From a virus, in the IMG/VR virus record IMGVR_UViG_3300024054_000269, positions 32,001-96,000 of that record: 64,000 nt of DNA; one strand, written 5' to 3'. The notes under the pieces were generated by a model, which saw only the letters and a list, made by a program, of their open reading frames with translations, searched no databases and was not told the DNA's origin. Below, piece by piece: positions 1-64,000 of the stretch. Made by a program: the position numbers and the translations under genes. Each line of letters opens with the position of its first letter. The stretch's first letter is position 1.

Positions 1-2
1 AT

Positions 3-611
3 GGGTCTGATGTTACATACCATAGCGCAATTTTAGGCAAGATTCTTAGCGAACTTGGGTTTTCACCTGAACCTGCGAATGAAGCTATAGCCATAATTTA
101 TTCTGAGTGTGCAGCTGAGAACTTTTGTGGTCTTGGAATAAGCTACGGAAGCGGTATGACAAACGTTTGTTTAGCTTATAATGCTATGTCGGCTTTGGAA
201 TTTAGTTTAGGTCGTGGTGGTGACTTTATTGACAATGGAGCAGCAAAAGCTGTTGGGTCGACCAAAGCTAAAATGTGTGCTTTAAAAGAAAGTGGTATTG
301 ACATAACTTCACCAAAAACTCGTGAAGAGGAAGCAATAGCTCTTTATATACAAACTTTAATTGATTACACAATAGATAACATCATACAACAATTTGTGAA
401 AGTTAAAAGCGAACTCTTAGTTCCAAAACCAATCCCTATAATTGTGTCTGGTGGAACTTCTTTGGCAGGTGGATTTTTAGGTAAATTTAAGGAAAGATTT
501 GAGCAGAAGAAAGAAAAATTTCCAATACAAATTTCAGAAATACGCCCAGCTAACGACCCGATGACTGCTGTTGCAACTGGACTATTAGTTTTGTCGCAGA
601 TGGAGGATTAG
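3..611 (+). CDS. Actin-fold (MreB/ParM/MamK-like) ATPase, 5'-truncated by window edge
   Basis: Frame is open from nt 3 (GSDVTYHSAILGKILSELGFSPEPANEAIAIIYSE...). Connect-1 PANEAIA, phosphate-2 GISYGSGMTNV, adenosine motif IIVSGGTSLAGGF and connect-2 DPMTAVATGL are all in actin-superfamily order. Confidence 0.8.
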   Translation, partial: GSDVTYHSAILGKILSELGFSPEPANEAIAIIYSECAAENFCGLGISYGSGMTNVCLAYNAMSALEFSLGRGGDFIDNGAAKAVGSTKAKMCALKESGIDITSPKTREEEAIALYIQTLIDYTIDNIIQQFVKVKSELLVPKPIPIIVSGGTSLAGGFLGKFKERFEQKKEKFPIQISEIRPANDPMTAVATGLLVLSQMED

Positions 612-634
612 TCCTTTTGTATTGAATAATTTAT

Positions 635-892
635 ATGGCAAATTTTGGAATTAAGGGTATTAAGGTGTTAAAATCTGTTGAACCAGCTGCGCCCCAACAA
701 GTGGTGCCTGTTCCGGAACCAGTAGTACAGACTGTCCACGCACCAGTTGAAGAGTCAGTTAATTCATCAGATCAGGATGAAGCAGAAAGTTCTGAAGAAG
801 AAGAGGAAGAAGAAGAGGAAGAAACTAAGTCCGAAAAGCCAAAACGCGCAAGAGGTAAAGGCGGGAAATTCTTGCCAAAGAAGTCTAAATAA
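635..892 (+). CDS. Small hypothetical protein: Pro/Val-rich, poly-Glu tract, basic C-terminus
   Basis: 85-aa ORF filling the gap between neighbours; low-complexity and probably disordered. Confidence 0.65.
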   Translation: MANFGIKGIKVLKSVEPAAPQQVVPVPEPVVQTVHAPVEESVNSSDQDEAESSEEEEEEEEEETKSEKPKRARGKGGKFLPKKSK

Positions 893-904
893 TAAAGGCG
901 TATT

Positions 905-2116
905 TTGTCTTATACTTGGTTAACAAGTGCTACTAAGAAGCGAGTAATCCGAGAATTACGAAAAATATTAGAAAAGCACCCGCGCTATAGATCATCAGCA
1001 CAAAACGTACAGGATAAATATTCATTTGATGAACGTCCGCAACGTGGGATAATTATAAATTCGACATCTGCAGACAGAGTTAGATTATCAGCAGACAATT
1101 ATATTGGAAGGATGATATCATTTGTTCAACTTGCAAAGGTTGGAGATGCTCCTAGTACAACTATTGAATGGGTCCGTGAAAATCAAGGCCATTTAGAAGA
1201 AATTTCACCTAAACGTAATATTTTCCCAACTCAATCAGGTGTTTACGTCGTTGAAGTCCTCAAAATACCAGACGAACCTGGCAACGTTCCTGGTCAGTTT
1301 ACTATTGATCCAATATTGACTATTATAAACGAACCATTAATAACTTTTAGTACTTCAGATGATAATGATGCACAATTATCAAATGTTAACATTTATCCAG
1401 GTTCAGTTCGTCTTTGGTTAGATCAGAAACGAATGTTAGTCGAGAATGTTGACTACATAGTTGATGTTGAAACAGGTTTAATACAATTTTTAAAAGAAAC
1501 GCCAACTGGCGGAATTATATTTGCTGATTACAGATACATAACGCCAAAACTTGGGCCATTCAATTTTAGATTTGAAGAGTTTAATGTGACGGCTTTACCA
1601 GGCGTTGTCATAGCTTTTGGTGATAGAGCTGAAAAATGTGATAAACAAGCAATAGTTATAACCGACGAAAGGACTGAGACTGCTGAAATTTATGGTGGAA
1701 AGTTTGAGGTTGCGCTCGAACTTTTAGTGTTTACAAGAGATTCAGAAGATCGTAACAAAATGGCAGATTTTGTTATTACTGAATTTCTAAACATTCAAAA
1801 TATGCTTGGATTCGAAGGTATTGAATTAATTGATATTTCGCCTGGCGGAGAAGTGGAAGAAATATACAATGAAACTGATGACTCATATTATTATGATACT
1901 CCAATATCACTCTCTTTAAGAGTTGATTGGGAAACCCATGTTCCATTGCCAATAAATATTGATAGAATTGAAATGACATCAAAGGCTATTGAAGATGAAA
2001 GAGGATATCTTGACGGGTCAGCAATAATTGATTTGATTAGAGTTGGGAGTATGTCCCAAATTATCGGACATTATACCTCAATCGGAAAAGGGATTTCTTA
2101 CGAAAGAATATTGTAG
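905..2116 (+). CDS. Putative neck / tail-completion (terminator-like) virion protein
   Basis: 403 aa, TTG start, upstream of the sheath. Contains a beta-sandwich module (LVENVDYIVDVETGLIQF...ADYRY) and a C-terminal terminator-like region (FEVALELLVFTRDSEDRNKMAD...ISLSLRVDW). Function inferred from synteny. Confidence 0.5.
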   Translation: MSYTWLTSATKKRVIRELRKILEKHPRYRSSAQNVQDKYSFDERPQRGIIINSTSADRVRLSADNYIGRMISFVQLAKVGDAPSTTIEWVRENQGHLEEISPKRNIFPTQSGVYVVEVLKIPDEPGNVPGQFTIDPILTIINEPLITFSTSDDNDAQLSNVNIYPGSVRLWLDQKRMLVENVDYIVDVETGLIQFLKETPTGGIIFADYRYITPKLGPFNFRFEEFNVTALPGVVIAFGDRAEKCDKQAIVITDERTETAEIYGGKFEVALELLVFTRDSEDRNKMADFVITEFLNIQNMLGFEGIELIDISPGGEVEEIYNETDDSYYYDTPISLSLRVDWETHVPLPINIDRIEMTSKAIEDERGYLDGSAIIDLIRVGSMSQIIGHYTSIGKGISYERIL

Positions 2117-2228
2117 CATTTTGTAACCTGTAACATCAAATCAAACGGTTCCTAATTCAACAAGACAAAATCAACAGGTACACAGATTAGTGACTTTGTT
2201 CAATTGTTTTAAGCTGTATAGTCCTTAT

Positions 2229-2233
2229 AGGAG
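2229..2233 (+). promoter_or_regulatory. Shine-Dalgarno AGGAG, 8 nt upstream of ACG at 2242
   Basis: TATAGGAGTTTACAAAACGCCT; canonical SD spacing to the ACG. Confidence 0.6.
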
Positions 2234-2241
2234 TTTACAAA

Positions 2242-2643
2242 ACGCCTTCATACGAATATGAATGTGGTGGTTGTGGGTACACTTTCGAAGAATTGCATTT
2301 AACTATATCTGACGCAAAGAAGTATGAAAAAGAATTTAACTGTCCAGAGTGTGGTGATTTAGCTATTAGAATAATGTCTGCAACAAATTTTACTTTTAAA
2401 ACTGGGAAAACCCCAGGGAACTCTGGTGTGTATGGCATTGATTATAATGCTGATATAGCTGTTGGCAGATCAGCAGCTAAAAAATGGGAAAAAGTAAACC
2501 AAGAAAAAAATGAAAAAGATAAGGCTAGGAAAGAATTTGGCACAAATGCACTCAGAAAAACTGAAAATGGTTATGCTCCATTAACAAAAGAACAATCAGT
2601 ATTAAGAGATAAAGCATTTACTATGTTGAAAAAACCGAAATAA
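2242..2643 (+). CDS. FmdB-family zinc-ribbon protein, probable ACG start
   Basis: ACG-CCT-TCA-TAC-GAA-TAT-GAA-TGT reads (M)PSYEYECGGCGYTFE...CPECG, the typical FmdB N-terminus. In frame with the track ORF at 2293; in-frame TGA at 2191 and no ATG/GTG/TTG between it and 2242. Confidence 0.75.
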   Translation, partial: TPSYEYECGGCGYTFEELHLTISDAKKYEKEFNCPECGDLAIRIMSATNFTFKTGKTPGNSGVYGIDYNADIAVGRSAAKKWEKVNQEKNEKDKARKEFGTNALRKTENGYAPLTKEQSVLRDKAFTMLKKPK

Positions 2644-2683
2644 TTTCATTTATAATTTTACTTTTATTGATCCGTATAGTTTA

Positions 2684-4237
2684 GTGATGCTTACGCCAGT
2701 ACCTGGTCAAAACCTGCCATCAAGAGGTTCCAACAAGTTAATTTATTTTGATTGTTCATGTGGCAGGAAAAACAATGCAATAAAATGGAAATATTACACG
2801 CTTGGTCACACAAAAACATGCGGAAAATGTGGTCTAAAACCAGTTAGTTTTTGGGAAAATTCAAAATTTGGAAAGCTTAAATTAAAAGAACCGATTGAAA
2901 CTTATGAATTCTCAAATAAGAAAGCTGATTGGGTTTGTGATTGTGGCAATACAACTAGAGTTCAAATAAATTTAGTAACAACTGGAAACACAAACTCTTG
3001 TGGTAAATGCAATGTTCATGTTGCTTCTTATTGGGAAAATTCAAAATTTGGGAAATTAAAGTTAAAAACGCCAATTAATATTCACAAATTTTCTGGCCAA
3101 AAAGCTGATTGGGTTTGTGATTGTGGTAGAGAAGCAAATATTATAATCCACAATGTAACAAGAGGCCTTCAAAAAACATGTGGTAAATGCAATTTGTTAA
3201 GTGCTGAAGATTTAGCAAACAAAAAATTTGGAAAATTGAAAATAAAAACTCCGACAGTTATTGATCTTATTTTAAACACAGAAAAACCAATTCGTACGTT
3301 GTGTCTTTCGTGTGGAAATGAATATAAACCTGTACTAAACAATGTAAGACTTGGCAGATCTTTAACTTGTGGGTGTTCATCAAAAATTTCATCTTCACAA
3401 ATTGACATAGCAAATTTTATCAAATCGTTTGGTGTTGGCGTTGTTTCTGAATATAAGATTGACGGATTAAAATATGACATTTTTGTTCCAGATGTTAATC
3501 TATTGATTGAATATAATGGTCTAAAATGTCATTCGATGCCAGAGTCAAAAAAGAGAGACATATTTAAATATCAAAATGCACTAAATAATGATTTCGATTA
3601 TATCATGATTTTTGGGGATGAATGGCTGAGAAATAAACAGAAAGTTAAAAATTACTTAATTAACAGACTTTGTTTGGGCAGACCAAAGTCTGTTAGACCA
3701 TCTAAATGTTCAATAAACAATATAAACTCAGATTTGGTTAACGAATTTTATGAAAAATTCCATTATATAGGTGCTGTTAAAGCCAAAATAAATTATGGTG
3801 TGTTTTTTGATGGCAGACTTATTGCGTGTGTTTCTTTTAAACGACCAACTAGGCAATCAAAATACGACTATGAATTGATTCGAATGGCTTCTGACCCAGA
3901 ATTTAGGATTCATGGTATTTGGTCAAAAATCATAAAACAATTTTTATCTAATAATGAGTGTTCTTCAATTGTTTCTTTCTCAGACAATCGACTTTTCTCA
4001 GGGAAAGTTTATGAAAAAATTGGTTTCAAATTTGATGGTGAAATTCGACCTGATTATTATTGGGTAAAAGGTAACAGACGATTTCACAAGTCAGGTCTTA
4101 GGAAAAAAGATTATGAAAAGACATCAGGGTTTACTGAGTACCAGCTCCGTGAATCACAGGGGTATTCTAGAATTTGGGATTTAGGAAAGAAGCGTTGGGT
4201 TTTTGACTGTAATCAAGCCTTTAATTCAACAATTTAA
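2684..4237 (+). CDS. Hef-like free-standing endonuclease: Zn-ribbon repeats + PD-(D/E)XK (Vsr/DUF559-like) + Mom-like GNAT domain (copy 1)
   Basis: Repeated WVCDCG...SCGKC; nuclease motif YDIFVPDVNLLIEYNGLKCH...RD..K; C-terminal FYEKFHYIG...YELIRMAS...IVSFSDNRLFSGKVYEKIGF. Confidence 0.75.
   Translation: MMLTPVPGQNLPSRGSNKLIYFDCSCGRKNNAIKWKYYTLGHTKTCGKCGLKPVSFWENSKFGKLKLKEPIETYEFSNKKADWVCDCGNTTRVQINLVTTGNTNSCGKCNVHVASYWENSKFGKLKLKTPINIHKFSGQKADWVCDCGREANIIIHNVTRGLQKTCGKCNLLSAEDLANKKFGKLKIKTPTVIDLILNTEKPIRTLCLSCGNEYKPVLNNVRLGRSLTCGCSSKISSSQIDIANFIKSFGVGVVSEYKIDGLKYDIFVPDVNLLIEYNGLKCHSMPESKKRDIFKYQNALNNDFDYIMIFGDEWLRNKQKVKNYLINRLCLGRPKSVRPSKCSINNINSDLVNEFYEKFHYIGAVKAKINYGVFFDGRLIACVSFKRPTRQSKYDYELIRMASDPEFRIHGIWSKIIKQFLSNNECSSIVSFSDNRLFSGKVYEKIGFKFDGEIRPDYYWVKGNRRFHKSGLRKKDYEKTSGFTEYQLRESQGYSRIWDLGKKRWVFDCNQAFNSTI
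2851..3200 (+). repeat. Intragenic tandem repeat, 180-bp (60-aa) Zn-ribbon unit
   Basis: TTGGGAAAATTCAAAATTTGG at 2851 and 3031; GGGTTTGTGATTGTGG at 2931 and 3111. Confidence 0.85.
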
Positions 4238-4238
4238 A

Positions 4239-4255
4239 TTGAGGTCCAACCTCAA
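4239..4255. terminator. Short hairpin TTGAGG-TCCAA-CCTCAA just after the endonuclease stop
   Basis: 6-bp perfect stem with 5-nt loop; no + strand U-tract, so a terminator role is uncertain. Confidence 0.3.
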
Positions 4256-4331
4256 AAACATATACATAAACTAGTAATTTTCAATAAACACATACGTAGA
4301 CACAAATGGCTTCTGTGAAAGAGGTTAGACC

Positions 4332-7300
4332 ATGGCGATTGGACCGTTTACCACGTATGCCCCACCAGGTGTATATACCAGAACTTTAACTGAACCTTCT
4401 TCAGCCCAACTTCTTGGCGGTCTCAGAGTTCCTACCCTAATTGGAACTGCCCAAGAGTCTTTATCTCAAGATAACGTTGAGATAATTCGAGGTTCAAGCA
4501 GCGTTGCTGACACCGCCATCTTCAATGAAGATGTGTCTGGGCGTTGGGTGACAGGCGGTACTAATGTCAACCCAACTCTTGGAAATCAAGATGGGTCTTT
4601 AGCAAAGTTTCGTGTTAGAAACTATCCGATTGTTGATGGAAATGGTACTGGAACAGCTACTTTTGAAGCCAGCAAAGTATCTGTAACAGTCAATAACCAA
4701 CCGGTTACTGTTTCATCTGTTGACGGTCAGAACGGGATAGTAACACTTTTACTACCAACCGAGATAACTGATGTTGTTTTGGTTTCGTATTATTTCAAAC
4801 GTACAGACACACGTATCACTGATGATCTGAGTGACCAAGTTACTGATGGTCTTGCCATCTTAATTGCTACTAAGGCACAAACTTATGAAGTAATATCAGG
4901 AACGAGTGATACCTTAGAAGTATTTGTAAATGATAGCGCTTCGGCTTCTATCATAACATTTGTTGCTGGGGCTACTAAAACCGCAGCTGAAGTTGCTAAC
5001 GAAGTCAACTCAGCTGCAATTTCTGGTTTGTCAGCGTCAATACATATTGATAACCAGGGATTTAGCCATGTTCAACTTGTTGCTACAGGAAATGTTCGTA
5101 TAGGTTCTGGTAATGCCAACGGTGCCCTTGGCTATAACGCCGGTGATTACACAAACCGCAATAAAGATTTTCGTGTTTTCAACGGCCCAATTGTTGACGG
5201 CTCAAACGGTGGTATAACAACTACAGATCCGTCAAAGGTAATAGCCAAAGTTGATGGTGTAACTGTGTCTGTTAGCGTTGTTGATGGTGCTAACAGCTTA
5301 GTTACATTAGCAGCTGCTCCTGCTAGCGGTACAACGGTTGAAATAACATACTATTTCAACACATATCAAGACACCTTTGATTATTTGCCAAACAATAATA
5401 TACTTGAGGTTGGGAATGTTGGTATAGCACCAGGAAGACGTGATTATTTAAATGGTCCGGATTTTATTGTTATAAATCAAGGTGATCAGTCTGTAATCCA
5501 ATGGGGAACGGCTTTTCAAGTCAATTCTGGTGTTACAACCGGAGGTTCAACGTTTGACAGCACACAGGTTCTTGGTTTGTTGGTAGACAACAGAATTTAT
5601 GCTACTGAATGTACAAGATATACTGATCCAACGACAAATCAGGTATCAACCACTGAATGGGTTCTTCCACTAAAGCCGACGACCGGTAACGGACGCGATA
5701 CGCCGCTCGGTCTAAGTCTATATCAGACTGTTTCGAATGGTCGTATAGACCTTCCAACTAATAGACCTGACCTCGTCATTGCGTATGTTGGTAAAAACAT
5801 TCGTGATGCCTTGGCTAAGGCACCTGTTACGGTTCTGTCTGTTGATTCGTCAAATAACAGAATCAAACTTAAGGAACCTGTTCCGGCCGACTATGTTGTG
5901 TTTGCCACATTCTGGTACAACACAATCCAGGATGATAATTACACTCTGAAAGTTGTTATTCCGGGACCGTCTGGCACGGGCGTGTACACTGTTGAATCAG
6001 AAATTCAACAGGCTGCTCTGTTTAATATCAGATTCGGAACTAAGTCTGCTTTGCCACAGACTGTTCAATTCCCAAGTGGGTCGCAGAGCAATCCAGATGC
6101 AATCCATTATGGTGGCAACCCGGTTGCAGAAACAGTTACCGTAACGTTCTCAACTGAAACCGCCACTCATGCTGATTTCACAAATGCTCTGGCAGAGCCA
6201 TATGACATTTACGCTGCGTTTAGTGCGTTTGCTGACGTGGTGATTGATGGTGTATCAGTTAACGCAGGCGCTGGCGTTGATATGGCGACGGCTTTCCCAG
6301 CAACACTGGTTAGCCAGCCGGTTTCTTCCCCAACGTTGTTAGCATTTGATTCAACTGATCGTTTGGCCTTTGAGATAGATGGCTACACGTATGGATCAGT
6401 TGACATCAGCGCTCTCACAACGTTGGCCACAGTTGCTACGGCTATCAACCAGCGAACGGTGATTGATTTAGCTAACGATTTGAAAGCACTTTATAACGCC
6501 CACTTGACTCAAACCGGCATTCATTTGGTGAACGACACGACGAACCCGGCGACGTCACCTGATGCAACAACATTAGCCACTGCCATAACGCTGATCAACG
6601 AAATTAGAACTGATTATAACGCCCACCGTACACAGGCTGGCGTCCATGTAAACGATGATACGGTAAACGTTGTAACTTCAGCGGCTGCTGTCACGTTAGC
6701 TGATGCTATCACACTGTCGAATGAAATCAAATTAGACTTCAATGCTCATTTGAGTGAGTTCAGTGTTGCAACCACTGGAAACGTTCATATAATTGATGAT
6801 ACGACCAATTTGGTTGATACACCGGATTCTGGATTGGTTGCGTCAACTATAACCTACGGAACAGAAGCTCTGTTGAAAGTTGAGAGTCTAACAACTCCAG
6901 CAACTTTCCAAGATCTGTCAAAGGTTGTTGTTCGAGTCCCGGTTGGATCGGGTGAAACTGATGCATCCGATAAGGTTGGGTTTGAACCAAACCTGACTGC
7001 CTATGGTTACATAAACTCGTTGAATAAACCGGCGGTTTCTGTTAGTGGAAATTCCGGGTCATTCAATATCACATCGGCTGTAAATGACACGTTCAAGTTC
7101 AATTTGGACGGAACTGATTACACTGTGGTGCTTCCACAGAGCACGGTAACAACTGTTGACGCATTGGTCGCACATATCAATGCTGGAGTTGCAAGTGCTG
7201 CAGATATAGCAACCGCAACGGCTGCATTGGTAACGCTGGCTGGCGAACTCGATACGGACTACGCTGCCCACAGAGCGTCTGCAGTGTTCCATACTGCCGC

Positions 7301-9329
7301 TGACGTTGTTAACACAACTGCAACTGTTCCAGTTTCACTTGCAACGTCAATTACGTTCCTGAATGAGCTGAAGACAGCATTTAACGCGCACCGTGTTTAT
7401 GCTGTTTCGCACCCAGTTTTGGACACTTTGGATGTTGTTACTTCGCCAAGTGCCACGGACCTGCCAAGCGCTATTGTCTTGGCCAATGAGTTGAAGGCCA
7501 GATATAATTATCACCTTCAAGTCGAAATGTCTGGCGGCAACGTACACGTTGCTGACGACTTGGTTAACGATGTAACTTCGGCTTCTGTTGTTTTTGCCAC
7601 ACCGGTTGCATACGTCGGAACGAGCCAATACTCTGGCAAGCTTGCCTTGAGATCGTTGATAAACACAGTTGATTCTCTCATAACTGTGTCATCCGGAAAT
7701 GCAAACTCAACGCTCGGATTTACGAATAACTCAAGTTCGTTCAGAACGCAGGCCGACGCTGGCTCAATAGCGTCGGCTTTGAACGCCGACGCTGGATTTG
7801 CAGCTTCAGCTGTTGCGTATAGAATTGTTCAAACTGGTTTGGGCGGATTCTTGAATATCAGGAGTCTGACGGCCGGCTCTACTTCGACGATTGCATTCGG
7901 AACTGCTACTGGTACGATATTCTTTGATGACACTGGAATTGGTATTGAAATTGGTGTAAGCGGAGACACTGGAGAAGCTGCTCAAAGCGGTTACACTGTA
8001 ACATCGTCTGACGCTGTTAATGGTTCATCAGGTGAAGGTCTTCCGGGTCAGACCTATACCGACGCCAGAACCGGTCTCAGGTTCACTGTTTTGCCGGCTT
8101 CAGCAGGTGATTACGCATCAGGTGGTTCATTTACCTTCAATATAACGTCGACATTCACAACTAACGGTTCCATACCGACCCGAGCCATACCTGGGTTGGA
8201 AATGACCGTTTTGAATACGAACGGCATGGGAGTTGATACAACTGCTATCCTGAGCACGTATGCGCGCGGTGGGGCTGAGCCGGCTATCGGTGACGTTTAT
8301 GACGTCTCGTACAAGTATGCCAAGACGGACTTGTCAACGGCTTTGTTCCGAGATCTGAAGAAGATTCAGACAAATTTCGGTCCTCCTACGCCAGAGTTCC
8401 CGTTAAGCTTGGCCGCCCGTTTGGCCTTGTTAAATGGTTCTGTGTTGGTTGGTCTAAAGCAAGTCCTTAGGATCCCAGGACAAGGTCAGGCTTCGGCAAC
8501 GTCATACGCTGCTGCAATTGATGAACAGAAAAAGCCGATGCCTGGAAACGTAAAACCTGACGTCATAGTTCCATTGACTAGCGACACAACGGTTTTTGCG
8601 TATTTGAATCAACATTGCATCTTCATGGGTTCGCCTCGTCAAGAAGGCGAACGCATAGGAGTTGTTGGTACTGCCGTCGGTACAACACCACTTGGTGTTC
8701 AGTCGATTGCCAGGGGCTTGGCTTCCGAACTTATGGTGGTTATGTACCCAGATTCATATGTGATAACGGTCACAGATTCTCAAGGCAATCAAGTTGATCA
8801 GGTCATTGATGGTTCCTACGCAGCTGCTGCAATGGCTGGTAGCGCAACATCACCAGCACTTGATGTTGCTACCCCATGGACTCGAAGAGTTCTGCTTGGG
8901 TTTAAGCGTCTCGGAAGGATTCTTGATCCAACTGAAGCAAATCAGACAGCAGTTTCCGGCGTGACAGTTATTGAGCAGGTTGACGCTGGTCTCAGGATTC
9001 GCCAAGGTTTGACAACGAATCTAGCAACTGTGATAACCCGTACGCCAAGCGTTATCACGACAATCCATTACGTTCAGCAGACAATGCGAGCAGTTTTGGA
9101 TCCATACATTGGTCAGAAATTCACTGGAGCCATCATTAAGTCTGTCGAAGATAAGATGCGTGGTGGCTTCCAGAACATGATAGACGGTGAGATCGTAGCC
9201 AAGGTGGCTGAGATTAACGCACAATCTGATGAGGTAGACCCAACAATTCTAAGAAGTGAAGCTGTATACGTACCGGTCTTTCCGCTCGAGTATATTGTGA
9301 CTACTCTCAGTATAAGAGTACGCATTTGA
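4332..9329 (+). CDS. Contractile tail sheath protein, unusually large (1665 aa)
   Basis: N-terminal YAPPGVYTRT; C-terminal sheath core (SYAAAAMAG...PWTRRVLLGF...EANQTAVSGVTVIE...LRIRQGLTT...YIGQKF...YVPVFPLEYI); SD-like GAGGT upstream. Confidence 0.9.
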   Translation: MAIGPFTTYAPPGVYTRTLTEPSSAQLLGGLRVPTLIGTAQESLSQDNVEIIRGSSSVADTAIFNEDVSGRWVTGGTNVNPTLGNQDGSLAKFRVRNYPIVDGNGTGTATFEASKVSVTVNNQPVTVSSVDGQNGIVTLLLPTEITDVVLVSYYFKRTDTRITDDLSDQVTDGLAILIATKAQTYEVISGTSDTLEVFVNDSASASIITFVAGATKTAAEVANEVNSAAISGLSASIHIDNQGFSHVQLVATGNVRIGSGNANGALGYNAGDYTNRNKDFRVFNGPIVDGSNGGITTTDPSKVIAKVDGVTVSVSVVDGANSLVTLAAAPASGTTVEITYYFNTYQDTFDYLPNNNILEVGNVGIAPGRRDYLNGPDFIVINQGDQSVIQWGTAFQVNSGVTTGGSTFDSTQVLGLLVDNRIYATECTRYTDPTTNQVSTTEWVLPLKPTTGNGRDTPLGLSLYQTVSNGRIDLPTNRPDLVIAYVGKNIRDALAKAPVTVLSVDSSNNRIKLKEPVPADYVVFATFWYNTIQDDNYTLKVVIPGPSGTGVYTVESEIQQAALFNIRFGTKSALPQTVQFPSGSQSNPDAIHYGGNPVAETVTVTFSTETATHADFTNALAEPYDIYAAFSAFADVVIDGVSVNAGAGVDMATAFPATLVSQPVSSPTLLAFDSTDRLAFEIDGYTYGSVDISALTTLATVATAINQRTVIDLANDLKALYNAHLTQTGIHLVNDTTNPATSPDATTLATAITLINEIRTDYNAHRTQAGVHVNDDTVNVVTSAAAVTLADAITLSNEIKLDFNAHLSEFSVATTGNVHIIDDTTNLVDTPDSGLVASTITYGTEALLKVESLTTPATFQDLSKVVVRVPVGSGETDASDKVGFEPNLTAYGYINSLNKPAVSVSGNSGSFNITSAVNDTFKFNLDGTDYTVVLPQSTVTTVDALVAHINAGVASAADIATATAALVTLAGELDTDYAAHRASAVFHTAADVVNTTATVPVSLATSITFLNELKTAFNAHRVYAVSHPVLDTLDVVTSPSATDLPSAIVLANELKARYNYHLQVEMSGGNVHVADDLVNDVTSASVVFATPVAYVGTSQYSGKLALRSLINTVDSLITVSSGNANSTLGFTNNSSSFRTQADAGSIASALNADAGFAASAVAYRIVQTGLGGFLNIRSLTAGSTSTIAFGTATGTIFFDDTGIGIEIGVSGDTGEAAQSGYTVTSSDAVNGSSGEGLPGQTYTDARTGLRFTVLPASAGDYASGGSFTFNITSTFTTNGSIPTRAIPGLEMTVLNTNGMGVDTTAILSTYARGGAEPAIGDVYDVSYKYAKTDLSTALFRDLKKIQTNFGPPTPEFPLSLAARLALLNGSVLVGLKQVLRIPGQGQASATSYAAAIDEQKKPMPGNVKPDVIVPLTSDTTVFAYLNQHCIFMGSPRQEGERIGVVGTAVGTTPLGVQSIARGLASELMVVMYPDSYVITVTDSQGNQVDQVIDGSYAAAAMAGSATSPALDVATPWTRRVLLGFKRLGRILDPTEANQTAVSGVTVIEQVDAGLRIRQGLTTNLATVITRTPSVITTIHYVQQTMRAVLDPYIGQKFTGAIIKSVEDKMRGGFQNMIDGEIVAKVAEINAQSDEVDPTILRSEAVYVPVFPLEYIVTTLSIRVRI
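6459..6821 (+). repeat. His-pair repeat triad 1 in sheath
   Basis: LANDLKALYNAHLTQTGIH / LINEIRTDYNAHRTQAGVH / LSNEIKLDFNAH...NVH. Confidence 0.9.
7215..7586 (+). repeat. His-pair repeat triad 2 in sheath
   Basis: LAGELDTDYAAHRASAVFH / LNELKTAFNAHRVYAVSH / LANELKARYNYH...NVH. Confidence 0.9.
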
Positions 9330-9341
9330 CGCATTGCGTCA
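9327..9341. promoter_or_regulatory. Dyad TGACGCA-T-TGCGTCA overlapping the sheath stop codon
   Basis: Perfect 7-bp inverted repeat with 1-nt spacer; operator-like geometry; function unknown. Confidence 0.35.
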
Positions 9342-9365
9342 TAATTTATTGATGTACCTTATAGC

Positions 9366-11021
9366 ATGTTGGATGTTGAAAAATATTCAATCTTGACTGA
9401 TAGTGGAAACAAAAAAATTATATTTAAATGTGAATTTTGTTCAAACAAATTTGAAACATTGTACAAGACTTTCTTACGTAGCAAACATGGTGCTTGTATC
9501 AAATGTAGATCATTAGCATCTGCATATTCACAAACCAATTCATCTAAAAATAAACATGAATTTTATCTTGAAAGAAGAAAAAACATAAATAAAAATCTGT
9601 TTAATATTGAAGCTACTATTGAAAAATTTGGTTATTCACCATTAGATCTGGTTAATGGTTCTAAGAAAAGAATAATAGCTAAATGTGAATTTTGTTTATT
9701 AGATTTCGAAACTCAATTTGACGTAATCAATAACGAATCAAATTTAATTGCTTGCAAAAAATGTGACGCTATTGCGTCTTCATATTCCAGGTCTAAAAGC
9801 ATTGAAAACAAACATGAATTTTATTTATCAAAAAGACCGAAATTAAACATTGATTGTCTTGATATTGAGGCTACAATTGAAAAATTTAATTATTCACCAC
9901 TGGATTTAAGCACATATTCTGCGAAAATTATAGTGGCTAAATGCGCATATTGTAGCAAAAAACTTGAAATTAGAATGTCTAAATATTCGCTTCGCGAAGG
10001 AAGGATTACGTGTTGGGGGTGTATGAGGAAAAAGACTGTCGAAACGCTAAAATTGAAATATGGTGTTGAATGCACATTGCAAATACCATCTGTTCTTAGC
10101 AAATTATCTAACCCAAAAACCGAGCAAATAGTCGAATCAGTGTTGAAAACTAGGTATAAATTAGATTATGTTCGCAATCATTCTATTGGTATTTATTCTT
10201 TTGATTTTTTCGTACCAAGTTGCAATTTGTTAATTGAATGTCATGGCGATTATTTTCATGACTTCAAAAAATTTGGTTATAGCGGGACACCAAAAGACAG
10301 AGCTAAGTCAACCTATGTTGAAAAATACACAAATCATAAATTAATTTGGGTTTATGAGCATGAAATTCACATAGGTAGAATCAATAAAATATTAGATTAT
10401 CATATACATAAGATTCTTGAACCACAATTGAATGTTGATTTGAAATATATAGAATTTAAACAAATAAATAACAAAGACGCACATACATTTTTATCTCAAT
10501 ATCATTACATTGGCAATCTCGGAACTGTTGCGACTTCGTTTGGAGCATTTTTCGGCGAAGTATTGATTGCTGTGTGTGTTTTTGGTGGTATTACACGTCA
10601 TCAATCAATTAAAAAGATTAACAAATTCTGTTCAACATCTTTTGGTCCAAAAGATGTTAGGGAATTAAGAAGATTTTGTATTAAACCGAACATCATTACT
10701 AAAAATATGGCAAGTTTCTGTTTGAAAAAATTTATTGATTTATATAATGATTACAATTCAAACATTAAAGCAATAATAAGCTTTTCAGATCCAACTGTAG
10801 GAGACATAGGAACTATATACAAAGCTTCAAATTGGAAACAAATGTCAGATTCAATCAAATCATATCATTATGTAGATCCAAAAACTAATCGTCAGATTCA
10901 TAAAAAGACAGTGTGGGACATGGCTAAAAGCAATCATATGAAAGAACAAGACTTTGTAAATAGTTGTGGATTGATAAAGGTTGTGGAATTGCCAAAAAAT
11001 GTCTGGCTGAAATTATTTTAG
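9366..11021 (+). CDS. Hef-like endonuclease: Zn-finger repeats + PD-(D/E)XK + Mom-like GNAT domain (copy 2, divergent)
   Basis: 86-aa CxxC repeats; FDFFVPSCNLLIECHGDYFH nuclease motif; FLSQYHYIG...ELRRFC...IISFSDPTVGDIGTIYKASNW Mom-like motifs. Confidence 0.75.
   Translation: MLDVEKYSILTDSGNKKIIFKCEFCSNKFETLYKTFLRSKHGACIKCRSLASAYSQTNSSKNKHEFYLERRKNINKNLFNIEATIEKFGYSPLDLVNGSKKRIIAKCEFCLLDFETQFDVINNESNLIACKKCDAIASSYSRSKSIENKHEFYLSKRPKLNIDCLDIEATIEKFNYSPLDLSTYSAKIIVAKCAYCSKKLEIRMSKYSLREGRITCWGCMRKKTVETLKLKYGVECTLQIPSVLSKLSNPKTEQIVESVLKTRYKLDYVRNHSIGIYSFDFFVPSCNLLIECHGDYFHDFKKFGYSGTPKDRAKSTYVEKYTNHKLIWVYEHEIHIGRINKILDYHIHKILEPQLNVDLKYIEFKQINNKDAHTFLSQYHYIGNLGTVATSFGAFFGEVLIAVCVFGGITRHQSIKKINKFCSTSFGPKDVRELRRFCIKPNIITKNMASFCLKKFIDLYNDYNSNIKAIISFSDPTVGDIGTIYKASNWKQMSDSIKSYHYVDPKTNRQIHKKTVWDMAKSNHMKEQDFVNSCGLIKVVELPKNVWLKLF
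9552..9960 (+). repeat. Intragenic repeat, 258-bp (86-aa) unit
   Basis: AAACATGAATTTTAT at 9552 and 9810; NKHEFYL...IEATIEKF.YSPLDL...IIAKC..C duplicated. Confidence 0.8.
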
Positions 11022-11335
11022 TTTGAATGTTTTTCCAGACTTTTCATTAGCCTTTCTTTTAATTTTGTTTGGTCTAGCGGTCCAACCACCTTATGTTTAA
11101 TTCTAGACAAAAAAAGGGTTGCTTTCAGGTCACCGTCTACCATTTTTAAGCTGACTGTTATTGGTTCTATTTTTCCATGTATTCTTATAAACCCGTTTGC
11201 CCTATAAACATAATCACCGACTTGGGTTTCTTTGAGATTCTTGAAATCAAATGACTCAATAAATTTCTTTATTTTGTCAGATATTTCAATTCTTAACAAT
11301 TTTGATCTTATCTTATTCAATCTATACTTATCCAT
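11018..11335 (-). CDS. Hypothetical protein (105 aa)
   Basis: Fills the gap on the minus strand, ATG start, 4-nt stop overlap with the convergent endonuclease; no recognised motif. Confidence 0.6.
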   Translation of the reverse strand: MDKYRLNKIRSKLLRIEISDKIKKFIESFDFKNLKETQVGDYVYRANGFIRIHGKIEPITVSLKMVDGDLKATLFLSRIKHKVVGPLDQTKLKERLMKSLEKHSN

Positions 11336-11383
11336 AATTCATAATATTTAGGTAATGATTAAATTTTCAATGGTATTTTATGA

Positions 11384-12877
11384 TTGATGTTTAAGAAATT
11401 AGCAACTTATTTACCACTTATGAGTGGTGATGAATATAATATACCAAAACAAATAACATCTTTAGTTAATTTCTTCTACGATGTGTATTTCAATAAAATA
11501 GACGAACGCGAACGGATGTGGCGAGAGTTAAATCCGCCAAGTGACATCCCGATGGACCCCATTCTTGCCTTAAAAGAAGAATGGTTAAACGCTGAAGTTC
11601 ACGATTTCATATGTATTAACCAATCATATCCAGCTTATGCAAAATCAAGGAACGCTTGGGCCTTCTTTAACTTATTGTTTGGTAAGAGTGCTTTATACGA
11701 AGTTTTTCCAGTTGTTGAAAACTGTCGATTCAAGGATCTGATTAAGAGTTTCTTTAAAATCGAACGTGAGCAGTTAAACATTGACCTTGGTATACCAGCA
11801 ACACTTCCAGTTTTCGGGCGTTATTTTATCACACATAAAGCAACCGGAGCGCATCTAGTAGTTGATTTTGATTTTTGTTTCCAACAACCATATACTTGTG
11901 ATATAAAAATATCAGCTTCTCCTAAAGATCAAGAAAGAGCTGAGGAGTTTTTCAAGAATGTTATTTGTGCACTTGCTGAACACGACATTTATCATAAGAA
12001 AATTCTTTCTTACAACAAAGGTTTCCTCGATTTCCAAGGCATTAAACCAACTCTTTGGAATGATTTGGTTTTAAAACCTGAAACAATAGAAAAAATTCGT
12101 GTAAACTCGGTCTGCGTTCTTGATAATATTGACGGTCTGAAACGCGTTGGTATGTGCCCGAATCGGAACACACTTCTCATTTCTCCGCCTGGCATGGGTA
12201 AAACCACCATTTTCAGGGCAATTAGCTGCGAGATGGTTGGAAATGCAACTTTAATTTGGTGCACGGGCAAGTCAATCAAATACCCAGAAGACGTTACTTC
12301 TTTGTTTGAAGCGGCTCGTGGTTTGACGCCATGTGCTGTAATAATAGAAGATATGGATCTTTTTGGTCGTGATCGTGGATCACTTTCCAATATGGAGAGT
12401 CAAGTTTTTAATGAATTTTTGGCTTGTTTGGACGGTGCTCAAGATAACTCTGGTTTGATAGTTTTGGCATCAACCAACGATGCTAAATCAATGGATTCTG
12501 CGTTACTTCAACGTCCGGGCAGGTTCCATGCTAAGGTTGAAATCCCATACCCAGATTTGTCAGATCGTCTTGCAATAATGAGAAAATTTCTCCATAGTTA
12601 TAAATGCACACCTGATGATAGCGTCAACAAAGAAGTTCTGAATAATATCGCCCAAATGATGGATGGTATGACCGGTGATTATCTTAAAGAACTAGTAAGC
12701 AGCATAACTTTGCGGGCAATCTCAGATGGTAGATCAACCCCGCATGGCGTTATATTTAACGCGTCTGACATGATAGCAGCTGGTGAACAAGTTTTGGATA
12801 ATTATCGTATTGGGAAAATGTCAAAAATGCACCACAAATATGACTCAGCAACTGAAGGTCCAACAGAAGCAGCCTAG
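11384..12877 (+). CDS. Classic-clade AAA+ ATPase (FtsH/CDC48/BCS1-like, no protease domain)
   Basis: Walker A SPPGMGKTT, Walker B VIIEDMD, sensor-1 LASTND, SRH ALLQRPGRFHAKVEIPYPD. Confidence 0.9.
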   Translation: MMFKKLATYLPLMSGDEYNIPKQITSLVNFFYDVYFNKIDERERMWRELNPPSDIPMDPILALKEEWLNAEVHDFICINQSYPAYAKSRNAWAFFNLLFGKSALYEVFPVVENCRFKDLIKSFFKIEREQLNIDLGIPATLPVFGRYFITHKATGAHLVVDFDFCFQQPYTCDIKISASPKDQERAEEFFKNVICALAEHDIYHKKILSYNKGFLDFQGIKPTLWNDLVLKPETIEKIRVNSVCVLDNIDGLKRVGMCPNRNTLLISPPGMGKTTIFRAISCEMVGNATLIWCTGKSIKYPEDVTSLFEAARGLTPCAVIIEDMDLFGRDRGSLSNMESQVFNEFLACLDGAQDNSGLIVLASTNDAKSMDSALLQRPGRFHAKVEIPYPDLSDRLAIMRKFLHSYKCTPDDSVNKEVLNNIAQMMDGMTGDYLKELVSSITLRAISDGRSTPHGVIFNASDMIAAGEQVLDNYRIGKMSKMHHKYDSATEGPTEAA

Positions 12878-12922
12878 ATATAGTTTTAATGAGCCGTAGA
12901 AAACAGCAAATAGAGGATAAAT

Positions 12923-13459
12923 ATGAGCTCCATTCAGGAATCAGTTAAAATTTTAGTTGCTTCAACTCAGCGTTTAGCTGAAATGGATCCTAAGGACGAT
13001 GCAATTGCTCGTTCGGTTAAGAATCTTGAACAACAAGTTTCCATGCTTCGAGAACAACTGAAGGGATCACGTTCCTGGTCAAAAAACTCAATGGAACATG
13101 ATATTGAATTTCTTCAGGAAGAAATCAAACGTCTTCGTTCAGCAGCTGAAATTCCGTTGAATAATTGGAAGAGAATCAACACTATAATTGAAGGCCTGCA
13201 AAGGGTTGCAGCGTTAGCATCCAGACCACAAAATTCAGAGCTTGCACCGAAAATTAAAGAATTGACCATTAAAATAGCTGGCCTCTTTCAAGAAGTTGAT
13301 ACATCAGCCGATCTTGACCGCCCATTGGAACAGATTCAAGACGCAGTTTCAAAACTGTATGGCCCAGACTTGAATGATCCAATGGCTTACATGTTTGAAA
13401 AGCGTAATAAAGGTCATCACGAGAAAAGATATGATAAAGATCCTTATACAAAGAAGTAA
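12923..13459 (+). CDS. Hypothetical alpha-helical protein (178 aa)
   Basis: ATG with GAGGA SD; heptad-rich; no family recognised. Confidence 0.7.
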   Translation: MSSIQESVKILVASTQRLAEMDPKDDAIARSVKNLEQQVSMLREQLKGSRSWSKNSMEHDIEFLQEEIKRLRSAAEIPLNNWKRINTIIEGLQRVAALASRPQNSELAPKIKELTIKIAGLFQEVDTSADLDRPLEQIQDAVSKLYGPDLNDPMAYMFEKRNKGHHEKRYDKDPYTKK

Positions 13460-13461
13460 TC

Positions 13462-13710
13462 TTGCCAATTGATACTACTCCTATAATCCCAAAGCTTTCC
13501 CCGGGCATAGGATGGCATTTAGGGGAAGATGGTAAATGGGCTGAAGAAAAGATTTCTGCAGACGTTTTAGAGACTGCAAAATTTACTAATTATTTAACTA
13601 TTTTTGGTTATAGGGCTTCGGTCTTCGAGACGCCAGAGGGCGACCTTTGGGCACAAAAGACTGATTTGAGTAAATTAGCCTTTATAGCTTCAAAAATAAC
13701 CAATCTGTAA
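13462..13710 (+). CDS. Hypothetical protein (82 aa)
   Basis: TTG start 2 nt after the upstream stop; fills the gap. Confidence 0.55.
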   Translation: MPIDTTPIIPKLSPGIGWHLGEDGKWAEEKISADVLETAKFTNYLTIFGYRASVFETPEGDLWAQKTDLSKLAFIASKITNL

Positions 13711-13739
13711 ATTTTAATTTTGGTTTTGTACATTCAGAT

Positions 13740-15050
13740 GTGAGTCTGGATCGAAATATTTGGATTTCTACTCTGAATTCGATGGCCGTGGCTGTCAATA
13801 AGATGGCCAAAGCAGATACAATTACATACGGTGAGTTATTTTCACATGTTAAAAAAGATAAAATTTCATATCTTTCGCCAATTATGCAGAAAGCAGTTTT
13901 ATCGTATTTGTCAAGTCAAAAAATTATAGATATAAAATTGTCTGACAATTTAGAGAATGACACAATAATATCACTAGATAAAGCTAATCTGATTAACATT
14001 TATAATTCATTTGTACGCGGCAATAGAAAAGAAATTGAGAAACTCTTTAATGAAGGTCAAAAAATAATTAAAGAAATTGCTGACAATCAATCGAAGTTGC
14101 ACGCTACAAAAGATGAACCTGAAAAATCTGAACCTGAAAAAGATGAACCTGAAAAATCTGATAAACTAATCGTTTCAGAGCCGGAGCCGAGTCCGGAGCC
14201 GAGTCCGGCCCCTCCAAACCGTTATCAATTTACTAAAGAACAAAAAGATCGGCTTGAATGGGCAGAATATGCAATTTTATGTTTGTCAGATTACAATTGG
14301 GTGACACGCAATGATTTGTTTCCTGATAAGTCCATCAATTCTGGATGGCGTGTTCGCTTTATGGGAAAGTTAAAGGCTGCTGGGTGCCTTAAAAAATCTG
14401 GAGTAAAAAAATATACAAAATGGAAAGGCGTAGAGGAAAAGATTGATAAACTATTAAAATATGATAATTTAGTTGAATTCTTGTTTCCAGGAATTGCTTC
14501 GCAGCCAATTTTAACTCAATCAAATACTGAAAAAATCAGAATTGGAAAGTCTGGCAGATTTATAATAAATAGCATCCAAGATAACTCTACTGTGTCATAT
14601 TGGGTTGATCATAATTCGTTAGTTGATTTATTAAAAAATAACGGACATAGGTCAGATAATATCACCAGAAGTATTAATCGTTTGATGGCTTACGGCATTT
14701 TGATTGAAAATGACGGTAAATACTCATTGAGCAAATTTGGTTCGGACGTTAAACATGGCAGACTTAAAGATGAACCAATATTTAATGATGATGAAGATGA
14801 AATAACAAACGATGATGAAAATGAAAATGAAAATGAAAATGAAAATGAAAATGAAAATGAAGAGTCGCTAGTTGTAAGTTCATCAAGTGATGATGCATTT
14901 AGCATGATCTTAGACAGGATGTCTAAATATCTTGAAATTTTTGAATCTCAATCTGAACAATTCAAAGAAATAAACAACAAAATTAGCGAGATTAATGGAA
15001 AACTAAATGCTATCTTAGATGCAATGAACGTGAACAAGCACCATGGATAG
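13740..15050 (+). CDS. Putative multi winged-helix DNA-binding protein with low-complexity linkers
   Basis: Three wHTH-like segments (ITYGELF...LSYLSSQKII; VTRNDLF...MGKLKAAGCLKKSG; ITRSINRLMAYGILIENDGKYSLS), EP/EN linkers and a C-terminal coiled coil. Confidence 0.55.
   Translation: MSLDRNIWISTLNSMAVAVNKMAKADTITYGELFSHVKKDKISYLSPIMQKAVLSYLSSQKIIDIKLSDNLENDTIISLDKANLINIYNSFVRGNRKEIEKLFNEGQKIIKEIADNQSKLHATKDEPEKSEPEKDEPEKSDKLIVSEPEPSPEPSPAPPNRYQFTKEQKDRLEWAEYAILCLSDYNWVTRNDLFPDKSINSGWRVRFMGKLKAAGCLKKSGVKKYTKWKGVEEKIDKLLKYDNLVEFLFPGIASQPILTQSNTEKIRIGKSGRFIINSIQDNSTVSYWVDHNSLVDLLKNNGHRSDNITRSINRLMAYGILIENDGKYSLSKFGSDVKHGRLKDEPIFNDDEDEITNDDENENENENENENENEESLVVSSSSDDAFSMILDRMSKYLEIFESQSEQFKEINNKISEINGKLNAILDAMNVNKHHG
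14110..14213 (+). repeat. Short in-frame tandem repeats (15-nt GAACCTGAAAAA-xxx x3; 12-nt CCGGAGCCGAGT x2)
   Basis: Read directly; encode DEPEKSEPEKDEPEKS and EPEPSPEPSP. Confidence 0.75.
14817..14858 (+). repeat. (GAAAAT)7 in-frame microsatellite encoding (EN)7
   Basis: Seven perfect hexamers counted. Confidence 0.9.
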
Positions 15051-15900
15051 ACCTGAATTAATAGCAAAATACCGTTTTGCGAAAACGGACCGAGAAAAAG
15101 CTGATATAGAGCTTCAAATCTGGAATGCCATACCAAGACATGAACGTACTGGCGTTGGTATGGCTAAACAACTTAGACCATTGCTTAATATTCCTTTATA
15201 TCAAATTTCAAATCGCTACCAAATTTCTTTGGCTGGTAAGGATTTTGAATTCCTTTGGGATAAAATCGAAAGTGGTATGACATTAGGAACCGCCACAAGA
15301 ATAATTAATGAAGCTAGGAATGCAGCAAAAAAGCATGATTTGAAAATCAAGGATGTAATACCAAAAATTGTAGAGGCCTATGATTCAATTGGGTACGGAA
15401 CGACGCTTAAATCTGGAAAGGTTATAAGGAAAAGAACGTTTCAAAATTTAATATTTGAACCACCAAACGCAGATATGTTGTCTGTTTTAACCGATCAAAT
15501 ATATGAAATTGTACTTAATGGATGTCGGGTTTACGAATATGATAAATATAAAATTCTTCAAGAATTGAAGATTGATCTTGAAATATTGGTCAAAGAATAC
15601 AAAAGAAAAATCAACAAACTTGACCGAAAGAATGCAATTGATCAAGAATCATTAATGATGGATGACGTTGTGAATGCTTGTGAAATACTTGGCATTGACA
15701 TTCCACAAATTGGTGAAAGTGTAAACTCAAATGAGGTAAAATCTAAAGTTAGGTCTAAGGCTAAGATTTATCATCCAGATGTACATGGCGGAAGTGAATC
15801 CACAAGACACAAATACGAAGAAGTTATGTGGTCGTATAAAGTTCTCCAAGAATATAACGAAAATTTTGCAAATCAAAAAATAAAAAGGTCTAGACGATGA
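15043..15900 (+). CDS. Protein with C-terminal DnaJ J-domain and N-terminal ParB/KorB-like helical region
   Basis: ACEILGI...VKSKVRSKAKIYHPDVHGG...YEEVMWSYKVL is a J-domain with the HPD motif; the N-terminal HTH call is tentative. Confidence 0.7.
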   Translation: MDRPELIAKYRFAKTDREKADIELQIWNAIPRHERTGVGMAKQLRPLLNIPLYQISNRYQISLAGKDFEFLWDKIESGMTLGTATRIINEARNAAKKHDLKIKDVIPKIVEAYDSIGYGTTLKSGKVIRKRTFQNLIFEPPNADMLSVLTDQIYEIVLNGCRVYEYDKYKILQELKIDLEILVKEYKRKINKLDRKNAIDQESLMMDDVVNACEILGIDIPQIGESVNSNEVKSKVRSKAKIYHPDVHGGSESTRHKYEEVMWSYKVLQEYNENFANQKIKRSRR

Positions 15901-16433
15901 AACCAAAGAGGAATAAGATGGCGACGAATGTGAAAGTTACTGGATACGAAGCACCCGGTAAGATGAAGACCCTGTCGCATCGGGTCGCACATTTTCTGAA
16001 TTGGGGTGCTCAGCACATGCCTTATGTGTATTTTTCGTACAACGTGATTGTCCGAGAAATTAATGGATTTACTAATACTCCACGACACGACAACCCGCAA
16101 GTCGACGCAGTTAGAAAGTGCATGCAATCTGTGAAGCGCATTATGTTGCGCGATTCTGGGCGTGGCTTTCATGCTAAAAAGAATGAAGGCGTAAGAGCGA
16201 CGGTTGATGACTTGGACAAGATCGAATATGACATGGTCCCACGTCAAAGTCGCATCAACTCCTCAGTTCAGGTTCAGAAGCAAGTCGCCTCAACTGTAAA
16301 GCATGATCGTCTTCCAGCAACCGAGCGAGGGAAAATACTTTCTAAGTTCCTTCATGGTGTAAAGAACGAAATTCGTTTTTTGGAAGAAGAAAAACGAATT
16401 ATGGCTCTCTTGCCAGAGAAATCCAAAAAGTAA
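15897..16433 (+). CDS. Hypothetical protein (178 aa)
   Basis: ATGA overlap with the upstream gene; basic; no family recognised. Confidence 0.7.
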   Translation: MKPKRNKMATNVKVTGYEAPGKMKTLSHRVAHFLNWGAQHMPYVYFSYNVIVREINGFTNTPRHDNPQVDAVRKCMQSVKRIMLRDSGRGFHAKKNEGVRATVDDLDKIEYDMVPRQSRINSSVQVQKQVASTVKHDRLPATERGKILSKFLHGVKNEIRFLEEEKRIMALLPEKSKK

Positions 16434-16434
16434 T

Positions 16435-16656
16435 ATGGCGTTTACCCGAAAAGATCTGGACAGTTTTCGGTGCGATAACCCGAGTTGCACCGAAAAACAT
16501 GGTCCATTGATATTGCATAGCATTTGTCACCCGAATGACCCAACATGGTCATTCTATGATTATAACAATGGGATTTTGACTGTTAAATGTTCAATCTGTG
16601 AATCTGAAATAGCAGAAATTTTAGTTGCTGTGTGCAATGAATTGGATAAGAATTAG
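16435..16656 (+). CDS. Small Cys/His-rich putative zinc-binding protein
   Basis: CDNPSC, HSICH and CSIC motifs; 1 nt after the upstream stop. Confidence 0.6.
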   Translation: MAFTRKDLDSFRCDNPSCTEKHGPLILHSICHPNDPTWSFYDYNNGILTVKCSICESEIAEILVAVCNELDKN

Positions 16657-16804
16657 CGGTCCAAAGTGGACTTTCGTTATAATTGAAAAAGACGGTGTTG
16701 TCGTTGATTCCCCGCCAATTTCAAAGTGGGCGATCGGAAAACCACTGGAAATGGTTCTTGTTTGGTGGGCCAAGAAGGGTGCCGATAAAATAACTAAACT
16801 TTAA
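16637..16804 (+). CDS. Small hypothetical phage protein (55 aa), absent from the ORF track
   Basis: ATG at 16637: MNWIRISGPKWTFVIIEKDGVVVDSPPISKWAIGKPLEMVLVWWAKKGADKITKL*; fills the only gap before the minus-strand genes. Confidence 0.6.
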   Translation: MNWIRISGPKWTFVIIEKDGVVVDSPPISKWAIGKPLEMVLVWWAKKGADKITKL

Positions 16805-17315
16805 CTTGGTCGATCTTTAATTGATGTTGCTTCCAGATTTTTATTCTATGACAATTAACGCATATTAAATCGCACTTTTCAATCTCCAGTATAATCTTTT
16901 CTTTTGAGTATTTGCTGTTTTTCATTTGTGATACTGGTTTAAATTTTTTCTTTTGGTTTCTATGATCGAAATTCAAACTCCAATATCTAAATTGATGGCC
17001 GCAATTTGAACATCTGCGGTTATCCTTGATTGAATTCAACCAATTTGTAAGTTCTACGAGCTTGTTGCTAACGCATGTGTTTTGCACGTTTTGATTAAAT
17101 TTATTACTGTTACAATTAGCACAAATAAGATGATGTTTTCTTATTTTGTTTAAAATGGTTTTTGTACTGACCGTATACATTTTGTGAAGTGATATTTGTA
17201 CATCAAATTCCATTGCTGAAAAATGGAATTTTCCACCACATTTATAACATGGCCCTGATTTCAAATTTTGAACAAAATTTCTTATTCTGTTTCGTTTAAT
17301 TCTTGTTTTCAACAT
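16794..17315 (-). CDS. Tandem HNH endonuclease-like protein (first copy degenerate)
   Basis: CSNCG...NFDHRN...EIEKCDLICVNCHR is intact; the first copy CYKCG...EFDVQ...LICANCNS lacks the key His residues. Confidence 0.75.
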   Translation of the reverse strand: MLKTRIKRNRIRNFVQNLKSGPCYKCGGKFHFSAMEFDVQISLHKMYTVSTKTILNKIRKHHLICANCNSNKFNQNVQNTCVSNKLVELTNWLNSIKDNRRCSNCGHQFRYWSLNFDHRNQKKKFKPVSQMKNSKYSKEKIILEIEKCDLICVNCHRIKIWKQHQLKIDQVKV

Positions 17316-19251
17316 TAATAACCCATCTTTTTTTACCTAGATCCCAAATTTTGTAATAACCTTGAGCTTCTCTCAATTGAGTTTCAGTTTTTCCGCTTAA
17401 TTTCTCTTCTCCTTTCTTTCTTAGGCTTGATTTATGGTATCTTTTTTTGTTCTTTGTCCAGAAATAGTCAGAGCTAATTAAGCCATCAAATTTAAATCCT
17501 AATTTTTCATAAATTTTACCAGAAAACAATCTATTGTCAGAAAAACTAACTATAGATTTTAAATTATGCTCTAGAACAAACATGTTTAGCAATTTAGTCC
17601 AAATCCCGTGGACTCTGAAATTTGGATGTGAAACCATTCGAACTAATTCATAATCATGTTTAGATTGTCTAGTTGGATTTTTGAATGACATGCACGCAAT
17701 TAATTGATTTTTATACCAAGCGCCATAATTTAATTTTGATTTGGCTTTTCCTATATAATGAAACTGTTCATACAAAAAATCAGCTTCTTGTAATGATGTT
17801 TTACGCAAATCACATTGTTTTGGTCTAATGCTTATCGGTTTAAATTTATTTAACCGATTTTTTACCAAATTTTTTATTGATTCTTTCCTATATTTCCATT
17901 CATCTTCATATACAACCAAATAACTGTAGTCATGTTTAATAGCTAAATCATATTTAATTTTGTCTCGTTTTTTTGATTCTTCTGAACCATGCCACTTTAA
18001 ACCATGAAATTCAATCAATAAATTATTTTTTGGAACAAATATGTCATATTTATATCCAAATGTTTTATACTCAGATTCTACATCAATATTTAATGATTTA
18101 ATAAATTTCATCAATTCGCCCTGCCCAACTGAGAGTGAATTGTTTGATGTACACCCGCATGTTAAAGATTCACCAGTTTTTATTCCATGGAGTCTTGGGT
18201 AGTATATGTTTTTACAAACTTCGCATATAGCTTTAAACGGTTTTGATACTGATGTTATAGTTTCAAGGGCCTCAATACCGCCAAATATTTTTCCAGGTTG
18301 GACTGGGCATTTTAATGATTTTATTGCAATTTGATTTTCTATATACCAATTCTTAATGTTGTTTGAACACTTACCACAAGATTTTGTGTACCCTGAACAT
18401 ACGCTTGTTATACTTATCAATGCTTCATTTCCACAATCACATAACCATTCAATTTTTTTGTCTGAATGCTTCTTTATTGATTGTTGATGTTTGATTCTTA
18501 ATTTACCAAATTTTATCTCTAATGATTGTGTTGCTGAAATTTCGTTACATTTATTACATGTCTTTTTATATCCAGAAAATACTTCTCGTATCTTTAATAA
18601 TTCTTTTCTACCACATTTACAAATAAATAATTCTTTTGAATTTGATACTTTGTTTATTATAGTTTTGTCGCCTACATAAACAAAACTATTTATCTTGTCA
18701 CCATTTTTGATGTTTACTTCTTCACATTTGTTACATGTTGAATTTGGTGAATATCTGTTAAATTTTCTTGTATATGTTTTCCCGCAATTGCATAGGAAAT
18801 CAAATTTTTTATTTGTTCCAGCTGTCCATGAATTTGGTAGATTTTTATCCACCAAATTCGGCAGTTTCAATAGCCAGTCTTCTTTTTTCTTCGACTCATA
18901 ATGTGGTTTAATAATAATTATATTATGTCGTAAACATCCACAACTTTTGATTTTCCCACTCAAAACATGATGAGGTTTAATTAATTTTTCTTTTCCACAA
19001 TCACATTTCCACAAATATTTTTCTGTTAATTTTATTACATCTTCAATGTTGGTAATAAGTTTCAGGCTGTTGAATTTTGTTTGATTTGTTTTTTTCCACA
19101 AAAACAATTTGCATGAACCACAGCTTTTACTAGCTCCAGTTGCGAAATTTGCCCAGTTTGTTTTGAATTTATTACCACAATCGCAAACGAATTCAATTCG
19201 TTGTTTTGAATATTTATTACTTGGCAATTCAGAAGTAATTGGCGTTATCAT
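17296..19251 (-). CDS. Hef-like endonuclease: Zn-ribbon repeats + PD-(D/E)XK + Mom-like GNAT domain (copy 3, paralog of copy 1)
   Basis: About six CxCG...xC units; YDIFVPKNNLLIEFHGLKWH; PTRQSKHDYELVRM...SIVSFSDNRLFSGKIYEKLGF. Confidence 0.75.
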   Translation of the reverse strand: MITPITSELPSNKYSKQRIEFVCDCGNKFKTNWANFATGASKSCGSCKLFLWKKTNQTKFNSLKLITNIEDVIKLTEKYLWKCDCGKEKLIKPHHVLSGKIKSCGCLRHNIIIIKPHYESKKKEDWLLKLPNLVDKNLPNSWTAGTNKKFDFLCNCGKTYTRKFNRYSPNSTCNKCEEVNIKNGDKINSFVYVGDKTIINKVSNSKELFICKCGRKELLKIREVFSGYKKTCNKCNEISATQSLEIKFGKLRIKHQQSIKKHSDKKIEWLCDCGNEALISITSVCSGYTKSCGKCSNNIKNWYIENQIAIKSLKCPVQPGKIFGGIEALETITSVSKPFKAICEVCKNIYYPRLHGIKTGESLTCGCTSNNSLSVGQGELMKFIKSLNIDVESEYKTFGYKYDIFVPKNNLLIEFHGLKWHGSEESKKRDKIKYDLAIKHDYSYLVVYEDEWKYRKESIKNLVKNRLNKFKPISIRPKQCDLRKTSLQEADFLYEQFHYIGKAKSKLNYGAWYKNQLIACMSFKNPTRQSKHDYELVRMVSHPNFRVHGIWTKLLNMFVLEHNLKSIVSFSDNRLFSGKIYEKLGFKFDGLISSDYFWTKNKKRYHKSSLRKKGEEKLSGKTETQLREAQGYYKIWDLGKKRWVINVENKN

Positions 19252-19370
19252 AATTCATAAATCTTACAATACAAGAAACTCAACATGTTGTTCGAATGTA
19301 TCAATTATACTATGAATACTATTTAACAATACGTTCTTTATTGAGTTCTCTTAAGTAAGGAAACTAAGAA

Positions 19371-20045
19371 ATGGCAAGAGTAAGTGATGGATACATATAC
19401 AGGCGGGGTTCTTCACCGAACACAAAGGTAGCCATTTCGCAGAAAAACCGTGTATTTTCAATTCCATTCCAACAAAATTCATTTAAACAAATTGGTGTGC
19501 TATCTACGTTTGATTGGTCAGAGTCAAGAGCTGTTGATCCAGTGAGAGGCGTCGGATTCGGTGACAAGATTCAGGAATTAGTTCCTGGTGTCACTGAGCC
19601 AATGACGCTTACTTTAAACCGAACTCTTTTGTACACTGCTTCTATTGCACAAGAAGTTGGATACGCTGGTGGAGTTGACGGACTTGTCAGATCTTTGCGT
19701 CAGCATAAATGGCCATTTGATATTAGATCAGAATTAGTTTTTTCTGAATTAATCAGCCAAGGTGCTGAATTTCAAAATGTTTTGGTTCAAACCCCCGGTT
19801 CTGATGGTGGGTTTGCACTTATTACTAGATATGAAGCTTGTTGGCTTAACTCAATTTCAGCTAGTTTTCCTTCTGACTCAGCCATAGTTGTTGAAGATGC
19901 CTCAGCAACATGTACGGATGTGCTTGACGGATTGCCCAGTTTCTATGGTCCAGGGCCACTTGATTATGGTGACAATCTTGAGTCTGGTAATAATCCGTTC
20001 AACACTGCTAATGGTGGTGGGTCGGCCCTTTTCACCGGAGCTTAA
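19371..20045 (+). CDS. Tail tube protein
   Basis: 224 aa beta-rich (IGVLSTFDWSESRAVDPVRGVG...ELVPG...LTLNRT...RYEACWLNSISASF); located before the chaperones and tape measure. Confidence 0.8.
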   Translation: MARVSDGYIYRRGSSPNTKVAISQKNRVFSIPFQQNSFKQIGVLSTFDWSESRAVDPVRGVGFGDKIQELVPGVTEPMTLTLNRTLLYTASIAQEVGYAGGVDGLVRSLRQHKWPFDIRSELVFSELISQGAEFQNVLVQTPGSDGGFALITRYEACWLNSISASFPSDSAIVVEDASATCTDVLDGLPSFYGPGPLDYGDNLESGNNPFNTANGGGSALFTGA

Positions 20046-20142
20046 TTAAAACTATTTTAATTGTAAATACCAAGGCTATGGTATGGTTAGCCAGAGGCTG
20101 GTTAGTATCTGTCTGGCGATCCAAAGACCGGAGCAATGAATT

Positions 20143-21108
20143 ATGGACGAAGATTTTCTTGTTGAATTAGATAACAAATTAGCAAACATAGGTTATGAAA
20201 CTGTTTGGAAGGTGGAAATTGGCGGTCATTTGATTTGGCTGTCTCCTCCGTCTCAAACTGAAAATATGAAAATTAATGAGACTATGACAAATCAGTCTCT
20301 TGGTATTCATATTTTGTCTGAAGTTAAACGCACAACTCTTTCATATGTAATAGTTGGTCTTGATGATATAGATTTTCGTCAACATGATAAATATGGACCA
20401 TTCCCATCAAAGAAAGACGGGAAACCAACTTATCTGTCAAGAGACAGATATATGTATGCAAAATTAGCAAATTGGCCAGCTCAAATGATTGATGATATAT
20501 TTTCAGTTTTCACCGATCTTATGACAAGTTATGAAATAGAAAATTTGAAAAATATTGAATTTAAGAATAAAAAGAGTCAACTTGAGGAACTTGAGGAACT
20601 TGAGATAAGGATCCAGAACATCAGAGCTGAGCTTGGCATGCCAAGGTTGATTGAAGCAACTGATGAACCTACTAAACAAGAGAAAAAAGCTGCAGAAGAG
20701 GCAGAAAAAGAATTTGAAGAAGAGTTAGAGGCTGAGGTGCTTAAGGCGCAAGAAGAAGCGCAAGAAGATACCGAAGAGGCGCAAGAAGATACCGAAGAGG
20801 CGCAAGAAGAGGTTGTTGAGATAAAGCCCGTTGCCCCAAGAATTGTTCCGCCAACCCAAGATCACCCAAAGCCTAAAATAGAGGATGTTGATCCAAAGGT
20901 TGCTCAACGTGCTCGTGAATTAGCTCAAATTGAAAGTGCGCCAGTTAGAGTAAGCGATGGCAAACAAGTTTATGTTGGTATGCCATCTGTTTCGAATGAA
21001 ACAATTGAAAAGAAGTCACAAGATAAACTTGATCCAAAGAAGATAGTAATAGACGCTCCGCCGCAAGGCGGTAGAAACCCGCGTTTCCAACCACCACCTA
21101 AGATTTAA
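20143..21108 (+). CDS. Putative tail assembly chaperone 1
   Basis: Position between tube and tape measure; acidic; low-complexity C-terminal half. Confidence 0.55.
   Translation: MDEDFLVELDNKLANIGYETVWKVEIGGHLIWLSPPSQTENMKINETMTNQSLGIHILSEVKRTTLSYVIVGLDDIDFRQHDKYGPFPSKKDGKPTYLSRDRYMYAKLANWPAQMIDDIFSVFTDLMTSYEIENLKNIEFKNKKSQLEELEELEIRIQNIRAELGMPRLIEATDEPTKQEKKAAEEAEKEFEEELEAEVLKAQEEAQEDTEEAQEDTEEAQEEVVEIKPVAPRIVPPTQDHPKPKIEDVDPKVAQRARELAQIESAPVRVSDGKQVYVGMPSVSNETIEKKSQDKLDPKKIVIDAPPQGGRNPRFQPPPKI
20758..20810 (+). repeat. 21-bp in-frame tandem repeat (AQEDTEE) x2.5
   Basis: GCGCAAGAAGATACCGAAGAG at 20758 and 20779, partial at 20800. Confidence 0.85.
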
Positions 21109-21111
21109 TTC

Positions 21112-22260
21112 ATGAACAATGGGCAAAGCGTCAAACCTGAACAGGAGCAAGATAATAAAAAAATAAAAATAAGTATACCTGAACAATATAAAAGGAATCT
21201 TGATGAATCAGTTTGGGAAGAATTAGAAGAATATTTATTCACTGGCTTTTTAACTAGCCAAGCTTACATAGCTGGTAATAGTTTTGTTTTCAAAACACTG
21301 AATTGGTATGAATCAAATTTTATTAATTATTTGAAACCTGCAAAAGAATCTGCAATAGAACAAAAGCTTCATTTTCAAGCTTCGTTTATAGCACACAGCA
21401 TTTTCATAACTGAAGGTGAAAATGTTTTATTTGACAGGCCTAACCATATACGTCGTCTTATAAATATAATTAAGAAAATTCCAACTTCATTCCAAAATGA
21501 GATTATTTTGAATCTTTCTTACATAAATAAAAAAGCTGTTAGGTTATATCCATTAGTTGAAGTTTATGTTCATGAAAATAAATCTAGATTAAAATGGCTT
21601 CAACTAAAAAATCTACCAATTCATTCACCACAATCTACCGGAATTTCAGGAACTGAACATTTGGGAATGAATCTATGCCAATCAACTTGGGTCGCTTTAA
21701 ATAGACTGATTGACATCAAAGATGAATCTGAACGTGACTGGAATAACGCAAAATTTGTGGGTTCATGCTTTGCAAAAGGCGTAAGAAGTATAGACCAACA
21801 AGATAAACAACAGAAAGACATAGAACGCCAAAAACTTGAAGATTTAAAAATTGAAGTTCTTTACAAATATTTAAACAGGATAGATGATGATAAATCAATG
21901 CCAAAACAGGTTTCTCTTCCTGACGGCAGAACAGCTGAAGTTGTTGAGGAAAAGCGTGCCCAAACAGTTGATGAATTAGCTGAGCAATTACAAAATGCAT
22001 TAAATGAAGAAAAAGATCATCACGATATTGTTATTGGACACACGATTGAAAAAATCAAACAACGTGCTAAATTGATAGATAAAAATCGACAGGCTATCCA
22101 GTCTGGAATGATAACAAATCCTGAAGGCGGAACTAAAATTATTGGTGGTCGTGTCGAGGCACAAGAAGTTATAGACAGAATAAAGAAAGCACGTCTTGAA
22201 TCAATACAGGCACATTATAGAAATCATACACCGAATTTAGAAGATATTGATAAACTTTAG
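21112..22260 (+). CDS. Putative tail assembly chaperone 2
   Basis: Immediately upstream of the tape measure; 382 aa; inferred from synteny. Confidence 0.5.
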   Translation: MNNGQSVKPEQEQDNKKIKISIPEQYKRNLDESVWEELEEYLFTGFLTSQAYIAGNSFVFKTLNWYESNFINYLKPAKESAIEQKLHFQASFIAHSIFITEGENVLFDRPNHIRRLINIIKKIPTSFQNEIILNLSYINKKAVRLYPLVEVYVHENKSRLKWLQLKNLPIHSPQSTGISGTEHLGMNLCQSTWVALNRLIDIKDESERDWNNAKFVGSCFAKGVRSIDQQDKQQKDIERQKLEDLKIEVLYKYLNRIDDDKSMPKQVSLPDGRTAEVVEEKRAQTVDELAEQLQNALNEEKDHHDIVIGHTIEKIKQRAKLIDKNRQAIQSGMITNPEGGTKIIGGRVEAQEVIDRIKKARLESIQAHYRNHTPNLEDIDKL

Positions 22261-22271
22261 AAAGGTGAACA

Positions 22272-25200
22272 ATGCCTATCAGAGACGAAAAGACGAACGT
22301 CACATTAGGTGTTAAACCAACAATTGTTGGTGAAAAAGAATTCGTCAAAGATGTAAAAGATTTACTTAAAAAAACTGGTAAGCTTCAAATTTCGATGAAG
22401 CAAATCGCCGGTCGATCCCAGGCGGCGTTTAAAGAAATATCACATTTAAGTGATGTAGCAGATGAATTCGGGAGAAATTTATCAAGGGCTGCCAAAGATA
22501 GCGTTGAAGAATTTAAAGATTTAGGAAAACAATTACAAGAAGCAGCCGAAGCAGCAGAGGAAGCAATAGAGATTGCCAAGTCGGCGGGCGATGTTGAGTC
22601 TGCAAAAGCCGCAGCTGAGTCAGTTTCAAAACTAAATGAATTAACAAAACAATATGATCTACAGAAAAAAGCTTCCCAATCACAATTAAGAGAAGTTCAA
22701 AAAGTAGTTAAATCATATAAAGAATTTTCAAACCAACTTGAAGGTTTTGCAAAATTTAAAGGAACCGACATGGTTAAAGGCTTAGGCGAAGGTCTAAGCG
22801 TAGCCATGAAAAGCCCGATGCAGGGCATTACTAAGATGCTTTCTGCAGCCGGTAAAGGTGCAACCGGTGTTGCTGCTCGTGGTGCGCTTTCCGGTATGGA
22901 AGGCGGCATTTCCCAAATGGGAATGATGGCGAAAATGTCTGGCCAGCTTGCAACAGCGGCTGGCGCTGTTGCAGGTGCAGCCGCTGGTATTGGGGTTCTT
23001 TGGAAAGTTTTAGAGGCTGTTAGTGACAACATATCAAAAATGAATAAAGCGTTAACTGAAGGAATTGCATTAGCTGGTGATTGGGGAGGAACAATTGCCA
23101 CAGCTGAGCGTTATTCAGAAGCATTGCAGAGTATGAGAAATGTTGCTTATGAAAATGAAATGGAATTTAGAAAGTTAGGATCAAGCGGTGAAGGTGCGTT
23201 AAAGGCTATTAGTGTTTTTGCTAAAGAATCAACTGGATCATTAATACAAACACATGATGCTTTATTGCAAATGGGCAAAGGTGAAGCTGGAATCAAAAAA
23301 TTTGCGACAAGCGCAATGTTGTATGGGAAGGCTCTTGGAATTACTACCGAAGAAGTTGCTCAAACGATGGGTACTTGGGTTAGTGAATTTGGTGTTGGTT
23401 CAAATCGTGTTCTTGAAATTATGGGCTCGGTTGCCGGTGCAGCCCGCGATTCTAGTATGCCTGTCCATAAATTTATGGATATATTCAGACAAGTGACGCC
23501 TCATTTAGATTTGTTCTCAAATCGAATTGAACAATTAACTGGAACAATCAAATTACTTAGTAAAAATATGAGTCCTGGTCAAGTCAGGCAATTTATGGAC
23601 GCCTTCGCAAAAGGTTTTAAAGGCGTTGATTTTAGACAGAGACTAAAAACCGCATTCATGGCCGGACCGGGCTTTGTCAGCTCTCAATTAGCAAAAGATT
23701 TTAGTGGTGCTGCCAAAGACATGGGCAAATCATTTGAAAAATACGGTTTAAAGCCCGGTGAATTTGAAGAAGCATTTAAGTCTGGTGGTGAAAAATTTTC
23801 AAAAACAATAGCAAAGTTGAAAGCTGGTGGTGCTGAAGGAGCCGAGATAGGAAGAGCGCTTGAAACTAGGAAATATGAACAAATAAGGAGAAAAGGTGAT
23901 GTTCTTAGCATAACAACGGCTATGAAAAAAGCCGGCATGGTGTCAACATTTATGATTTTGAAAAAACAAGCAGCTTTTACTGGGACCGGGTTATCTGGTC
24001 TTGGTGAACACGTTATGGATCAAATGGGAATATCAAAAGAACAACAAGAATCAATGTTACAAATGGAAGCTTCTCTTGATCAAATGAGAAGCGAAATAAG
24101 AGACACTGGGTTAACAACAAATAAATCAGTGAATGATCAATTAATATTGGCAGCTGCACAAAAAACAGGTATAAAAGGCATTGAAAAAATGTCGGCTGAA
24201 GACATAAGAAAGAATCCTCAGCTTTTCGCAAAAGTTGAACAAGCAATTAAAACATTGACAGACGAAGAAATTTTACGTGCATCTGATCTAGTAAAAGAAA
24301 CTGAGGAATCTAAAACAACTTTGGAAGATGTTGCACTTAAACAATATAATGAAACCAGAACATTATCAGAAAAAGTTGATGATGTTATATCAGCTTTAAT
24401 GTCAAAAATTTATCCGCATTTAGAATTTATTGTTAAGGGTGTTGAAGATATTCTTAATTGGCTTATGACTGGAGTATTTGGAGCAGATACTAGAAAGAAA
24501 CAAAAAGAAGTGCAAGAAATGAATGCAAGATTCCAAAAAGATTTTTCTGATTTTACAACTGCAACTGGTGATGTTGTGTCGAGAGCCGGTCAAAGAGAAC
24601 AATTCGATGTTGTATCAAGAGCAATTGTTAAAGGCATGGCGGCCGGTAAAACTGGATCAGAGTTAGGAAAACATTTAGAACAGTCTGGTGTATTTGATCA
24701 AGTTGATTTTAGTAAAGAAGGCAAAGAAACAATTCGAAAAGAAATGGCTTCTCTTGCTAAAGAGAAGGGCATAAAAGATGCTGATTGGGAGAAAGGGATG
24801 GGGGAAGCAATCAAGGAGGGTGACATAGGAAAGTTGTTAGAAATATTAGGTAAAACATTTGGACCAGATGCTGGTGAAGCCTTCATGAGGTTAGCAAAAG
24901 TTGGTGGCATTAGCACAGAAGCAAAAAAGAAAATCGAAGCCAGAACAGTTGAAAAAAGAGAAGTTAAAGGCCCCGGGACTATGGCCGCTGAAGCAAGATT
25001 AAAGAAACTAGACACAGAGTTGGCTGGCGTGAAAGATATAGACCCAGAATGGATTAAAAGAGCTGGCGGTGATAGAGCGCTTGCAGCTAAACAAAGAAAA
25101 GTTGCACTATTAGCGGAAAAACAGGCGTTAGAATCTGGAAAATCCGTTAAAGAAGCTGAAAAAATGGGTGCAGAAGCAGCTGAAGGCGTTACAACTGCTA

Positions 25201-25838
25201 GTCAAGCAGATGCACAAATTGCTAATTTAGAAGAACAAAATAAAAAAGCAGAAGAAGAAGGAAAGAAATCAGCTAAGAATCTTGAACTTACAAAGAAGGA
25301 AGAAAAAGCCGTAACGCACATGGATACTTTGATGACATCTAAAGGAATCAAACTTGAGCCTGCTGATACTGGAAAAATTTTTGAAAATGCAATGTATAAA
25401 GCCATAAGCCGCGGCCTTATGGAGTTTACGGTCATTCTGGCTTCAATGTGGGACGATAAAGCCGTTAGAGAAAAATTGGCTAGTGACAAAGCATTTCACG
25501 CCACTAGAGAAGGAGCTTCACTAGGAGATTTAATTAAATCAGCATCTGGTGCTACAGACATTGCATCTTGGGACGATACTAGATGGGATAAATTTATAAA
25601 AGAAGTTGGTGCTGCTGGCAAACAGCTTGGTACACCAGGCCCGATCGAAACTAAAACCGGACTTGCCTTGTTGCATCGTGGTGAAAAGGTTCTTACGGCT
25701 GCTGAGGCTGCTGGATACAATGCTGGTGGAGGAAGCCCAACAATAATAAACAATACAATTATAGTAAAAGGAACGAGCCCGATGGCAATAGCTTCAGAAG
25801 TCAAAAGACAGATGTCAGAATCAGCTAGGAGACATTAA
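22272..25838 (+). CDS. Tape measure protein
   Basis: 1188 aa, Ala/Gly/Lys/Glu-rich helical; C-terminal LALLHRGEKVLT motif typical of TMP ends. Confidence 0.85.
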   Translation: MPIRDEKTNVTLGVKPTIVGEKEFVKDVKDLLKKTGKLQISMKQIAGRSQAAFKEISHLSDVADEFGRNLSRAAKDSVEEFKDLGKQLQEAAEAAEEAIEIAKSAGDVESAKAAAESVSKLNELTKQYDLQKKASQSQLREVQKVVKSYKEFSNQLEGFAKFKGTDMVKGLGEGLSVAMKSPMQGITKMLSAAGKGATGVAARGALSGMEGGISQMGMMAKMSGQLATAAGAVAGAAAGIGVLWKVLEAVSDNISKMNKALTEGIALAGDWGGTIATAERYSEALQSMRNVAYENEMEFRKLGSSGEGALKAISVFAKESTGSLIQTHDALLQMGKGEAGIKKFATSAMLYGKALGITTEEVAQTMGTWVSEFGVGSNRVLEIMGSVAGAARDSSMPVHKFMDIFRQVTPHLDLFSNRIEQLTGTIKLLSKNMSPGQVRQFMDAFAKGFKGVDFRQRLKTAFMAGPGFVSSQLAKDFSGAAKDMGKSFEKYGLKPGEFEEAFKSGGEKFSKTIAKLKAGGAEGAEIGRALETRKYEQIRRKGDVLSITTAMKKAGMVSTFMILKKQAAFTGTGLSGLGEHVMDQMGISKEQQESMLQMEASLDQMRSEIRDTGLTTNKSVNDQLILAAAQKTGIKGIEKMSAEDIRKNPQLFAKVEQAIKTLTDEEILRASDLVKETEESKTTLEDVALKQYNETRTLSEKVDDVISALMSKIYPHLEFIVKGVEDILNWLMTGVFGADTRKKQKEVQEMNARFQKDFSDFTTATGDVVSRAGQREQFDVVSRAIVKGMAAGKTGSELGKHLEQSGVFDQVDFSKEGKETIRKEMASLAKEKGIKDADWEKGMGEAIKEGDIGKLLEILGKTFGPDAGEAFMRLAKVGGISTEAKKKIEARTVEKREVKGPGTMAAEARLKKLDTELAGVKDIDPEWIKRAGGDRALAAKQRKVALLAEKQALESGKSVKEAEKMGAEAAEGVTTASQADAQIANLEEQNKKAEEEGKKSAKNLELTKKEEKAVTHMDTLMTSKGIKLEPADTGKIFENAMYKAISRGLMEFTVILASMWDDKAVREKLASDKAFHATREGASLGDLIKSASGATDIASWDDTRWDKFIKEVGAAGKQLGTPGPIETKTGLALLHRGEKVLTAAEAAGYNAGGGSPTIINNTIIVKGTSPMAIASEVKRQMSESARRH

Positions 25839-26566
25839 TGCCGGCCGGTCTTAACCGCGTCCAAATTCCATACAACAAAAATCCGGAAGTTGGTAAATCT
25901 GCATTCTCGGAGAGACGCGGAAGACCGTTTTTATTTTTAATCCGTGATCCAAACGGTCAACCAGCTTTTGATGTTGCTCTAGCATTACATACAAACCCAA
26001 ATACGTTAAGTGAGAAAATGACAAAAGCCAAATCTGTTGTTATGACATATGGTGGGTTTGTTGAATTTCTTTGGCCAGACGAACTTGATGTTATAACAGC
26101 TTCCCACACAACTGGCGCTTTTCTTGGCGCCCATGGTTTAGTTTCTGGATTTGATAGTTTGATTCCGGCTGAAAATGACGCCGATAGAAAAAACACAATT
26201 GCGTGGGAACGACAACAAGATTTGCTTGAAATTTTTAGAAATAACGGTTTAATTTATGATGGGTTCGGAAAGCCAGTTTTACGCGGAACTGTTGAGATGA
26301 TTTATGACCGCGGAATTTTTAGAGGTTATTTCACAACTTTTTCAGTTGGTGAAGAAAGCATGTCTCAATTTTCTTTTAATTTGGATTGGGAGTTTAAAGT
26401 TGAACAAGCTATCTATAAATTCCCACCATTTAGATCAGATGATGCTGAAACGACTTTGACGGTTCCGGCTGGAATTCCAGCAGCCAATGAAATTCCACCG
26501 GCAACTGACGCCGGTGTTGTGTCTGGTGGCAGAATTGTATTTCCACCTGGCGTTGTTGGAGAATAA
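25838..26566 (+). CDS. Tail-tube initiator / baseplate protein (T4 gp48/gp54-like position)
   Basis: TAATG coupling to the TMP; LHTNPNTLSE...WPDELDVITAS...GYFTTFSVGE...FNLDWEFKV tube-like fold. Confidence 0.6.
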   Translation: MPAGLNRVQIPYNKNPEVGKSAFSERRGRPFLFLIRDPNGQPAFDVALALHTNPNTLSEKMTKAKSVVMTYGGFVEFLWPDELDVITASHTTGAFLGAHGLVSGFDSLIPAENDADRKNTIAWERQQDLLEIFRNNGLIYDGFGKPVLRGTVEMIYDRGIFRGYFTTFSVGEESMSQFSFNLDWEFKVEQAIYKFPPFRSDDAETTLTVPAGIPAANEIPPATDAGVVSGGRIVFPPGVVGE

Positions 26567-26568
26567 CG

Positions 26569-28575
26569 ATGCCAGCTTCTAACATATACGGAAAAATCAA
26601 GGACATGCGATCTATGATCGTTGATGTCCTTAGCACTGTTAATAAACAAGTAAGTTGGTTTGCTGCTAAAGATGGTGAAAATGTTCATTTTACAATGACT
26701 GGCGCACGAATTAGTACAAAACCATTCGTTATTGGATTTATACCACCTGATGACCCAGTTGATTTTATACCGATAGCACAGAAGAAAGCAAGACTTAGAA
26801 AACTTCCGATTGATTTAGTTGCTCAAGATCAATCGGGTAAAAGGGCTGTTAGAGTAAATAGGGTTGACTATGGTAAAAAAGAAGAAGTTGCATACGAAAA
26901 CAAGGGATTTTCACCTTCAGATTTGAGAAAAGCTTATTTTGCAGCTGGTAAAAAAGTTCTTGGCATGGAACCTTCTGAAGAGTTTGTTTGCTTTTTGTTC
27001 GGACAAGCTAGAAATGAAATCGGGTGCACGGCTGATAGACCAGGATGTGGTGCACCCGTATATAATTTAGGTGGTGTTCATGGATCGACTAAACAACTTA
27101 AATTGGCAGACCCGTGTGATAGAAAATCAGAAGTAGTTTCTTCCGATGAAGAAAAAGAAAAAGCACAACCAAAAACTGGAAAGTTTTATTTAAAAACCGA
27201 CACATTTGGTACACCTGGAAATTGTTCAAATGGAAAACGATGTGAAAATTTAATAACGCCAGGCGATAGAAAGCAGGGCTTGAATAGATGCGCGTTCGGT
27301 GTTTATTTTAAAGGATATAAAAACTTAGAAGAAGGGGCCGCAAGCAAAATACAGTTCGTAGCTTCTGGTTATCCAGAAGCTATTTTTGCAAAAACTCCTG
27401 AAGAATACGTCCAAAAAATTTGTCCAAAAGGTGCGACTGGTCAAGGAACTTGTTATTTTGACTGGCGCGCAATGGATGATTACACACAAGGCGTGAAAAA
27501 AGGTTGTGACACATATCAAAAGAAATTTTTAGGTAAAGAGGGAGCAATCCAACCGGATTCTCCTGAAGAGGAGGCAGCAACACCTGAAGAAACTTTAGAT
27601 GTAGTTATGAAAAATTCTGATGCCGCTGAAACTACTATTACTGAGGATGATACGTATTTTAGAACTGGTAGAGACATTGAAGTTGACGAGACAAGATTAT
27701 CATCTGTTTATGAACAAGTGACTGCTTTAAAACAACAAATCGACATCTTCAATAGAACTCCGCCCTTAGTTTTATTGATAAATCCGCAAGAATTCAATAG
27801 AAATTATGAAAGAGCAGTTGACGATGGAAACAAAGGACGTCAAAAAAACATAGTTCATATGTGGCTTGAACGTCCAATGACGTTATCAGCCAGTGGTCAA
27901 ACCGCTGCTCAGTACGTTCTCAATGCTGATAACACTGGCGGACTTACTCATCACAAACGCATTCATAGTTTGAGCTATTTGAATTTGATGTCGTTAGTTC
28001 AAATTTACAAAAATAACGGAGTTATATATACGAATTTACCAGAAAATGAAGGTGTTGCAGTTCTTCCAATGAGCATTTTTATTTATTATGACAATCATTT
28101 ATACATTGGTTCATTCGATGACTTCGAAGTTTCTGACTCAGGTGACAAACCATTCAATTTGAGCTATTCGTTTAAATTTACTGTTCGTTATGACATGGAA
28201 ACAACTCTTAGCGCAGGAAAAGCACCAACTATTCCGGATTCAATAGAGGATAAGATAGGAACTGTTGACGTAGAGGCTGAAATTGCAGCCGAAGAGAAAG
28301 CGGCCAATACTCAATTGTTTAAATTTTATACTGAAGAACTTGGTTTGTCTGAAACTGAGGCTATAGAACAAATACAACAATCACAGACTCAGCCATCTGA
28401 GGAAACGCTAAAACAATTCGAGGAAAATTTGTTGTCTGGGAAATTGAATAGCTTTAATGGTGAGGATGTTGTTTTTCCAAGTGACAATAAAACAACAAAG
28501 ACAAACAAAACATCTGGTTCAGGAAAAGCTAACACGGATTTATTAAACAAATTCAAAAGAGCTTTTGGTGATTAA
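26569..28575 (+). CDS. Second tube-initiator paralog with a GH73/FlgJ-like muramidase domain
   Basis: QARNEIG...YNLGGVH...FKGYKNLEEGAASKIQFV...PEEYVQKI...DYTQGV resembles GH73; C-terminal domain (LLINPQEF...W.ERPMTLSAS...IGSFDDFEV...SFKFTV) parallels the upstream gene. Confidence 0.6.
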   Translation: MPASNIYGKIKDMRSMIVDVLSTVNKQVSWFAAKDGENVHFTMTGARISTKPFVIGFIPPDDPVDFIPIAQKKARLRKLPIDLVAQDQSGKRAVRVNRVDYGKKEEVAYENKGFSPSDLRKAYFAAGKKVLGMEPSEEFVCFLFGQARNEIGCTADRPGCGAPVYNLGGVHGSTKQLKLADPCDRKSEVVSSDEEKEKAQPKTGKFYLKTDTFGTPGNCSNGKRCENLITPGDRKQGLNRCAFGVYFKGYKNLEEGAASKIQFVASGYPEAIFAKTPEEYVQKICPKGATGQGTCYFDWRAMDDYTQGVKKGCDTYQKKFLGKEGAIQPDSPEEEAATPEETLDVVMKNSDAAETTITEDDTYFRTGRDIEVDETRLSSVYEQVTALKQQIDIFNRTPPLVLLINPQEFNRNYERAVDDGNKGRQKNIVHMWLERPMTLSASGQTAAQYVLNADNTGGLTHHKRIHSLSYLNLMSLVQIYKNNGVIYTNLPENEGVAVLPMSIFIYYDNHLYIGSFDDFEVSDSGDKPFNLSYSFKFTVRYDMETTLSAGKAPTIPDSIEDKIGTVDVEAEIAAEEKAANTQLFKFYTEELGLSETEAIEQIQQSQTQPSEETLKQFEENLLSGKLNSFNGEDVVFPSDNKTTKTNKTSGSGKANTDLLNKFKRAFGD

Positions 28576-31500
28576 ATGACAAGAGTTTCTGCATTCAAAG
28601 GAACCTATATACCTAATAGGAGACCCTATATAACACTTACCCCAGATGTTTATGTTTCGATACAGGGCGAGACCTCGGTCATCGGATGTGGTGAATGTCG
28701 TCGTGAAATATCATTTAATAGATATTTGACTTCAGTTAGTACTGAAGCCAGCGTTGATTCTCCGCCAGGGTCTGCAAATTTTACATTATCAATTCCTGAC
28801 ACTGACGTTAACGATTTTTATGTAAACGGACAATTCTTAATTGTTCCGATGATGGAGATTGAAATTTATGCTAAAGGTTATTTCACGGTTGGTGGTTTTC
28901 CACAATATTATAAAATTTTCTGGGGTTTAGTCTCATCAGTTACTAAAAATTGGTCAAATGGAACAACTACAATTACCGTCAATTGCAGAGATATTTTAAG
29001 GTGGTGGGAACTCACGTATCTAACGATGAACCCAGCTTTTGTTGATCCGATTGGAAGTTCAGCCGGAAATTTCCAATTTTGGGGAAATCAATTTGCTGGA
29101 TCAAATCCTTACGAAGTTATAATATCACTTGCTAAAGAATCTATGGGCGATTTTTCGCATACAACTGGTTCTTTTATACAGTATAGGCCTGATCAAGGGC
29201 CAGAAAGACAAGTTACTGGTGAATATGTAAAAGACATAATGGCTTATTGGCAATTGAAATTTGGTAACATATGGAACAATTTGGTTTTGTATGGATCGTC
29301 AGGAACTGCTTATACACTGAATGCTACCGATAAAAATATAAGGCCACGTCAAATTGCAATGTCAATATTTGAAGAAGAATCAAATATTGTAAGATATAAT
29401 CAACAAACAGCTATTTTTAGAATTCAACCAACTGAAGTCGCGGTTTTTAGAAAACAACTCGCAAAAGCCGCCGAGGTCGATTTCTTTCAGGCTGAACAAC
29501 GTAGCAAATTATCGATAGCAATGGATGCTAGAGACCAAGCTGGCAATTATGAATTCTATTGTGATACCACTGGTGACATAGTGTTCAAGCCACCGTTTTA
29601 TAATTTAAATGTTATGCCGAATAAACCAACTTCTTGGATTCAAGATTTTGAAATAATAGATGACAGCGTTACAGATTCTGAAGCGGAAGTTTTTACCCAC
29701 ATAACATCAAGTGGCAATGCTTTTGGTGGTGTTATGGATTGGGGCTTAAATGACGAAATAACAACACCGAGAACAGCGGTGTACGATTATCATCTTTTGA
29801 GAAGATATGGATGGAGAAGATTAGATTATCAAGTTGAGTGGGCTGGTAACCCAAGAAAATTATTCTTTCATTTGTTTGATGTTTTGGATAGAACAAATGC
29901 GAAACGCCAATATGGGAATATAACAATTCCCATGCGACCTGAGCTTCGCATGGGATTCCCCGTTTGGGTTCCAAAATATGATTCATTTTTTTACGTTTCT
30001 GGAATATCGCACAATTTCTCAGCTGGTGGACAAGCAACTACTGTTCTTACGCTTACTGCTAAACGCAGCAAATTCATAGCACCAAGAAACATAGGACGAG
30101 TTGACAAAACAGGCGCAAGTGATTCGCCCCCAAATAAAAATAAAAGCAAAATAAATAAGAAGCAAAAGAAAAATAGTAGTGTTGTTCTAAAAGAAGTTGA
30201 TGAAATACCAAATTCCGAAATAAATCCACTTTTTAGAATCGAATTCCCATCAGAGACCGGTGAAACGATCGGTTTAAATCAAGCCAATACGACAAGAGAT
30301 TGGGACCAACCAGTTATACTCCGACATCCAGAAACTGGAAGAATGCTCGGATTCCCAAATGCTGTTATGGTATATAGGACAACTTATGATGGTCAAAAAT
30401 TAGCAACTATATTAGCAAAATCCGGTAGCATGGAACATGACAATCCAAAAGACAAAAACCCGAAGTCTGCTGAGGGTACGCCTTTAAATTATAACAAAGT
30501 AATTGCTGAAGTTCGTGAGTTACTGCGCCAGCAAAAGAAATCTGAGTTAATTGGTAGGCTTAGATCACACAGATATGAAGCCGCTGTAACAAGTCTTGGT
30601 GCTTATGACTATGCACATGATACTAGCGGTTATTTTAAAGAAATGGCAATAGTTCCAACAGAAAGCGTTACTTATTCATCTGGAACTACTGATCCGAACG
30701 ATGCTATAAGAATTTCAAAGGCTTCTCCTAATGAAATAAAAAAGCAAAACACAGAGTTCAAAAAAACACGTAATGAACTTGAGAAAAAACTTAGAGACAT
30801 AAAGAAAAAAGAAAAAGACGCTGAAAAGAAATTCAATCAAAAATTGGTGGAGTTAAGAAGGAAATCAGGAAATGACACAACAAAACAAACAAACTCAACA
30901 AAAAAGCAGATATCGGATGTTGAAAAATCAATAAAAGAGTCTAAAACTAAACTTGAGAAGATACTTAAAGAGTTGGCTAAAGAAACTAAAAAACAATCGG
31001 ATTTAAGTATTGAACGTGATAAACTTGAACAGGCTATATTTAGTCTTGGGTACGTTCCGACTGCTAAAGGTTTTGTTTTACCGAAATCTGAATTAGATTC
31101 ACCAAAACAAGCCCTAAACGCAGACGCTAAAACTAAAATAAAAATTAATAAATCATCTCAATCTGGTAAGAATGCAGCCGAAGAGTATAAAAAACTAACA
31201 ACAAATCAAACGACAAACACAAATAACGCCGGAACTGACAGTGCACAATTTATTAAATTAAAGAACGACTATGATAAAGCTGTTTCAAATATTGAAAAAC
31301 AAAACGAAATAATAAACAAAATTCAAACTAGTCAAACTTCTGCGCAGCAAAAATTTAGTGAACTTGAAAATCAGTTGGCAGCTTTAAAAGTTTCACAAGG
31401 TGATTTCAAAACTGGTCAAATATCAAAATTAAAATCTGATATAAAAGAATTGGGAGAAAAAATAGATAAATTGCAAATCCGAATAGAAAAGCTTAAGTCT

Positions 31501-33111
31501 GGTGAAGAAGAAACATTAGATGAAACAGACAGAGCGAAAAAACTTTCTGATTCTAGAAGGGAACTCCAAAAGTTGGTAGTTGATTATGATCAATTACAGA
31601 AAAAATTAAGAGTAGCTGAAGATGAATTTGAGGAGGCCGCAACTGAATCTGACGATTTATTTAATATAAGAGTTCAACGTGCTGAACTTGAAAAACAATT
31701 AGATGACTTAAATAGCAAAATAGCAAAAAATAGAATTTTGCCAAATTTAAACATTATGATAAGGCCAGTTTCTGACGAATTTGGATTTGAAGTTATAGGC
31801 CATTATAGATACGGACGCGGAGCATTCATAGACAGAGGCAAAGTAAAAATCGAAGTTGGTGGTAAAGATCGTCCAATTGTGAATGATTTAGGCATTCAAT
31901 TTGCGGCGACTGGTTCATTAATTGAAAATTTTCCAATGGATGTTAACTTAGCAACCAACGGTCCTGAAACTTTAAACTTTGCTGAAGCATTCGAAGATAT
32001 GCGACCAGAAGATTGGATGACAGGAGCGTCATTTAAAGCTAATTTTTCTGGAAAGGATTCGCTTGACGGCATAAATTACACTGGCCAAGAAACTTATTCC
32101 TCAAATCTGAAAGCCTCAAAAACTACAACAGTCTTTGTCGAAGCTGATTCATTGAGGAAATCATTAACTTTAGCCGAATTGAAACCATCAATTAATATGG
32201 GCGCACTAAGTGAAGCGGTAGAAGATTGTGACTGTTGGTTAGGCAAAGCAGAATGGCTTTCGGTTTTGCCTAAAAGTGTTGTTGGTTCTATCCTAGGTAA
32301 AGAAAACATTAACAATCAGCTTCTAAATCCAACAGGAACCGAAACTCAAATCGGACTTCAAACACCAAGCCCGCAAGGATTTTTCAAAAAATTGAATGAA
32401 TTCTTACAAGACAAATTTGATCTCGAATACGGATATAATGTTTCCAGGGAAAAACAAAATACAACCGGTGGTGTAACTGTATTTGCACAACCTCAGTTAC
32501 CAAGAACTGATAACATTTTGGGTGATCTGCAATCTTCGCTTTTCCAACGCGCTGCACTTGGTGACCCAGATGCACTAGAAGCAATGAAAGCAGATGTTAA
32601 TTTTGCATTTGGAGAGACTGAGAAAGCATGGAAAGATTTCAATAAAGAACTTTCAGCTTCTGGAGCAAAAATCAAACAAGCTTCAGAAGATTTCAGAGAA
32701 TCACTTAAAATGCCAACGCCAACTGCATCGGTAACAACTAAGAGCCCGAACGAACAGAAACTGGAAGAAGCTCAAAAGCAATTGAAGGATGTTAAAGACA
32801 AGTTGAAAAAAGCACAAGAAATACTTCAACAACATCCTGATTCTGTGAATGCACAGGCGGATGTTAAGAAACTTCAAAAGGAAGAATCAAAATTGCAGGC
32901 TAAGGTTGATTTCTTGAAAAAGAAAGTTGACGGAACATCAACTGGTGGTCAATATCAACCAGAAGCAAAAGTACCGCCTGGGATATTTGATGCTGTACGT
33001 TTGGCTGCAGCACTTGAGTCTGAGCGGCTTTCAAGTCAAGAAAATCCAATGCCGGCAAAGGCTTTTTCTGAGAATCCAGAAGAATTCGAAAGAAAACTGA
33101 CAGGTGGTTAA
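28576..33111 (+). CDS. Baseplate hub protein (gp27/Mu gp44-like) with long coiled-coil insertions
   Basis: Hub-like N-terminus (EFYCDTTGDIVFKPPFYN; MRPELRMGFPVWVPKYDSFFYVSGISHNFS..GQATTVLTLTAKR); K/E-rich heptads at about 30730-31740. Confidence 0.65.
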   Translation: MTRVSAFKGTYIPNRRPYITLTPDVYVSIQGETSVIGCGECRREISFNRYLTSVSTEASVDSPPGSANFTLSIPDTDVNDFYVNGQFLIVPMMEIEIYAKGYFTVGGFPQYYKIFWGLVSSVTKNWSNGTTTITVNCRDILRWWELTYLTMNPAFVDPIGSSAGNFQFWGNQFAGSNPYEVIISLAKESMGDFSHTTGSFIQYRPDQGPERQVTGEYVKDIMAYWQLKFGNIWNNLVLYGSSGTAYTLNATDKNIRPRQIAMSIFEEESNIVRYNQQTAIFRIQPTEVAVFRKQLAKAAEVDFFQAEQRSKLSIAMDARDQAGNYEFYCDTTGDIVFKPPFYNLNVMPNKPTSWIQDFEIIDDSVTDSEAEVFTHITSSGNAFGGVMDWGLNDEITTPRTAVYDYHLLRRYGWRRLDYQVEWAGNPRKLFFHLFDVLDRTNAKRQYGNITIPMRPELRMGFPVWVPKYDSFFYVSGISHNFSAGGQATTVLTLTAKRSKFIAPRNIGRVDKTGASDSPPNKNKSKINKKQKKNSSVVLKEVDEIPNSEINPLFRIEFPSETGETIGLNQANTTRDWDQPVILRHPETGRMLGFPNAVMVYRTTYDGQKLATILAKSGSMEHDNPKDKNPKSAEGTPLNYNKVIAEVRELLRQQKKSELIGRLRSHRYEAAVTSLGAYDYAHDTSGYFKEMAIVPTESVTYSSGTTDPNDAIRISKASPNEIKKQNTEFKKTRNELEKKLRDIKKKEKDAEKKFNQKLVELRRKSGNDTTKQTNSTKKQISDVEKSIKESKTKLEKILKELAKETKKQSDLSIERDKLEQAIFSLGYVPTAKGFVLPKSELDSPKQALNADAKTKIKINKSSQSGKNAAEEYKKLTTNQTTNTNNAGTDSAQFIKLKNDYDKAVSNIEKQNEIINKIQTSQTSAQQKFSELENQLAALKVSQGDFKTGQISKLKSDIKELGEKIDKLQIRIEKLKSGEEETLDETDRAKKLSDSRRELQKLVVDYDQLQKKLRVAEDEFEEAATESDDLFNIRVQRAELEKQLDDLNSKIAKNRILPNLNIMIRPVSDEFGFEVIGHYRYGRGAFIDRGKVKIEVGGKDRPIVNDLGIQFAATGSLIENFPMDVNLATNGPETLNFAEAFEDMRPEDWMTGASFKANFSGKDSLDGINYTGQETYSSNLKASKTTTVFVEADSLRKSLTLAELKPSINMGALSEAVEDCDCWLGKAEWLSVLPKSVVGSILGKENINNQLLNPTGTETQIGLQTPSPQGFFKKLNEFLQDKFDLEYGYNVSREKQNTTGGVTVFAQPQLPRTDNILGDLQSSLFQRAALGDPDALEAMKADVNFAFGETEKAWKDFNKELSASGAKIKQASEDFRESLKMPTPTASVTTKSPNEQKLEEAQKQLKDVKDKLKKAQEILQQHPDSVNAQADVKKLQKEESKLQAKVDFLKKKVDGTSTGGQYQPEAKVPPGIFDAVRLAAALESERLSSQENPMPAKAFSENPEEFERKLTGG

Positions 33112-33485
33112 TTTCTTAAAACCTGCAAAAATTTTTGATCACAAAGGCTTGGTTCGTAAACATATAATATAATATTTTCAACCATTCTGTTTACTGGCAT
33201 AACAGAAATCATGGTTTCTATTTTCTTTGTTTTTTGAGTTGTATCAAAACTATGTCTGATTGATTTGATTCTAAAATGAAGTGTTATTGTTTGATATTCA
33301 CCTTCTTCAACATAACAATCTTGTGAATTTAATCCTGAAATATACGAAATTAATTTTTGATTATCTGATGATATATCTATGAAAATACTTTGATTTTCTT
33401 TTATATAAGAATAATTATTCACAATCCATTTTGCCTTCTCAATAATCACTCCGTTAATAGCCGTAACTTGGATGAGAAGGTTCAT
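33108..33485 (-). CDS. Hypothetical AT-rich protein (125 aa), antisense moron in the tail operon
   Basis: ATG start; fills the gap between hub and spike; 4-nt stop overlap with the hub gene. Confidence 0.55.
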   Translation of the reverse strand: MNLLIQVTAINGVIIEKAKWIVNNYSYIKENQSIFIDISSDNQKLISYISGLNSQDCYVEEGEYQTITLHFRIKSIRHSFDTTQKTKKIETMISVMPVNRMVENIILYVYEPSLCDQKFLQVLRN

Positions 33486-33519
33486 TTAAACACAGTACAC
33501 CACCGTATCGTAAACAAGC

Positions 33520-35739
33520 ATGGCACGAAATCCAATGGATATGGACCCAGAGGGTCCGGCTAATATACCACCAATTCCGTCGTCCGACCCAAATTTAGGG
33601 CACGGTGGCATATTAGACCAAAGTCTAAACAACAAATTATCAAAATCATATTTGTGGTCCGGAAGAATTACGCATGTTGATTATGAAACTATGGTTTGTT
33701 CAATTAGGTTCGACACCGGTCTTGGAGAATGGCATGATATACCATTGCCCGCTCCAGCCGGATCAAGTAACAGATCATGGTCAGGAATAGTTCCAGAACC
33801 TGGAACAAAAGTAATCATCGGGTGGACAAAGTATTCTAACAGAGGGTTTAAACCTCAAATAGTTCAATTTCTTACAACTGGCGTTTTCCCAGCTAGGGAG
33901 TTTGAAGTTTTTTCTTCCGCAGATCCGACCATGGCGAAGACAGCTCTGGATATATTACCAGAGTTGGAAGACGACCCAGGTTTGTTTTTGCGTCCTGTTA
34001 GACTAAAGTTAAGAAAGGTTTATCCTGGCGATTATTTAGCCACGTCATCTAGTGGTGCTGATTTTATACTTGACAAAGATGTTTATTTCACAAATCGATC
34101 CGGGAATGAATTCAGATTAAGAGATACTGACCAAACTGCTATATTACAAACAGTCAACACATTTGAATCAAATTCTGCTGGGTATTACAGGAGGGGTCTT
34201 ATAAGAAGAAATGCGTTTGAACTTTTACCAGATCTTGGATTTGATTCAGAAACTGATACGTTCGACAAAACCAAAAACCCTGATGCATTTAACAAATTAG
34301 TAAATTTTGGGATAATCAAAAGTGACGGAACACCTAATTTTCCGGAAGACGCTGATAACATATATCCATTCGATGTCATGCCAGATGGCATGAGAATGAG
34401 TTATATTCATCATGGTGAGACTGATGTTCAATTTTCCGGAAATGAAGCACCAGAAGACTGTTACGTAGAAGATAGAATTGAATTAAGACATACGCACACT
34501 GGAGTGATGGAGGTAACTGAAGAAGGCGACGGATTTCAGTTAGAAAGATTTGATCCGTACATTGAAGATGTTAGCGGAACTGTAGTTGGAAATGATCCAT
34601 TTTCTGAAGATGGCAGAACTCTATACAAAAGAATTCTGTCAATGCGTTTGTTCAATAATTTTGACGCAGAGTGGAACCCGGGCATAAAACCAAGATTTTA
34701 CGCTGTAGATCAATTAGTAAGAGGATCTGAAGATGCTGATACGTTAGCGTTGGCTCGTCTTTTCAAAATAAAATGTCCAAGAAATAATAATCAATTTGTG
34801 TTTGGTATAACTAAAGAAGGAAGAGCTTTTTTACATGTTCCATCAAGTACCGGCAACATACCTGATGAAAAAGGAAAATCAATAGATATTTTTACAGCCG
34901 GAAAAATAAGAGCCGCTATAGGTAAAGATCCATCGGATAGTAGAAGCTTAGACGTAGCTTTTTCTGGCGGAATTAGGCTTGACATCGGTAGAAGTACAAG
35001 TGGGCATTCAATAGAAGTCAAATATTCAGGTCCGATTAGGCAGATTTTCGCTGGTAATGATGACAACGGAATAGCATCGCAAACAACTATTGGTGGAAGC
35101 TCATACGAAGCAACAAGTGGTGATAAATTTGTAAGCGTAAGCGGTGGTAGTTCAGAGGTCATCGGTGGTGATAAAACGATCGAATCAGAGAGACTAACAG
35201 TAAACTCCGGGACTGGCGGTTTCGCTTTAAAAGCTGCTGGAAACGTAAGTGAGACGATTCTTGGTAAAAAAGATTATAAAATAGCACTTCTTCAGAACGA
35301 AGTTTATGCTTTAGGTCGCGTTGCACTCACTTTGGCTGGCGGCATATCAGACACATTATTAGCCGGTGCGTATGCAAGAACTGTTACAGCTGGAACTATA
35401 GTTGATACAGTAGCGGCTGGTAATTATTCACAATCTGTTGGTGCTGGCAACATGTCAGTAGCTGTTGGTGCTGGCAACATGTCAGTAGCTGTTGGTGCTG
35501 GCAATTTGTCTTTGGTTACAGCGGCTGGTGCCGCAACTTTGGCATCAACCACATCAACAATTGTTGCATCGACTGGCGTTACACAAATACTTGGCCCAGT
35601 TGTTAAAATAGGAACGGTGCCAGGACCATTCGGTATTGGCAATGCGGTTGCTGGAGTGCCTGGCCCACCAGTTGTTTTTACGTGCTATATCACAGGACTC
35701 CCAGCACGTGGGATTTCAACTATTTTCTTAGGGCCATAA
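33520..35739 (+). CDS. Baseplate central spike (gp5/gp45/VgrG-like)
   Basis: N-terminal OB-fold (GRITHVDYETMVCSI...IVPEPGTKVIIGW); C-terminal beta-helix repeats (VGAGNMSV). Confidence 0.75.
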   Translation: MARNPMDMDPEGPANIPPIPSSDPNLGHGGILDQSLNNKLSKSYLWSGRITHVDYETMVCSIRFDTGLGEWHDIPLPAPAGSSNRSWSGIVPEPGTKVIIGWTKYSNRGFKPQIVQFLTTGVFPAREFEVFSSADPTMAKTALDILPELEDDPGLFLRPVRLKLRKVYPGDYLATSSSGADFILDKDVYFTNRSGNEFRLRDTDQTAILQTVNTFESNSAGYYRRGLIRRNAFELLPDLGFDSETDTFDKTKNPDAFNKLVNFGIIKSDGTPNFPEDADNIYPFDVMPDGMRMSYIHHGETDVQFSGNEAPEDCYVEDRIELRHTHTGVMEVTEEGDGFQLERFDPYIEDVSGTVVGNDPFSEDGRTLYKRILSMRLFNNFDAEWNPGIKPRFYAVDQLVRGSEDADTLALARLFKIKCPRNNNQFVFGITKEGRAFLHVPSSTGNIPDEKGKSIDIFTAGKIRAAIGKDPSDSRSLDVAFSGGIRLDIGRSTSGHSIEVKYSGPIRQIFAGNDDNGIASQTTIGGSSYEATSGDKFVSVSGGSSEVIGGDKTIESERLTVNSGTGGFALKAAGNVSETILGKKDYKIALLQNEVYALGRVALTLAGGISDTLLAGAYARTVTAGTIVDTVAAGNYSQSVGAGNMSVAVGAGNMSVAVGAGNLSLVTAAGAATLASTTSTIVASTGVTQILGPVVKIGTVPGPFGIGNAVAGVPGPPVVFTCYITGLPARGISTIFLGP
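35437..35504 (+). repeat. 27-bp tandem repeat (VGAGNMSVA) x2.5 in the spike beta-helix
   Basis: GTTGGTGCTGGCAACATGTCAGTAGCT identical at 35437 and 35464, partial at 35491. Confidence 0.9.
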
Positions 35740-36320
35740 TGGCAATTAATCAAATCACAGTTCTACCAATTGTTACCGGTGCTTTGACGTCCAATGGCAT
35801 AGTTGGAGTATCAATGCCCCAATTAGCATTAGCATTAACAAATGGGCTTGTTCAATATGTTTTGACTGGCATAACAATAACATCTCAGGATGTTGGAACA
35901 GTCGGGTCTGGTGTTGGCACTGGTTTTGGAATTTCTCTTGAAGTTCCAATTTTATTTCAAAATTTTCAAACAACTTTTACAGCTGCTGGCATAAATGGAA
36001 CGCATTCAAGATTAATTATTAACGCAATTTCAACAGCTTATTCATCAGTGTTTAGAATAGCAAATATGGTAACAACTAACGTCGGAGTTGCAGTTGGTAC
36101 TGGTGTTGTATCAGTAATACCAAATACAATAATATCAATTCCAACATATATTGGTAATTTTACTGCTTCACTTTTGCTTGGTATATCAGCACCTGCTTTG
36201 GCAACTGCTATCGCTAAAGGCTTGGATCAATCGTTGCCAACAGCTAAAGGTACTGTCATAATAGCTGGTCCACCTTCATCAACATCATCTACAGGAAATG
36301 GGTTGGGCAAAATTCTATGA
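35739..36320 (+). CDS. Small Gly/Thr-rich baseplate (possible spike-tip-associated) protein
   Basis: Likely start is the TAATG overlap at 35739 (MAINQITV...), not 35682. Confidence 0.65.
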   Translation: MAINQITVLPIVTGALTSNGIVGVSMPQLALALTNGLVQYVLTGITITSQDVGTVGSGVGTGFGISLEVPILFQNFQTTFTAAGINGTHSRLIINAISTAYSSVFRIANMVTTNVGVAVGTGVVSVIPNTIISIPTYIGNFTASLLLGISAPALATAIAKGLDQSLPTAKGTVIIAGPPSSTSSTGNGLGKIL

Positions 36321-39300
36321 GCATAGATCTATCAAGAGTTCTTTTAGAAGGGATAAGAGTAAGCACTGGCAACAATGCTTTTACATTTCCTTCTAATGTA
36401 GTCATCTTATCTGATTCAACGTTCCAATCATCATATTTAGATAGAGTTGAATATTGTGTCATAGCTGACAGTTTGAATTTATCATCTTTATCACTTGAAA
36501 TTGCAGATCCAAATTTGATATTTAAATGGACTAAAAACGAGTCAACCGCCATAAGATTTGACTACGATAGTTTTTCTGGTAGGTGGATGCCTATGCCTGG
36601 TTCTTCACCAGAAGAATTAGGTATGATTAGTAACACAACGAGATTGATTGTTCAAATCCCAGATCTAAATTTGACAAATTCGCCATTTAGTATTTACATA
36701 GGCAATCCAGTAAGAATAATAACCTTTTCAGTCCAACTTGTTAACACTCCAACAAATTTTACAAGTTTAACAACTGGAAATGTGCAAATCGCACAAGACA
36801 CGGGTGAGTTAAATTTCGCACAAGTAGATGTGGATCAATTTGCCGGACAAATTGTTCTTAATACGAGACAAGGTTTTTTTGATAGGTCAAGAACGACTGG
36901 TAAGATTGGATCTTTACCTGAATCATCATCTGTATCATACAATTTATTTTTAAACCCAAGACCAGCATCTGGACAGCGACCAAGAGTTCGTATAAATTAT
37001 AGAGATCACCTAACTCCTATCGAAGTTCCAAATGAATCATCATTCAGTCCTCCTGCATCTGGAACTTTTCAGTGGTCAGCTGACACCGGAAAACTTGCAT
37101 TCTCTGCTAGTGATATTAATAGTTTTAAATCTGAGTTTGTTTATTACGATGGAGTTTTTAACGGTTCTTTTCAATTAGTTAGAACTTCGCTTGGCCTCCC
37201 AACTGTTGGTTATCCAAGTATAACATTTAATGTTCCGTTATTTGTTGGTCTAGAAACTACTGACAGATATCTGATATTTGCGGAAAAAACTGGTGAGCCA
37301 AGAGTTTATTTTAAAATTAGACTGCGTGATTCAACAACACAATCACTTAGCGCGCCACCATCCGGAACAGTTTTGGTAGACACGTCAAATGGTAATGTGT
37401 ATTTAAAATCGTCTAATGTTTCTAATTTTTCTTCTTATACATTCTATTATTTAGATACGATTGGAGTTGTTGAAAATGGTGTTGGCGTACAATTTTTCAG
37501 AAGCGGCGCAAATTCTGGTTCAACATCAAGTGTTGGCGATTTTACTATAAAATATCACGTTGACAATCAATTCATAGGAAACATTTCATCTGATCTCATA
37601 TTTTTACCAACTATTCCGATCAACAATTCAAACCTTAGTTTTACAGTTAAAAAGGGAACTCTAGGTGGGACCTTTATTGGGGATTTAAAAAATAACGTAG
37701 ATTCAACACAACAAGGATCTGGTTATTTACCAGATTTTGATAACAAGAAAATAAACATCAGCTTTAGAAGGACTTCTAATATTGAACTTGATAAAGAATC
37801 ATCTATCATAAAAATTGAACCAACTGTAAGCCAATTCGGGCTTGAAATAGAAATTGACGGTTCAGCTTCTGAACCGGGCGTTGATTTTGATTTTAACCCT
37901 GATGCTGGATTTTTAGAATTCACAAAATCAATCGGTGAAAACAATCCAGAAAATGTGTTAAATGTATCTGGGGCAACTTCTTCACCTAACATATTTATAG
38001 CCAACGATGCAGTTTTTCCGATCAATGAGACGATAGGAAGTTTTTTGTATATAAATTCTGGTTCCAACGCTGGTATTTATAAAATAGTTGCTTTTATTTC
38101 ATCTTATCAAGTTTTAGTTTCGCCAAATTTTCAAGTTTTTGGGTCAGATACGGCCGATTTTAGAAAAAATGCTGATGTAATAGCTGATAGATTTTTTACT
38201 GATTTGCTTACGCCATTGAAAAAATTCAAACTCGAAAGAGCAAATAGCATTAATGATATTTTTACGCAAATCGACAATTCGTTGTTTACTTTGTTGGCTA
38301 CGAATGGGCAGGTTAACCTAAAAAACAGGGCTAAACCTGGTGAAGTTTTCAAAGTTATGTATGTTTATTTACAGTCTGATGACGAAGGCGTTACGACAAC
38401 GCCACAAAACATAACGGAATTTGCTTCTTTTCCGATTCGACAGGAAATTGCGACAACAACTATTGGGTCGAATACTGTAACTTTCAACCAAAATAATAGA
38501 CAAATATCAGATACGCAAATCAACGTCTATGTCAATGGTGTAACATTAGACACAACTCAATTCGAACTTAAGAATAACAATGAAATTGAATTATCAGAAC
38601 CTATAACAAGTTCTGACACGACTGTTACCGTTACTTATTTTGTAGACGAAGCCGTTGGCGGTGAAACTTCGTTTACAGTCAAAAATTCGCCAATAGACAT
38701 AGACACACCAAGTTTGACAGCCGGATCTAATCAAATATTGTTAAATGGTAATCAAACAAACATTATCCAACCTGGTTCGCCGGTTTTATTTGATAACGAA
38801 ATATTATTAATAACATTAGATACAACATACGATTCAACTAGTGACATAACAACAATTACATTTACTACAAATGCTCCGTCTGACATCACCAATCCGATTA
38901 TTCAAATTGCAGAATCAATTTTTGGATATACTGAACAAGACGCATCGACATTTGATGTTATACCGTCCGGTTCTGGATCAATAACTGTCTCTGGTAACAA
39001 CTTATTTAGACCGAATACTGTTATTACAATCAATGAAGATCCGTATTTTGTTATAGGATCAAATTATGACTCAGAAGATAATAAAACAACAATATCATTA
39101 TCTTCTCAAGCAATTAAAAATTACATTTTTCCAACTATAATCAAAACAATTAGACCGATATTTTTATCTGGCAAAGAATTCCAAACGTCAAATGATGCAA
39201 AACTTGACCCTGAACCAATCGTTATTAGAATGGGACAAGGACAAAAAATATTAGTACCAAATGTTGATTATACAATATCAGATGGCGGGCTTATTTCTTT

Positions 39301-41566
39301 GGTTGAAGAAATAGGTTATGGTCAGTCACTTTATGCAATGTATGTAGCCAGGTCACCAAAACCTGTTGGTACAAGTTTAACCATAAATTACGCAAATTTG
39401 GCTGCACCTGGTAATATGACTGGCCAAAGGTTACTTGCAACTTATGATTTGTTAGCCCCAGACTCATTTTTTTACAGAGTAGAGACAGTAGAGACATTTA
39501 TACCAGAAGCTCAACAAGTATTGGAAGCTAGTGCTAGGTCAGGCGGAGTTTCTGGCCCTAATATTGGTGATTCAGTTTCTTTAGCTACAAAAGATCAAGG
39601 TTCACCAGGTCTTTATTATAATGAACAACATTTAGGAAATTTAGATTATGTGTTTATTCAACTTTTGAAGCTGTACAACGATTTGATAAATGCATACGAG
39701 GATATACTAAGTAACACAGATGGAAGAGTAGTTGGTGGACTGCATGGTAAATTTAGATTCGACGGTATAACGGATAACTCAGCAAGAACTGAATATGATG
39801 AAATTACTAATGATATAGACGACAAAATCGAAATTTATAGAAAATTCAAATTAACATCACTTACGCCGTTGACGTTTACTGAGACACCAATTTATAGATA
39901 CATGTGGCAAGATAACAGGTTTTCTAGAGTCTTCCCAAGATCTAAGGTTGTTACAGCTGGAATTGGTAACAATGTGAATGCATCTAATTTTGGTGAAACT
40001 ATCGGATCTTTAGAAATTGAAGATATTACTTCAACCGGAAAAATGTCAAGTTCAAATGCACGTTTATTTTTTAATAGAGTTGAAGCTGGAAACACCTTGG
40101 TTGTTTCGACACCAAACGGTGAATCAATAAACGGAGACGTTGAAAACGGAATACCAGCGTTTGTCTCTGGTAAAGAAATAGAAATAAGAAGATTTGATGG
40201 CACATTAGAATTGACGGCTGACATTACAAGCATAACTACTGTAAATAATGAAGTAAAAATCCAATTAAATAATTCAGTTAGTTTGCAGAGAGGCACGATA
40301 TTTAGAAGCACATCCGACTCAAATGATTCTAGTAATCATTTTTATACGGTTGGACGGGATTTAGATGTTGATTCTGATAATGGTCAAATAATAAACTCTA
40401 GATTTTCCGGCCCGTTGGCTTCTTTGCAAACTCAAGTTGTTGGGTCTGAGCTAATAGATGTTCGTGTCAATTTTAGAAGATCAGACACTGAACCGTTTAG
40501 GCCGCCGGTTCTTGACGGTTCCATATTTGGAGATGATGGAAGATACCCGGAGCCATTAGTCAAACGAGACAACGAATTAAGAGTTCTTAGCAGTGAAGCT
40601 GATTTCATAGATGGTAACATAACAAAAGGTTCTGTATCAGCTAGCGGTTTTGAAGTAACATTCATACCAGCTGTTCAATTTGCGGTTGGCTATAAAATTA
40701 AATGGTTATCTGGGCCAAATGTTGGTACAGAAAGAACCATAACAGCTGTCGTTGGCGCTACTGTGTGTAAGACTAATTCACCATCAGCATCATTAACAAC
40801 CAATGATGCTCTTGTGTTTGGTCCGACATCTGAAACGATTGATGGCATATTTGATATAGAAACTAAATTGTTGATATCTAATGTTGAAAGTCCGCCTGCT
40901 TTTGATTCACTAATAGGTGTAGTCAATTCTCAAATTTTGTCATCAGAATTAGCAATTAGTAATTTTGGTAAACAAATCATATCTAGTACCGGAACTGTGA
41001 CATCAGCAAACATTATTACAGACACTAGTGTTAATTTTGTCTCAGCAGAAGTAACAAATGGACATCTTTTGTTTGTTATATCAGGCTCAAATAGAGGTTT
41101 ATATCAGGTTTCTTCTGTTACCACGAATTCCATAACAATTAACACAACAGATCCATACTCAAGTTTTCCATCAACTGGATCAACTAGTTATTTGATATAT
41201 CTTCCACATCCATTTTTAACATCGGATCAATTTGGGTTCATTTCAAAATTTGAAAGGAATGCTTTGGATTTCTTGTCGTCTACTCAAGCATGGTCATCTT
41301 CGATGGCATTTGCTGGCAAACTTACTAGAAGATCATCAGTTTACGATAGGATAAGTTATTTGAATGATTTCATTGAACAGATAACCGATGTACTGCAAGA
41401 CGGTGGACAATTATACGAAACGAGATACACATGGATAAAACAGAGGACGGACAAAGAAATCGGGACACTGATGCAGAAGAATCAAGCAATAGTGGACAGA
41501 TTAAAGAATGTGAGGAGGTTAGCAGAAGACCAGAAGAAACTGCTCATCTCACAAAACTTGGCGTAG
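36317..41566 (+). CDS. Large multi-domain baseplate/virion structural protein (1749 aa)
   Basis: ATGA coupling; repeated beta-sandwich modules (VDY...G.I.L...Y) and G..L.I.SGSN.G.Y.I barrel motifs; S/T/N-rich. Confidence 0.65.
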   Translation: MSIDLSRVLLEGIRVSTGNNAFTFPSNVVILSDSTFQSSYLDRVEYCVIADSLNLSSLSLEIADPNLIFKWTKNESTAIRFDYDSFSGRWMPMPGSSPEELGMISNTTRLIVQIPDLNLTNSPFSIYIGNPVRIITFSVQLVNTPTNFTSLTTGNVQIAQDTGELNFAQVDVDQFAGQIVLNTRQGFFDRSRTTGKIGSLPESSSVSYNLFLNPRPASGQRPRVRINYRDHLTPIEVPNESSFSPPASGTFQWSADTGKLAFSASDINSFKSEFVYYDGVFNGSFQLVRTSLGLPTVGYPSITFNVPLFVGLETTDRYLIFAEKTGEPRVYFKIRLRDSTTQSLSAPPSGTVLVDTSNGNVYLKSSNVSNFSSYTFYYLDTIGVVENGVGVQFFRSGANSGSTSSVGDFTIKYHVDNQFIGNISSDLIFLPTIPINNSNLSFTVKKGTLGGTFIGDLKNNVDSTQQGSGYLPDFDNKKINISFRRTSNIELDKESSIIKIEPTVSQFGLEIEIDGSASEPGVDFDFNPDAGFLEFTKSIGENNPENVLNVSGATSSPNIFIANDAVFPINETIGSFLYINSGSNAGIYKIVAFISSYQVLVSPNFQVFGSDTADFRKNADVIADRFFTDLLTPLKKFKLERANSINDIFTQIDNSLFTLLATNGQVNLKNRAKPGEVFKVMYVYLQSDDEGVTTTPQNITEFASFPIRQEIATTTIGSNTVTFNQNNRQISDTQINVYVNGVTLDTTQFELKNNNEIELSEPITSSDTTVTVTYFVDEAVGGETSFTVKNSPIDIDTPSLTAGSNQILLNGNQTNIIQPGSPVLFDNEILLITLDTTYDSTSDITTITFTTNAPSDITNPIIQIAESIFGYTEQDASTFDVIPSGSGSITVSGNNLFRPNTVITINEDPYFVIGSNYDSEDNKTTISLSSQAIKNYIFPTIIKTIRPIFLSGKEFQTSNDAKLDPEPIVIRMGQGQKILVPNVDYTISDGGLISLVEEIGYGQSLYAMYVARSPKPVGTSLTINYANLAAPGNMTGQRLLATYDLLAPDSFFYRVETVETFIPEAQQVLEASARSGGVSGPNIGDSVSLATKDQGSPGLYYNEQHLGNLDYVFIQLLKLYNDLINAYEDILSNTDGRVVGGLHGKFRFDGITDNSARTEYDEITNDIDDKIEIYRKFKLTSLTPLTFTETPIYRYMWQDNRFSRVFPRSKVVTAGIGNNVNASNFGETIGSLEIEDITSTGKMSSSNARLFFNRVEAGNTLVVSTPNGESINGDVENGIPAFVSGKEIEIRRFDGTLELTADITSITTVNNEVKIQLNNSVSLQRGTIFRSTSDSNDSSNHFYTVGRDLDVDSDNGQIINSRFSGPLASLQTQVVGSELIDVRVNFRRSDTEPFRPPVLDGSIFGDDGRYPEPLVKRDNELRVLSSEADFIDGNITKGSVSASGFEVTFIPAVQFAVGYKIKWLSGPNVGTERTITAVVGATVCKTNSPSASLTTNDALVFGPTSETIDGIFDIETKLLISNVESPPAFDSLIGVVNSQILSSELAISNFGKQIISSTGTVTSANIITDTSVNFVSAEVTNGHLLFVISGSNRGLYQVSSVTTNSITINTTDPYSSFPSTGSTSYLIYLPHPFLTSDQFGFISKFERNALDFLSSTQAWSSSMAFAGKLTRRSSVYDRISYLNDFIEQITDVLQDGGQLYETRYTWIKQRTDKEIGTLMQKNQAIVDRLKNVRRLAEDQKKLLISQNLA

Positions 41567-41622
41567 CCAGAGAAAATAAGACGCATTGGACGCATGGGCA
41601 TGATCTGTCACCTGGTCCGATT

Positions 41623-41727
41623 ATGAATAACCTTTTAAAATTAAAAGAAATACTAGAATTACAAATCAAAGAACAGAAAAAAGAATTAGAAAGACATCAA
41701 ACAGTTCTAAACCAATTTAAGAAATAA
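41623..41727 (+). CDS. Small coiled-coil protein (start uncertain)
   Basis: MNNLLKLKEILELQIKEQKKELERHQTVLNQFKK; the track start at 41431 overlaps the upstream gene by 136 nt and is unlikely. Confidence 0.45.
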   Translation: MNNLLKLKEILELQIKEQKKELERHQTVLNQFKK

Positions 41728-41732
41728 ATAAA

Positions 41733-44171
41733 ATGGCTGCACGTTGGGATAGCATCACAATCGATTTTGATCTTCTTGGCGATTTAAAACCGCCAATTGA
41801 AGCTGTCTTAAAAGTATTGCAAGCAATAGAAGCAATACTAGAATCGTTGCTTGATTTGTTGAAAATTTTTGCCCTTGATTTGTTAAATCCTTTGCGAGCA
41901 ATAATGGCTCTGTTACTTGCTGCTATACGGGCTATTATAAATCAACTTCGTGCTACCGGATTTAGTTTTCTTTTAGTTCATCCTGACTTTAATCAGACAG
42001 AATTAGACGGAATTTTAAATTCTGTATCGGGTGCTTACCCGGCGTTTGAATCAAAGGTTATTGGAAAGTTCTTCGATACTGGTGATTTATTTAGGCCGAC
42101 TTACCCACCTGGTTCTTCAGCTGCTATGATCGTGTTCTACATAGGGGCTGACTCACCGGGTGATTTACTTAGTGTAATTAGAGCATTGTTGAGATTATTT
42201 AGTTCACCAGTTCCGATCTCAATGCCACCAGCTCCGGTCGGGTTAAAAATCGGCCCAATAACAAAAGGTGGTAACTCTATAGCTCAATTCAGAAGATTAT
42301 TTGATTCTGATTTAGACAAAGCTTTATCAATTGAATGGAAACTTCCAGTTCCAAAAGCTGGTGGCGGTGCCGCTGGTGTTATTAATCAATTTTCATCGTT
42401 CATTCAATCTTTTGCGGTTCCGAATTTTATTATTGAGAGAAGTACAACTCCAGGTGGGAAAACAATAATTAAAAATATTGATACGATGACACAGGGGGTA
42501 GCCCTTAAGCCTAGATTAACAAGCTTAACTGGATTAACTGTAAACAACAAAGTCTCTGTTAGAGAAAAAATTCCAGGAGCAAAACCTGGTTCTGGCCCAG
42601 TATACAAACATTTCGAAAAAAGAATTGATGTCCCGTCTGAAGATTTGGTGCGCGGTGCTTTGACGGGGACATACAAATATATAGATAATGACGATGATTT
42701 AATTTCCGGTGCCACGTGGTATTACAGAATACGTGCATATTTTGGTGATGCAACTGCGTACCTTTCTGATTTTGTCACTGATTTTGCGTCTAACGGCACA
42801 AATAACATAATAAAACAAAATAGTGATTTCTATGAAATCACATTCGGTGATATTGATATTAGTCCACCAAGTGCTGTTGTTCAGGCCGTTGTTCCAGACG
42901 TATCAGCCGCCATGTCTGGGTTCAATGCATATGAAGATGTATACGACGCCGTAAAGGCTGCCATTCTCTTGAATTTTGAAATGCCACAACCTACTAGAAC
43001 GTCACCTGACTATGCAAGACAACCGAATGGCAGAGAAACGTATACAAGATATGATCAAAGATCAGGTTGGGGCACATTAGCTGCAATTGGTGGTCAGGTT
43101 GGTGCTCTAAAGGCTGCCTACTCAAAAGCAAGTCAACTTCGTAGAAACATAATTTTCAAACAAATTGCAAGAAGAATTACAAATATGGCTTTGGTTGACA
43201 TATATTCAAAACCTCAAATCAGAAATTTGTTGGCTGAAAAATGGAACGGCCCAATTGCTGGTGAAGTTGAAGAATTTTCAGCTGAAAAACTTAATTCACA
43301 ACCAGATTCTGTATACTCAATAGTTCATAAAGTTTTGTCAACAAGTATTGATTGGACGTTCATAGGAATAGTCGGTGGTAGTATAACTGAGGAAGTTGAA
43401 GAACAAATAGATGAATATTTATCTAGAGAAGATTCATATAACACGATAAAGGGAAAATCGAAAGCTGGGCCGCTCGACACATCAGTTGGTCCTTCAGCCG
43501 ATCCAAATGATCAAATAAAGTTAGCTCAATCTGATGTTGACGCTGAAACTCCGGCTGAAGTTCAGACATTAGAAACTGGGTCTGATCCAACACCTAAATC
43601 TAAATACAGTGGACCTTTGCCACTAGACGAAATAACAATTGAAGAGAGATTGGCTCTTGCTGAATTTCTTAGAATTGCTTTGATACCACTTAATGGAACA
43701 TCCGGTTATTTGGCTTGGTATGGGGTTACTCTTGGTGATATTTTCCCAAATTTAATGCCGTTTTTGTTTGATTTTGAGCAATTCATAAAGTCTTTGCTAA
43801 GAGCATTGGAAAGTGCTATCAAAGAACTTCAAGCAATAATAGAGGCAATACTCCAAAAAATTAGAATGTTGGAACAAATATTGAGATCATTGTTACAGTT
43901 AATAGATATTCTGTCAATTAGTGTAAGAGTTTCAGTTCTTACATTTTCTGACACAAATTCTTCAGCAACTGATTTGGCTAATCAAATACTTACATCAGCT
44001 GATAAGCCCTCAAATTCTCCATTTGGGCTTCATTCTGGCCTTGTTCTTACAGCCGGCGGGCCTGGGAAAGGATTCATAAAGGCTCTTGAAGCTATTAAAT
44101 TCGTTTTATCGTTACCTGTTCAGGGTGCTGATTCAACTAGTGAAGAGCTAGAATCAGCTCTTAGTACGTGA
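41733..44171 (+). CDS. Putative virion structural protein with FnIII-like segment (812 aa)
   Basis: In tail operon; hydrophobic helical N- and C-termini; YIDNDDDLISGATWYYRIRAY FnIII-like strand. Confidence 0.55.
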   Translation: MAARWDSITIDFDLLGDLKPPIEAVLKVLQAIEAILESLLDLLKIFALDLLNPLRAIMALLLAAIRAIINQLRATGFSFLLVHPDFNQTELDGILNSVSGAYPAFESKVIGKFFDTGDLFRPTYPPGSSAAMIVFYIGADSPGDLLSVIRALLRLFSSPVPISMPPAPVGLKIGPITKGGNSIAQFRRLFDSDLDKALSIEWKLPVPKAGGGAAGVINQFSSFIQSFAVPNFIIERSTTPGGKTIIKNIDTMTQGVALKPRLTSLTGLTVNNKVSVREKIPGAKPGSGPVYKHFEKRIDVPSEDLVRGALTGTYKYIDNDDDLISGATWYYRIRAYFGDATAYLSDFVTDFASNGTNNIIKQNSDFYEITFGDIDISPPSAVVQAVVPDVSAAMSGFNAYEDVYDAVKAAILLNFEMPQPTRTSPDYARQPNGRETYTRYDQRSGWGTLAAIGGQVGALKAAYSKASQLRRNIIFKQIARRITNMALVDIYSKPQIRNLLAEKWNGPIAGEVEEFSAEKLNSQPDSVYSIVHKVLSTSIDWTFIGIVGGSITEEVEEQIDEYLSREDSYNTIKGKSKAGPLDTSVGPSADPNDQIKLAQSDVDAETPAEVQTLETGSDPTPKSKYSGPLPLDEITIEERLALAEFLRIALIPLNGTSGYLAWYGVTLGDIFPNLMPFLFDFEQFIKSLLRALESAIKELQAIIEAILQKIRMLEQILRSLLQLIDILSISVRVSVLTFSDTNSSATDLANQILTSADKPSNSPFGLHSGLVLTAGGPGKGFIKALEAIKFVLSLPVQGADSTSEELESALST

Positions 44172-44197
44172 TGTTTTATGGCCAGTTAAGGTAAAGA

Positions 44198-44923
44198 ATG
44201 TTTAATTTTACTGGAACATTTACTGTATCTCAATTTGAGGCTCTTAAAGTATTTGCTGAGACGCAAAAGGTTGATTTATTAGCTAGAAGGCAGTGGCTTG
44301 TAACACAGTTAAACAAACTTGGAACTTATGGCACTACGTATGACAAAACAACAGGTGAACCAATTAAATTTGTTGCTACACCGAGATCGTATGCAGAAAA
44401 ATTGTTAGAGGCTTATAGAATCCTTGGCGGTATACCCGAAAAAGACATGATGTTGAGAGATAGGAGTGATCCAGTATTCCTTCAAGAAGGTTCACCGATA
44501 AAAGAGACTGAAACTGATACTATTGGTGGTTTTTCTGATACATATAGTAACAACCGTCGTTATCGCGGTGGAATGCGATTTGACAGAGATATTGGTATGA
44601 TTGTTACAAAATTTAAGAAATGGCAATTTGACATCATAAAAAGGAAGAGGGAACATCTTGAATATAAAATGAAACGAGTTCTTGATGCATCTGATCAGAT
44701 TGCAAATGAAATTGCCGAAATTGATGTCTTACTCGGTGATGGAAGAAATTCATTTGATGCTTTAATTCAAAGAATTGAAGCCGCGATATCAGATCCGAGC
44801 AATATAAACGTGACTGATGGTGATGCTTTTGGTTTAGCCATTGGGAAACCTGCTGATTTGGCATACGAAAATCAGACATTTGAACAGCTTAGTGAACATC
44901 AGAGAGGCGGATCAAAGGCATAA
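44198..44923 (+). CDS. Hypothetical baseplate-region protein (241 aa)
   Basis: Operonic, with AAGGT SD; no family recognised. Confidence 0.6.
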   Translation: MFNFTGTFTVSQFEALKVFAETQKVDLLARRQWLVTQLNKLGTYGTTYDKTTGEPIKFVATPRSYAEKLLEAYRILGGIPEKDMMLRDRSDPVFLQEGSPIKETETDTIGGFSDTYSNNRRYRGGMRFDRDIGMIVTKFKKWQFDIIKRKREHLEYKMKRVLDASDQIANEIAEIDVLLGDGRNSFDALIQRIEAAISDPSNINVTDGDAFGLAIGKPADLAYENQTFEQLSEHQRGGSKA

Positions 44924-44931
44924 GGTAAAAC

Positions 44932-46107
44932 ATGTCGTATGACTTTAGTACAAGAACGATCTGTACCCATGAGGTATTTTTCGAAACGTTGACTTTAGAA
45001 AGTTCGAATCAGACTTCTAAATTTCTTAAACCACCATCAAGCTCAAGAGTTTCGGTATTCATTGATAATGTTGAAGTACCACGCAGTGGATTAGTGTCAA
45101 CACCAGAAATTTCATTCACTAAACCGGAACCATATACGATTAGAAAAAATCAAAATGATTTAATTTATATAAAAATTGGTAATGAGTTGCCAAAATTCAT
45201 TACTGTAGAATCAGGATCTAACATACGAGCCGTTGACATAGTAAGAGACTTAAAAAACAAATTGCCTGAATTAGATGTTGATGTTTTAAATGCTAGAGTT
45301 AGAATAAAAAATAAAGTTCCGTTTATTGGAACGGCTTTTTCTTTTCCAGACCCAAGGTGGACTGATAAAACCGCTGTATTAACTACGACTGCAAGAACAC
45401 TTGCTTTTTATAATGAAGTTGGTTTAATACCAGGTAGGTCGGTTGTCGGGAAAACCATACTTCCAGGGTGGGATGTTGTAAAAGATCCAAACGTGCTTTT
45501 TAGTGATGAAAAACTTATAGTTTTTAAAGAACCAATCAGAAATCAAGATTCTTATATACAAGTTCATTATGTCACGTCGGCTGCTAATTGTCGTAGGTGT
45601 GGTGGCATAAGAATAGAATTTGATTATAGTATTTTAAACACAACGTATGAAACTGTTACAGATACTGATCTTTTATCACAAGAACTTGACAAATTTTTAT
45701 TTACTAGAATTGGTAGCCATTTTAAATGGAATTGGCTTGGCTCTGGTTTGGTTAACAGAGTTGGTTCAAAAAGCAATGCTGGCGGGGTTGCAACAAACGC
45801 TGTATTAACTTCAGATATTGCACAAGCTTTTAACACATACAGAGACATCAAATCTCAACAAGATAGTAGATTTCCATTCCAACAAGTTTCTGACGCTGAA
45901 TTTCCATATTCACTTAATAACATAAATGTTGACATACCAGATGAAGACCCAACGATTGCAATAATTTCAGTTGAAATATCAAGTAGGAGTTTAGTACCAG
46001 TTCCATTGAAACGAATTATTGGTAACCCAAACCCATTCACATTAGCTCAAGACCCACAAGCTTATTTAAGACTAACCCAGAATACTGATTTTATGGTACG
46101 TGCTTAA
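44932..46107 (+). CDS. Baseplate wedge protein with C-terminal gp25/GPW-like domain
   Basis: CRRCGG knuckle followed by DLLSQELDKFLFTRIGSHFKWNWLGSGL...IISVEISSRS; upstream of baseplate J. Confidence 0.6.
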   Translation: MSYDFSTRTICTHEVFFETLTLESSNQTSKFLKPPSSSRVSVFIDNVEVPRSGLVSTPEISFTKPEPYTIRKNQNDLIYIKIGNELPKFITVESGSNIRAVDIVRDLKNKLPELDVDVLNARVRIKNKVPFIGTAFSFPDPRWTDKTAVLTTTARTLAFYNEVGLIPGRSVVGKTILPGWDVVKDPNVLFSDEKLIVFKEPIRNQDSYIQVHYVTSAANCRRCGGIRIEFDYSILNTTYETVTDTDLLSQELDKFLFTRIGSHFKWNWLGSGLVNRVGSKSNAGGVATNAVLTSDIAQAFNTYRDIKSQQDSRFPFQQVSDAEFPYSLNNINVDIPDEDPTIAIISVEISSRSLVPVPLKRIIGNPNPFTLAQDPQAYLRLTQNTDFMVRA

Positions 46108-46125
46108 TAAAGTAGCGTGGGGTAG

Positions 46126-49100
46126 ATGGCGAACGCACCCCTGTTTACTCTTCCTGACGGTTCTGGCCAAGAACAAAACTTGACCATAACTACAAATCTG
46201 TTTTCTATGTTTTTGAATGGAACAGTAGATTCAAGCACAATTGATATTCAAATAAACGTTAACGAAGCAGGTTTTGTGTCAGATCCAAGTTTGGTTGATT
46301 TATCGGTTCCAGATTTCACAATTCCGAATCCAAACAGCTTTCCAGATGGTTTGTCGTTAGAAAAAGGTTACAACATAGTTAAAATAAGAGCCATAGACAT
46401 AAGTGGAAGTGTTAGCGCTGTATCAACTGTAACAATAAATGTTGTGTCAACCAATGATTTAACAACTATTCCAACAACACCGAATGGTGTGTCAATCCAG
46501 AGACAGGCCGATTCTGTTGATATTAAATGGTCGTCTCCGATTGAAATAAACTCTATGACTTTTAACACCAGCGATGATTCACCAATAAGTGGTTATAATG
46601 TTTATGCTTCAACTGGTTCTGGCGGCACTTTGTCTGGATATTTAAGGTTAAATAAAGATATAATACCGTCTAGTAATCCAATTGAAACAACTCTTGAAGA
46701 ATTAAGCACAACTGAATATGAATTTGATATAAATGACAATGATTCAAATACTATAAGAGTTGTGGCCGATCTTATAAATCCAGCCACAAACGCGATAATC
46801 AGGAGAGTCAGTACTAACACATTTTCATTGTTGAATTCACCACAAAATAGATATAAGACGTCTGTTTCTGAACTTTCAGAAACAAAAACTTATTCATTCA
46901 AACACGATCGAAGAGATGGTACATCCAAAGGAATACTGAACGCTGATGTGTGGCAAGCAGTTAATAATGACTCTCCAATATATTATGTAATAACATCAGT
47001 TGTGTTTGATAAAACTAAAGGTCTTTATACGGAAAGCAAATTCAGTCAAGAATTAGTTGGGACACCGTTACCAATTGACAGATTTATACGCGGCATAAGA
47101 ATACGTGATCAGAGACAAATAACACAAGATTATATAACAGAGATTTCGAGAGTTCAGCCAACTTTATCTCTAATACCTGGATCAACAATTCGTGAAGTAC
47201 ACATAGAACCATTTTCGAACGAATCGCAAAAAATTTATTTTTTGCTTGATTTTGTGCATAGATCAAAGTCTTTTGCAGCTTTGCTTTCTATCGATGATCC
47301 TGGAAGAACAAATTCTAGCATACCTGTAGCCAATTCTCCGTACAAACAAGCTCTTAGGACAGCTCTTGCAATAGAAGACGATGCCACCGTGCAAGCGTTA
47401 ATTAACGGTGCGTTTGAATCATTAGCCGGAAATTTTGGCATAGAACGAGCCGGAAGACGTCCAGCTGTTGTTACACAAATTTTTTATACAACTAGCAGGC
47501 CAACTAAAGACCTTTTTGTGCAACAAGGAGCTATTGTATCTTCATCTGTTGATTCATCGGCACCGAGATTCAGAGCCAACGGTTCTGTTATGATAGAAGT
47601 TGATAATGTTGATTCATTTTACAACGCAAACAGAGGAAGATACGAAGTTAAAATCCAAATGGTTGCAGAAACCCCAGGATCAATAGGAAATGTTCCTGCC
47701 AAGACGTTAGATACAGTTTCGTCTGGGGCTGATGGTTTGCTTACAATAAATGAGATAGCCGCCGATTTTGGTAGAGACGAAGCTAGCAATCTAGAACTAG
47801 CAGAAGAAGCTAGCAGAAAGCTTGTGTCACTTGATACTGGGACTGAAGGCGGCTATAGAAACATAGCCATATCAACGCCTGGTGTTCTTGAAGTTAGAAT
47901 TATTAAATCTGGTGACACGGCTATGATGAGGGATTGGGACCCGATCAGAAAAAAACATGTTGGAGGGAAAGTAGACATATTTGTAAAAGGAACAATTGAA
48001 AGAACCGTATCGGAAACCTTTGCATTTCAATTTAATATCGCAAATAATGTTAGATTTGATGTTATAGACGCAACAAATTTAATATTCAGGGCGCGTGATT
48101 CTAGGTTATCAGAAGATAACCCAATAGCAGAGATGTTGTTTAATCCATCTCAGAATCTTGGACTCAGAAATCAATCAATATCGCCTGTTGTTTCTTATGA
48201 TCTAACTGGGGTTAGCATCATTGACTATAAAACAATTCAGTTAAGTACAGCAATACCACAACCTTCAACGTCAACAGATGATTTTATTGAAGGTGATTAC
48301 AGATTTAGGAGCAATACTAAATTTATTCCAAATCTTCAACCAATCGAAAGAGTTGTATCAGTAGTAGGAGAAGTTTCTGGTTCATTAGATCAAGATGACG
48401 GATTCAAAGTTTATAGAACTGAAGACCCGTTACTAAACGGATTTAGTACAGCTGCGTCAGACAGTATAGAAATAATCCAAGTTGACGACATTCCAACTGG
48501 CGAATCAATCGTTATAAACGATGAACAACACATATTGATTGGACAAATAGAAGAACCACTAAACTCAGTTGGTATAAATACATTCACAATTGCGGTGTTT
48601 AATGAAGACAGAAGCCGGCAATTCCTTGGGCCAGACAATCCGAATCCTGATTATTTGATAATTGGTGGTTCACAGACTGAACCAGTAAAGATAGTAAGAA
48701 CAGCAACTTCTGGCATAGCAAATGGTGAAACTGTATCGATTGATTATGAACATGATGAGAACTTCACAGTTACATATGTTATAAATGATGTTTTGCAAAG
48801 AGTTCAAAGTCAAATAAATATATCAAAACATATAACTGCTGATGTTATTGTTAAAAAAGCAGTTGAAAATCCGATGTCAATTGAGGGAACAGTACAACTT
48901 TTACCGAACGCTGACAAAGCAAGAGTTGACATAGACGTACGAACCGCTTATACAATATTAACCGATTCTAAGGGTGTCGGTGGTGACATACATATTTCTG
49001 ATGTTGTAGCAGTAATAGATGACACAAAAGGTGTTGATTTTATAGTTCAGCCATTTGCTAAGATGACATTGCAAAATGGTGCGTTAAGAATACGAGAAGA

Positions 49101-49587
49101 AATTGCAAATGATGTTGATGAGATTCTGTCTCTTAGTAAATTTGCTAATAAAGTTTGGGTTTTGACACAACCATTACCATTTAATACAATTGATAAAGGA
49201 GGTGACGAATTCATACACCACGGCGTGTTTAAAGATGGTTTAATAATGTCCGAAGCTCGTTCTTTACAGGATCTTGGTGAAGGTGAAAATCGAGCGTTTA
49301 TAGTTGGTAAAGATGGTGCTATCATTGATGGTTATTCTGATGATTCAACTTTGACATCTGCTGGGTTTAACGATGTTGATGAAATAGAAGCTGAGAGATT
49401 AAGAAGAACAGCAAACCATGTGTTTATCTCATTGAATGTCGGAATTGATCCGCCAGATGACCCGTCTTACCATTCATTTTCTGCAACTTATGTCGTTGAA
49501 AATGATGTCGGTCAGAAAGACATCGAAATTTCTGAGATCGAATTCCTGACCAGTGGCGATTTGACACTCGTGTATAGAGAAGCATAA
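46126..49587 (+). CDS. Baseplate J-like wedge protein (T4 gp6 / P2 gpJ-like)
   Basis: NFGIERAGRRPA...QMVAETPGSIGNVPA...FGRDEASNLEL...DTGTEGGYRNIAISTPGVLEV. Confidence 0.8.
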   Translation: MANAPLFTLPDGSGQEQNLTITTNLFSMFLNGTVDSSTIDIQINVNEAGFVSDPSLVDLSVPDFTIPNPNSFPDGLSLEKGYNIVKIRAIDISGSVSAVSTVTINVVSTNDLTTIPTTPNGVSIQRQADSVDIKWSSPIEINSMTFNTSDDSPISGYNVYASTGSGGTLSGYLRLNKDIIPSSNPIETTLEELSTTEYEFDINDNDSNTIRVVADLINPATNAIIRRVSTNTFSLLNSPQNRYKTSVSELSETKTYSFKHDRRDGTSKGILNADVWQAVNNDSPIYYVITSVVFDKTKGLYTESKFSQELVGTPLPIDRFIRGIRIRDQRQITQDYITEISRVQPTLSLIPGSTIREVHIEPFSNESQKIYFLLDFVHRSKSFAALLSIDDPGRTNSSIPVANSPYKQALRTALAIEDDATVQALINGAFESLAGNFGIERAGRRPAVVTQIFYTTSRPTKDLFVQQGAIVSSSVDSSAPRFRANGSVMIEVDNVDSFYNANRGRYEVKIQMVAETPGSIGNVPAKTLDTVSSGADGLLTINEIAADFGRDEASNLELAEEASRKLVSLDTGTEGGYRNIAISTPGVLEVRIIKSGDTAMMRDWDPIRKKHVGGKVDIFVKGTIERTVSETFAFQFNIANNVRFDVIDATNLIFRARDSRLSEDNPIAEMLFNPSQNLGLRNQSISPVVSYDLTGVSIIDYKTIQLSTAIPQPSTSTDDFIEGDYRFRSNTKFIPNLQPIERVVSVVGEVSGSLDQDDGFKVYRTEDPLLNGFSTAASDSIEIIQVDDIPTGESIVINDEQHILIGQIEEPLNSVGINTFTIAVFNEDRSRQFLGPDNPNPDYLIIGGSQTEPVKIVRTATSGIANGETVSIDYEHDENFTVTYVINDVLQRVQSQINISKHITADVIVKKAVENPMSIEGTVQLLPNADKARVDIDVRTAYTILTDSKGVGGDIHISDVVAVIDDTKGVDFIVQPFAKMTLQNGALRIREEIANDVDEILSLSKFANKVWVLTQPLPFNTIDKGGDEFIHHGVFKDGLIMSEARSLQDLGEGENRAFIVGKDGAIIDGYSDDSTLTSAGFNDVDEIEAERLRRTANHVFISLNVGIDPPDDPSYHSFSATYVVENDVGQKDIEISEIEFLTSGDLTLVYREA

Positions 49588-50414
49588 TGGCTATAACTAA
49601 AAAAGTTAACTTTTCAGATTATAACACTGGTGAACAGTATTTAAATCAACTTAATGACGCAGCGAATCGAAATTTGCAAATTTTCATGAGATTATTATCA
49701 AGTTATTTTTTATCAAGAATTGACGGACCAAATTATGTAAGACATCTTAAATCAATGGCTATTGAAGTTTCAAGAGTCAGGCTAGCCTTAGAAGAAATAA
49801 GAACTGACGCTTATTACACATCAACTCGCGGTGAATTTCTATATCAAATTTTAGTATCAATTCTATTCCCAGATGAAGTTCCTGATCCAAAGCTTGGTGA
49901 TATAGATTTTAAAGATTTTTTAAATGAAATAGTAGATATTTATTTTCAAGGCAGCATACCACCATCAATAAAACGAGTTGTTGAGTTGCTTACTAAAAAT
50001 GCAAACATTGTTATCAGTGAAAATTTTGAATTAGCTAAAAAACCGGGGGCAAAACTCGATATCTCAGATCAATTTGGATTTAATATAGATATTATTTTAA
50101 ATGGTTCTATTGATTTTGATTTGTTCTTAGCTGACAAGAACATAAGAATATTATTAAATATAATAAGACCAGCACATACTTTATACAGACTTAGGTACAT
50201 AATGGGCGATGAATATTTTGGTAATCAACTTGATCCTAACACTGGCGAAATAGACACAAGGTTAAAAAAAGTTACGGACAGTTTAAGGTCGTCTTTAGAC
50301 TCGTATTCTTATGAAGATTTCAGGAAATTTGTTGAGGGTGTTGAAGGAATAGATACTTTAGGAACAAAGAAATCAAAATCAATTATTTTAGAATCACATT
50401 CGGCAGATTTTTAA
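49587..50414 (+). CDS. Baseplate wedge protein (P2 gpI / YmfQ-like)
   Basis: TAATG coupling after gpJ; YFQGSIPPSIKRVV...LLNIIRPAHTLY motif. Confidence 0.6.
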   Translation: MAITKKVNFSDYNTGEQYLNQLNDAANRNLQIFMRLLSSYFLSRIDGPNYVRHLKSMAIEVSRVRLALEEIRTDAYYTSTRGEFLYQILVSILFPDEVPDPKLGDIDFKDFLNEIVDIYFQGSIPPSIKRVVELLTKNANIVISENFELAKKPGAKLDISDQFGFNIDIILNGSIDFDLFLADKNIRILLNIIRPAHTLYRLRYIMGDEYFGNQLDPNTGEIDTRLKKVTDSLRSSLDSYSYEDFRKFVEGVEGIDTLGTKKSKSIILESHSADF

Positions 50415-50438
50415 ATTGAAATAATTCTGGAGTCCTAA

Positions 50439-52547
50439 TTGACCTGCAAAGGTGAGGTCGATTACGACATGTCTGTAGAAGCTCTAATAAAATTTACTCA
50501 GGGGTTTACGACGGACGTAGCTGGCAGAGCAGTTGCTGGGTCTATTAGTATACCAGTTGACATAACAAATGGTGATGATACTGGCGTAGATTTTTGGGAA
50601 TTTACCCTTTTAGACGTTCCGCCAGGAAGCATAACATCGACTGGGGTTAAGAGTTCTGGGGCATCGCCAACTGTTTCGTTTACACCAGATGCAACTGGTT
50701 GCTACAGATGGAAATTAACTGTCAGAAATTCAACGACAGGTGAAACTGATACTGATATAAGAAATTTTGGAGCACCTAATAATCGAGGATGGATAATACC
50801 ATCATATCAGAAGAATCCAGACCCGATAGATATTAGCATAAAACCTGACGAATTAAATTTTACTAATCAATTAAGAGGTTGGGCTGGTAATGGAGTTGAA
50901 GGTCTTTTAGTATACATATTAAATGATATTTTTTCCAATGGATTTGCTGGTGGTATAGGGACTGGATATTTAACAGTTCAAAATGAAGGTATAGCATTAA
51001 TACAACAAAATACTCTCAATTTTGTTGGTCCTGGCGTAAATGCATCAGATGATACAATCAGAACAAAAATTGAAGTTTATGAAGCAAGTGCTGTTCAATC
51101 TGGAACTATAAATTTAACGCAAGATTTAGCTGGAACTGCCACATTACCACAAGTTGTTGGATTACGAACTGTTGATCTTCACTCATCTGTTAGTATACCG
51201 AACAATAATGATGTATTGGTTTATGATTCTGGTCTTTTAGCGTATAAAGCAGCTGTACAACCAGGTGGTGATGCAGTTTCGTTAAGAAGCATAAATTTAG
51301 ACGCCGTTACGGTCGGTTCACCAACAACTAATAATATAATAACATTTGATGGAACTGATTATGTTGCTGGACCGTTGAATTTATCTGGCGGAACAGCCGC
51401 AGTGTCAGGGACTTTGCCAGTCATTCGTGGTGGAACTGGATTGGGCGCTCTAGGGTCCGCCAATGAAATATTAAAGGTAAACGCCTTAGGTACAAATCTT
51501 GAATATGGGTTTTTGGCAAATGCTAATGTATCTGCAGTTGCAGCCATAGATACAAGTAAACTTGCCCTAGCTCCAACAAACCCGGGGGATGACACAAAGG
51601 TTGCTTATGCTTCCGGTGGCGACATTTTGTATGCTAGCGGCATAACAACAGATGGAACAAATTTAACTGTAAGCGGCAAGTTAACAGTTGGTGGTTTAAT
51701 AGATCCAACCGGTTTAGTACTTGACCCGCAAGCTGCTTCACCAGGAACAGGAACGTTGTGGGTAAAAACCACAGTACCAACAACAATTGTTTTTACAAAT
51801 AGCGTCGGTACTGACACAACTTTAGGTGCGGGCGGTGGTGGACTTACACCACCAACAAATCCAGGAGATGATAACGCAATTCCGTTCGCATTAAGCGGAG
51901 ACTTGTCTTATTCAACAACTTGGCATTTGTACGGAACCCAAATGGATGTTTGGGACGATGGTTCTGAAATTTATTGTTCTGGCGGTGAATTTACGGTTCG
52001 TGCTGATACTTGGATGTACGTAAGCGGTGGTGTTGGAGAGGGTGTTATATTACAAACTAGTAACGGAACTATTGATTTGGCTAAATTCACAAATACTGAG
52101 ACCAAATTTTATAAACCAGACATCAATTTTGATACAACCGCTGGTACAATGTTCATAGATTTCGATCCGTTGACAGCTCCTACAGGTGCTCCACAATTTG
52201 GTATACCAAATTCAATTTATATGCAAGCACAGCATGCTGGCGCTGGTGGTGGTGCCGGTGGTGAAATTGTGTTCACTGCAGGTAATGGTAACGGAGGACA
52301 AGGCGGATTTTGTCAGTTAAAAGCATCGAGCACGGGAACAACCCCTGGGTTCGTACGTCTGTCTGTTGGTGCAACTAATGTTTTTGAAGTTGGTGGGTCA
52401 GCTGGAGCAAACTCAATTGGTTTTTATGGAACCACTCCCGTAACTAAACCAACTGTGTCTGGATCACGCAGTGGTAACGCTGCACTTGCTAGTTTGCTGA
52501 CGGCCCTGTCCGGACAGGGTTTACTAACAGACTCAACGACTGCATAA
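50439..52547 (+). CDS. Tail fibre protein (start 50439 TTG or 50469 ATG)
   Basis: Gly/Thr-rich, internal PTNPGDD duplication; C-terminal IGFYGTTPV...GNAALASLLTALSGQGLLTDSTT fibre-tip motif. Confidence 0.7.
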   Translation: MTCKGEVDYDMSVEALIKFTQGFTTDVAGRAVAGSISIPVDITNGDDTGVDFWEFTLLDVPPGSITSTGVKSSGASPTVSFTPDATGCYRWKLTVRNSTTGETDTDIRNFGAPNNRGWIIPSYQKNPDPIDISIKPDELNFTNQLRGWAGNGVEGLLVYILNDIFSNGFAGGIGTGYLTVQNEGIALIQQNTLNFVGPGVNASDDTIRTKIEVYEASAVQSGTINLTQDLAGTATLPQVVGLRTVDLHSSVSIPNNNDVLVYDSGLLAYKAAVQPGGDAVSLRSINLDAVTVGSPTTNNIITFDGTDYVAGPLNLSGGTAAVSGTLPVIRGGTGLGALGSANEILKVNALGTNLEYGFLANANVSAVAAIDTSKLALAPTNPGDDTKVAYASGGDILYASGITTDGTNLTVSGKLTVGGLIDPTGLVLDPQAASPGTGTLWVKTTVPTTIVFTNSVGTDTTLGAGGGGLTPPTNPGDDNAIPFALSGDLSYSTTWHLYGTQMDVWDDGSEIYCSGGEFTVRADTWMYVSGGVGEGVILQTSNGTIDLAKFTNTETKFYKPDINFDTTAGTMFIDFDPLTAPTGAPQFGIPNSIYMQAQHAGAGGGAGGEIVFTAGNGNGGQGGFCQLKASSTGTTPGFVRLSVGATNVFEVGGSAGANSIGFYGTTPVTKPTVSGSRSGNAALASLLTALSGQGLLTDSTTA

Positions 52548-52560
52548 CGTAGAGTATGCT

Positions 52561-52962
52561 ATGGTCGAAAAATTAAGCATAACAATTCCAGAATCTGTCA
52601 CTATAGGAAATGTTGGTTCCATATCATTTTATGAATTTATACGATTTCTTTGTTCTAGAGATCAAAGATTTCTTGGGTCGGCAAACAGAGTCAGAATGGG
52701 CGTAAAAATAGAATCTTTGTTTAAAGATAAAGAACCTGGTTCTATTGTTGACGTTGAACAAAGTGATTTTAATTTATTGTTAAAAGTTGCGACAGAACCA
52801 GCATGTGGGTATCCAAGATTAGACATAATAAGACAAAATGGTCAACGTGATACTGTGTTAACTGATAGAGCAATTATGGTATATGTTGAAGCCATTGAAA
52901 ATGCTGAAGTTGCTGAAGTTGCTGAAGTAGAACAAATAGAAAATAACGGAGGCGATGTTTAA
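52561..52962 (+). CDS. Putative tail fibre assembly chaperone
   Basis: Small acidic gene directly after the fibre; synteny only. Confidence 0.45.
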   Translation: MVEKLSITIPESVTIGNVGSISFYEFIRFLCSRDQRFLGSANRVRMGVKIESLFKDKEPGSIVDVEQSDFNLLLKVATEPACGYPRLDIIRQNGQRDTVLTDRAIMVYVEAIENAEVAEVAEVEQIENNGGDV

Positions 52963-55742
52963 TGCCATCCGGCGGATGGGGCGGTTTATTCGGCGGCGGG
53001 CCTTGGGGAGGCTCTGGCGGCGTGCCTGGTGTTGAATTTGTAGCCCATGTTATAAGTTCAACAGAATTGCGTTTAAAATTTGAAGCACGCGTTGAAGACG
53101 ACGGGAATCCGACAGACATAACAAACTACATTTTAGATTCATTTGAGCCATTTGGTACATATTATTTACCTAATATTTTGTCAGTTAAATTCGATGACCC
53201 TGGAAATAGAGCTATAATAATAACCTTCGAAAAATCATTAACTTTGAATAAAACTTACAGAATACAAGCTTTAAATTTGAAGACCGCAATTGGTGGATTA
53301 GACATATCAGGATTACCGCATAGTTTTTTATCAACAGTTCCAGACCCGCCAAGGGCGCTAACATCTCATATTAGTGGCCTTGACACGATAGACATTGTAT
53401 TTGATAGATCAGTTGGTCCAACTTCGTCTTCAGCAACTGCCTCCATAAGACCGTCTGGTTCAACTGGACCTGGAACATTACTAACTTTAGTTCCATATGT
53501 TGCGTCTATTCCTGAAGATCATATCAGATTTACATTAAATCCATTAATGGTATCGGCAAATTCTCATGAAATTGTGTTTTCCGATGTTGTAGATGAATCA
53601 TTAAACGTTGGTACAAATGAAGTTGATTTGAATTTGAAGTTAAGGGCTCCATCACCGTTTGGGTATTCTGAGATAACTCAAGCACAAATCATAGGAGCAA
53701 CTGTAAACAGAGTCAACAACGATTATTTAGTTGGAACTTATTTATTAGTTTATTTTAATGTTCCAATGCTTCCTTCTGATATCACAAATTCTGCAAATTG
53801 GTCAATTTCAACACCAGGTTCTAATGTTATTCCTGATACAAGCAATACACTACTGCTAAATCCTTTAGTAGACCCGCTAGTGAATGTAGCAAATGAATTT
53901 AAAACAAATTTTAATAGTCACATAATTAAAACTGGCATACATGTTACAAAAGAATTTACTAAAAATTTGACGTTTGCTGATTTAGTTGATGAATCAAATC
54001 TCATAACACTTTCGAATGATTTAAAGAGAAAATATGAAGCACATAGAACACAAAGTGGCGTTCATCCATTTGTGTTAACAAGATACAACGATTTGTCTAA
54101 TATAATAACATCCACAGATGCATATGATGTTGCTTCTTCGATAATTTTATTAAATGAAATTAAAACAAAATATAATCTGCATAGAGTAAACACTCTATTT
54201 CATATCGTTGCTGATACAACAAATATCGTAACTGCTGCTAACGCGGTTGACATAACAACGGCGGCGGCTTTGGCTGAACAAATAAAAAATAAACTAAATT
54301 ACCATAGAACTCAATCTGGTGTACACACATCAGATGATACAATAAATGTTGTTACAGCAGTTGATGCAGCATTATTTATAACTTCACCAACGGCAATTGA
54401 TACACAAACATCAATCGATATATGTAATGAAGCACAGAACAAATACTTGGCTCATTTGTCAAAATCTGGTTTTCACGTATTTGAAGATACAATTAATACG
54501 TATATACCACTTGTAGTTAATCCTGGGAATGTCCCGTTAGCCAGGGCAATTTTTGATCAATACCTGTATACTAATTTTAACATACACATAACTGATAGTT
54601 ATCAAGTAACAATAACTAATATAAGAAATGAGAATTTTGTACCATATGATCCATTTTATGACGTAGCAGAAGTTCGTGTTGATGTATTTGATACTAACAC
54701 ACCTTTTAATATCGAAGTAACGGCAAATAATTTGAACAGTTCTAGCATAACAAATCCAGCAAATTATTCTGGGTCTATTGGCATAGATTCTGCTCGTTCT
54801 ATTTCTAATCAATTTACCAGTAATTTAATTTCAAAAAATGAATTCAATATCAGATTTGATAAGAAAACACTTGCAATGAATATTGACCAGTTTGTTTTAA
54901 CTGATCCATCGATGTTAACCACTCCAATTTTATCGATTCAACAACGTTCTTCAGTACCAAACGCATTTTTTATGCTTGATCATTTAGCTGATGTATATGA
55001 AATACACAGAAACGCTGTTATACATTATACACCAGATGTTACAAATATAATAACTACTCTTGATAGACCATATTTGCCAGATTTGCAAATTATTATTAAT
55101 TCATCTAACCTCATAAAGGACATTATTAATGAACATTTTCAATCATCGAGTCATTTTTCACCGGATCAAAACTTAATAACGGCCCCGAATGCAACTGATT
55201 TAGATTCACTAATTGTTTTGTTATCAGACATGGAAACAAAATATTTAGAACACATAAAAAATCATATAGCACATAATGGAGAATCACTAGTTTATTATTC
55301 AACAGGTCTTTTTGATTCAATTTCTGTAGCTTTTCCAGATTTAGTAGACGATGAAGAATACACATTAAATTTTGATGCAACAACATCTGTCGTTGATAAC
55401 GCTGAAAACACAAAATTCGAATCGAATTTGGTTACTTCTGCGTCTTTCTTCGGAGTAACCCAGCCACCAGCCATAGCACCAGCCCTATCAGAAATAGGCA
55501 TTAAACCAACTTATGAAGAAGGAAAATATCTAACACCAGATTCTGTTTTGGGGTTTATTTCAAAACCATTAAGACAGAAAGAATTGACTTCGTCTAATAT
55601 TCAAATACCAAGTGTTATAATTAAAAATTTTACCTGGATAAGTAATAGGAGAATCGCAACGTTTATAACAAACATGCAAAATTCAACTTATAATTTTACT
55701 ATAACTGGCATAACTGATAAAGCTGGAAACGACATCTTGTAA
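52962..55742 (+). CDS. Virion protein with Ig-like domains and His-pair repeats (926 aa)
   Basis: Ig-like strands (ISSTELRLKF...ITNY...IIITFEKSLTLNKTYRI); about 9 His-pair repeats. Confidence 0.7.
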   Translation: MPSGGWGGLFGGGPWGGSGGVPGVEFVAHVISSTELRLKFEARVEDDGNPTDITNYILDSFEPFGTYYLPNILSVKFDDPGNRAIIITFEKSLTLNKTYRIQALNLKTAIGGLDISGLPHSFLSTVPDPPRALTSHISGLDTIDIVFDRSVGPTSSSATASIRPSGSTGPGTLLTLVPYVASIPEDHIRFTLNPLMVSANSHEIVFSDVVDESLNVGTNEVDLNLKLRAPSPFGYSEITQAQIIGATVNRVNNDYLVGTYLLVYFNVPMLPSDITNSANWSISTPGSNVIPDTSNTLLLNPLVDPLVNVANEFKTNFNSHIIKTGIHVTKEFTKNLTFADLVDESNLITLSNDLKRKYEAHRTQSGVHPFVLTRYNDLSNIITSTDAYDVASSIILLNEIKTKYNLHRVNTLFHIVADTTNIVTAANAVDITTAAALAEQIKNKLNYHRTQSGVHTSDDTINVVTAVDAALFITSPTAIDTQTSIDICNEAQNKYLAHLSKSGFHVFEDTINTYIPLVVNPGNVPLARAIFDQYLYTNFNIHITDSYQVTITNIRNENFVPYDPFYDVAEVRVDVFDTNTPFNIEVTANNLNSSSITNPANYSGSIGIDSARSISNQFTSNLISKNEFNIRFDKKTLAMNIDQFVLTDPSMLTTPILSIQQRSSVPNAFFMLDHLADVYEIHRNAVIHYTPDVTNIITTLDRPYLPDLQIIINSSNLIKDIINEHFQSSSHFSPDQNLITAPNATDLDSLIVLLSDMETKYLEHIKNHIAHNGESLVYYSTGLFDSISVAFPDLVDDEEYTLNFDATTSVVDNAENTKFESNLVTSASFFGVTQPPAIAPALSEIGIKPTYEEGKYLTPDSVLGFISKPLRQKELTSSNIQIPSVIIKNFTWISNRRIATFITNMQNSTYNFTITGITDKAGNDIL
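53878..55285 (+). repeat. His-pair repeat blocks: 5 full + 1 partial (53878-~54590) and 3 degenerate (54960-55285)
   Basis: NEFKTNFNSHIIKTGIH, NDLKRKYEAHRTQSGVH, NEIKTKYNLHRVNTLFH, EQIKNKLNYHRTQSGVH, NEAQNKYLAHLSKSGFH; later YEIHRNAVIH, NEHFQSSSH, YLEHIKNHIAH. Confidence 0.85.
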
Positions 55743-58700
55743 TGGGAACTATATCATTTACCGGTTTAAGTTCTGTTTCTGATAGAACTTTGTTTACAAA
55801 CAAAGGTCCTATCGTAAAAAGACCGCTATCACTTCTTTCCGGGTCAGATTTAAGAATTGTTTCGGAAAACGAAATTGAGATATTGTCAGGATCATTTACA
55901 TCATCAAATGTTGGACAAATAATAACAATTTCAGGGAGTTTGAATAATCGAAATGATGGGACTTTCACAATAGATCAAGTAAAAAATTCAACACGTTTAG
56001 TGTTAAAGAATTCGTCGTTTGAACTTATAAACGAAACTGACACGATCGAAAGTATTATTGATTTAGCGAATGATATTCGTAATAAATATGAATTACATAG
56101 AATTCAAGATGAAGTTCACGGATCAAATGATACAACAAATATAATATTCACTGCGATTGCAGTACCAACATTGGCAAATGCAATAATTTTGTTGAATGAT
56201 ATAAAAACTAAATTTAGTGCGCATATAATAGACATATCATCCCCTAGTCCAGGGGAGCCAACAGTCCACTTAGAAGCAGATGTAGAGAATACCGTGTATT
56301 TGCCTGATGCTGATGACTTGGCATCGGCGTTACAACTGGTTAATGAATTAAGAAAGAAATACTCGTTACATAGACAAAGTAACATCTATCATCAAAACGT
56401 TGATTCTGCAAATGCTGTTACAGTTGATAGAGTAATACCAACAGTTGGTACCTATCCGGGTTCTTTAACTGGGCCATTATCTTGGGTATTAAAAAGTCCG
56501 AGAATAGGGGAATTTGCGGACGTTCCGGAAGACGTTGATGTTTATGTTAATTCTACAGATGCTAGTGTTGACGCAGTGTTCGGATTATTAGGAGCTGTGG
56601 TTTTAACTTCAAAACCAACTAGTAGTGATACAGTTGAAATTGATTATGATTATTTAAACAACCCAGCTGTTCTGTTTACTGGTTTAAATTTTCCAGGCTT
56701 CACATTTAATCAAGCTGGCAACCACGGAATTGGGGGCTTGCCAAGCCACAAATACAGAATGCGTGCGTTTTTTATAGACCCAGAAAATCTTCCAAACCCG
56801 CATGGCGTTTCTTCTCCGTTTGCGCCGAGACTTGTTGGTTGGAGATATAAAGGATTTGAAAGGGCGTATACGGCATCTTTAAACGACCCAAATTTATTTA
56901 GACTAAATTCGCCAGCAAACAAAATACTTTTTCCAGTTGAAGAAGACCCAGCATTTGAAACGTCCGTATCATATGATCCAACTAATTTACCACAAAATGT
57001 AACAAATCCTTGGACCTCCAACGGATTTGGAACCGTTTACATATCAGGTAAACGTCTTATTATAATAGATGCCGATGATGGTTCAGGAACTGAGAGTCTG
57101 CCACCGTTTTTTAGCAAAGAAATAAATATTGACCCACCAAGCATCGTTTCAGCAGCTTTTAGAACTGAATTATCAAACGAAGGTCTTTTGCTTGACGGAG
57201 CTTTTACTGGTGTTGGGTTTGGGTTTTCTGATGGTAACAATGTAGCATTAATTGGGTTCATAATAACATCACAACCCGCTACAAACTTATCATCAGCTAT
57301 TTCACTAACAAATGAAATAAAAACCAAATTTAACTCCCATGTAATAGAGCCAACTGTTCATTTTGTTAATGATACACAAAATATTGTAGATCTCGTAAAT
57401 GCTACCAATTTGTCTCAACTATTAATTATTTTGAATTCGTTAAAGGCGGCTTTTAATTCTCATATTGTTAAAGTTCCAGAACATGCGATATCAGATACAA
57501 CTGATTTGGTAACGTCGCCAGACGCAGGCGATCTATATTCTGAAGAAATTTCATTACAACAAGCTATAACATTAGTAAATGAACTACGAGATAAATACAA
57601 TACACATCTGTCTCAAATAATAACATCAACTAATGTCCATCAAGTTAACGATACTATAAACGTTGTTCCGGACGTAAAACAAGTAGGAATTTTAACAAAC
57701 AGGGGACCATGGGAATTCGGAGAAAATTGGAACTCATATGCAATAGATTTCACAGAGACAAAATCATACAGGATAGCACGAAACATAGACGGAGGTGTTT
57801 CGTTATACTTGAGTGGTATGATAGATCCGATTGCGACGGTTGAAGCATCTGAACTACCGTCGATTTCAAATTTGAATGCTAAATTTGATCCTATACAACA
57901 AGTGTTTTTTGGTGCAATTAGTAAAGAGTCAACGTCCACAAGCAGGTGGTCATTTGTAAGAACTGTTATAACACCATTAGACCCAGATAGAATCAGCCGC
58001 AATAAATCCATAGATTATCAAGCATCAGTAACACCAGAACTTGATACAACAGCACCTTGGGTACCTGTAGGATTAAATGGATTTGAGAGAGTAAATAGTG
58101 GAATTTTATTGCTAGATTCAACTGCGTCAGCAAATACAAATGAACTAGATTCATTTGGTTTGAGCAGCGGTGCCTACAGGGGATTTTTAAGATTTGAACC
58201 AACTCAAACTATAAGAACATCGACTGTAATAGAATTTAGGACAAAAATCGACTATTACACATTTGGGATAAACAATAGATCGGCTGGTGTGTATTTAGAT
58301 GATAAGAATCTTCAGGTGCATTTTTCATTTTTGCAATATTCACCGTCAGCTCCAACAACGATTGGTAGATCTGAACTTTATCCGATAATACTTGGTGACA
58401 ATTTGTTGTTGAGGATAAATAACGGACAAATCATAACAATAACATTTGCTGCCACAGATACAACTGCTGCCACAGTTGCAGCCAAAATTAATTCTACCAC
58501 TGGTGTACCATCCGGTTTTGCATCGTCAAGCAGCGGGAAAATTAAACTTACAGGCGTAAATCTTGGTGTAGAGTCATCATTTGAAATTGTTGGCGGTACA
58601 GCTGTTACAAAACTTGGTTTAATTATAGGTAATTATATTGGTTCTGATTCGAACCCAGAGCCAAGAATTTCATATTTTGGTGCCGATTTACCTGATAAGG

Positions 58701-61700
58701 ACAACCCGGTTTGGGTTTCAAGTGGAGAACAAAGAGCCGAATTAATAAACAGGGCGCTTAGAATAACTGATGACAGTGTGACCGATTATCGTTTGTTTGA
58801 TTTGTCAAACATTCTTGTTACTGAGCCTGTACTAAAAGATCCGAATGATTGGAAATTGGACACAAGAATCACAGTTTATTCTTATACGCCTTCTTCTACA
58901 TACATAATTTACGGTTTGTATGTTCCAGTTAAATTTGCCGGTGCATTTATAAATATTGATGAAGGGGTTGGTGGTAAGAACTTAGAACTGCATCTATCTG
59001 TTGATCAGAATGGTAACAAATATGTAACTATTTTGTCGATTATTGCCAGTGCATACATAATAGTTTTTCAAGCACCGTTTAACTGGGATGATGGTCTACC
59101 ACATTCATATAATGTGTATATGAACAAAGCGTCTGGCTTGGTGTTTGTATTAGCTGATGGACAACCTATAAATGATGTTTTATCAGCAACCAATTCATTT
59201 TTGACTTCTGTTTTGAAACCGAGTGTGTCTGGTCCGTCTGTCACATTTGGTTCTGGTAGTATGCCAATCGGTGCAATAGATATAAACACAGCTAAATCAG
59301 TTGTTGATTGGCATTCAGTGGCAGTGTTCAAAGATAGTAAAATAAACGATTCGAATTCTTCTATAAGACGTTATATTGGTTTATATAAAGGTGGAAATGA
59401 GAACGAATTAAGCTCATATTATGTACATCAAATAGATTGGACTTCGTTTCATACATACAGAATAATTAGAAGTCCAGACGATTACGTGTCAATATTCGTT
59501 GATAACAATCCAACGCCTGTTATATCAATTAGTTATGACTCTTTAAGACTTCCATTAGTTAATACGAGTTTCTTGAATGGCATAACCGGTGGAATACCAT
59601 CAATAGCATTTGGATCGTTTAACCCGCAAGAGTTATCAAGAACAGAATGGGACTATGTAAAATATTCGTTGGGCAGAATCATACAAAGAAACAGGCTTGT
59701 GCCAAGGCATCATTTATTAAATTATGCCAATTTGATAACATCACCAGATCACCTTTTCACAAAAGCGCAACACATACATTTTGGTAAAGAAGTCTATTCA
59801 GAAGGAACAGCATCAGAAGAGTTGATAGCTAATGACACAGCTAGCAGTTATACGATTTTAGGAGAAGGAACGCCACCAATTCCAATGACTCAAAATCTTG
59901 AGTCAAGAGGCGGGTTGGTAAAATCAATAACCCAAACTAAGAATATAAACACCGTAGATTTCATTAATTCAAACGGTTTCCCGGCAGCGTTTGAAGACGA
60001 TTCAATAAATGTAATTCTTTCAGAGAATGCCTTTGATTTGTCGACTTCAATAGCATTAGTTAATGAATTAAAATCTAAATTCAATTCACACTTAACTCAG
60101 TATAGAGTCCACGTATCAAATGACAGAATAAATATTGTTGAAATAGACGACGCGTCTGACTTAACAACTGCTATAGACTTAGTAAATTTAATAAAATCAA
60201 AATACGGTTCGCATTTAATTCAATCCGGAATACACACAAACAATGATACAGTAAACATAATAACATTATCTGATGCAACAAATCTTGCCACATTGATAAC
60301 TTTGGTTAATGAAATTAAAATTAAATATGAATCGCATAGGATGCCAATAGTTGCGTTTGCAAATGATTTAAAGTCTAAATTCAATTCTCATCTCACACAA
60401 ACTGGCGTCCATGTTGTAAACGGAACAACTACCGTAACAACACAAGACGCAGCTGATCAATTGTCTGCGTTCGTCTTAATAAACGACGTTAGACAGAAAT
60501 ACAATGAACATTTAGTTGAGATTGGTGTTCACATAACTAATGACACTATAAATTCTTCAATTCTTCCACCTGTAACAAATTTCTCGTCAGCTTTAGCGCT
60601 AGTTAATGAGGTTAATTCAAAATACGATTTACACAGGGCTGACTTAACTTATCATTTGGTTGCTGATACAATCAATATAAATACATATTTCATATCATTA
60701 CTGTTAATACCTGACGTTCATTTGTCAACAGTAATAATAAGACTTGATCCGCCTTCAAGGGTTTTGTACGAAGCCATGAAATTTTACACATTTGCAGAGG
60801 GCGATGTTGGACATTTATTTCCATTTTCAGATGATGAAACACTCCATGTTCATGGCATTTCTTATGCTGGATCTCATTCTTTCTCATATGAAGGTTCTGT
60901 TTTACCGGAAGACGCTGCTGAATTTGCTGTTATAAACTTGGCAAATGACTTGAAATCGAAGTACAACTTACACAGATCACAATTTGGCGTTCATATGAAT
61001 GATGACATATTAAATGTCGTCACAGCTCCAAATTCAACTGACCTATCTTCTGCTATTACATTATTAAATGATATAAAAACCAACTATAATTTGCATTTGA
61101 TAACTGGAAGTGTTCACACAACGAATGACAATGAAAATAAAGCTATAAACATTAATGCAACAGAGTTGTATACGGCTCTTTCATTAGTTAATGAATTAAA
61201 GTCAAGATATGAAGCACACATAGATAGCATAGTTTACCACGTGTCAGTCGACACAACTAACGAAATATCAGTTGAAGATGCACCACCAGTCGCAGATCAA
61301 GGGTGGTTGTTAACAACTGAAGGACCAGGTTCAGCTTCCATATCATTGATAACAGTTGGTCCAACAACTGCGTTAGAATATGGAGCAGTTGGGTCTATAG
61401 AAACTATATATAAGAATAAGAATCCATTGCCAAGTATTGGTAACCAGAATTTTGAAATGTCATTAAGTCTAAGAATCAATGATGTTTATACGGTCGTCCC
61501 AACTTTCGATTCAAGAATTTATGCTGGTTTTACAAGTAAAATGCATGGCGGAATTGCGGCGGCTATTGGATTTGATTCAATAAATAGCGTTCCATATGTG
61601 AAAATTCATGATATGAATAATGATGAAACTGTGTATCGTGTCCCATTTGATTGGGGCGACGGTAATTTCCATTCATATCGTCTTGTAAGGGACATTAACA

Positions 61701-61732
61701 CAAACACAATAGGCCTCGTAATAGACTCATGA
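55742..61732 (+). CDS. Giant virion protein (1996 aa) with ConA/LamG-like domains and about 15 His-pair repeats
   Basis: Repeated DW...H[ST]Y.[IL].R.......[VL].[VI]D lectin-like motifs; four His-repeat blocks. Confidence 0.7.
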   Translation: MGTISFTGLSSVSDRTLFTNKGPIVKRPLSLLSGSDLRIVSENEIEILSGSFTSSNVGQIITISGSLNNRNDGTFTIDQVKNSTRLVLKNSSFELINETDTIESIIDLANDIRNKYELHRIQDEVHGSNDTTNIIFTAIAVPTLANAIILLNDIKTKFSAHIIDISSPSPGEPTVHLEADVENTVYLPDADDLASALQLVNELRKKYSLHRQSNIYHQNVDSANAVTVDRVIPTVGTYPGSLTGPLSWVLKSPRIGEFADVPEDVDVYVNSTDASVDAVFGLLGAVVLTSKPTSSDTVEIDYDYLNNPAVLFTGLNFPGFTFNQAGNHGIGGLPSHKYRMRAFFIDPENLPNPHGVSSPFAPRLVGWRYKGFERAYTASLNDPNLFRLNSPANKILFPVEEDPAFETSVSYDPTNLPQNVTNPWTSNGFGTVYISGKRLIIIDADDGSGTESLPPFFSKEINIDPPSIVSAAFRTELSNEGLLLDGAFTGVGFGFSDGNNVALIGFIITSQPATNLSSAISLTNEIKTKFNSHVIEPTVHFVNDTQNIVDLVNATNLSQLLIILNSLKAAFNSHIVKVPEHAISDTTDLVTSPDAGDLYSEEISLQQAITLVNELRDKYNTHLSQIITSTNVHQVNDTINVVPDVKQVGILTNRGPWEFGENWNSYAIDFTETKSYRIARNIDGGVSLYLSGMIDPIATVEASELPSISNLNAKFDPIQQVFFGAISKESTSTSRWSFVRTVITPLDPDRISRNKSIDYQASVTPELDTTAPWVPVGLNGFERVNSGILLLDSTASANTNELDSFGLSSGAYRGFLRFEPTQTIRTSTVIEFRTKIDYYTFGINNRSAGVYLDDKNLQVHFSFLQYSPSAPTTIGRSELYPIILGDNLLLRINNGQIITITFAATDTTAATVAAKINSTTGVPSGFASSSSGKIKLTGVNLGVESSFEIVGGTAVTKLGLIIGNYIGSDSNPEPRISYFGADLPDKDNPVWVSSGEQRAELINRALRITDDSVTDYRLFDLSNILVTEPVLKDPNDWKLDTRITVYSYTPSSTYIIYGLYVPVKFAGAFINIDEGVGGKNLELHLSVDQNGNKYVTILSIIASAYIIVFQAPFNWDDGLPHSYNVYMNKASGLVFVLADGQPINDVLSATNSFLTSVLKPSVSGPSVTFGSGSMPIGAIDINTAKSVVDWHSVAVFKDSKINDSNSSIRRYIGLYKGGNENELSSYYVHQIDWTSFHTYRIIRSPDDYVSIFVDNNPTPVISISYDSLRLPLVNTSFLNGITGGIPSIAFGSFNPQELSRTEWDYVKYSLGRIIQRNRLVPRHHLLNYANLITSPDHLFTKAQHIHFGKEVYSEGTASEELIANDTASSYTILGEGTPPIPMTQNLESRGGLVKSITQTKNINTVDFINSNGFPAAFEDDSINVILSENAFDLSTSIALVNELKSKFNSHLTQYRVHVSNDRINIVEIDDASDLTTAIDLVNLIKSKYGSHLIQSGIHTNNDTVNIITLSDATNLATLITLVNEIKIKYESHRMPIVAFANDLKSKFNSHLTQTGVHVVNGTTTVTTQDAADQLSAFVLINDVRQKYNEHLVEIGVHITNDTINSSILPPVTNFSSALALVNEVNSKYDLHRADLTYHLVADTININTYFISLLLIPDVHLSTVIIRLDPPSRVLYEAMKFYTFAEGDVGHLFPFSDDETLHVHGISYAGSHSFSYEGSVLPEDAAEFAVINLANDLKSKYNLHRSQFGVHMNDDILNVVTAPNSTDLSSAITLLNDIKTNYNLHLITGSVHTTNDNENKAININATELYTALSLVNELKSRYEAHIDSIVYHVSVDTTNEISVEDAPPVADQGWLLTTEGPGSASISLITVGPTTALEYGAVGSIETIYKNKNPLPSIGNQNFEMSLSLRINDVYTVVPTFDSRIYAGFTSKMHGGIAAAIGFDSINSVPYVKIHDMNNDETVYRVPFDWGDGNFHSYRLVRDINTNTIGLVIDS
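56051..61278 (+). repeat. His-pair repeat blocks at about 56051-56420 (3), 57278-57673 (3), 60027-60721 (6, one split) and 60926-61278 (3)
   Basis: For example NDIRNKYELHRIQDEVH, NEIKTKFNSHVIEPTVH, NELKSKFNSHLTQYRVH, NDLKSKYNLHRSQFGVH. Confidence 0.9.
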
Positions 61733-62628
61733 ATTTGACTAGATTAACAACTATTTGTAATGATGGTTCCAACATTCTGTTGTTAAATAGCGATTATGAT
61801 AATTATGCAATTAAATTAGATGAATCATTTAATATAATCTCGAAGATCAAATTAAAAAACACCGTTGCAAGCGGATCACTACCGTTTTTTTCTATCAAAG
61901 ACAACACCGGGGTTTGGTTTTCTGACTTAGCATCAAGTCGTGTGTTCAAAATTATTAATGATGAAATCTCAATTTCACTTCAAATTGGCCAAGGTGGTAT
62001 TTTAGGAATAGCTACAACTCCTGATTATTTGTTTGTCGCTGAATTGGGACAAAATGGTATAACAAGAATTGGTTTGTCTGATACAGATAATAGGATTACA
62101 ACTGGCATACAAGCTCAACTTATAAAATTTGATGAATCATCTGGACTTATGTGGTTTGTAGATGCAAACACAAAATCAATTGGCGTCATTGACCCGAATG
62201 ATAAATTTGGATTTTCGTCTATTATTTATTCTATTGAATTAGAAACAACTAATATTTTTGATTTTGTAATACTTGACGCTGAAGTTTGGGTAACAACATC
62301 AAATGGTGTTGTAATAATAAACAAAGCTGAAAGAAGAGTAAACTCACAAATTTTTTTGTCAAAGTCTCAAATATGTTATTTTTCTGGTAACCATAACATT
62401 ATACATAACAGCAATAATAAAGTGTACATATCATTACCACACATTAAATCTTTAGCTGTAATAAATACAGCCACGAAATCTGTAGAAATCATAAATGTTG
62501 GTTTTAACATTGATTTAATCCATTTGTTTAATGGCAAAATATTTGCACTCGATCCATATGCCGATGTTGTGTTAAAACTAGATAGCAATGCTGGTCTTTT
62601 GATGAGTTCTGTGATAGAGGTTGGTTGA
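61729..62628 (+). CDS. Putative beta-propeller (Vgb/YVTN-like) protein
   Basis: About 40-aa blades: GVWFSD, LFVAE, LMWFVD, VWVT, VYIS, IFALD. Confidence 0.6.
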   Translation: MNLTRLTTICNDGSNILLLNSDYDNYAIKLDESFNIISKIKLKNTVASGSLPFFSIKDNTGVWFSDLASSRVFKIINDEISISLQIGQGGILGIATTPDYLFVAELGQNGITRIGLSDTDNRITTGIQAQLIKFDESSGLMWFVDANTKSIGVIDPNDKFGFSSIIYSIELETTNIFDFVILDAEVWVTTSNGVVIINKAERRVNSQIFLSKSQICYFSGNHNIIHNSNNKVYISLPHIKSLAVINTATKSVEIINVGFNIDLIHLFNGKIFALDPYADVVLKLDSNAGLLMSSVIEVG

Positions 62629-63362
62629 TGCCTCTTCCAATATTCATAACCCCAATATATCAAACACCAACCGGTGTTGTTCTTGGGCGTGTACCAATTT
62701 CGAGATTTTCTGGTCAACCAATTTCTGGACTGTTGACGCCAGTTACATCGGGGTTGGTCTTTTTTTCACCAGTTTTGCTCGAACAATTACCAAATAATGA
62801 AATAGACTTAGATTATATTAGGGTGGTTGTAAATTCGAATGATGTTTATACACCTCCGGTTGTAGAAAATTCAAGATTGTTCACATTTGGGCCAAATAGT
62901 AGTTCAAGAACGAATCAACCAAAATGGAGAACCCAACCAAAGGAGTATACAGCTATTGGCGGATTGGTTGATGAGACTTTGTTAATTACACTTGCAAATG
63001 ATTTAAGAGCTCAATATGAAGCTCATAGAGCATCAGCTGTATTCCATGTAATAGCTGATGGAATCAATACAATAACATCTCCGGCGGCCGTAAGCTTGGC
63101 AACAGCAACTACGCTTTTGAATGAGTTAAAATTGAAATTTGATCTGCACAGAACACAACCTGGCGTTCATTCAACTGATGATGTAATTGATGAAATATTA
63201 ACGGCAAATGCAGACGGTAACCCATTACCGGCTGCGTTTCTTGCAAATGAATTGAAACTGAAATATAATGTGCATAGAACTGCACCATTAATTCACGTTG
63301 TGAATGATGGCATAAACATAGTGACTGCAGCTGATCCGTCAGTTATAAGTAAACTAATATAG
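62625..63362 (+). CDS. Virion-region protein with a C-terminal His-pair repeat triad (245 aa)
   Basis: NDLRAQYEAHRASAVFH / NELKLKFDLHRTQPGVH / NELKLKYNVHRTAPLIH at about 62979-63338. Confidence 0.75.
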   Translation: MMPLPIFITPIYQTPTGVVLGRVPISRFSGQPISGLLTPVTSGLVFFSPVLLEQLPNNEIDLDYIRVVVNSNDVYTPPVVENSRLFTFGPNSSSRTNQPKWRTQPKEYTAIGGLVDETLLITLANDLRAQYEAHRASAVFHVIADGINTITSPAAVSLATATTLLNELKLKFDLHRTQPGVHSTDDVIDEILTANADGNPLPAAFLANELKLKYNVHRTAPLIHVVNDGINIVTAADPSVISKLI

Positions 63363-63377
63363 AAGGTAATGTAGGAC

Positions 63378-64000
63378 ATGTTTAAAGACAAATTCAAGAA
63401 AGCACAAGATTTCGTTCGTATGGCCTTGCATTTTAAACACCAAGATGCCTATCACTGTAGAGGTATCAAAGGCGAAATTTTTTGGGAAATGAATGATACT
63501 AAGACCGGTGAAATTACAAAAGGTAAGCTAAATAATATTGTTACTTTGGATGCTAGTATCCTTATAGCCAGACTTATGAAGTCAACTGCTATTCCATATA
63601 CGTCTGAACCAAGATTTGGTATTTATGCTTTGGCAGTTGGAACTGGAAATGTTGGGTGGGACCCACTTGACCCACCAGCTGGCACATCCACACAAAGATC
63701 GCTCGAAAATGAAATTGCTAGAAAACAAATAGCATCAACTGATTTCATAGACGGAACTGGAGCAATTAGTGGGATACCAACAAACGTAGTTGATTTTACA
63801 ACCACATTTTCTGAGTCAGAAGCAGTAGGAACGTTGGTCGAGATGGGTTTGTTAGGCGGTGATGTTGACACAAACATGGCAATACAAAACCCAATAATTC
63901 CGCCAAACGGACCATATGATGCAACAGTCGATGTTACTGGAAAAGACACGCTTGTTAATTATTTGACATTTGGTGCTATCACTAAACCGGCGTCAAGTAC
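63378..64000 (+). CDS. Baseplate/tail-collar-type structural protein, 3'-truncated; absent from the ORF track
   Basis: ATG after AGGA SD; frame open to the window end: MFKDKF...NNIVTLDASILIARLM...ALAVGTG...SLENEIARK...VDFTTTFSESEAVGTLVEMGLLGG. Confidence 0.75.
   Translation, partial: MFKDKFKKAQDFVRMALHFKHQDAYHCRGIKGEIFWEMNDTKTGEITKGKLNNIVTLDASILIARLMKSTAIPYTSEPRFGIYALAVGTGNVGWDPLDPPAGTSTQRSLENEIARKQIASTDFIDGTGAISGIPTNVVDFTTTFSESEAVGTLVEMGLLGGDVDTNMAIQNPIIPPNGPYDATVDVTGKDTLVNYLTFGAITKPASS

Follow-up and report, generated by a model that had tools for sequence, protein, structure and literature searches.

The window, as we call the whole stretch of 64,000 nucleotides analysed here, carries a single long open reading frame (ORF) whose product, P0001, is by its homologies the contractile tail sheath of an uncultured huge phage (Table 1). 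The C-terminal core of P0001 matches annotated tail sheaths of Bacillus phage G, Myrna-like mycobacteriophages, Tunturiibacter phage Tunturi_5 and Eggerthella phage LE2-3 (tblastn, E 4e-17 to 9e-7). Residues 7-537 and 757-1203 of the Tunturi_5 sheath correspond to residues 8-562 and 1235-1663 of P0001, with 34% identity at both ends, an alignment that places the N-terminal part of P0001 in the conserved core as well, collinear with other sheaths. Both ends also align with a 1665-aa ORF, lacking annotation, from an uncultured phage of 485 kb. P0001 itself has no Pfam sheath match at E <= 0.1; the precomputed Pfam matches of some of its close homologs include Phage_sheath_1C (PF17482). The gene stands in a tail module, with a tape-measure-like gene (PhageMin_Tail, 31.5 bits, slightly below the cut-off) and a Baseplate_J gene (34.4 bits, over the cut-off) downstream on the same strand. 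The Pfam scan of the tail region returned nothing besides these two domains, PHROGs gave no match for 17 of 18 tail-region ORFs and a weak match to a family of unknown function for the other, and neither scan found a tube gene. The record that holds the window is a 182-kb piece of a virus genome.

T4 gp18, with 659 residues, has a conserved N- and C-terminal core with nested accessory domains. P0001 is about 2.5 times that size (1665/659), as had been estimated from the DNA before any comparison, and about 260 of its roughly 1000 extra residues belong to two insertions that we call triads, each made of three repeats of 41 residues.

Table 1. Features of the sheath gene and of the other triad-bearing genes in the window
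Feature	Residues of P0001	Coordinates	Strand	Basis or remark
Tail sheath gene (P0001)	1665 aa	4332..9329	+	single long ORF
Host domain copy A, insertion site empty	188-272	4893..5147	+	hhalign to B and C
Host domain copy B, N-terminal part	670-706	6339..6449	+	two strands and helix ending 'AIN'; AlphaFold2 model
Triad 1	~707-831	6450..6824	+	repeat HMM; three 41-aa repeats; three-helix bundle in model
Host domain copy B, C-terminal part	832-892	6825..7007	+	strands resume past triad 1 (model)
Host domain copy C, N-terminal part	916-950	7077..7181	+	helix ending 'HIN'; AlphaFold2 model
Triad 2	~951-1089	7182..7598	+	hhalign to triad 1, E 4.9e-41; three 41-aa repeats
Host domain copy C, C-terminal part	1090-1132	7599..7727	+	profile alignment, AlphaFold2 model, structural matches
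Host domain copy D (putative, truncated), site empty	1133-1205	7728..7946	+	Smith-Waterman against C and B
Conserved C-terminal sheath core	1286-1663	8187..9320	+	tblastn to annotated tail sheaths, E 4e-17 to 1e-10
926-aa tail-region protein		52962..55742	+	about 5 canonical repeats and a divergent triad
1996-aa tail-region protein		55742..61732	+	five triads in unrelated sequence contexts
245-aa protein		62625..63362	+	one triad at the C-terminus

A repeated host domain with empty and filled sites

The original prediction described a sheath sub-domain recurring four times in this gene, with two copies empty and two filled by a triad in the same loop. All strings that it quoted are present in the plus-strand ORF: VANEVNSAAISGLSAS (aa 221-236) and VQLVA (aa 247-251) in copy A; VATAINQRT (aa 701-709), PDSGLVAS (aa 831-838) and LKVES (aa 848-852) in copy B; LVAHINAGVAS (aa 945-955), PVAY (aa 1091-1094) and LALRS (aa 1104-1108) in copy C; and IASALNADAGFAASAVAY (aa 1146-1163) and LNIRS (aa 1174-1178) in copy D. 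The insert of 121 residues that it gave for copy B lies between T709 and P831. When the triads are cut out and the flanks of B and C joined, copies A, B and C align with one another by hhalign over 74-78 columns in a single register (A with B, E 7.8e-5; A with C, E 1.9e-5; B with C, E 2.3e-6). Copy D gave no significant profile alignment with the other copies (hhalign, E 0.04-0.15), and Smith-Waterman alignment joins it, in register from the helix through the final strand, to copy C (z 6.0, the score being reached by none of 500 shuffles) and to copy B (z 4.7). It does not have the first two strands and is therefore read as a truncated copy. The host domain is present in three full copies, A empty and B and C filled, followed by what is tentatively a truncated, empty copy D; the four-fold recurrence thus stands by profile for A, B and C, and is suggested for D in truncated form. 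This repeat is weaker than that of the triads, but real.

AlphaFold2 models made with family alignments cover aa 655-905, which hold copy B with triad 1 (model m34e3c841d742, pLDDT 91.3, pTM 0.89), and aa 902-1215, which hold copy C with triad 2 (model m31ad820ff839, pLDDT 87.5, pTM 0.76). Both run through two strands and a helix, then three long helices, then strands. The three helices lie at aa 698-725, 748-765 and 789-807 in triad 1 and at aa 956-981, 1003-1021 and 1044-1063 in triad 2, spaced by extended segments of ~22 residues; the host helix is continuous with the first triad helix (aa 698-725) in copy B, and the two are parted by a two-residue break in copy C. Each triad is predicted to form a three-helix bundle, placed after the alpha-helix of its host domain and before the strand that follows. 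Insertion into a loop, as first proposed, is what the models depict, with the triad nested within the domain and the host strands resuming after it.

A wide VIA-align search of 48,161 PDB representatives matched copy B to residues 98-218 of XM1 gp6 (Z 9.6, rmsd 3.1, 110 aligned) and to FliD D2-D3 (Z 9.1-9.4), and copy C to FliD (Z 8.3) and XM1 gp6 (Z 7.8). For both copies these matches rank at the top or close to it; their Z scores lie in the tool's middling range, but the identity of 20-24% and the recovery of one set of chains from two independent models lend the matches support. Sheaths of E217, A-1(L), PhiTE and Mu follow at lower ranks. For copy B the matches align 104-110 residues at rmsd 2.7-3.1 and span model residues 1..244, and in both copies the alignments to the XM1 sheath and FliD cover the two triad flanks and skip the triad. 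Foldseek searches of PDB and BFVD with the model of copy B and triad 1 gave no match at E <= 0.001, with FliD and sheaths among the weak rows. For copy A the likeness to this fold comes from profile alignment only (E ~1e-5), and for copy D only from alignment of single sequences (z 6.0).

The matching region of XM1 gp6 (PDB 7kh1) is an insertion domain (InD) in the N-terminal domain of the sheath, similar to FliD D3 and pointing off the tube (PMC10457771). The outer domains of E217, A-1(L), PhiTE and Mu likewise resemble host domains B and C in fold. The XM1 InD is, like the host domain here, an accessory insertion into the sheath core, but XM1 has one copy of it and no nested module, whereas P0001 has the three full copies and the truncated one, and two of its copies hold a helical bundle of 120-140 residues in the loop from helix to strand. 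FliD D2-D3 (5fhy, 5h5w, 6kty) has this small beta/alpha fold too (14-22% identity over about 95-104 aligned residues, Z 8.3-9.4) but no helical insert. There is no flagellar context here, and the likeness is one of fold only.

The linear order of the sequence, and nothing more, would also fit triads strung like beads between separate domains, with no nesting. For each triad, the two flanks together superpose on single domains of known structure, and the triad-excised flanks align with each other and with the uninterrupted copy A, so that we consider such an arrangement extremely improbable.

The 41-residue module

Three copies of the unit lie within residues ~704-833 of P0001 and three within residues ~960-1087. 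Each unit of the triad approximates a-t-D-L-x-s-A-I-x-L-x-N-E-L-K-x-k-Y-N-x-H, followed by at least six variable residues and H-x3-D-x2-N-x-V-T. The similarity of the two triads in the sheath is far above chance: besides the profile match (Table 1), blastp aligns them at E 8e-24 with 44% identity and adds matches in shifted register. Among 1578 distinct repeats, H22 and H29 are conserved in 100%, D33 in 98%, N36 in 86% and L11 in 84%. The hydrophobic positions 5, 8, 12, 15, 19 and 22 follow the 3-4 spacing of a heptad, the last of them being H22, which thereby falls in the core, where each helix reaches its C-terminal end; in the model, H29 belongs to the return loop, within a short bridge-forming stretch. 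Since the repeats share a topology of one helix and one return, the three helices should be parallel, with the chain entering and leaving at one end, an arrangement deduced from repeat topology, secondary structure and heptad phase. With both termini at one end, a triad could therefore be inserted into a loop. The conserved positions supply six His and three Asp per triad, and we infer that these meet at one end of the bundle, where they would form a metal site or a hydrogen-bonded cap.

The triad has no match in Pfam, PHROGs or NCBIfam and no usable match in the ESM Atlas, and its profile finds nothing under E 0.7 in PDB. Foldseek searches of PDB and BFVD likewise yielded no specific match to it. 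With VIA-align the bundle itself matches generic helical bundles at Z <= 7, including single-chain parallel designs and gp41-5. No description of the 41-residue repeat was found in the non-subscription literature searched. The module, its invariant His-His-Asp signature and its copy-number variation by whole units appear to be undescribed in the libraries and papers covered.

Gain, loss and spread of triads

Homologs of the sheath without inserts, which the original prediction had named as a check, do exist. P0111 has no triad, and its flanks are homologous to those of P0001 and collinear with them: residues 1-706 of P0001 correspond to 1-703 of P0111, 836-950 to 728-847 and 1090-1663 to 858-1431. 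The homology ends exactly at N706 and N950, the asparagines of the two 'IN' motifs, and both inserts therefore start directly after the N, where the module had been placed from the DNA alone. In P0111 a loop of 24 residues takes the place of triad 1 and 10 residues take that of triad 2.

Among relatives, insertion polymorphism, the other check, is extensive. We took the best 120 of 760 matches at E <= 1e-3 and give counts over 121 proteins. Length in this set goes with repeat number: proteins of 1433-1436 aa have 0 repeats, those of about 1556 aa 3, about 1683 aa 6, about 1810 aa 9 and 1927 aa 11-12, while a class of about 1768 aa has 6 repeats and an extra segment of ~85 aa. With the repeats subtracted, 97 of the 121 proteins fall within 1420-1449 aa. 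These sheaths thus hold 0, 1, 2, 3 or about 4 triads, and the core tree implies at least 12 changes in repeat number. By HMM count, 89% of the repeat arrays in sheaths are multiples of three, against 51% outside sheaths, which makes the three-repeat unit predominant, not obligatory.

The two sites differ in history. Site C, the loop of copy C, is filled in about 119 of the 121 proteins, by one, two or three tandem triads; being nearly universal in the sheath clade, its triad looks ancestral within that clade. Site B, in copy B, is filled in 17 proteins, all in one part of the core tree, and it alone looks like a clade-specific gain. The original insertion reading is supported, with the qualification that the site-C triad looks old within this clade. 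Fourteen of the 17 site-B proteins retain the old 24-aa loop, with the triad placed after it; P0001 and its two closest relatives no longer have that loop. Site B may have been filled on two separate occasions, to judge from these sequences. In a FastTree tree of triads (~120 columns) the window's site-B triad adjoins its own site-C triad, which hints at an intragenic duplication, at a tree resolution too low for a claim.

The near-universal filling of site C invites the reading that triads belong to the domain from the start and that 'empty' sites are secondary deletions, with no insertion at all. The triad-free P0111 and P0114 lend it something, since they are nested among filled proteins on the core tree and are best read as secondary losses. 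Copy A and the truncated copy D, paralogs of the filled copies, have no triad, however; nor do the solved homologous domains, the XM1 insertion domain and FliD D3, or the more distant LR745208 and Tunturi_5 sheaths, whose middle part is non-alignable. The loop is, largely, uniformly empty in InD-like domains of the outgroup. At site B, moreover, triads are confined to one part of the tree and occur in two forms, one that keeps the 24-aa loop and one that lacks it, and the module is found in unrelated proteins, all of which makes an ancestral triad unlikely.

That wider distribution begins in the window. A repeat HMM built from the six sheath copies alone matches three other ORFs of the window (Table 1) at E 1e-37 to 1e-117, and no further ones; in these three, the sequences flanking the triads have no relation to the host domain of the sheath. 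Run against 1.84 billion cluster representatives, a profile of nine window triads found 1749 proteins at E <= 1e-3 and 1016 at E <= 1e-10, with lengths of 168 to 3370 aa. One of the best 150 of these 1749 is a known sheath homolog, P0021, and the other 149 are new. Sixty-five of the 149 share non-triad sequence with ORFs of the window, namely with ORF 55742 (40), ORF 52962 (17), ORF 62625 (4), the sheath (3) and ORF 36317-41566 (1), which in the window has no triad; the remaining 84 share nothing besides the triad with the window. Pfam recognised almost no co-occurring domains in 87 triad-bearing proteins from elsewhere (two Phage_sheath_1C, a single Big_5 and a single SPOR). By its sequence distribution, the triad is an optional, portable module.

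A proposed architecture and role

We put at roughly 85% the probability of the following reading: the sheath has a repeated InD-like domain, portable triads are nested in two of its copies, and these are gained and lost whole and serve as putative surface knobs with a His/Asp cap. The N- and C-terminal parts would form the conserved assembly core, and the roughly 1200 residues between them would be nested accessory domains, among them a small beta-beta-alpha-beta-beta domain of the XM1 insertion-domain type, similar to FliD D3. The loop between the '..IN' helix and the next strand would house a self-contained triad in copies B and C. Each repeat would contribute one helix and one extended return segment, and three of them would make a single-chain, pseudo-threefold, parallel three-helix bundle, whose end His22, His29 and Asp33 may clamp as a metal-binding or hydrogen-bonded cap. 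Triads would come and go as whole units and act as rapidly evolving decoration knobs on the tail surface, with a function in stabilising contacts on that surface or in weak adhesion to the host envelope rather than in sheath contraction.

Nesting of accessory domains in sheaths is a known principle, which P0001 shares with T4 gp18 and with multi-domain ('type 3') sheaths. In the latter a conserved N- and C-terminal core holds successive nested accessory insertions, more of them in larger phages, and the accessory domains described are mostly Ig-like sandwiches, those of AR9 and PBS1 being helical (PMC9230969). No module of three 41-aa His-rich repeats and no copy-number polymorphism by whole units is described for the sheaths of that study. 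For the accessory domains of sheaths in general, both cementing or stabilising roles and adhesion have been put forward (PMC9230969).

By analogy with the XM1 insertion domain, the triads probably project outward from the tail. They are the least conserved parts of the sheath (mean pairwise identity among architecture-matched homologs 44-51%, the lowest of all segments, against 74-79% in the core), which fits surface exposure. Because triad-free sheaths exist, neither assembly nor contraction can require the module, and its most likely role would be decoration, through stabilising contacts at the surface of the tail or through weak adhesion.

Two more specific roles can be set against this background. 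Triads might be host-adhesion or receptor-binding knobs whose copy number and fast change tune binding to the cell surface, as their rate of evolution, the highest of all sheath segments, and the general proposal of adhesion for accessory sheath domains would allow. The window also has triads in large proteins directly downstream of Baseplate_J, the usual location of fibre and wedge proteins. We regard this role as doubtful: no lectin, Ig or other binding fold was found, and the invariant residues look like framework, being the same in every context. Alternatively, triads could mediate contacts between tail parts, triad to triad or triad to sheath, cementing the extended sheath or docking the fibre-like triad proteins. 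The sheath and three more tail-region proteins of one virion share the module, and cementing is the other role proposed for accessory domains; the existence of triad-free sheaths means that such contacts cannot be essential, and we hold this role, too, to be possible at best.

A comparison for the putative cap is offered by the trimeric fibres and spikes of phages, where His-x-His iron sites lie on the threefold axis, as at the tip of T4 gp37 and the apex of P2 gpV and phi92 gp138. Like those sites, the triad would bring together six His from three equivalent units about a threefold axis in a phage tail protein. There the units are three chains and the structures beta, whereas the triad takes all three units from a single chain, as repeats within a helical bundle, and the metal is conjectural. 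Taken further, and speculatively, the triad could be a new domain family, a single-chain mimic of a trimeric coiled coil with a hexa-His (+ three Asp) metal site closing one end. Huge phages would use it as a portable plug-in for surface loops of their sheath, baseplate-distal and fibre-like proteins, where its insertion, multiplication and deletion would tune tail-surface contacts or host adhesion.

Sheaths are known to carry accessory domains, but how these arise and turn over can seldom be seen. Here one gene family displays the steps: one and the same loop in a repeated domain is either empty or occupied by one, two, three or about four modules, and the series includes a clean triad-free relative and two different fillings of site B. 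A permissive display site in a sheath is thereby pinned down, which would be useful for engineering decorated tails or sheath nanotubes. The domain family, so far without annotation, comprises about 1750 clusters (50% identity) and has an absolutely conserved His-His-Asp signature; it would improve the annotation of structural genes of huge phages, now almost without matches (PHROGs, 1 of 18 tail-region ORFs, weak), and, as it occurs here in virion tail-region proteins, is a concrete target for structural and metal-binding study.

Centre of the giant sheath among relatives

In the giant sheaths of the window phage and of the 485-kb uncultured phage LR745208.1, the centre is a replaceable cassette, as sequence comparison shows. 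Both proteins are 1665 aa long, and the middle of the LR745208.1 sheath (aa ~679-1084) is unrelated to that of the window sheath and lacks triads, the sets of three 41-aa His-rich repeats. Sheath homologs of ~1768 aa (P0021, P0047, P0056, P0059 and others) have ~85 extra residues between the first and second triads. In the low-resolution triad tree, the second triads of these homologs and of the tandem-six forms cluster together, a grouping which suggests that the tandem and split triad arrangements share a common ancestry.

The window sheath also contains a second internal duplication, a pair of ~65-aa beta-rich segments that match each other with an E value of 2e-21 (hhalign). Host domain A, a copy of the small accessory domain that has no triad, lies between them, and the second segment has a weak match to DUF2460 (Pfam).

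Sheath segments, a distant sheath and recognisable tail-region families
Feature	Location	Protein	Evidence
Beta-rich segment 1	window 4605-4811	sheath aa 92-160	hhalign
Beta-rich segment 2	window 5169-5366	sheath aa 280-345	hhalign; weak DUF2460 Pfam match
Sheath of 485-kb uncultured phage	LR745208.1 1438-6435	1665 aa	
Baseplate_J	window 46126-49587		Pfam 34.4 bits, above cut-off
PhageMin_Tail	window 22272-25838		Pfam 31.5 bits, just below cut-off

Triads in other tail-region proteins

A repeat HMM search of the window ORFs found no triad in ORF 36317-41566 (1749 aa). A 2004-aa homolog of this protein, P0179, which is 42% identical to it over 1259 aa, has six repeats, and triad presence/absence polymorphism therefore reaches a fifth tail-region protein family. 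Within ORF 52962-55742, an extra divergent triad at window 54975-55280 (E 6e-13) was picked up only with the nine-triad profile, so this protein has a degenerate triad in addition to ~5 canonical repeats.

Genomic surroundings of the sheath gene

Only two of the tail-region ORFs scanned against Pfam and PHROGs belong to a recognisable family (see table); the others gave no informative match to either. Standing on either side of the sheath gene are ORFs 2684-4237 and 9366-11021, whose matches in the PHROGs search are to HNH/homing-endonuclease PHROGs and a Mom-like DNA-modification PHROG. Across window 4001-10000, G+C is 0.41-0.47 in the sheath gene region compared with 0.32-0.37 around it; the abundance of Ala, Gly, Thr and Val in the accessory domains probably accounts for this difference.
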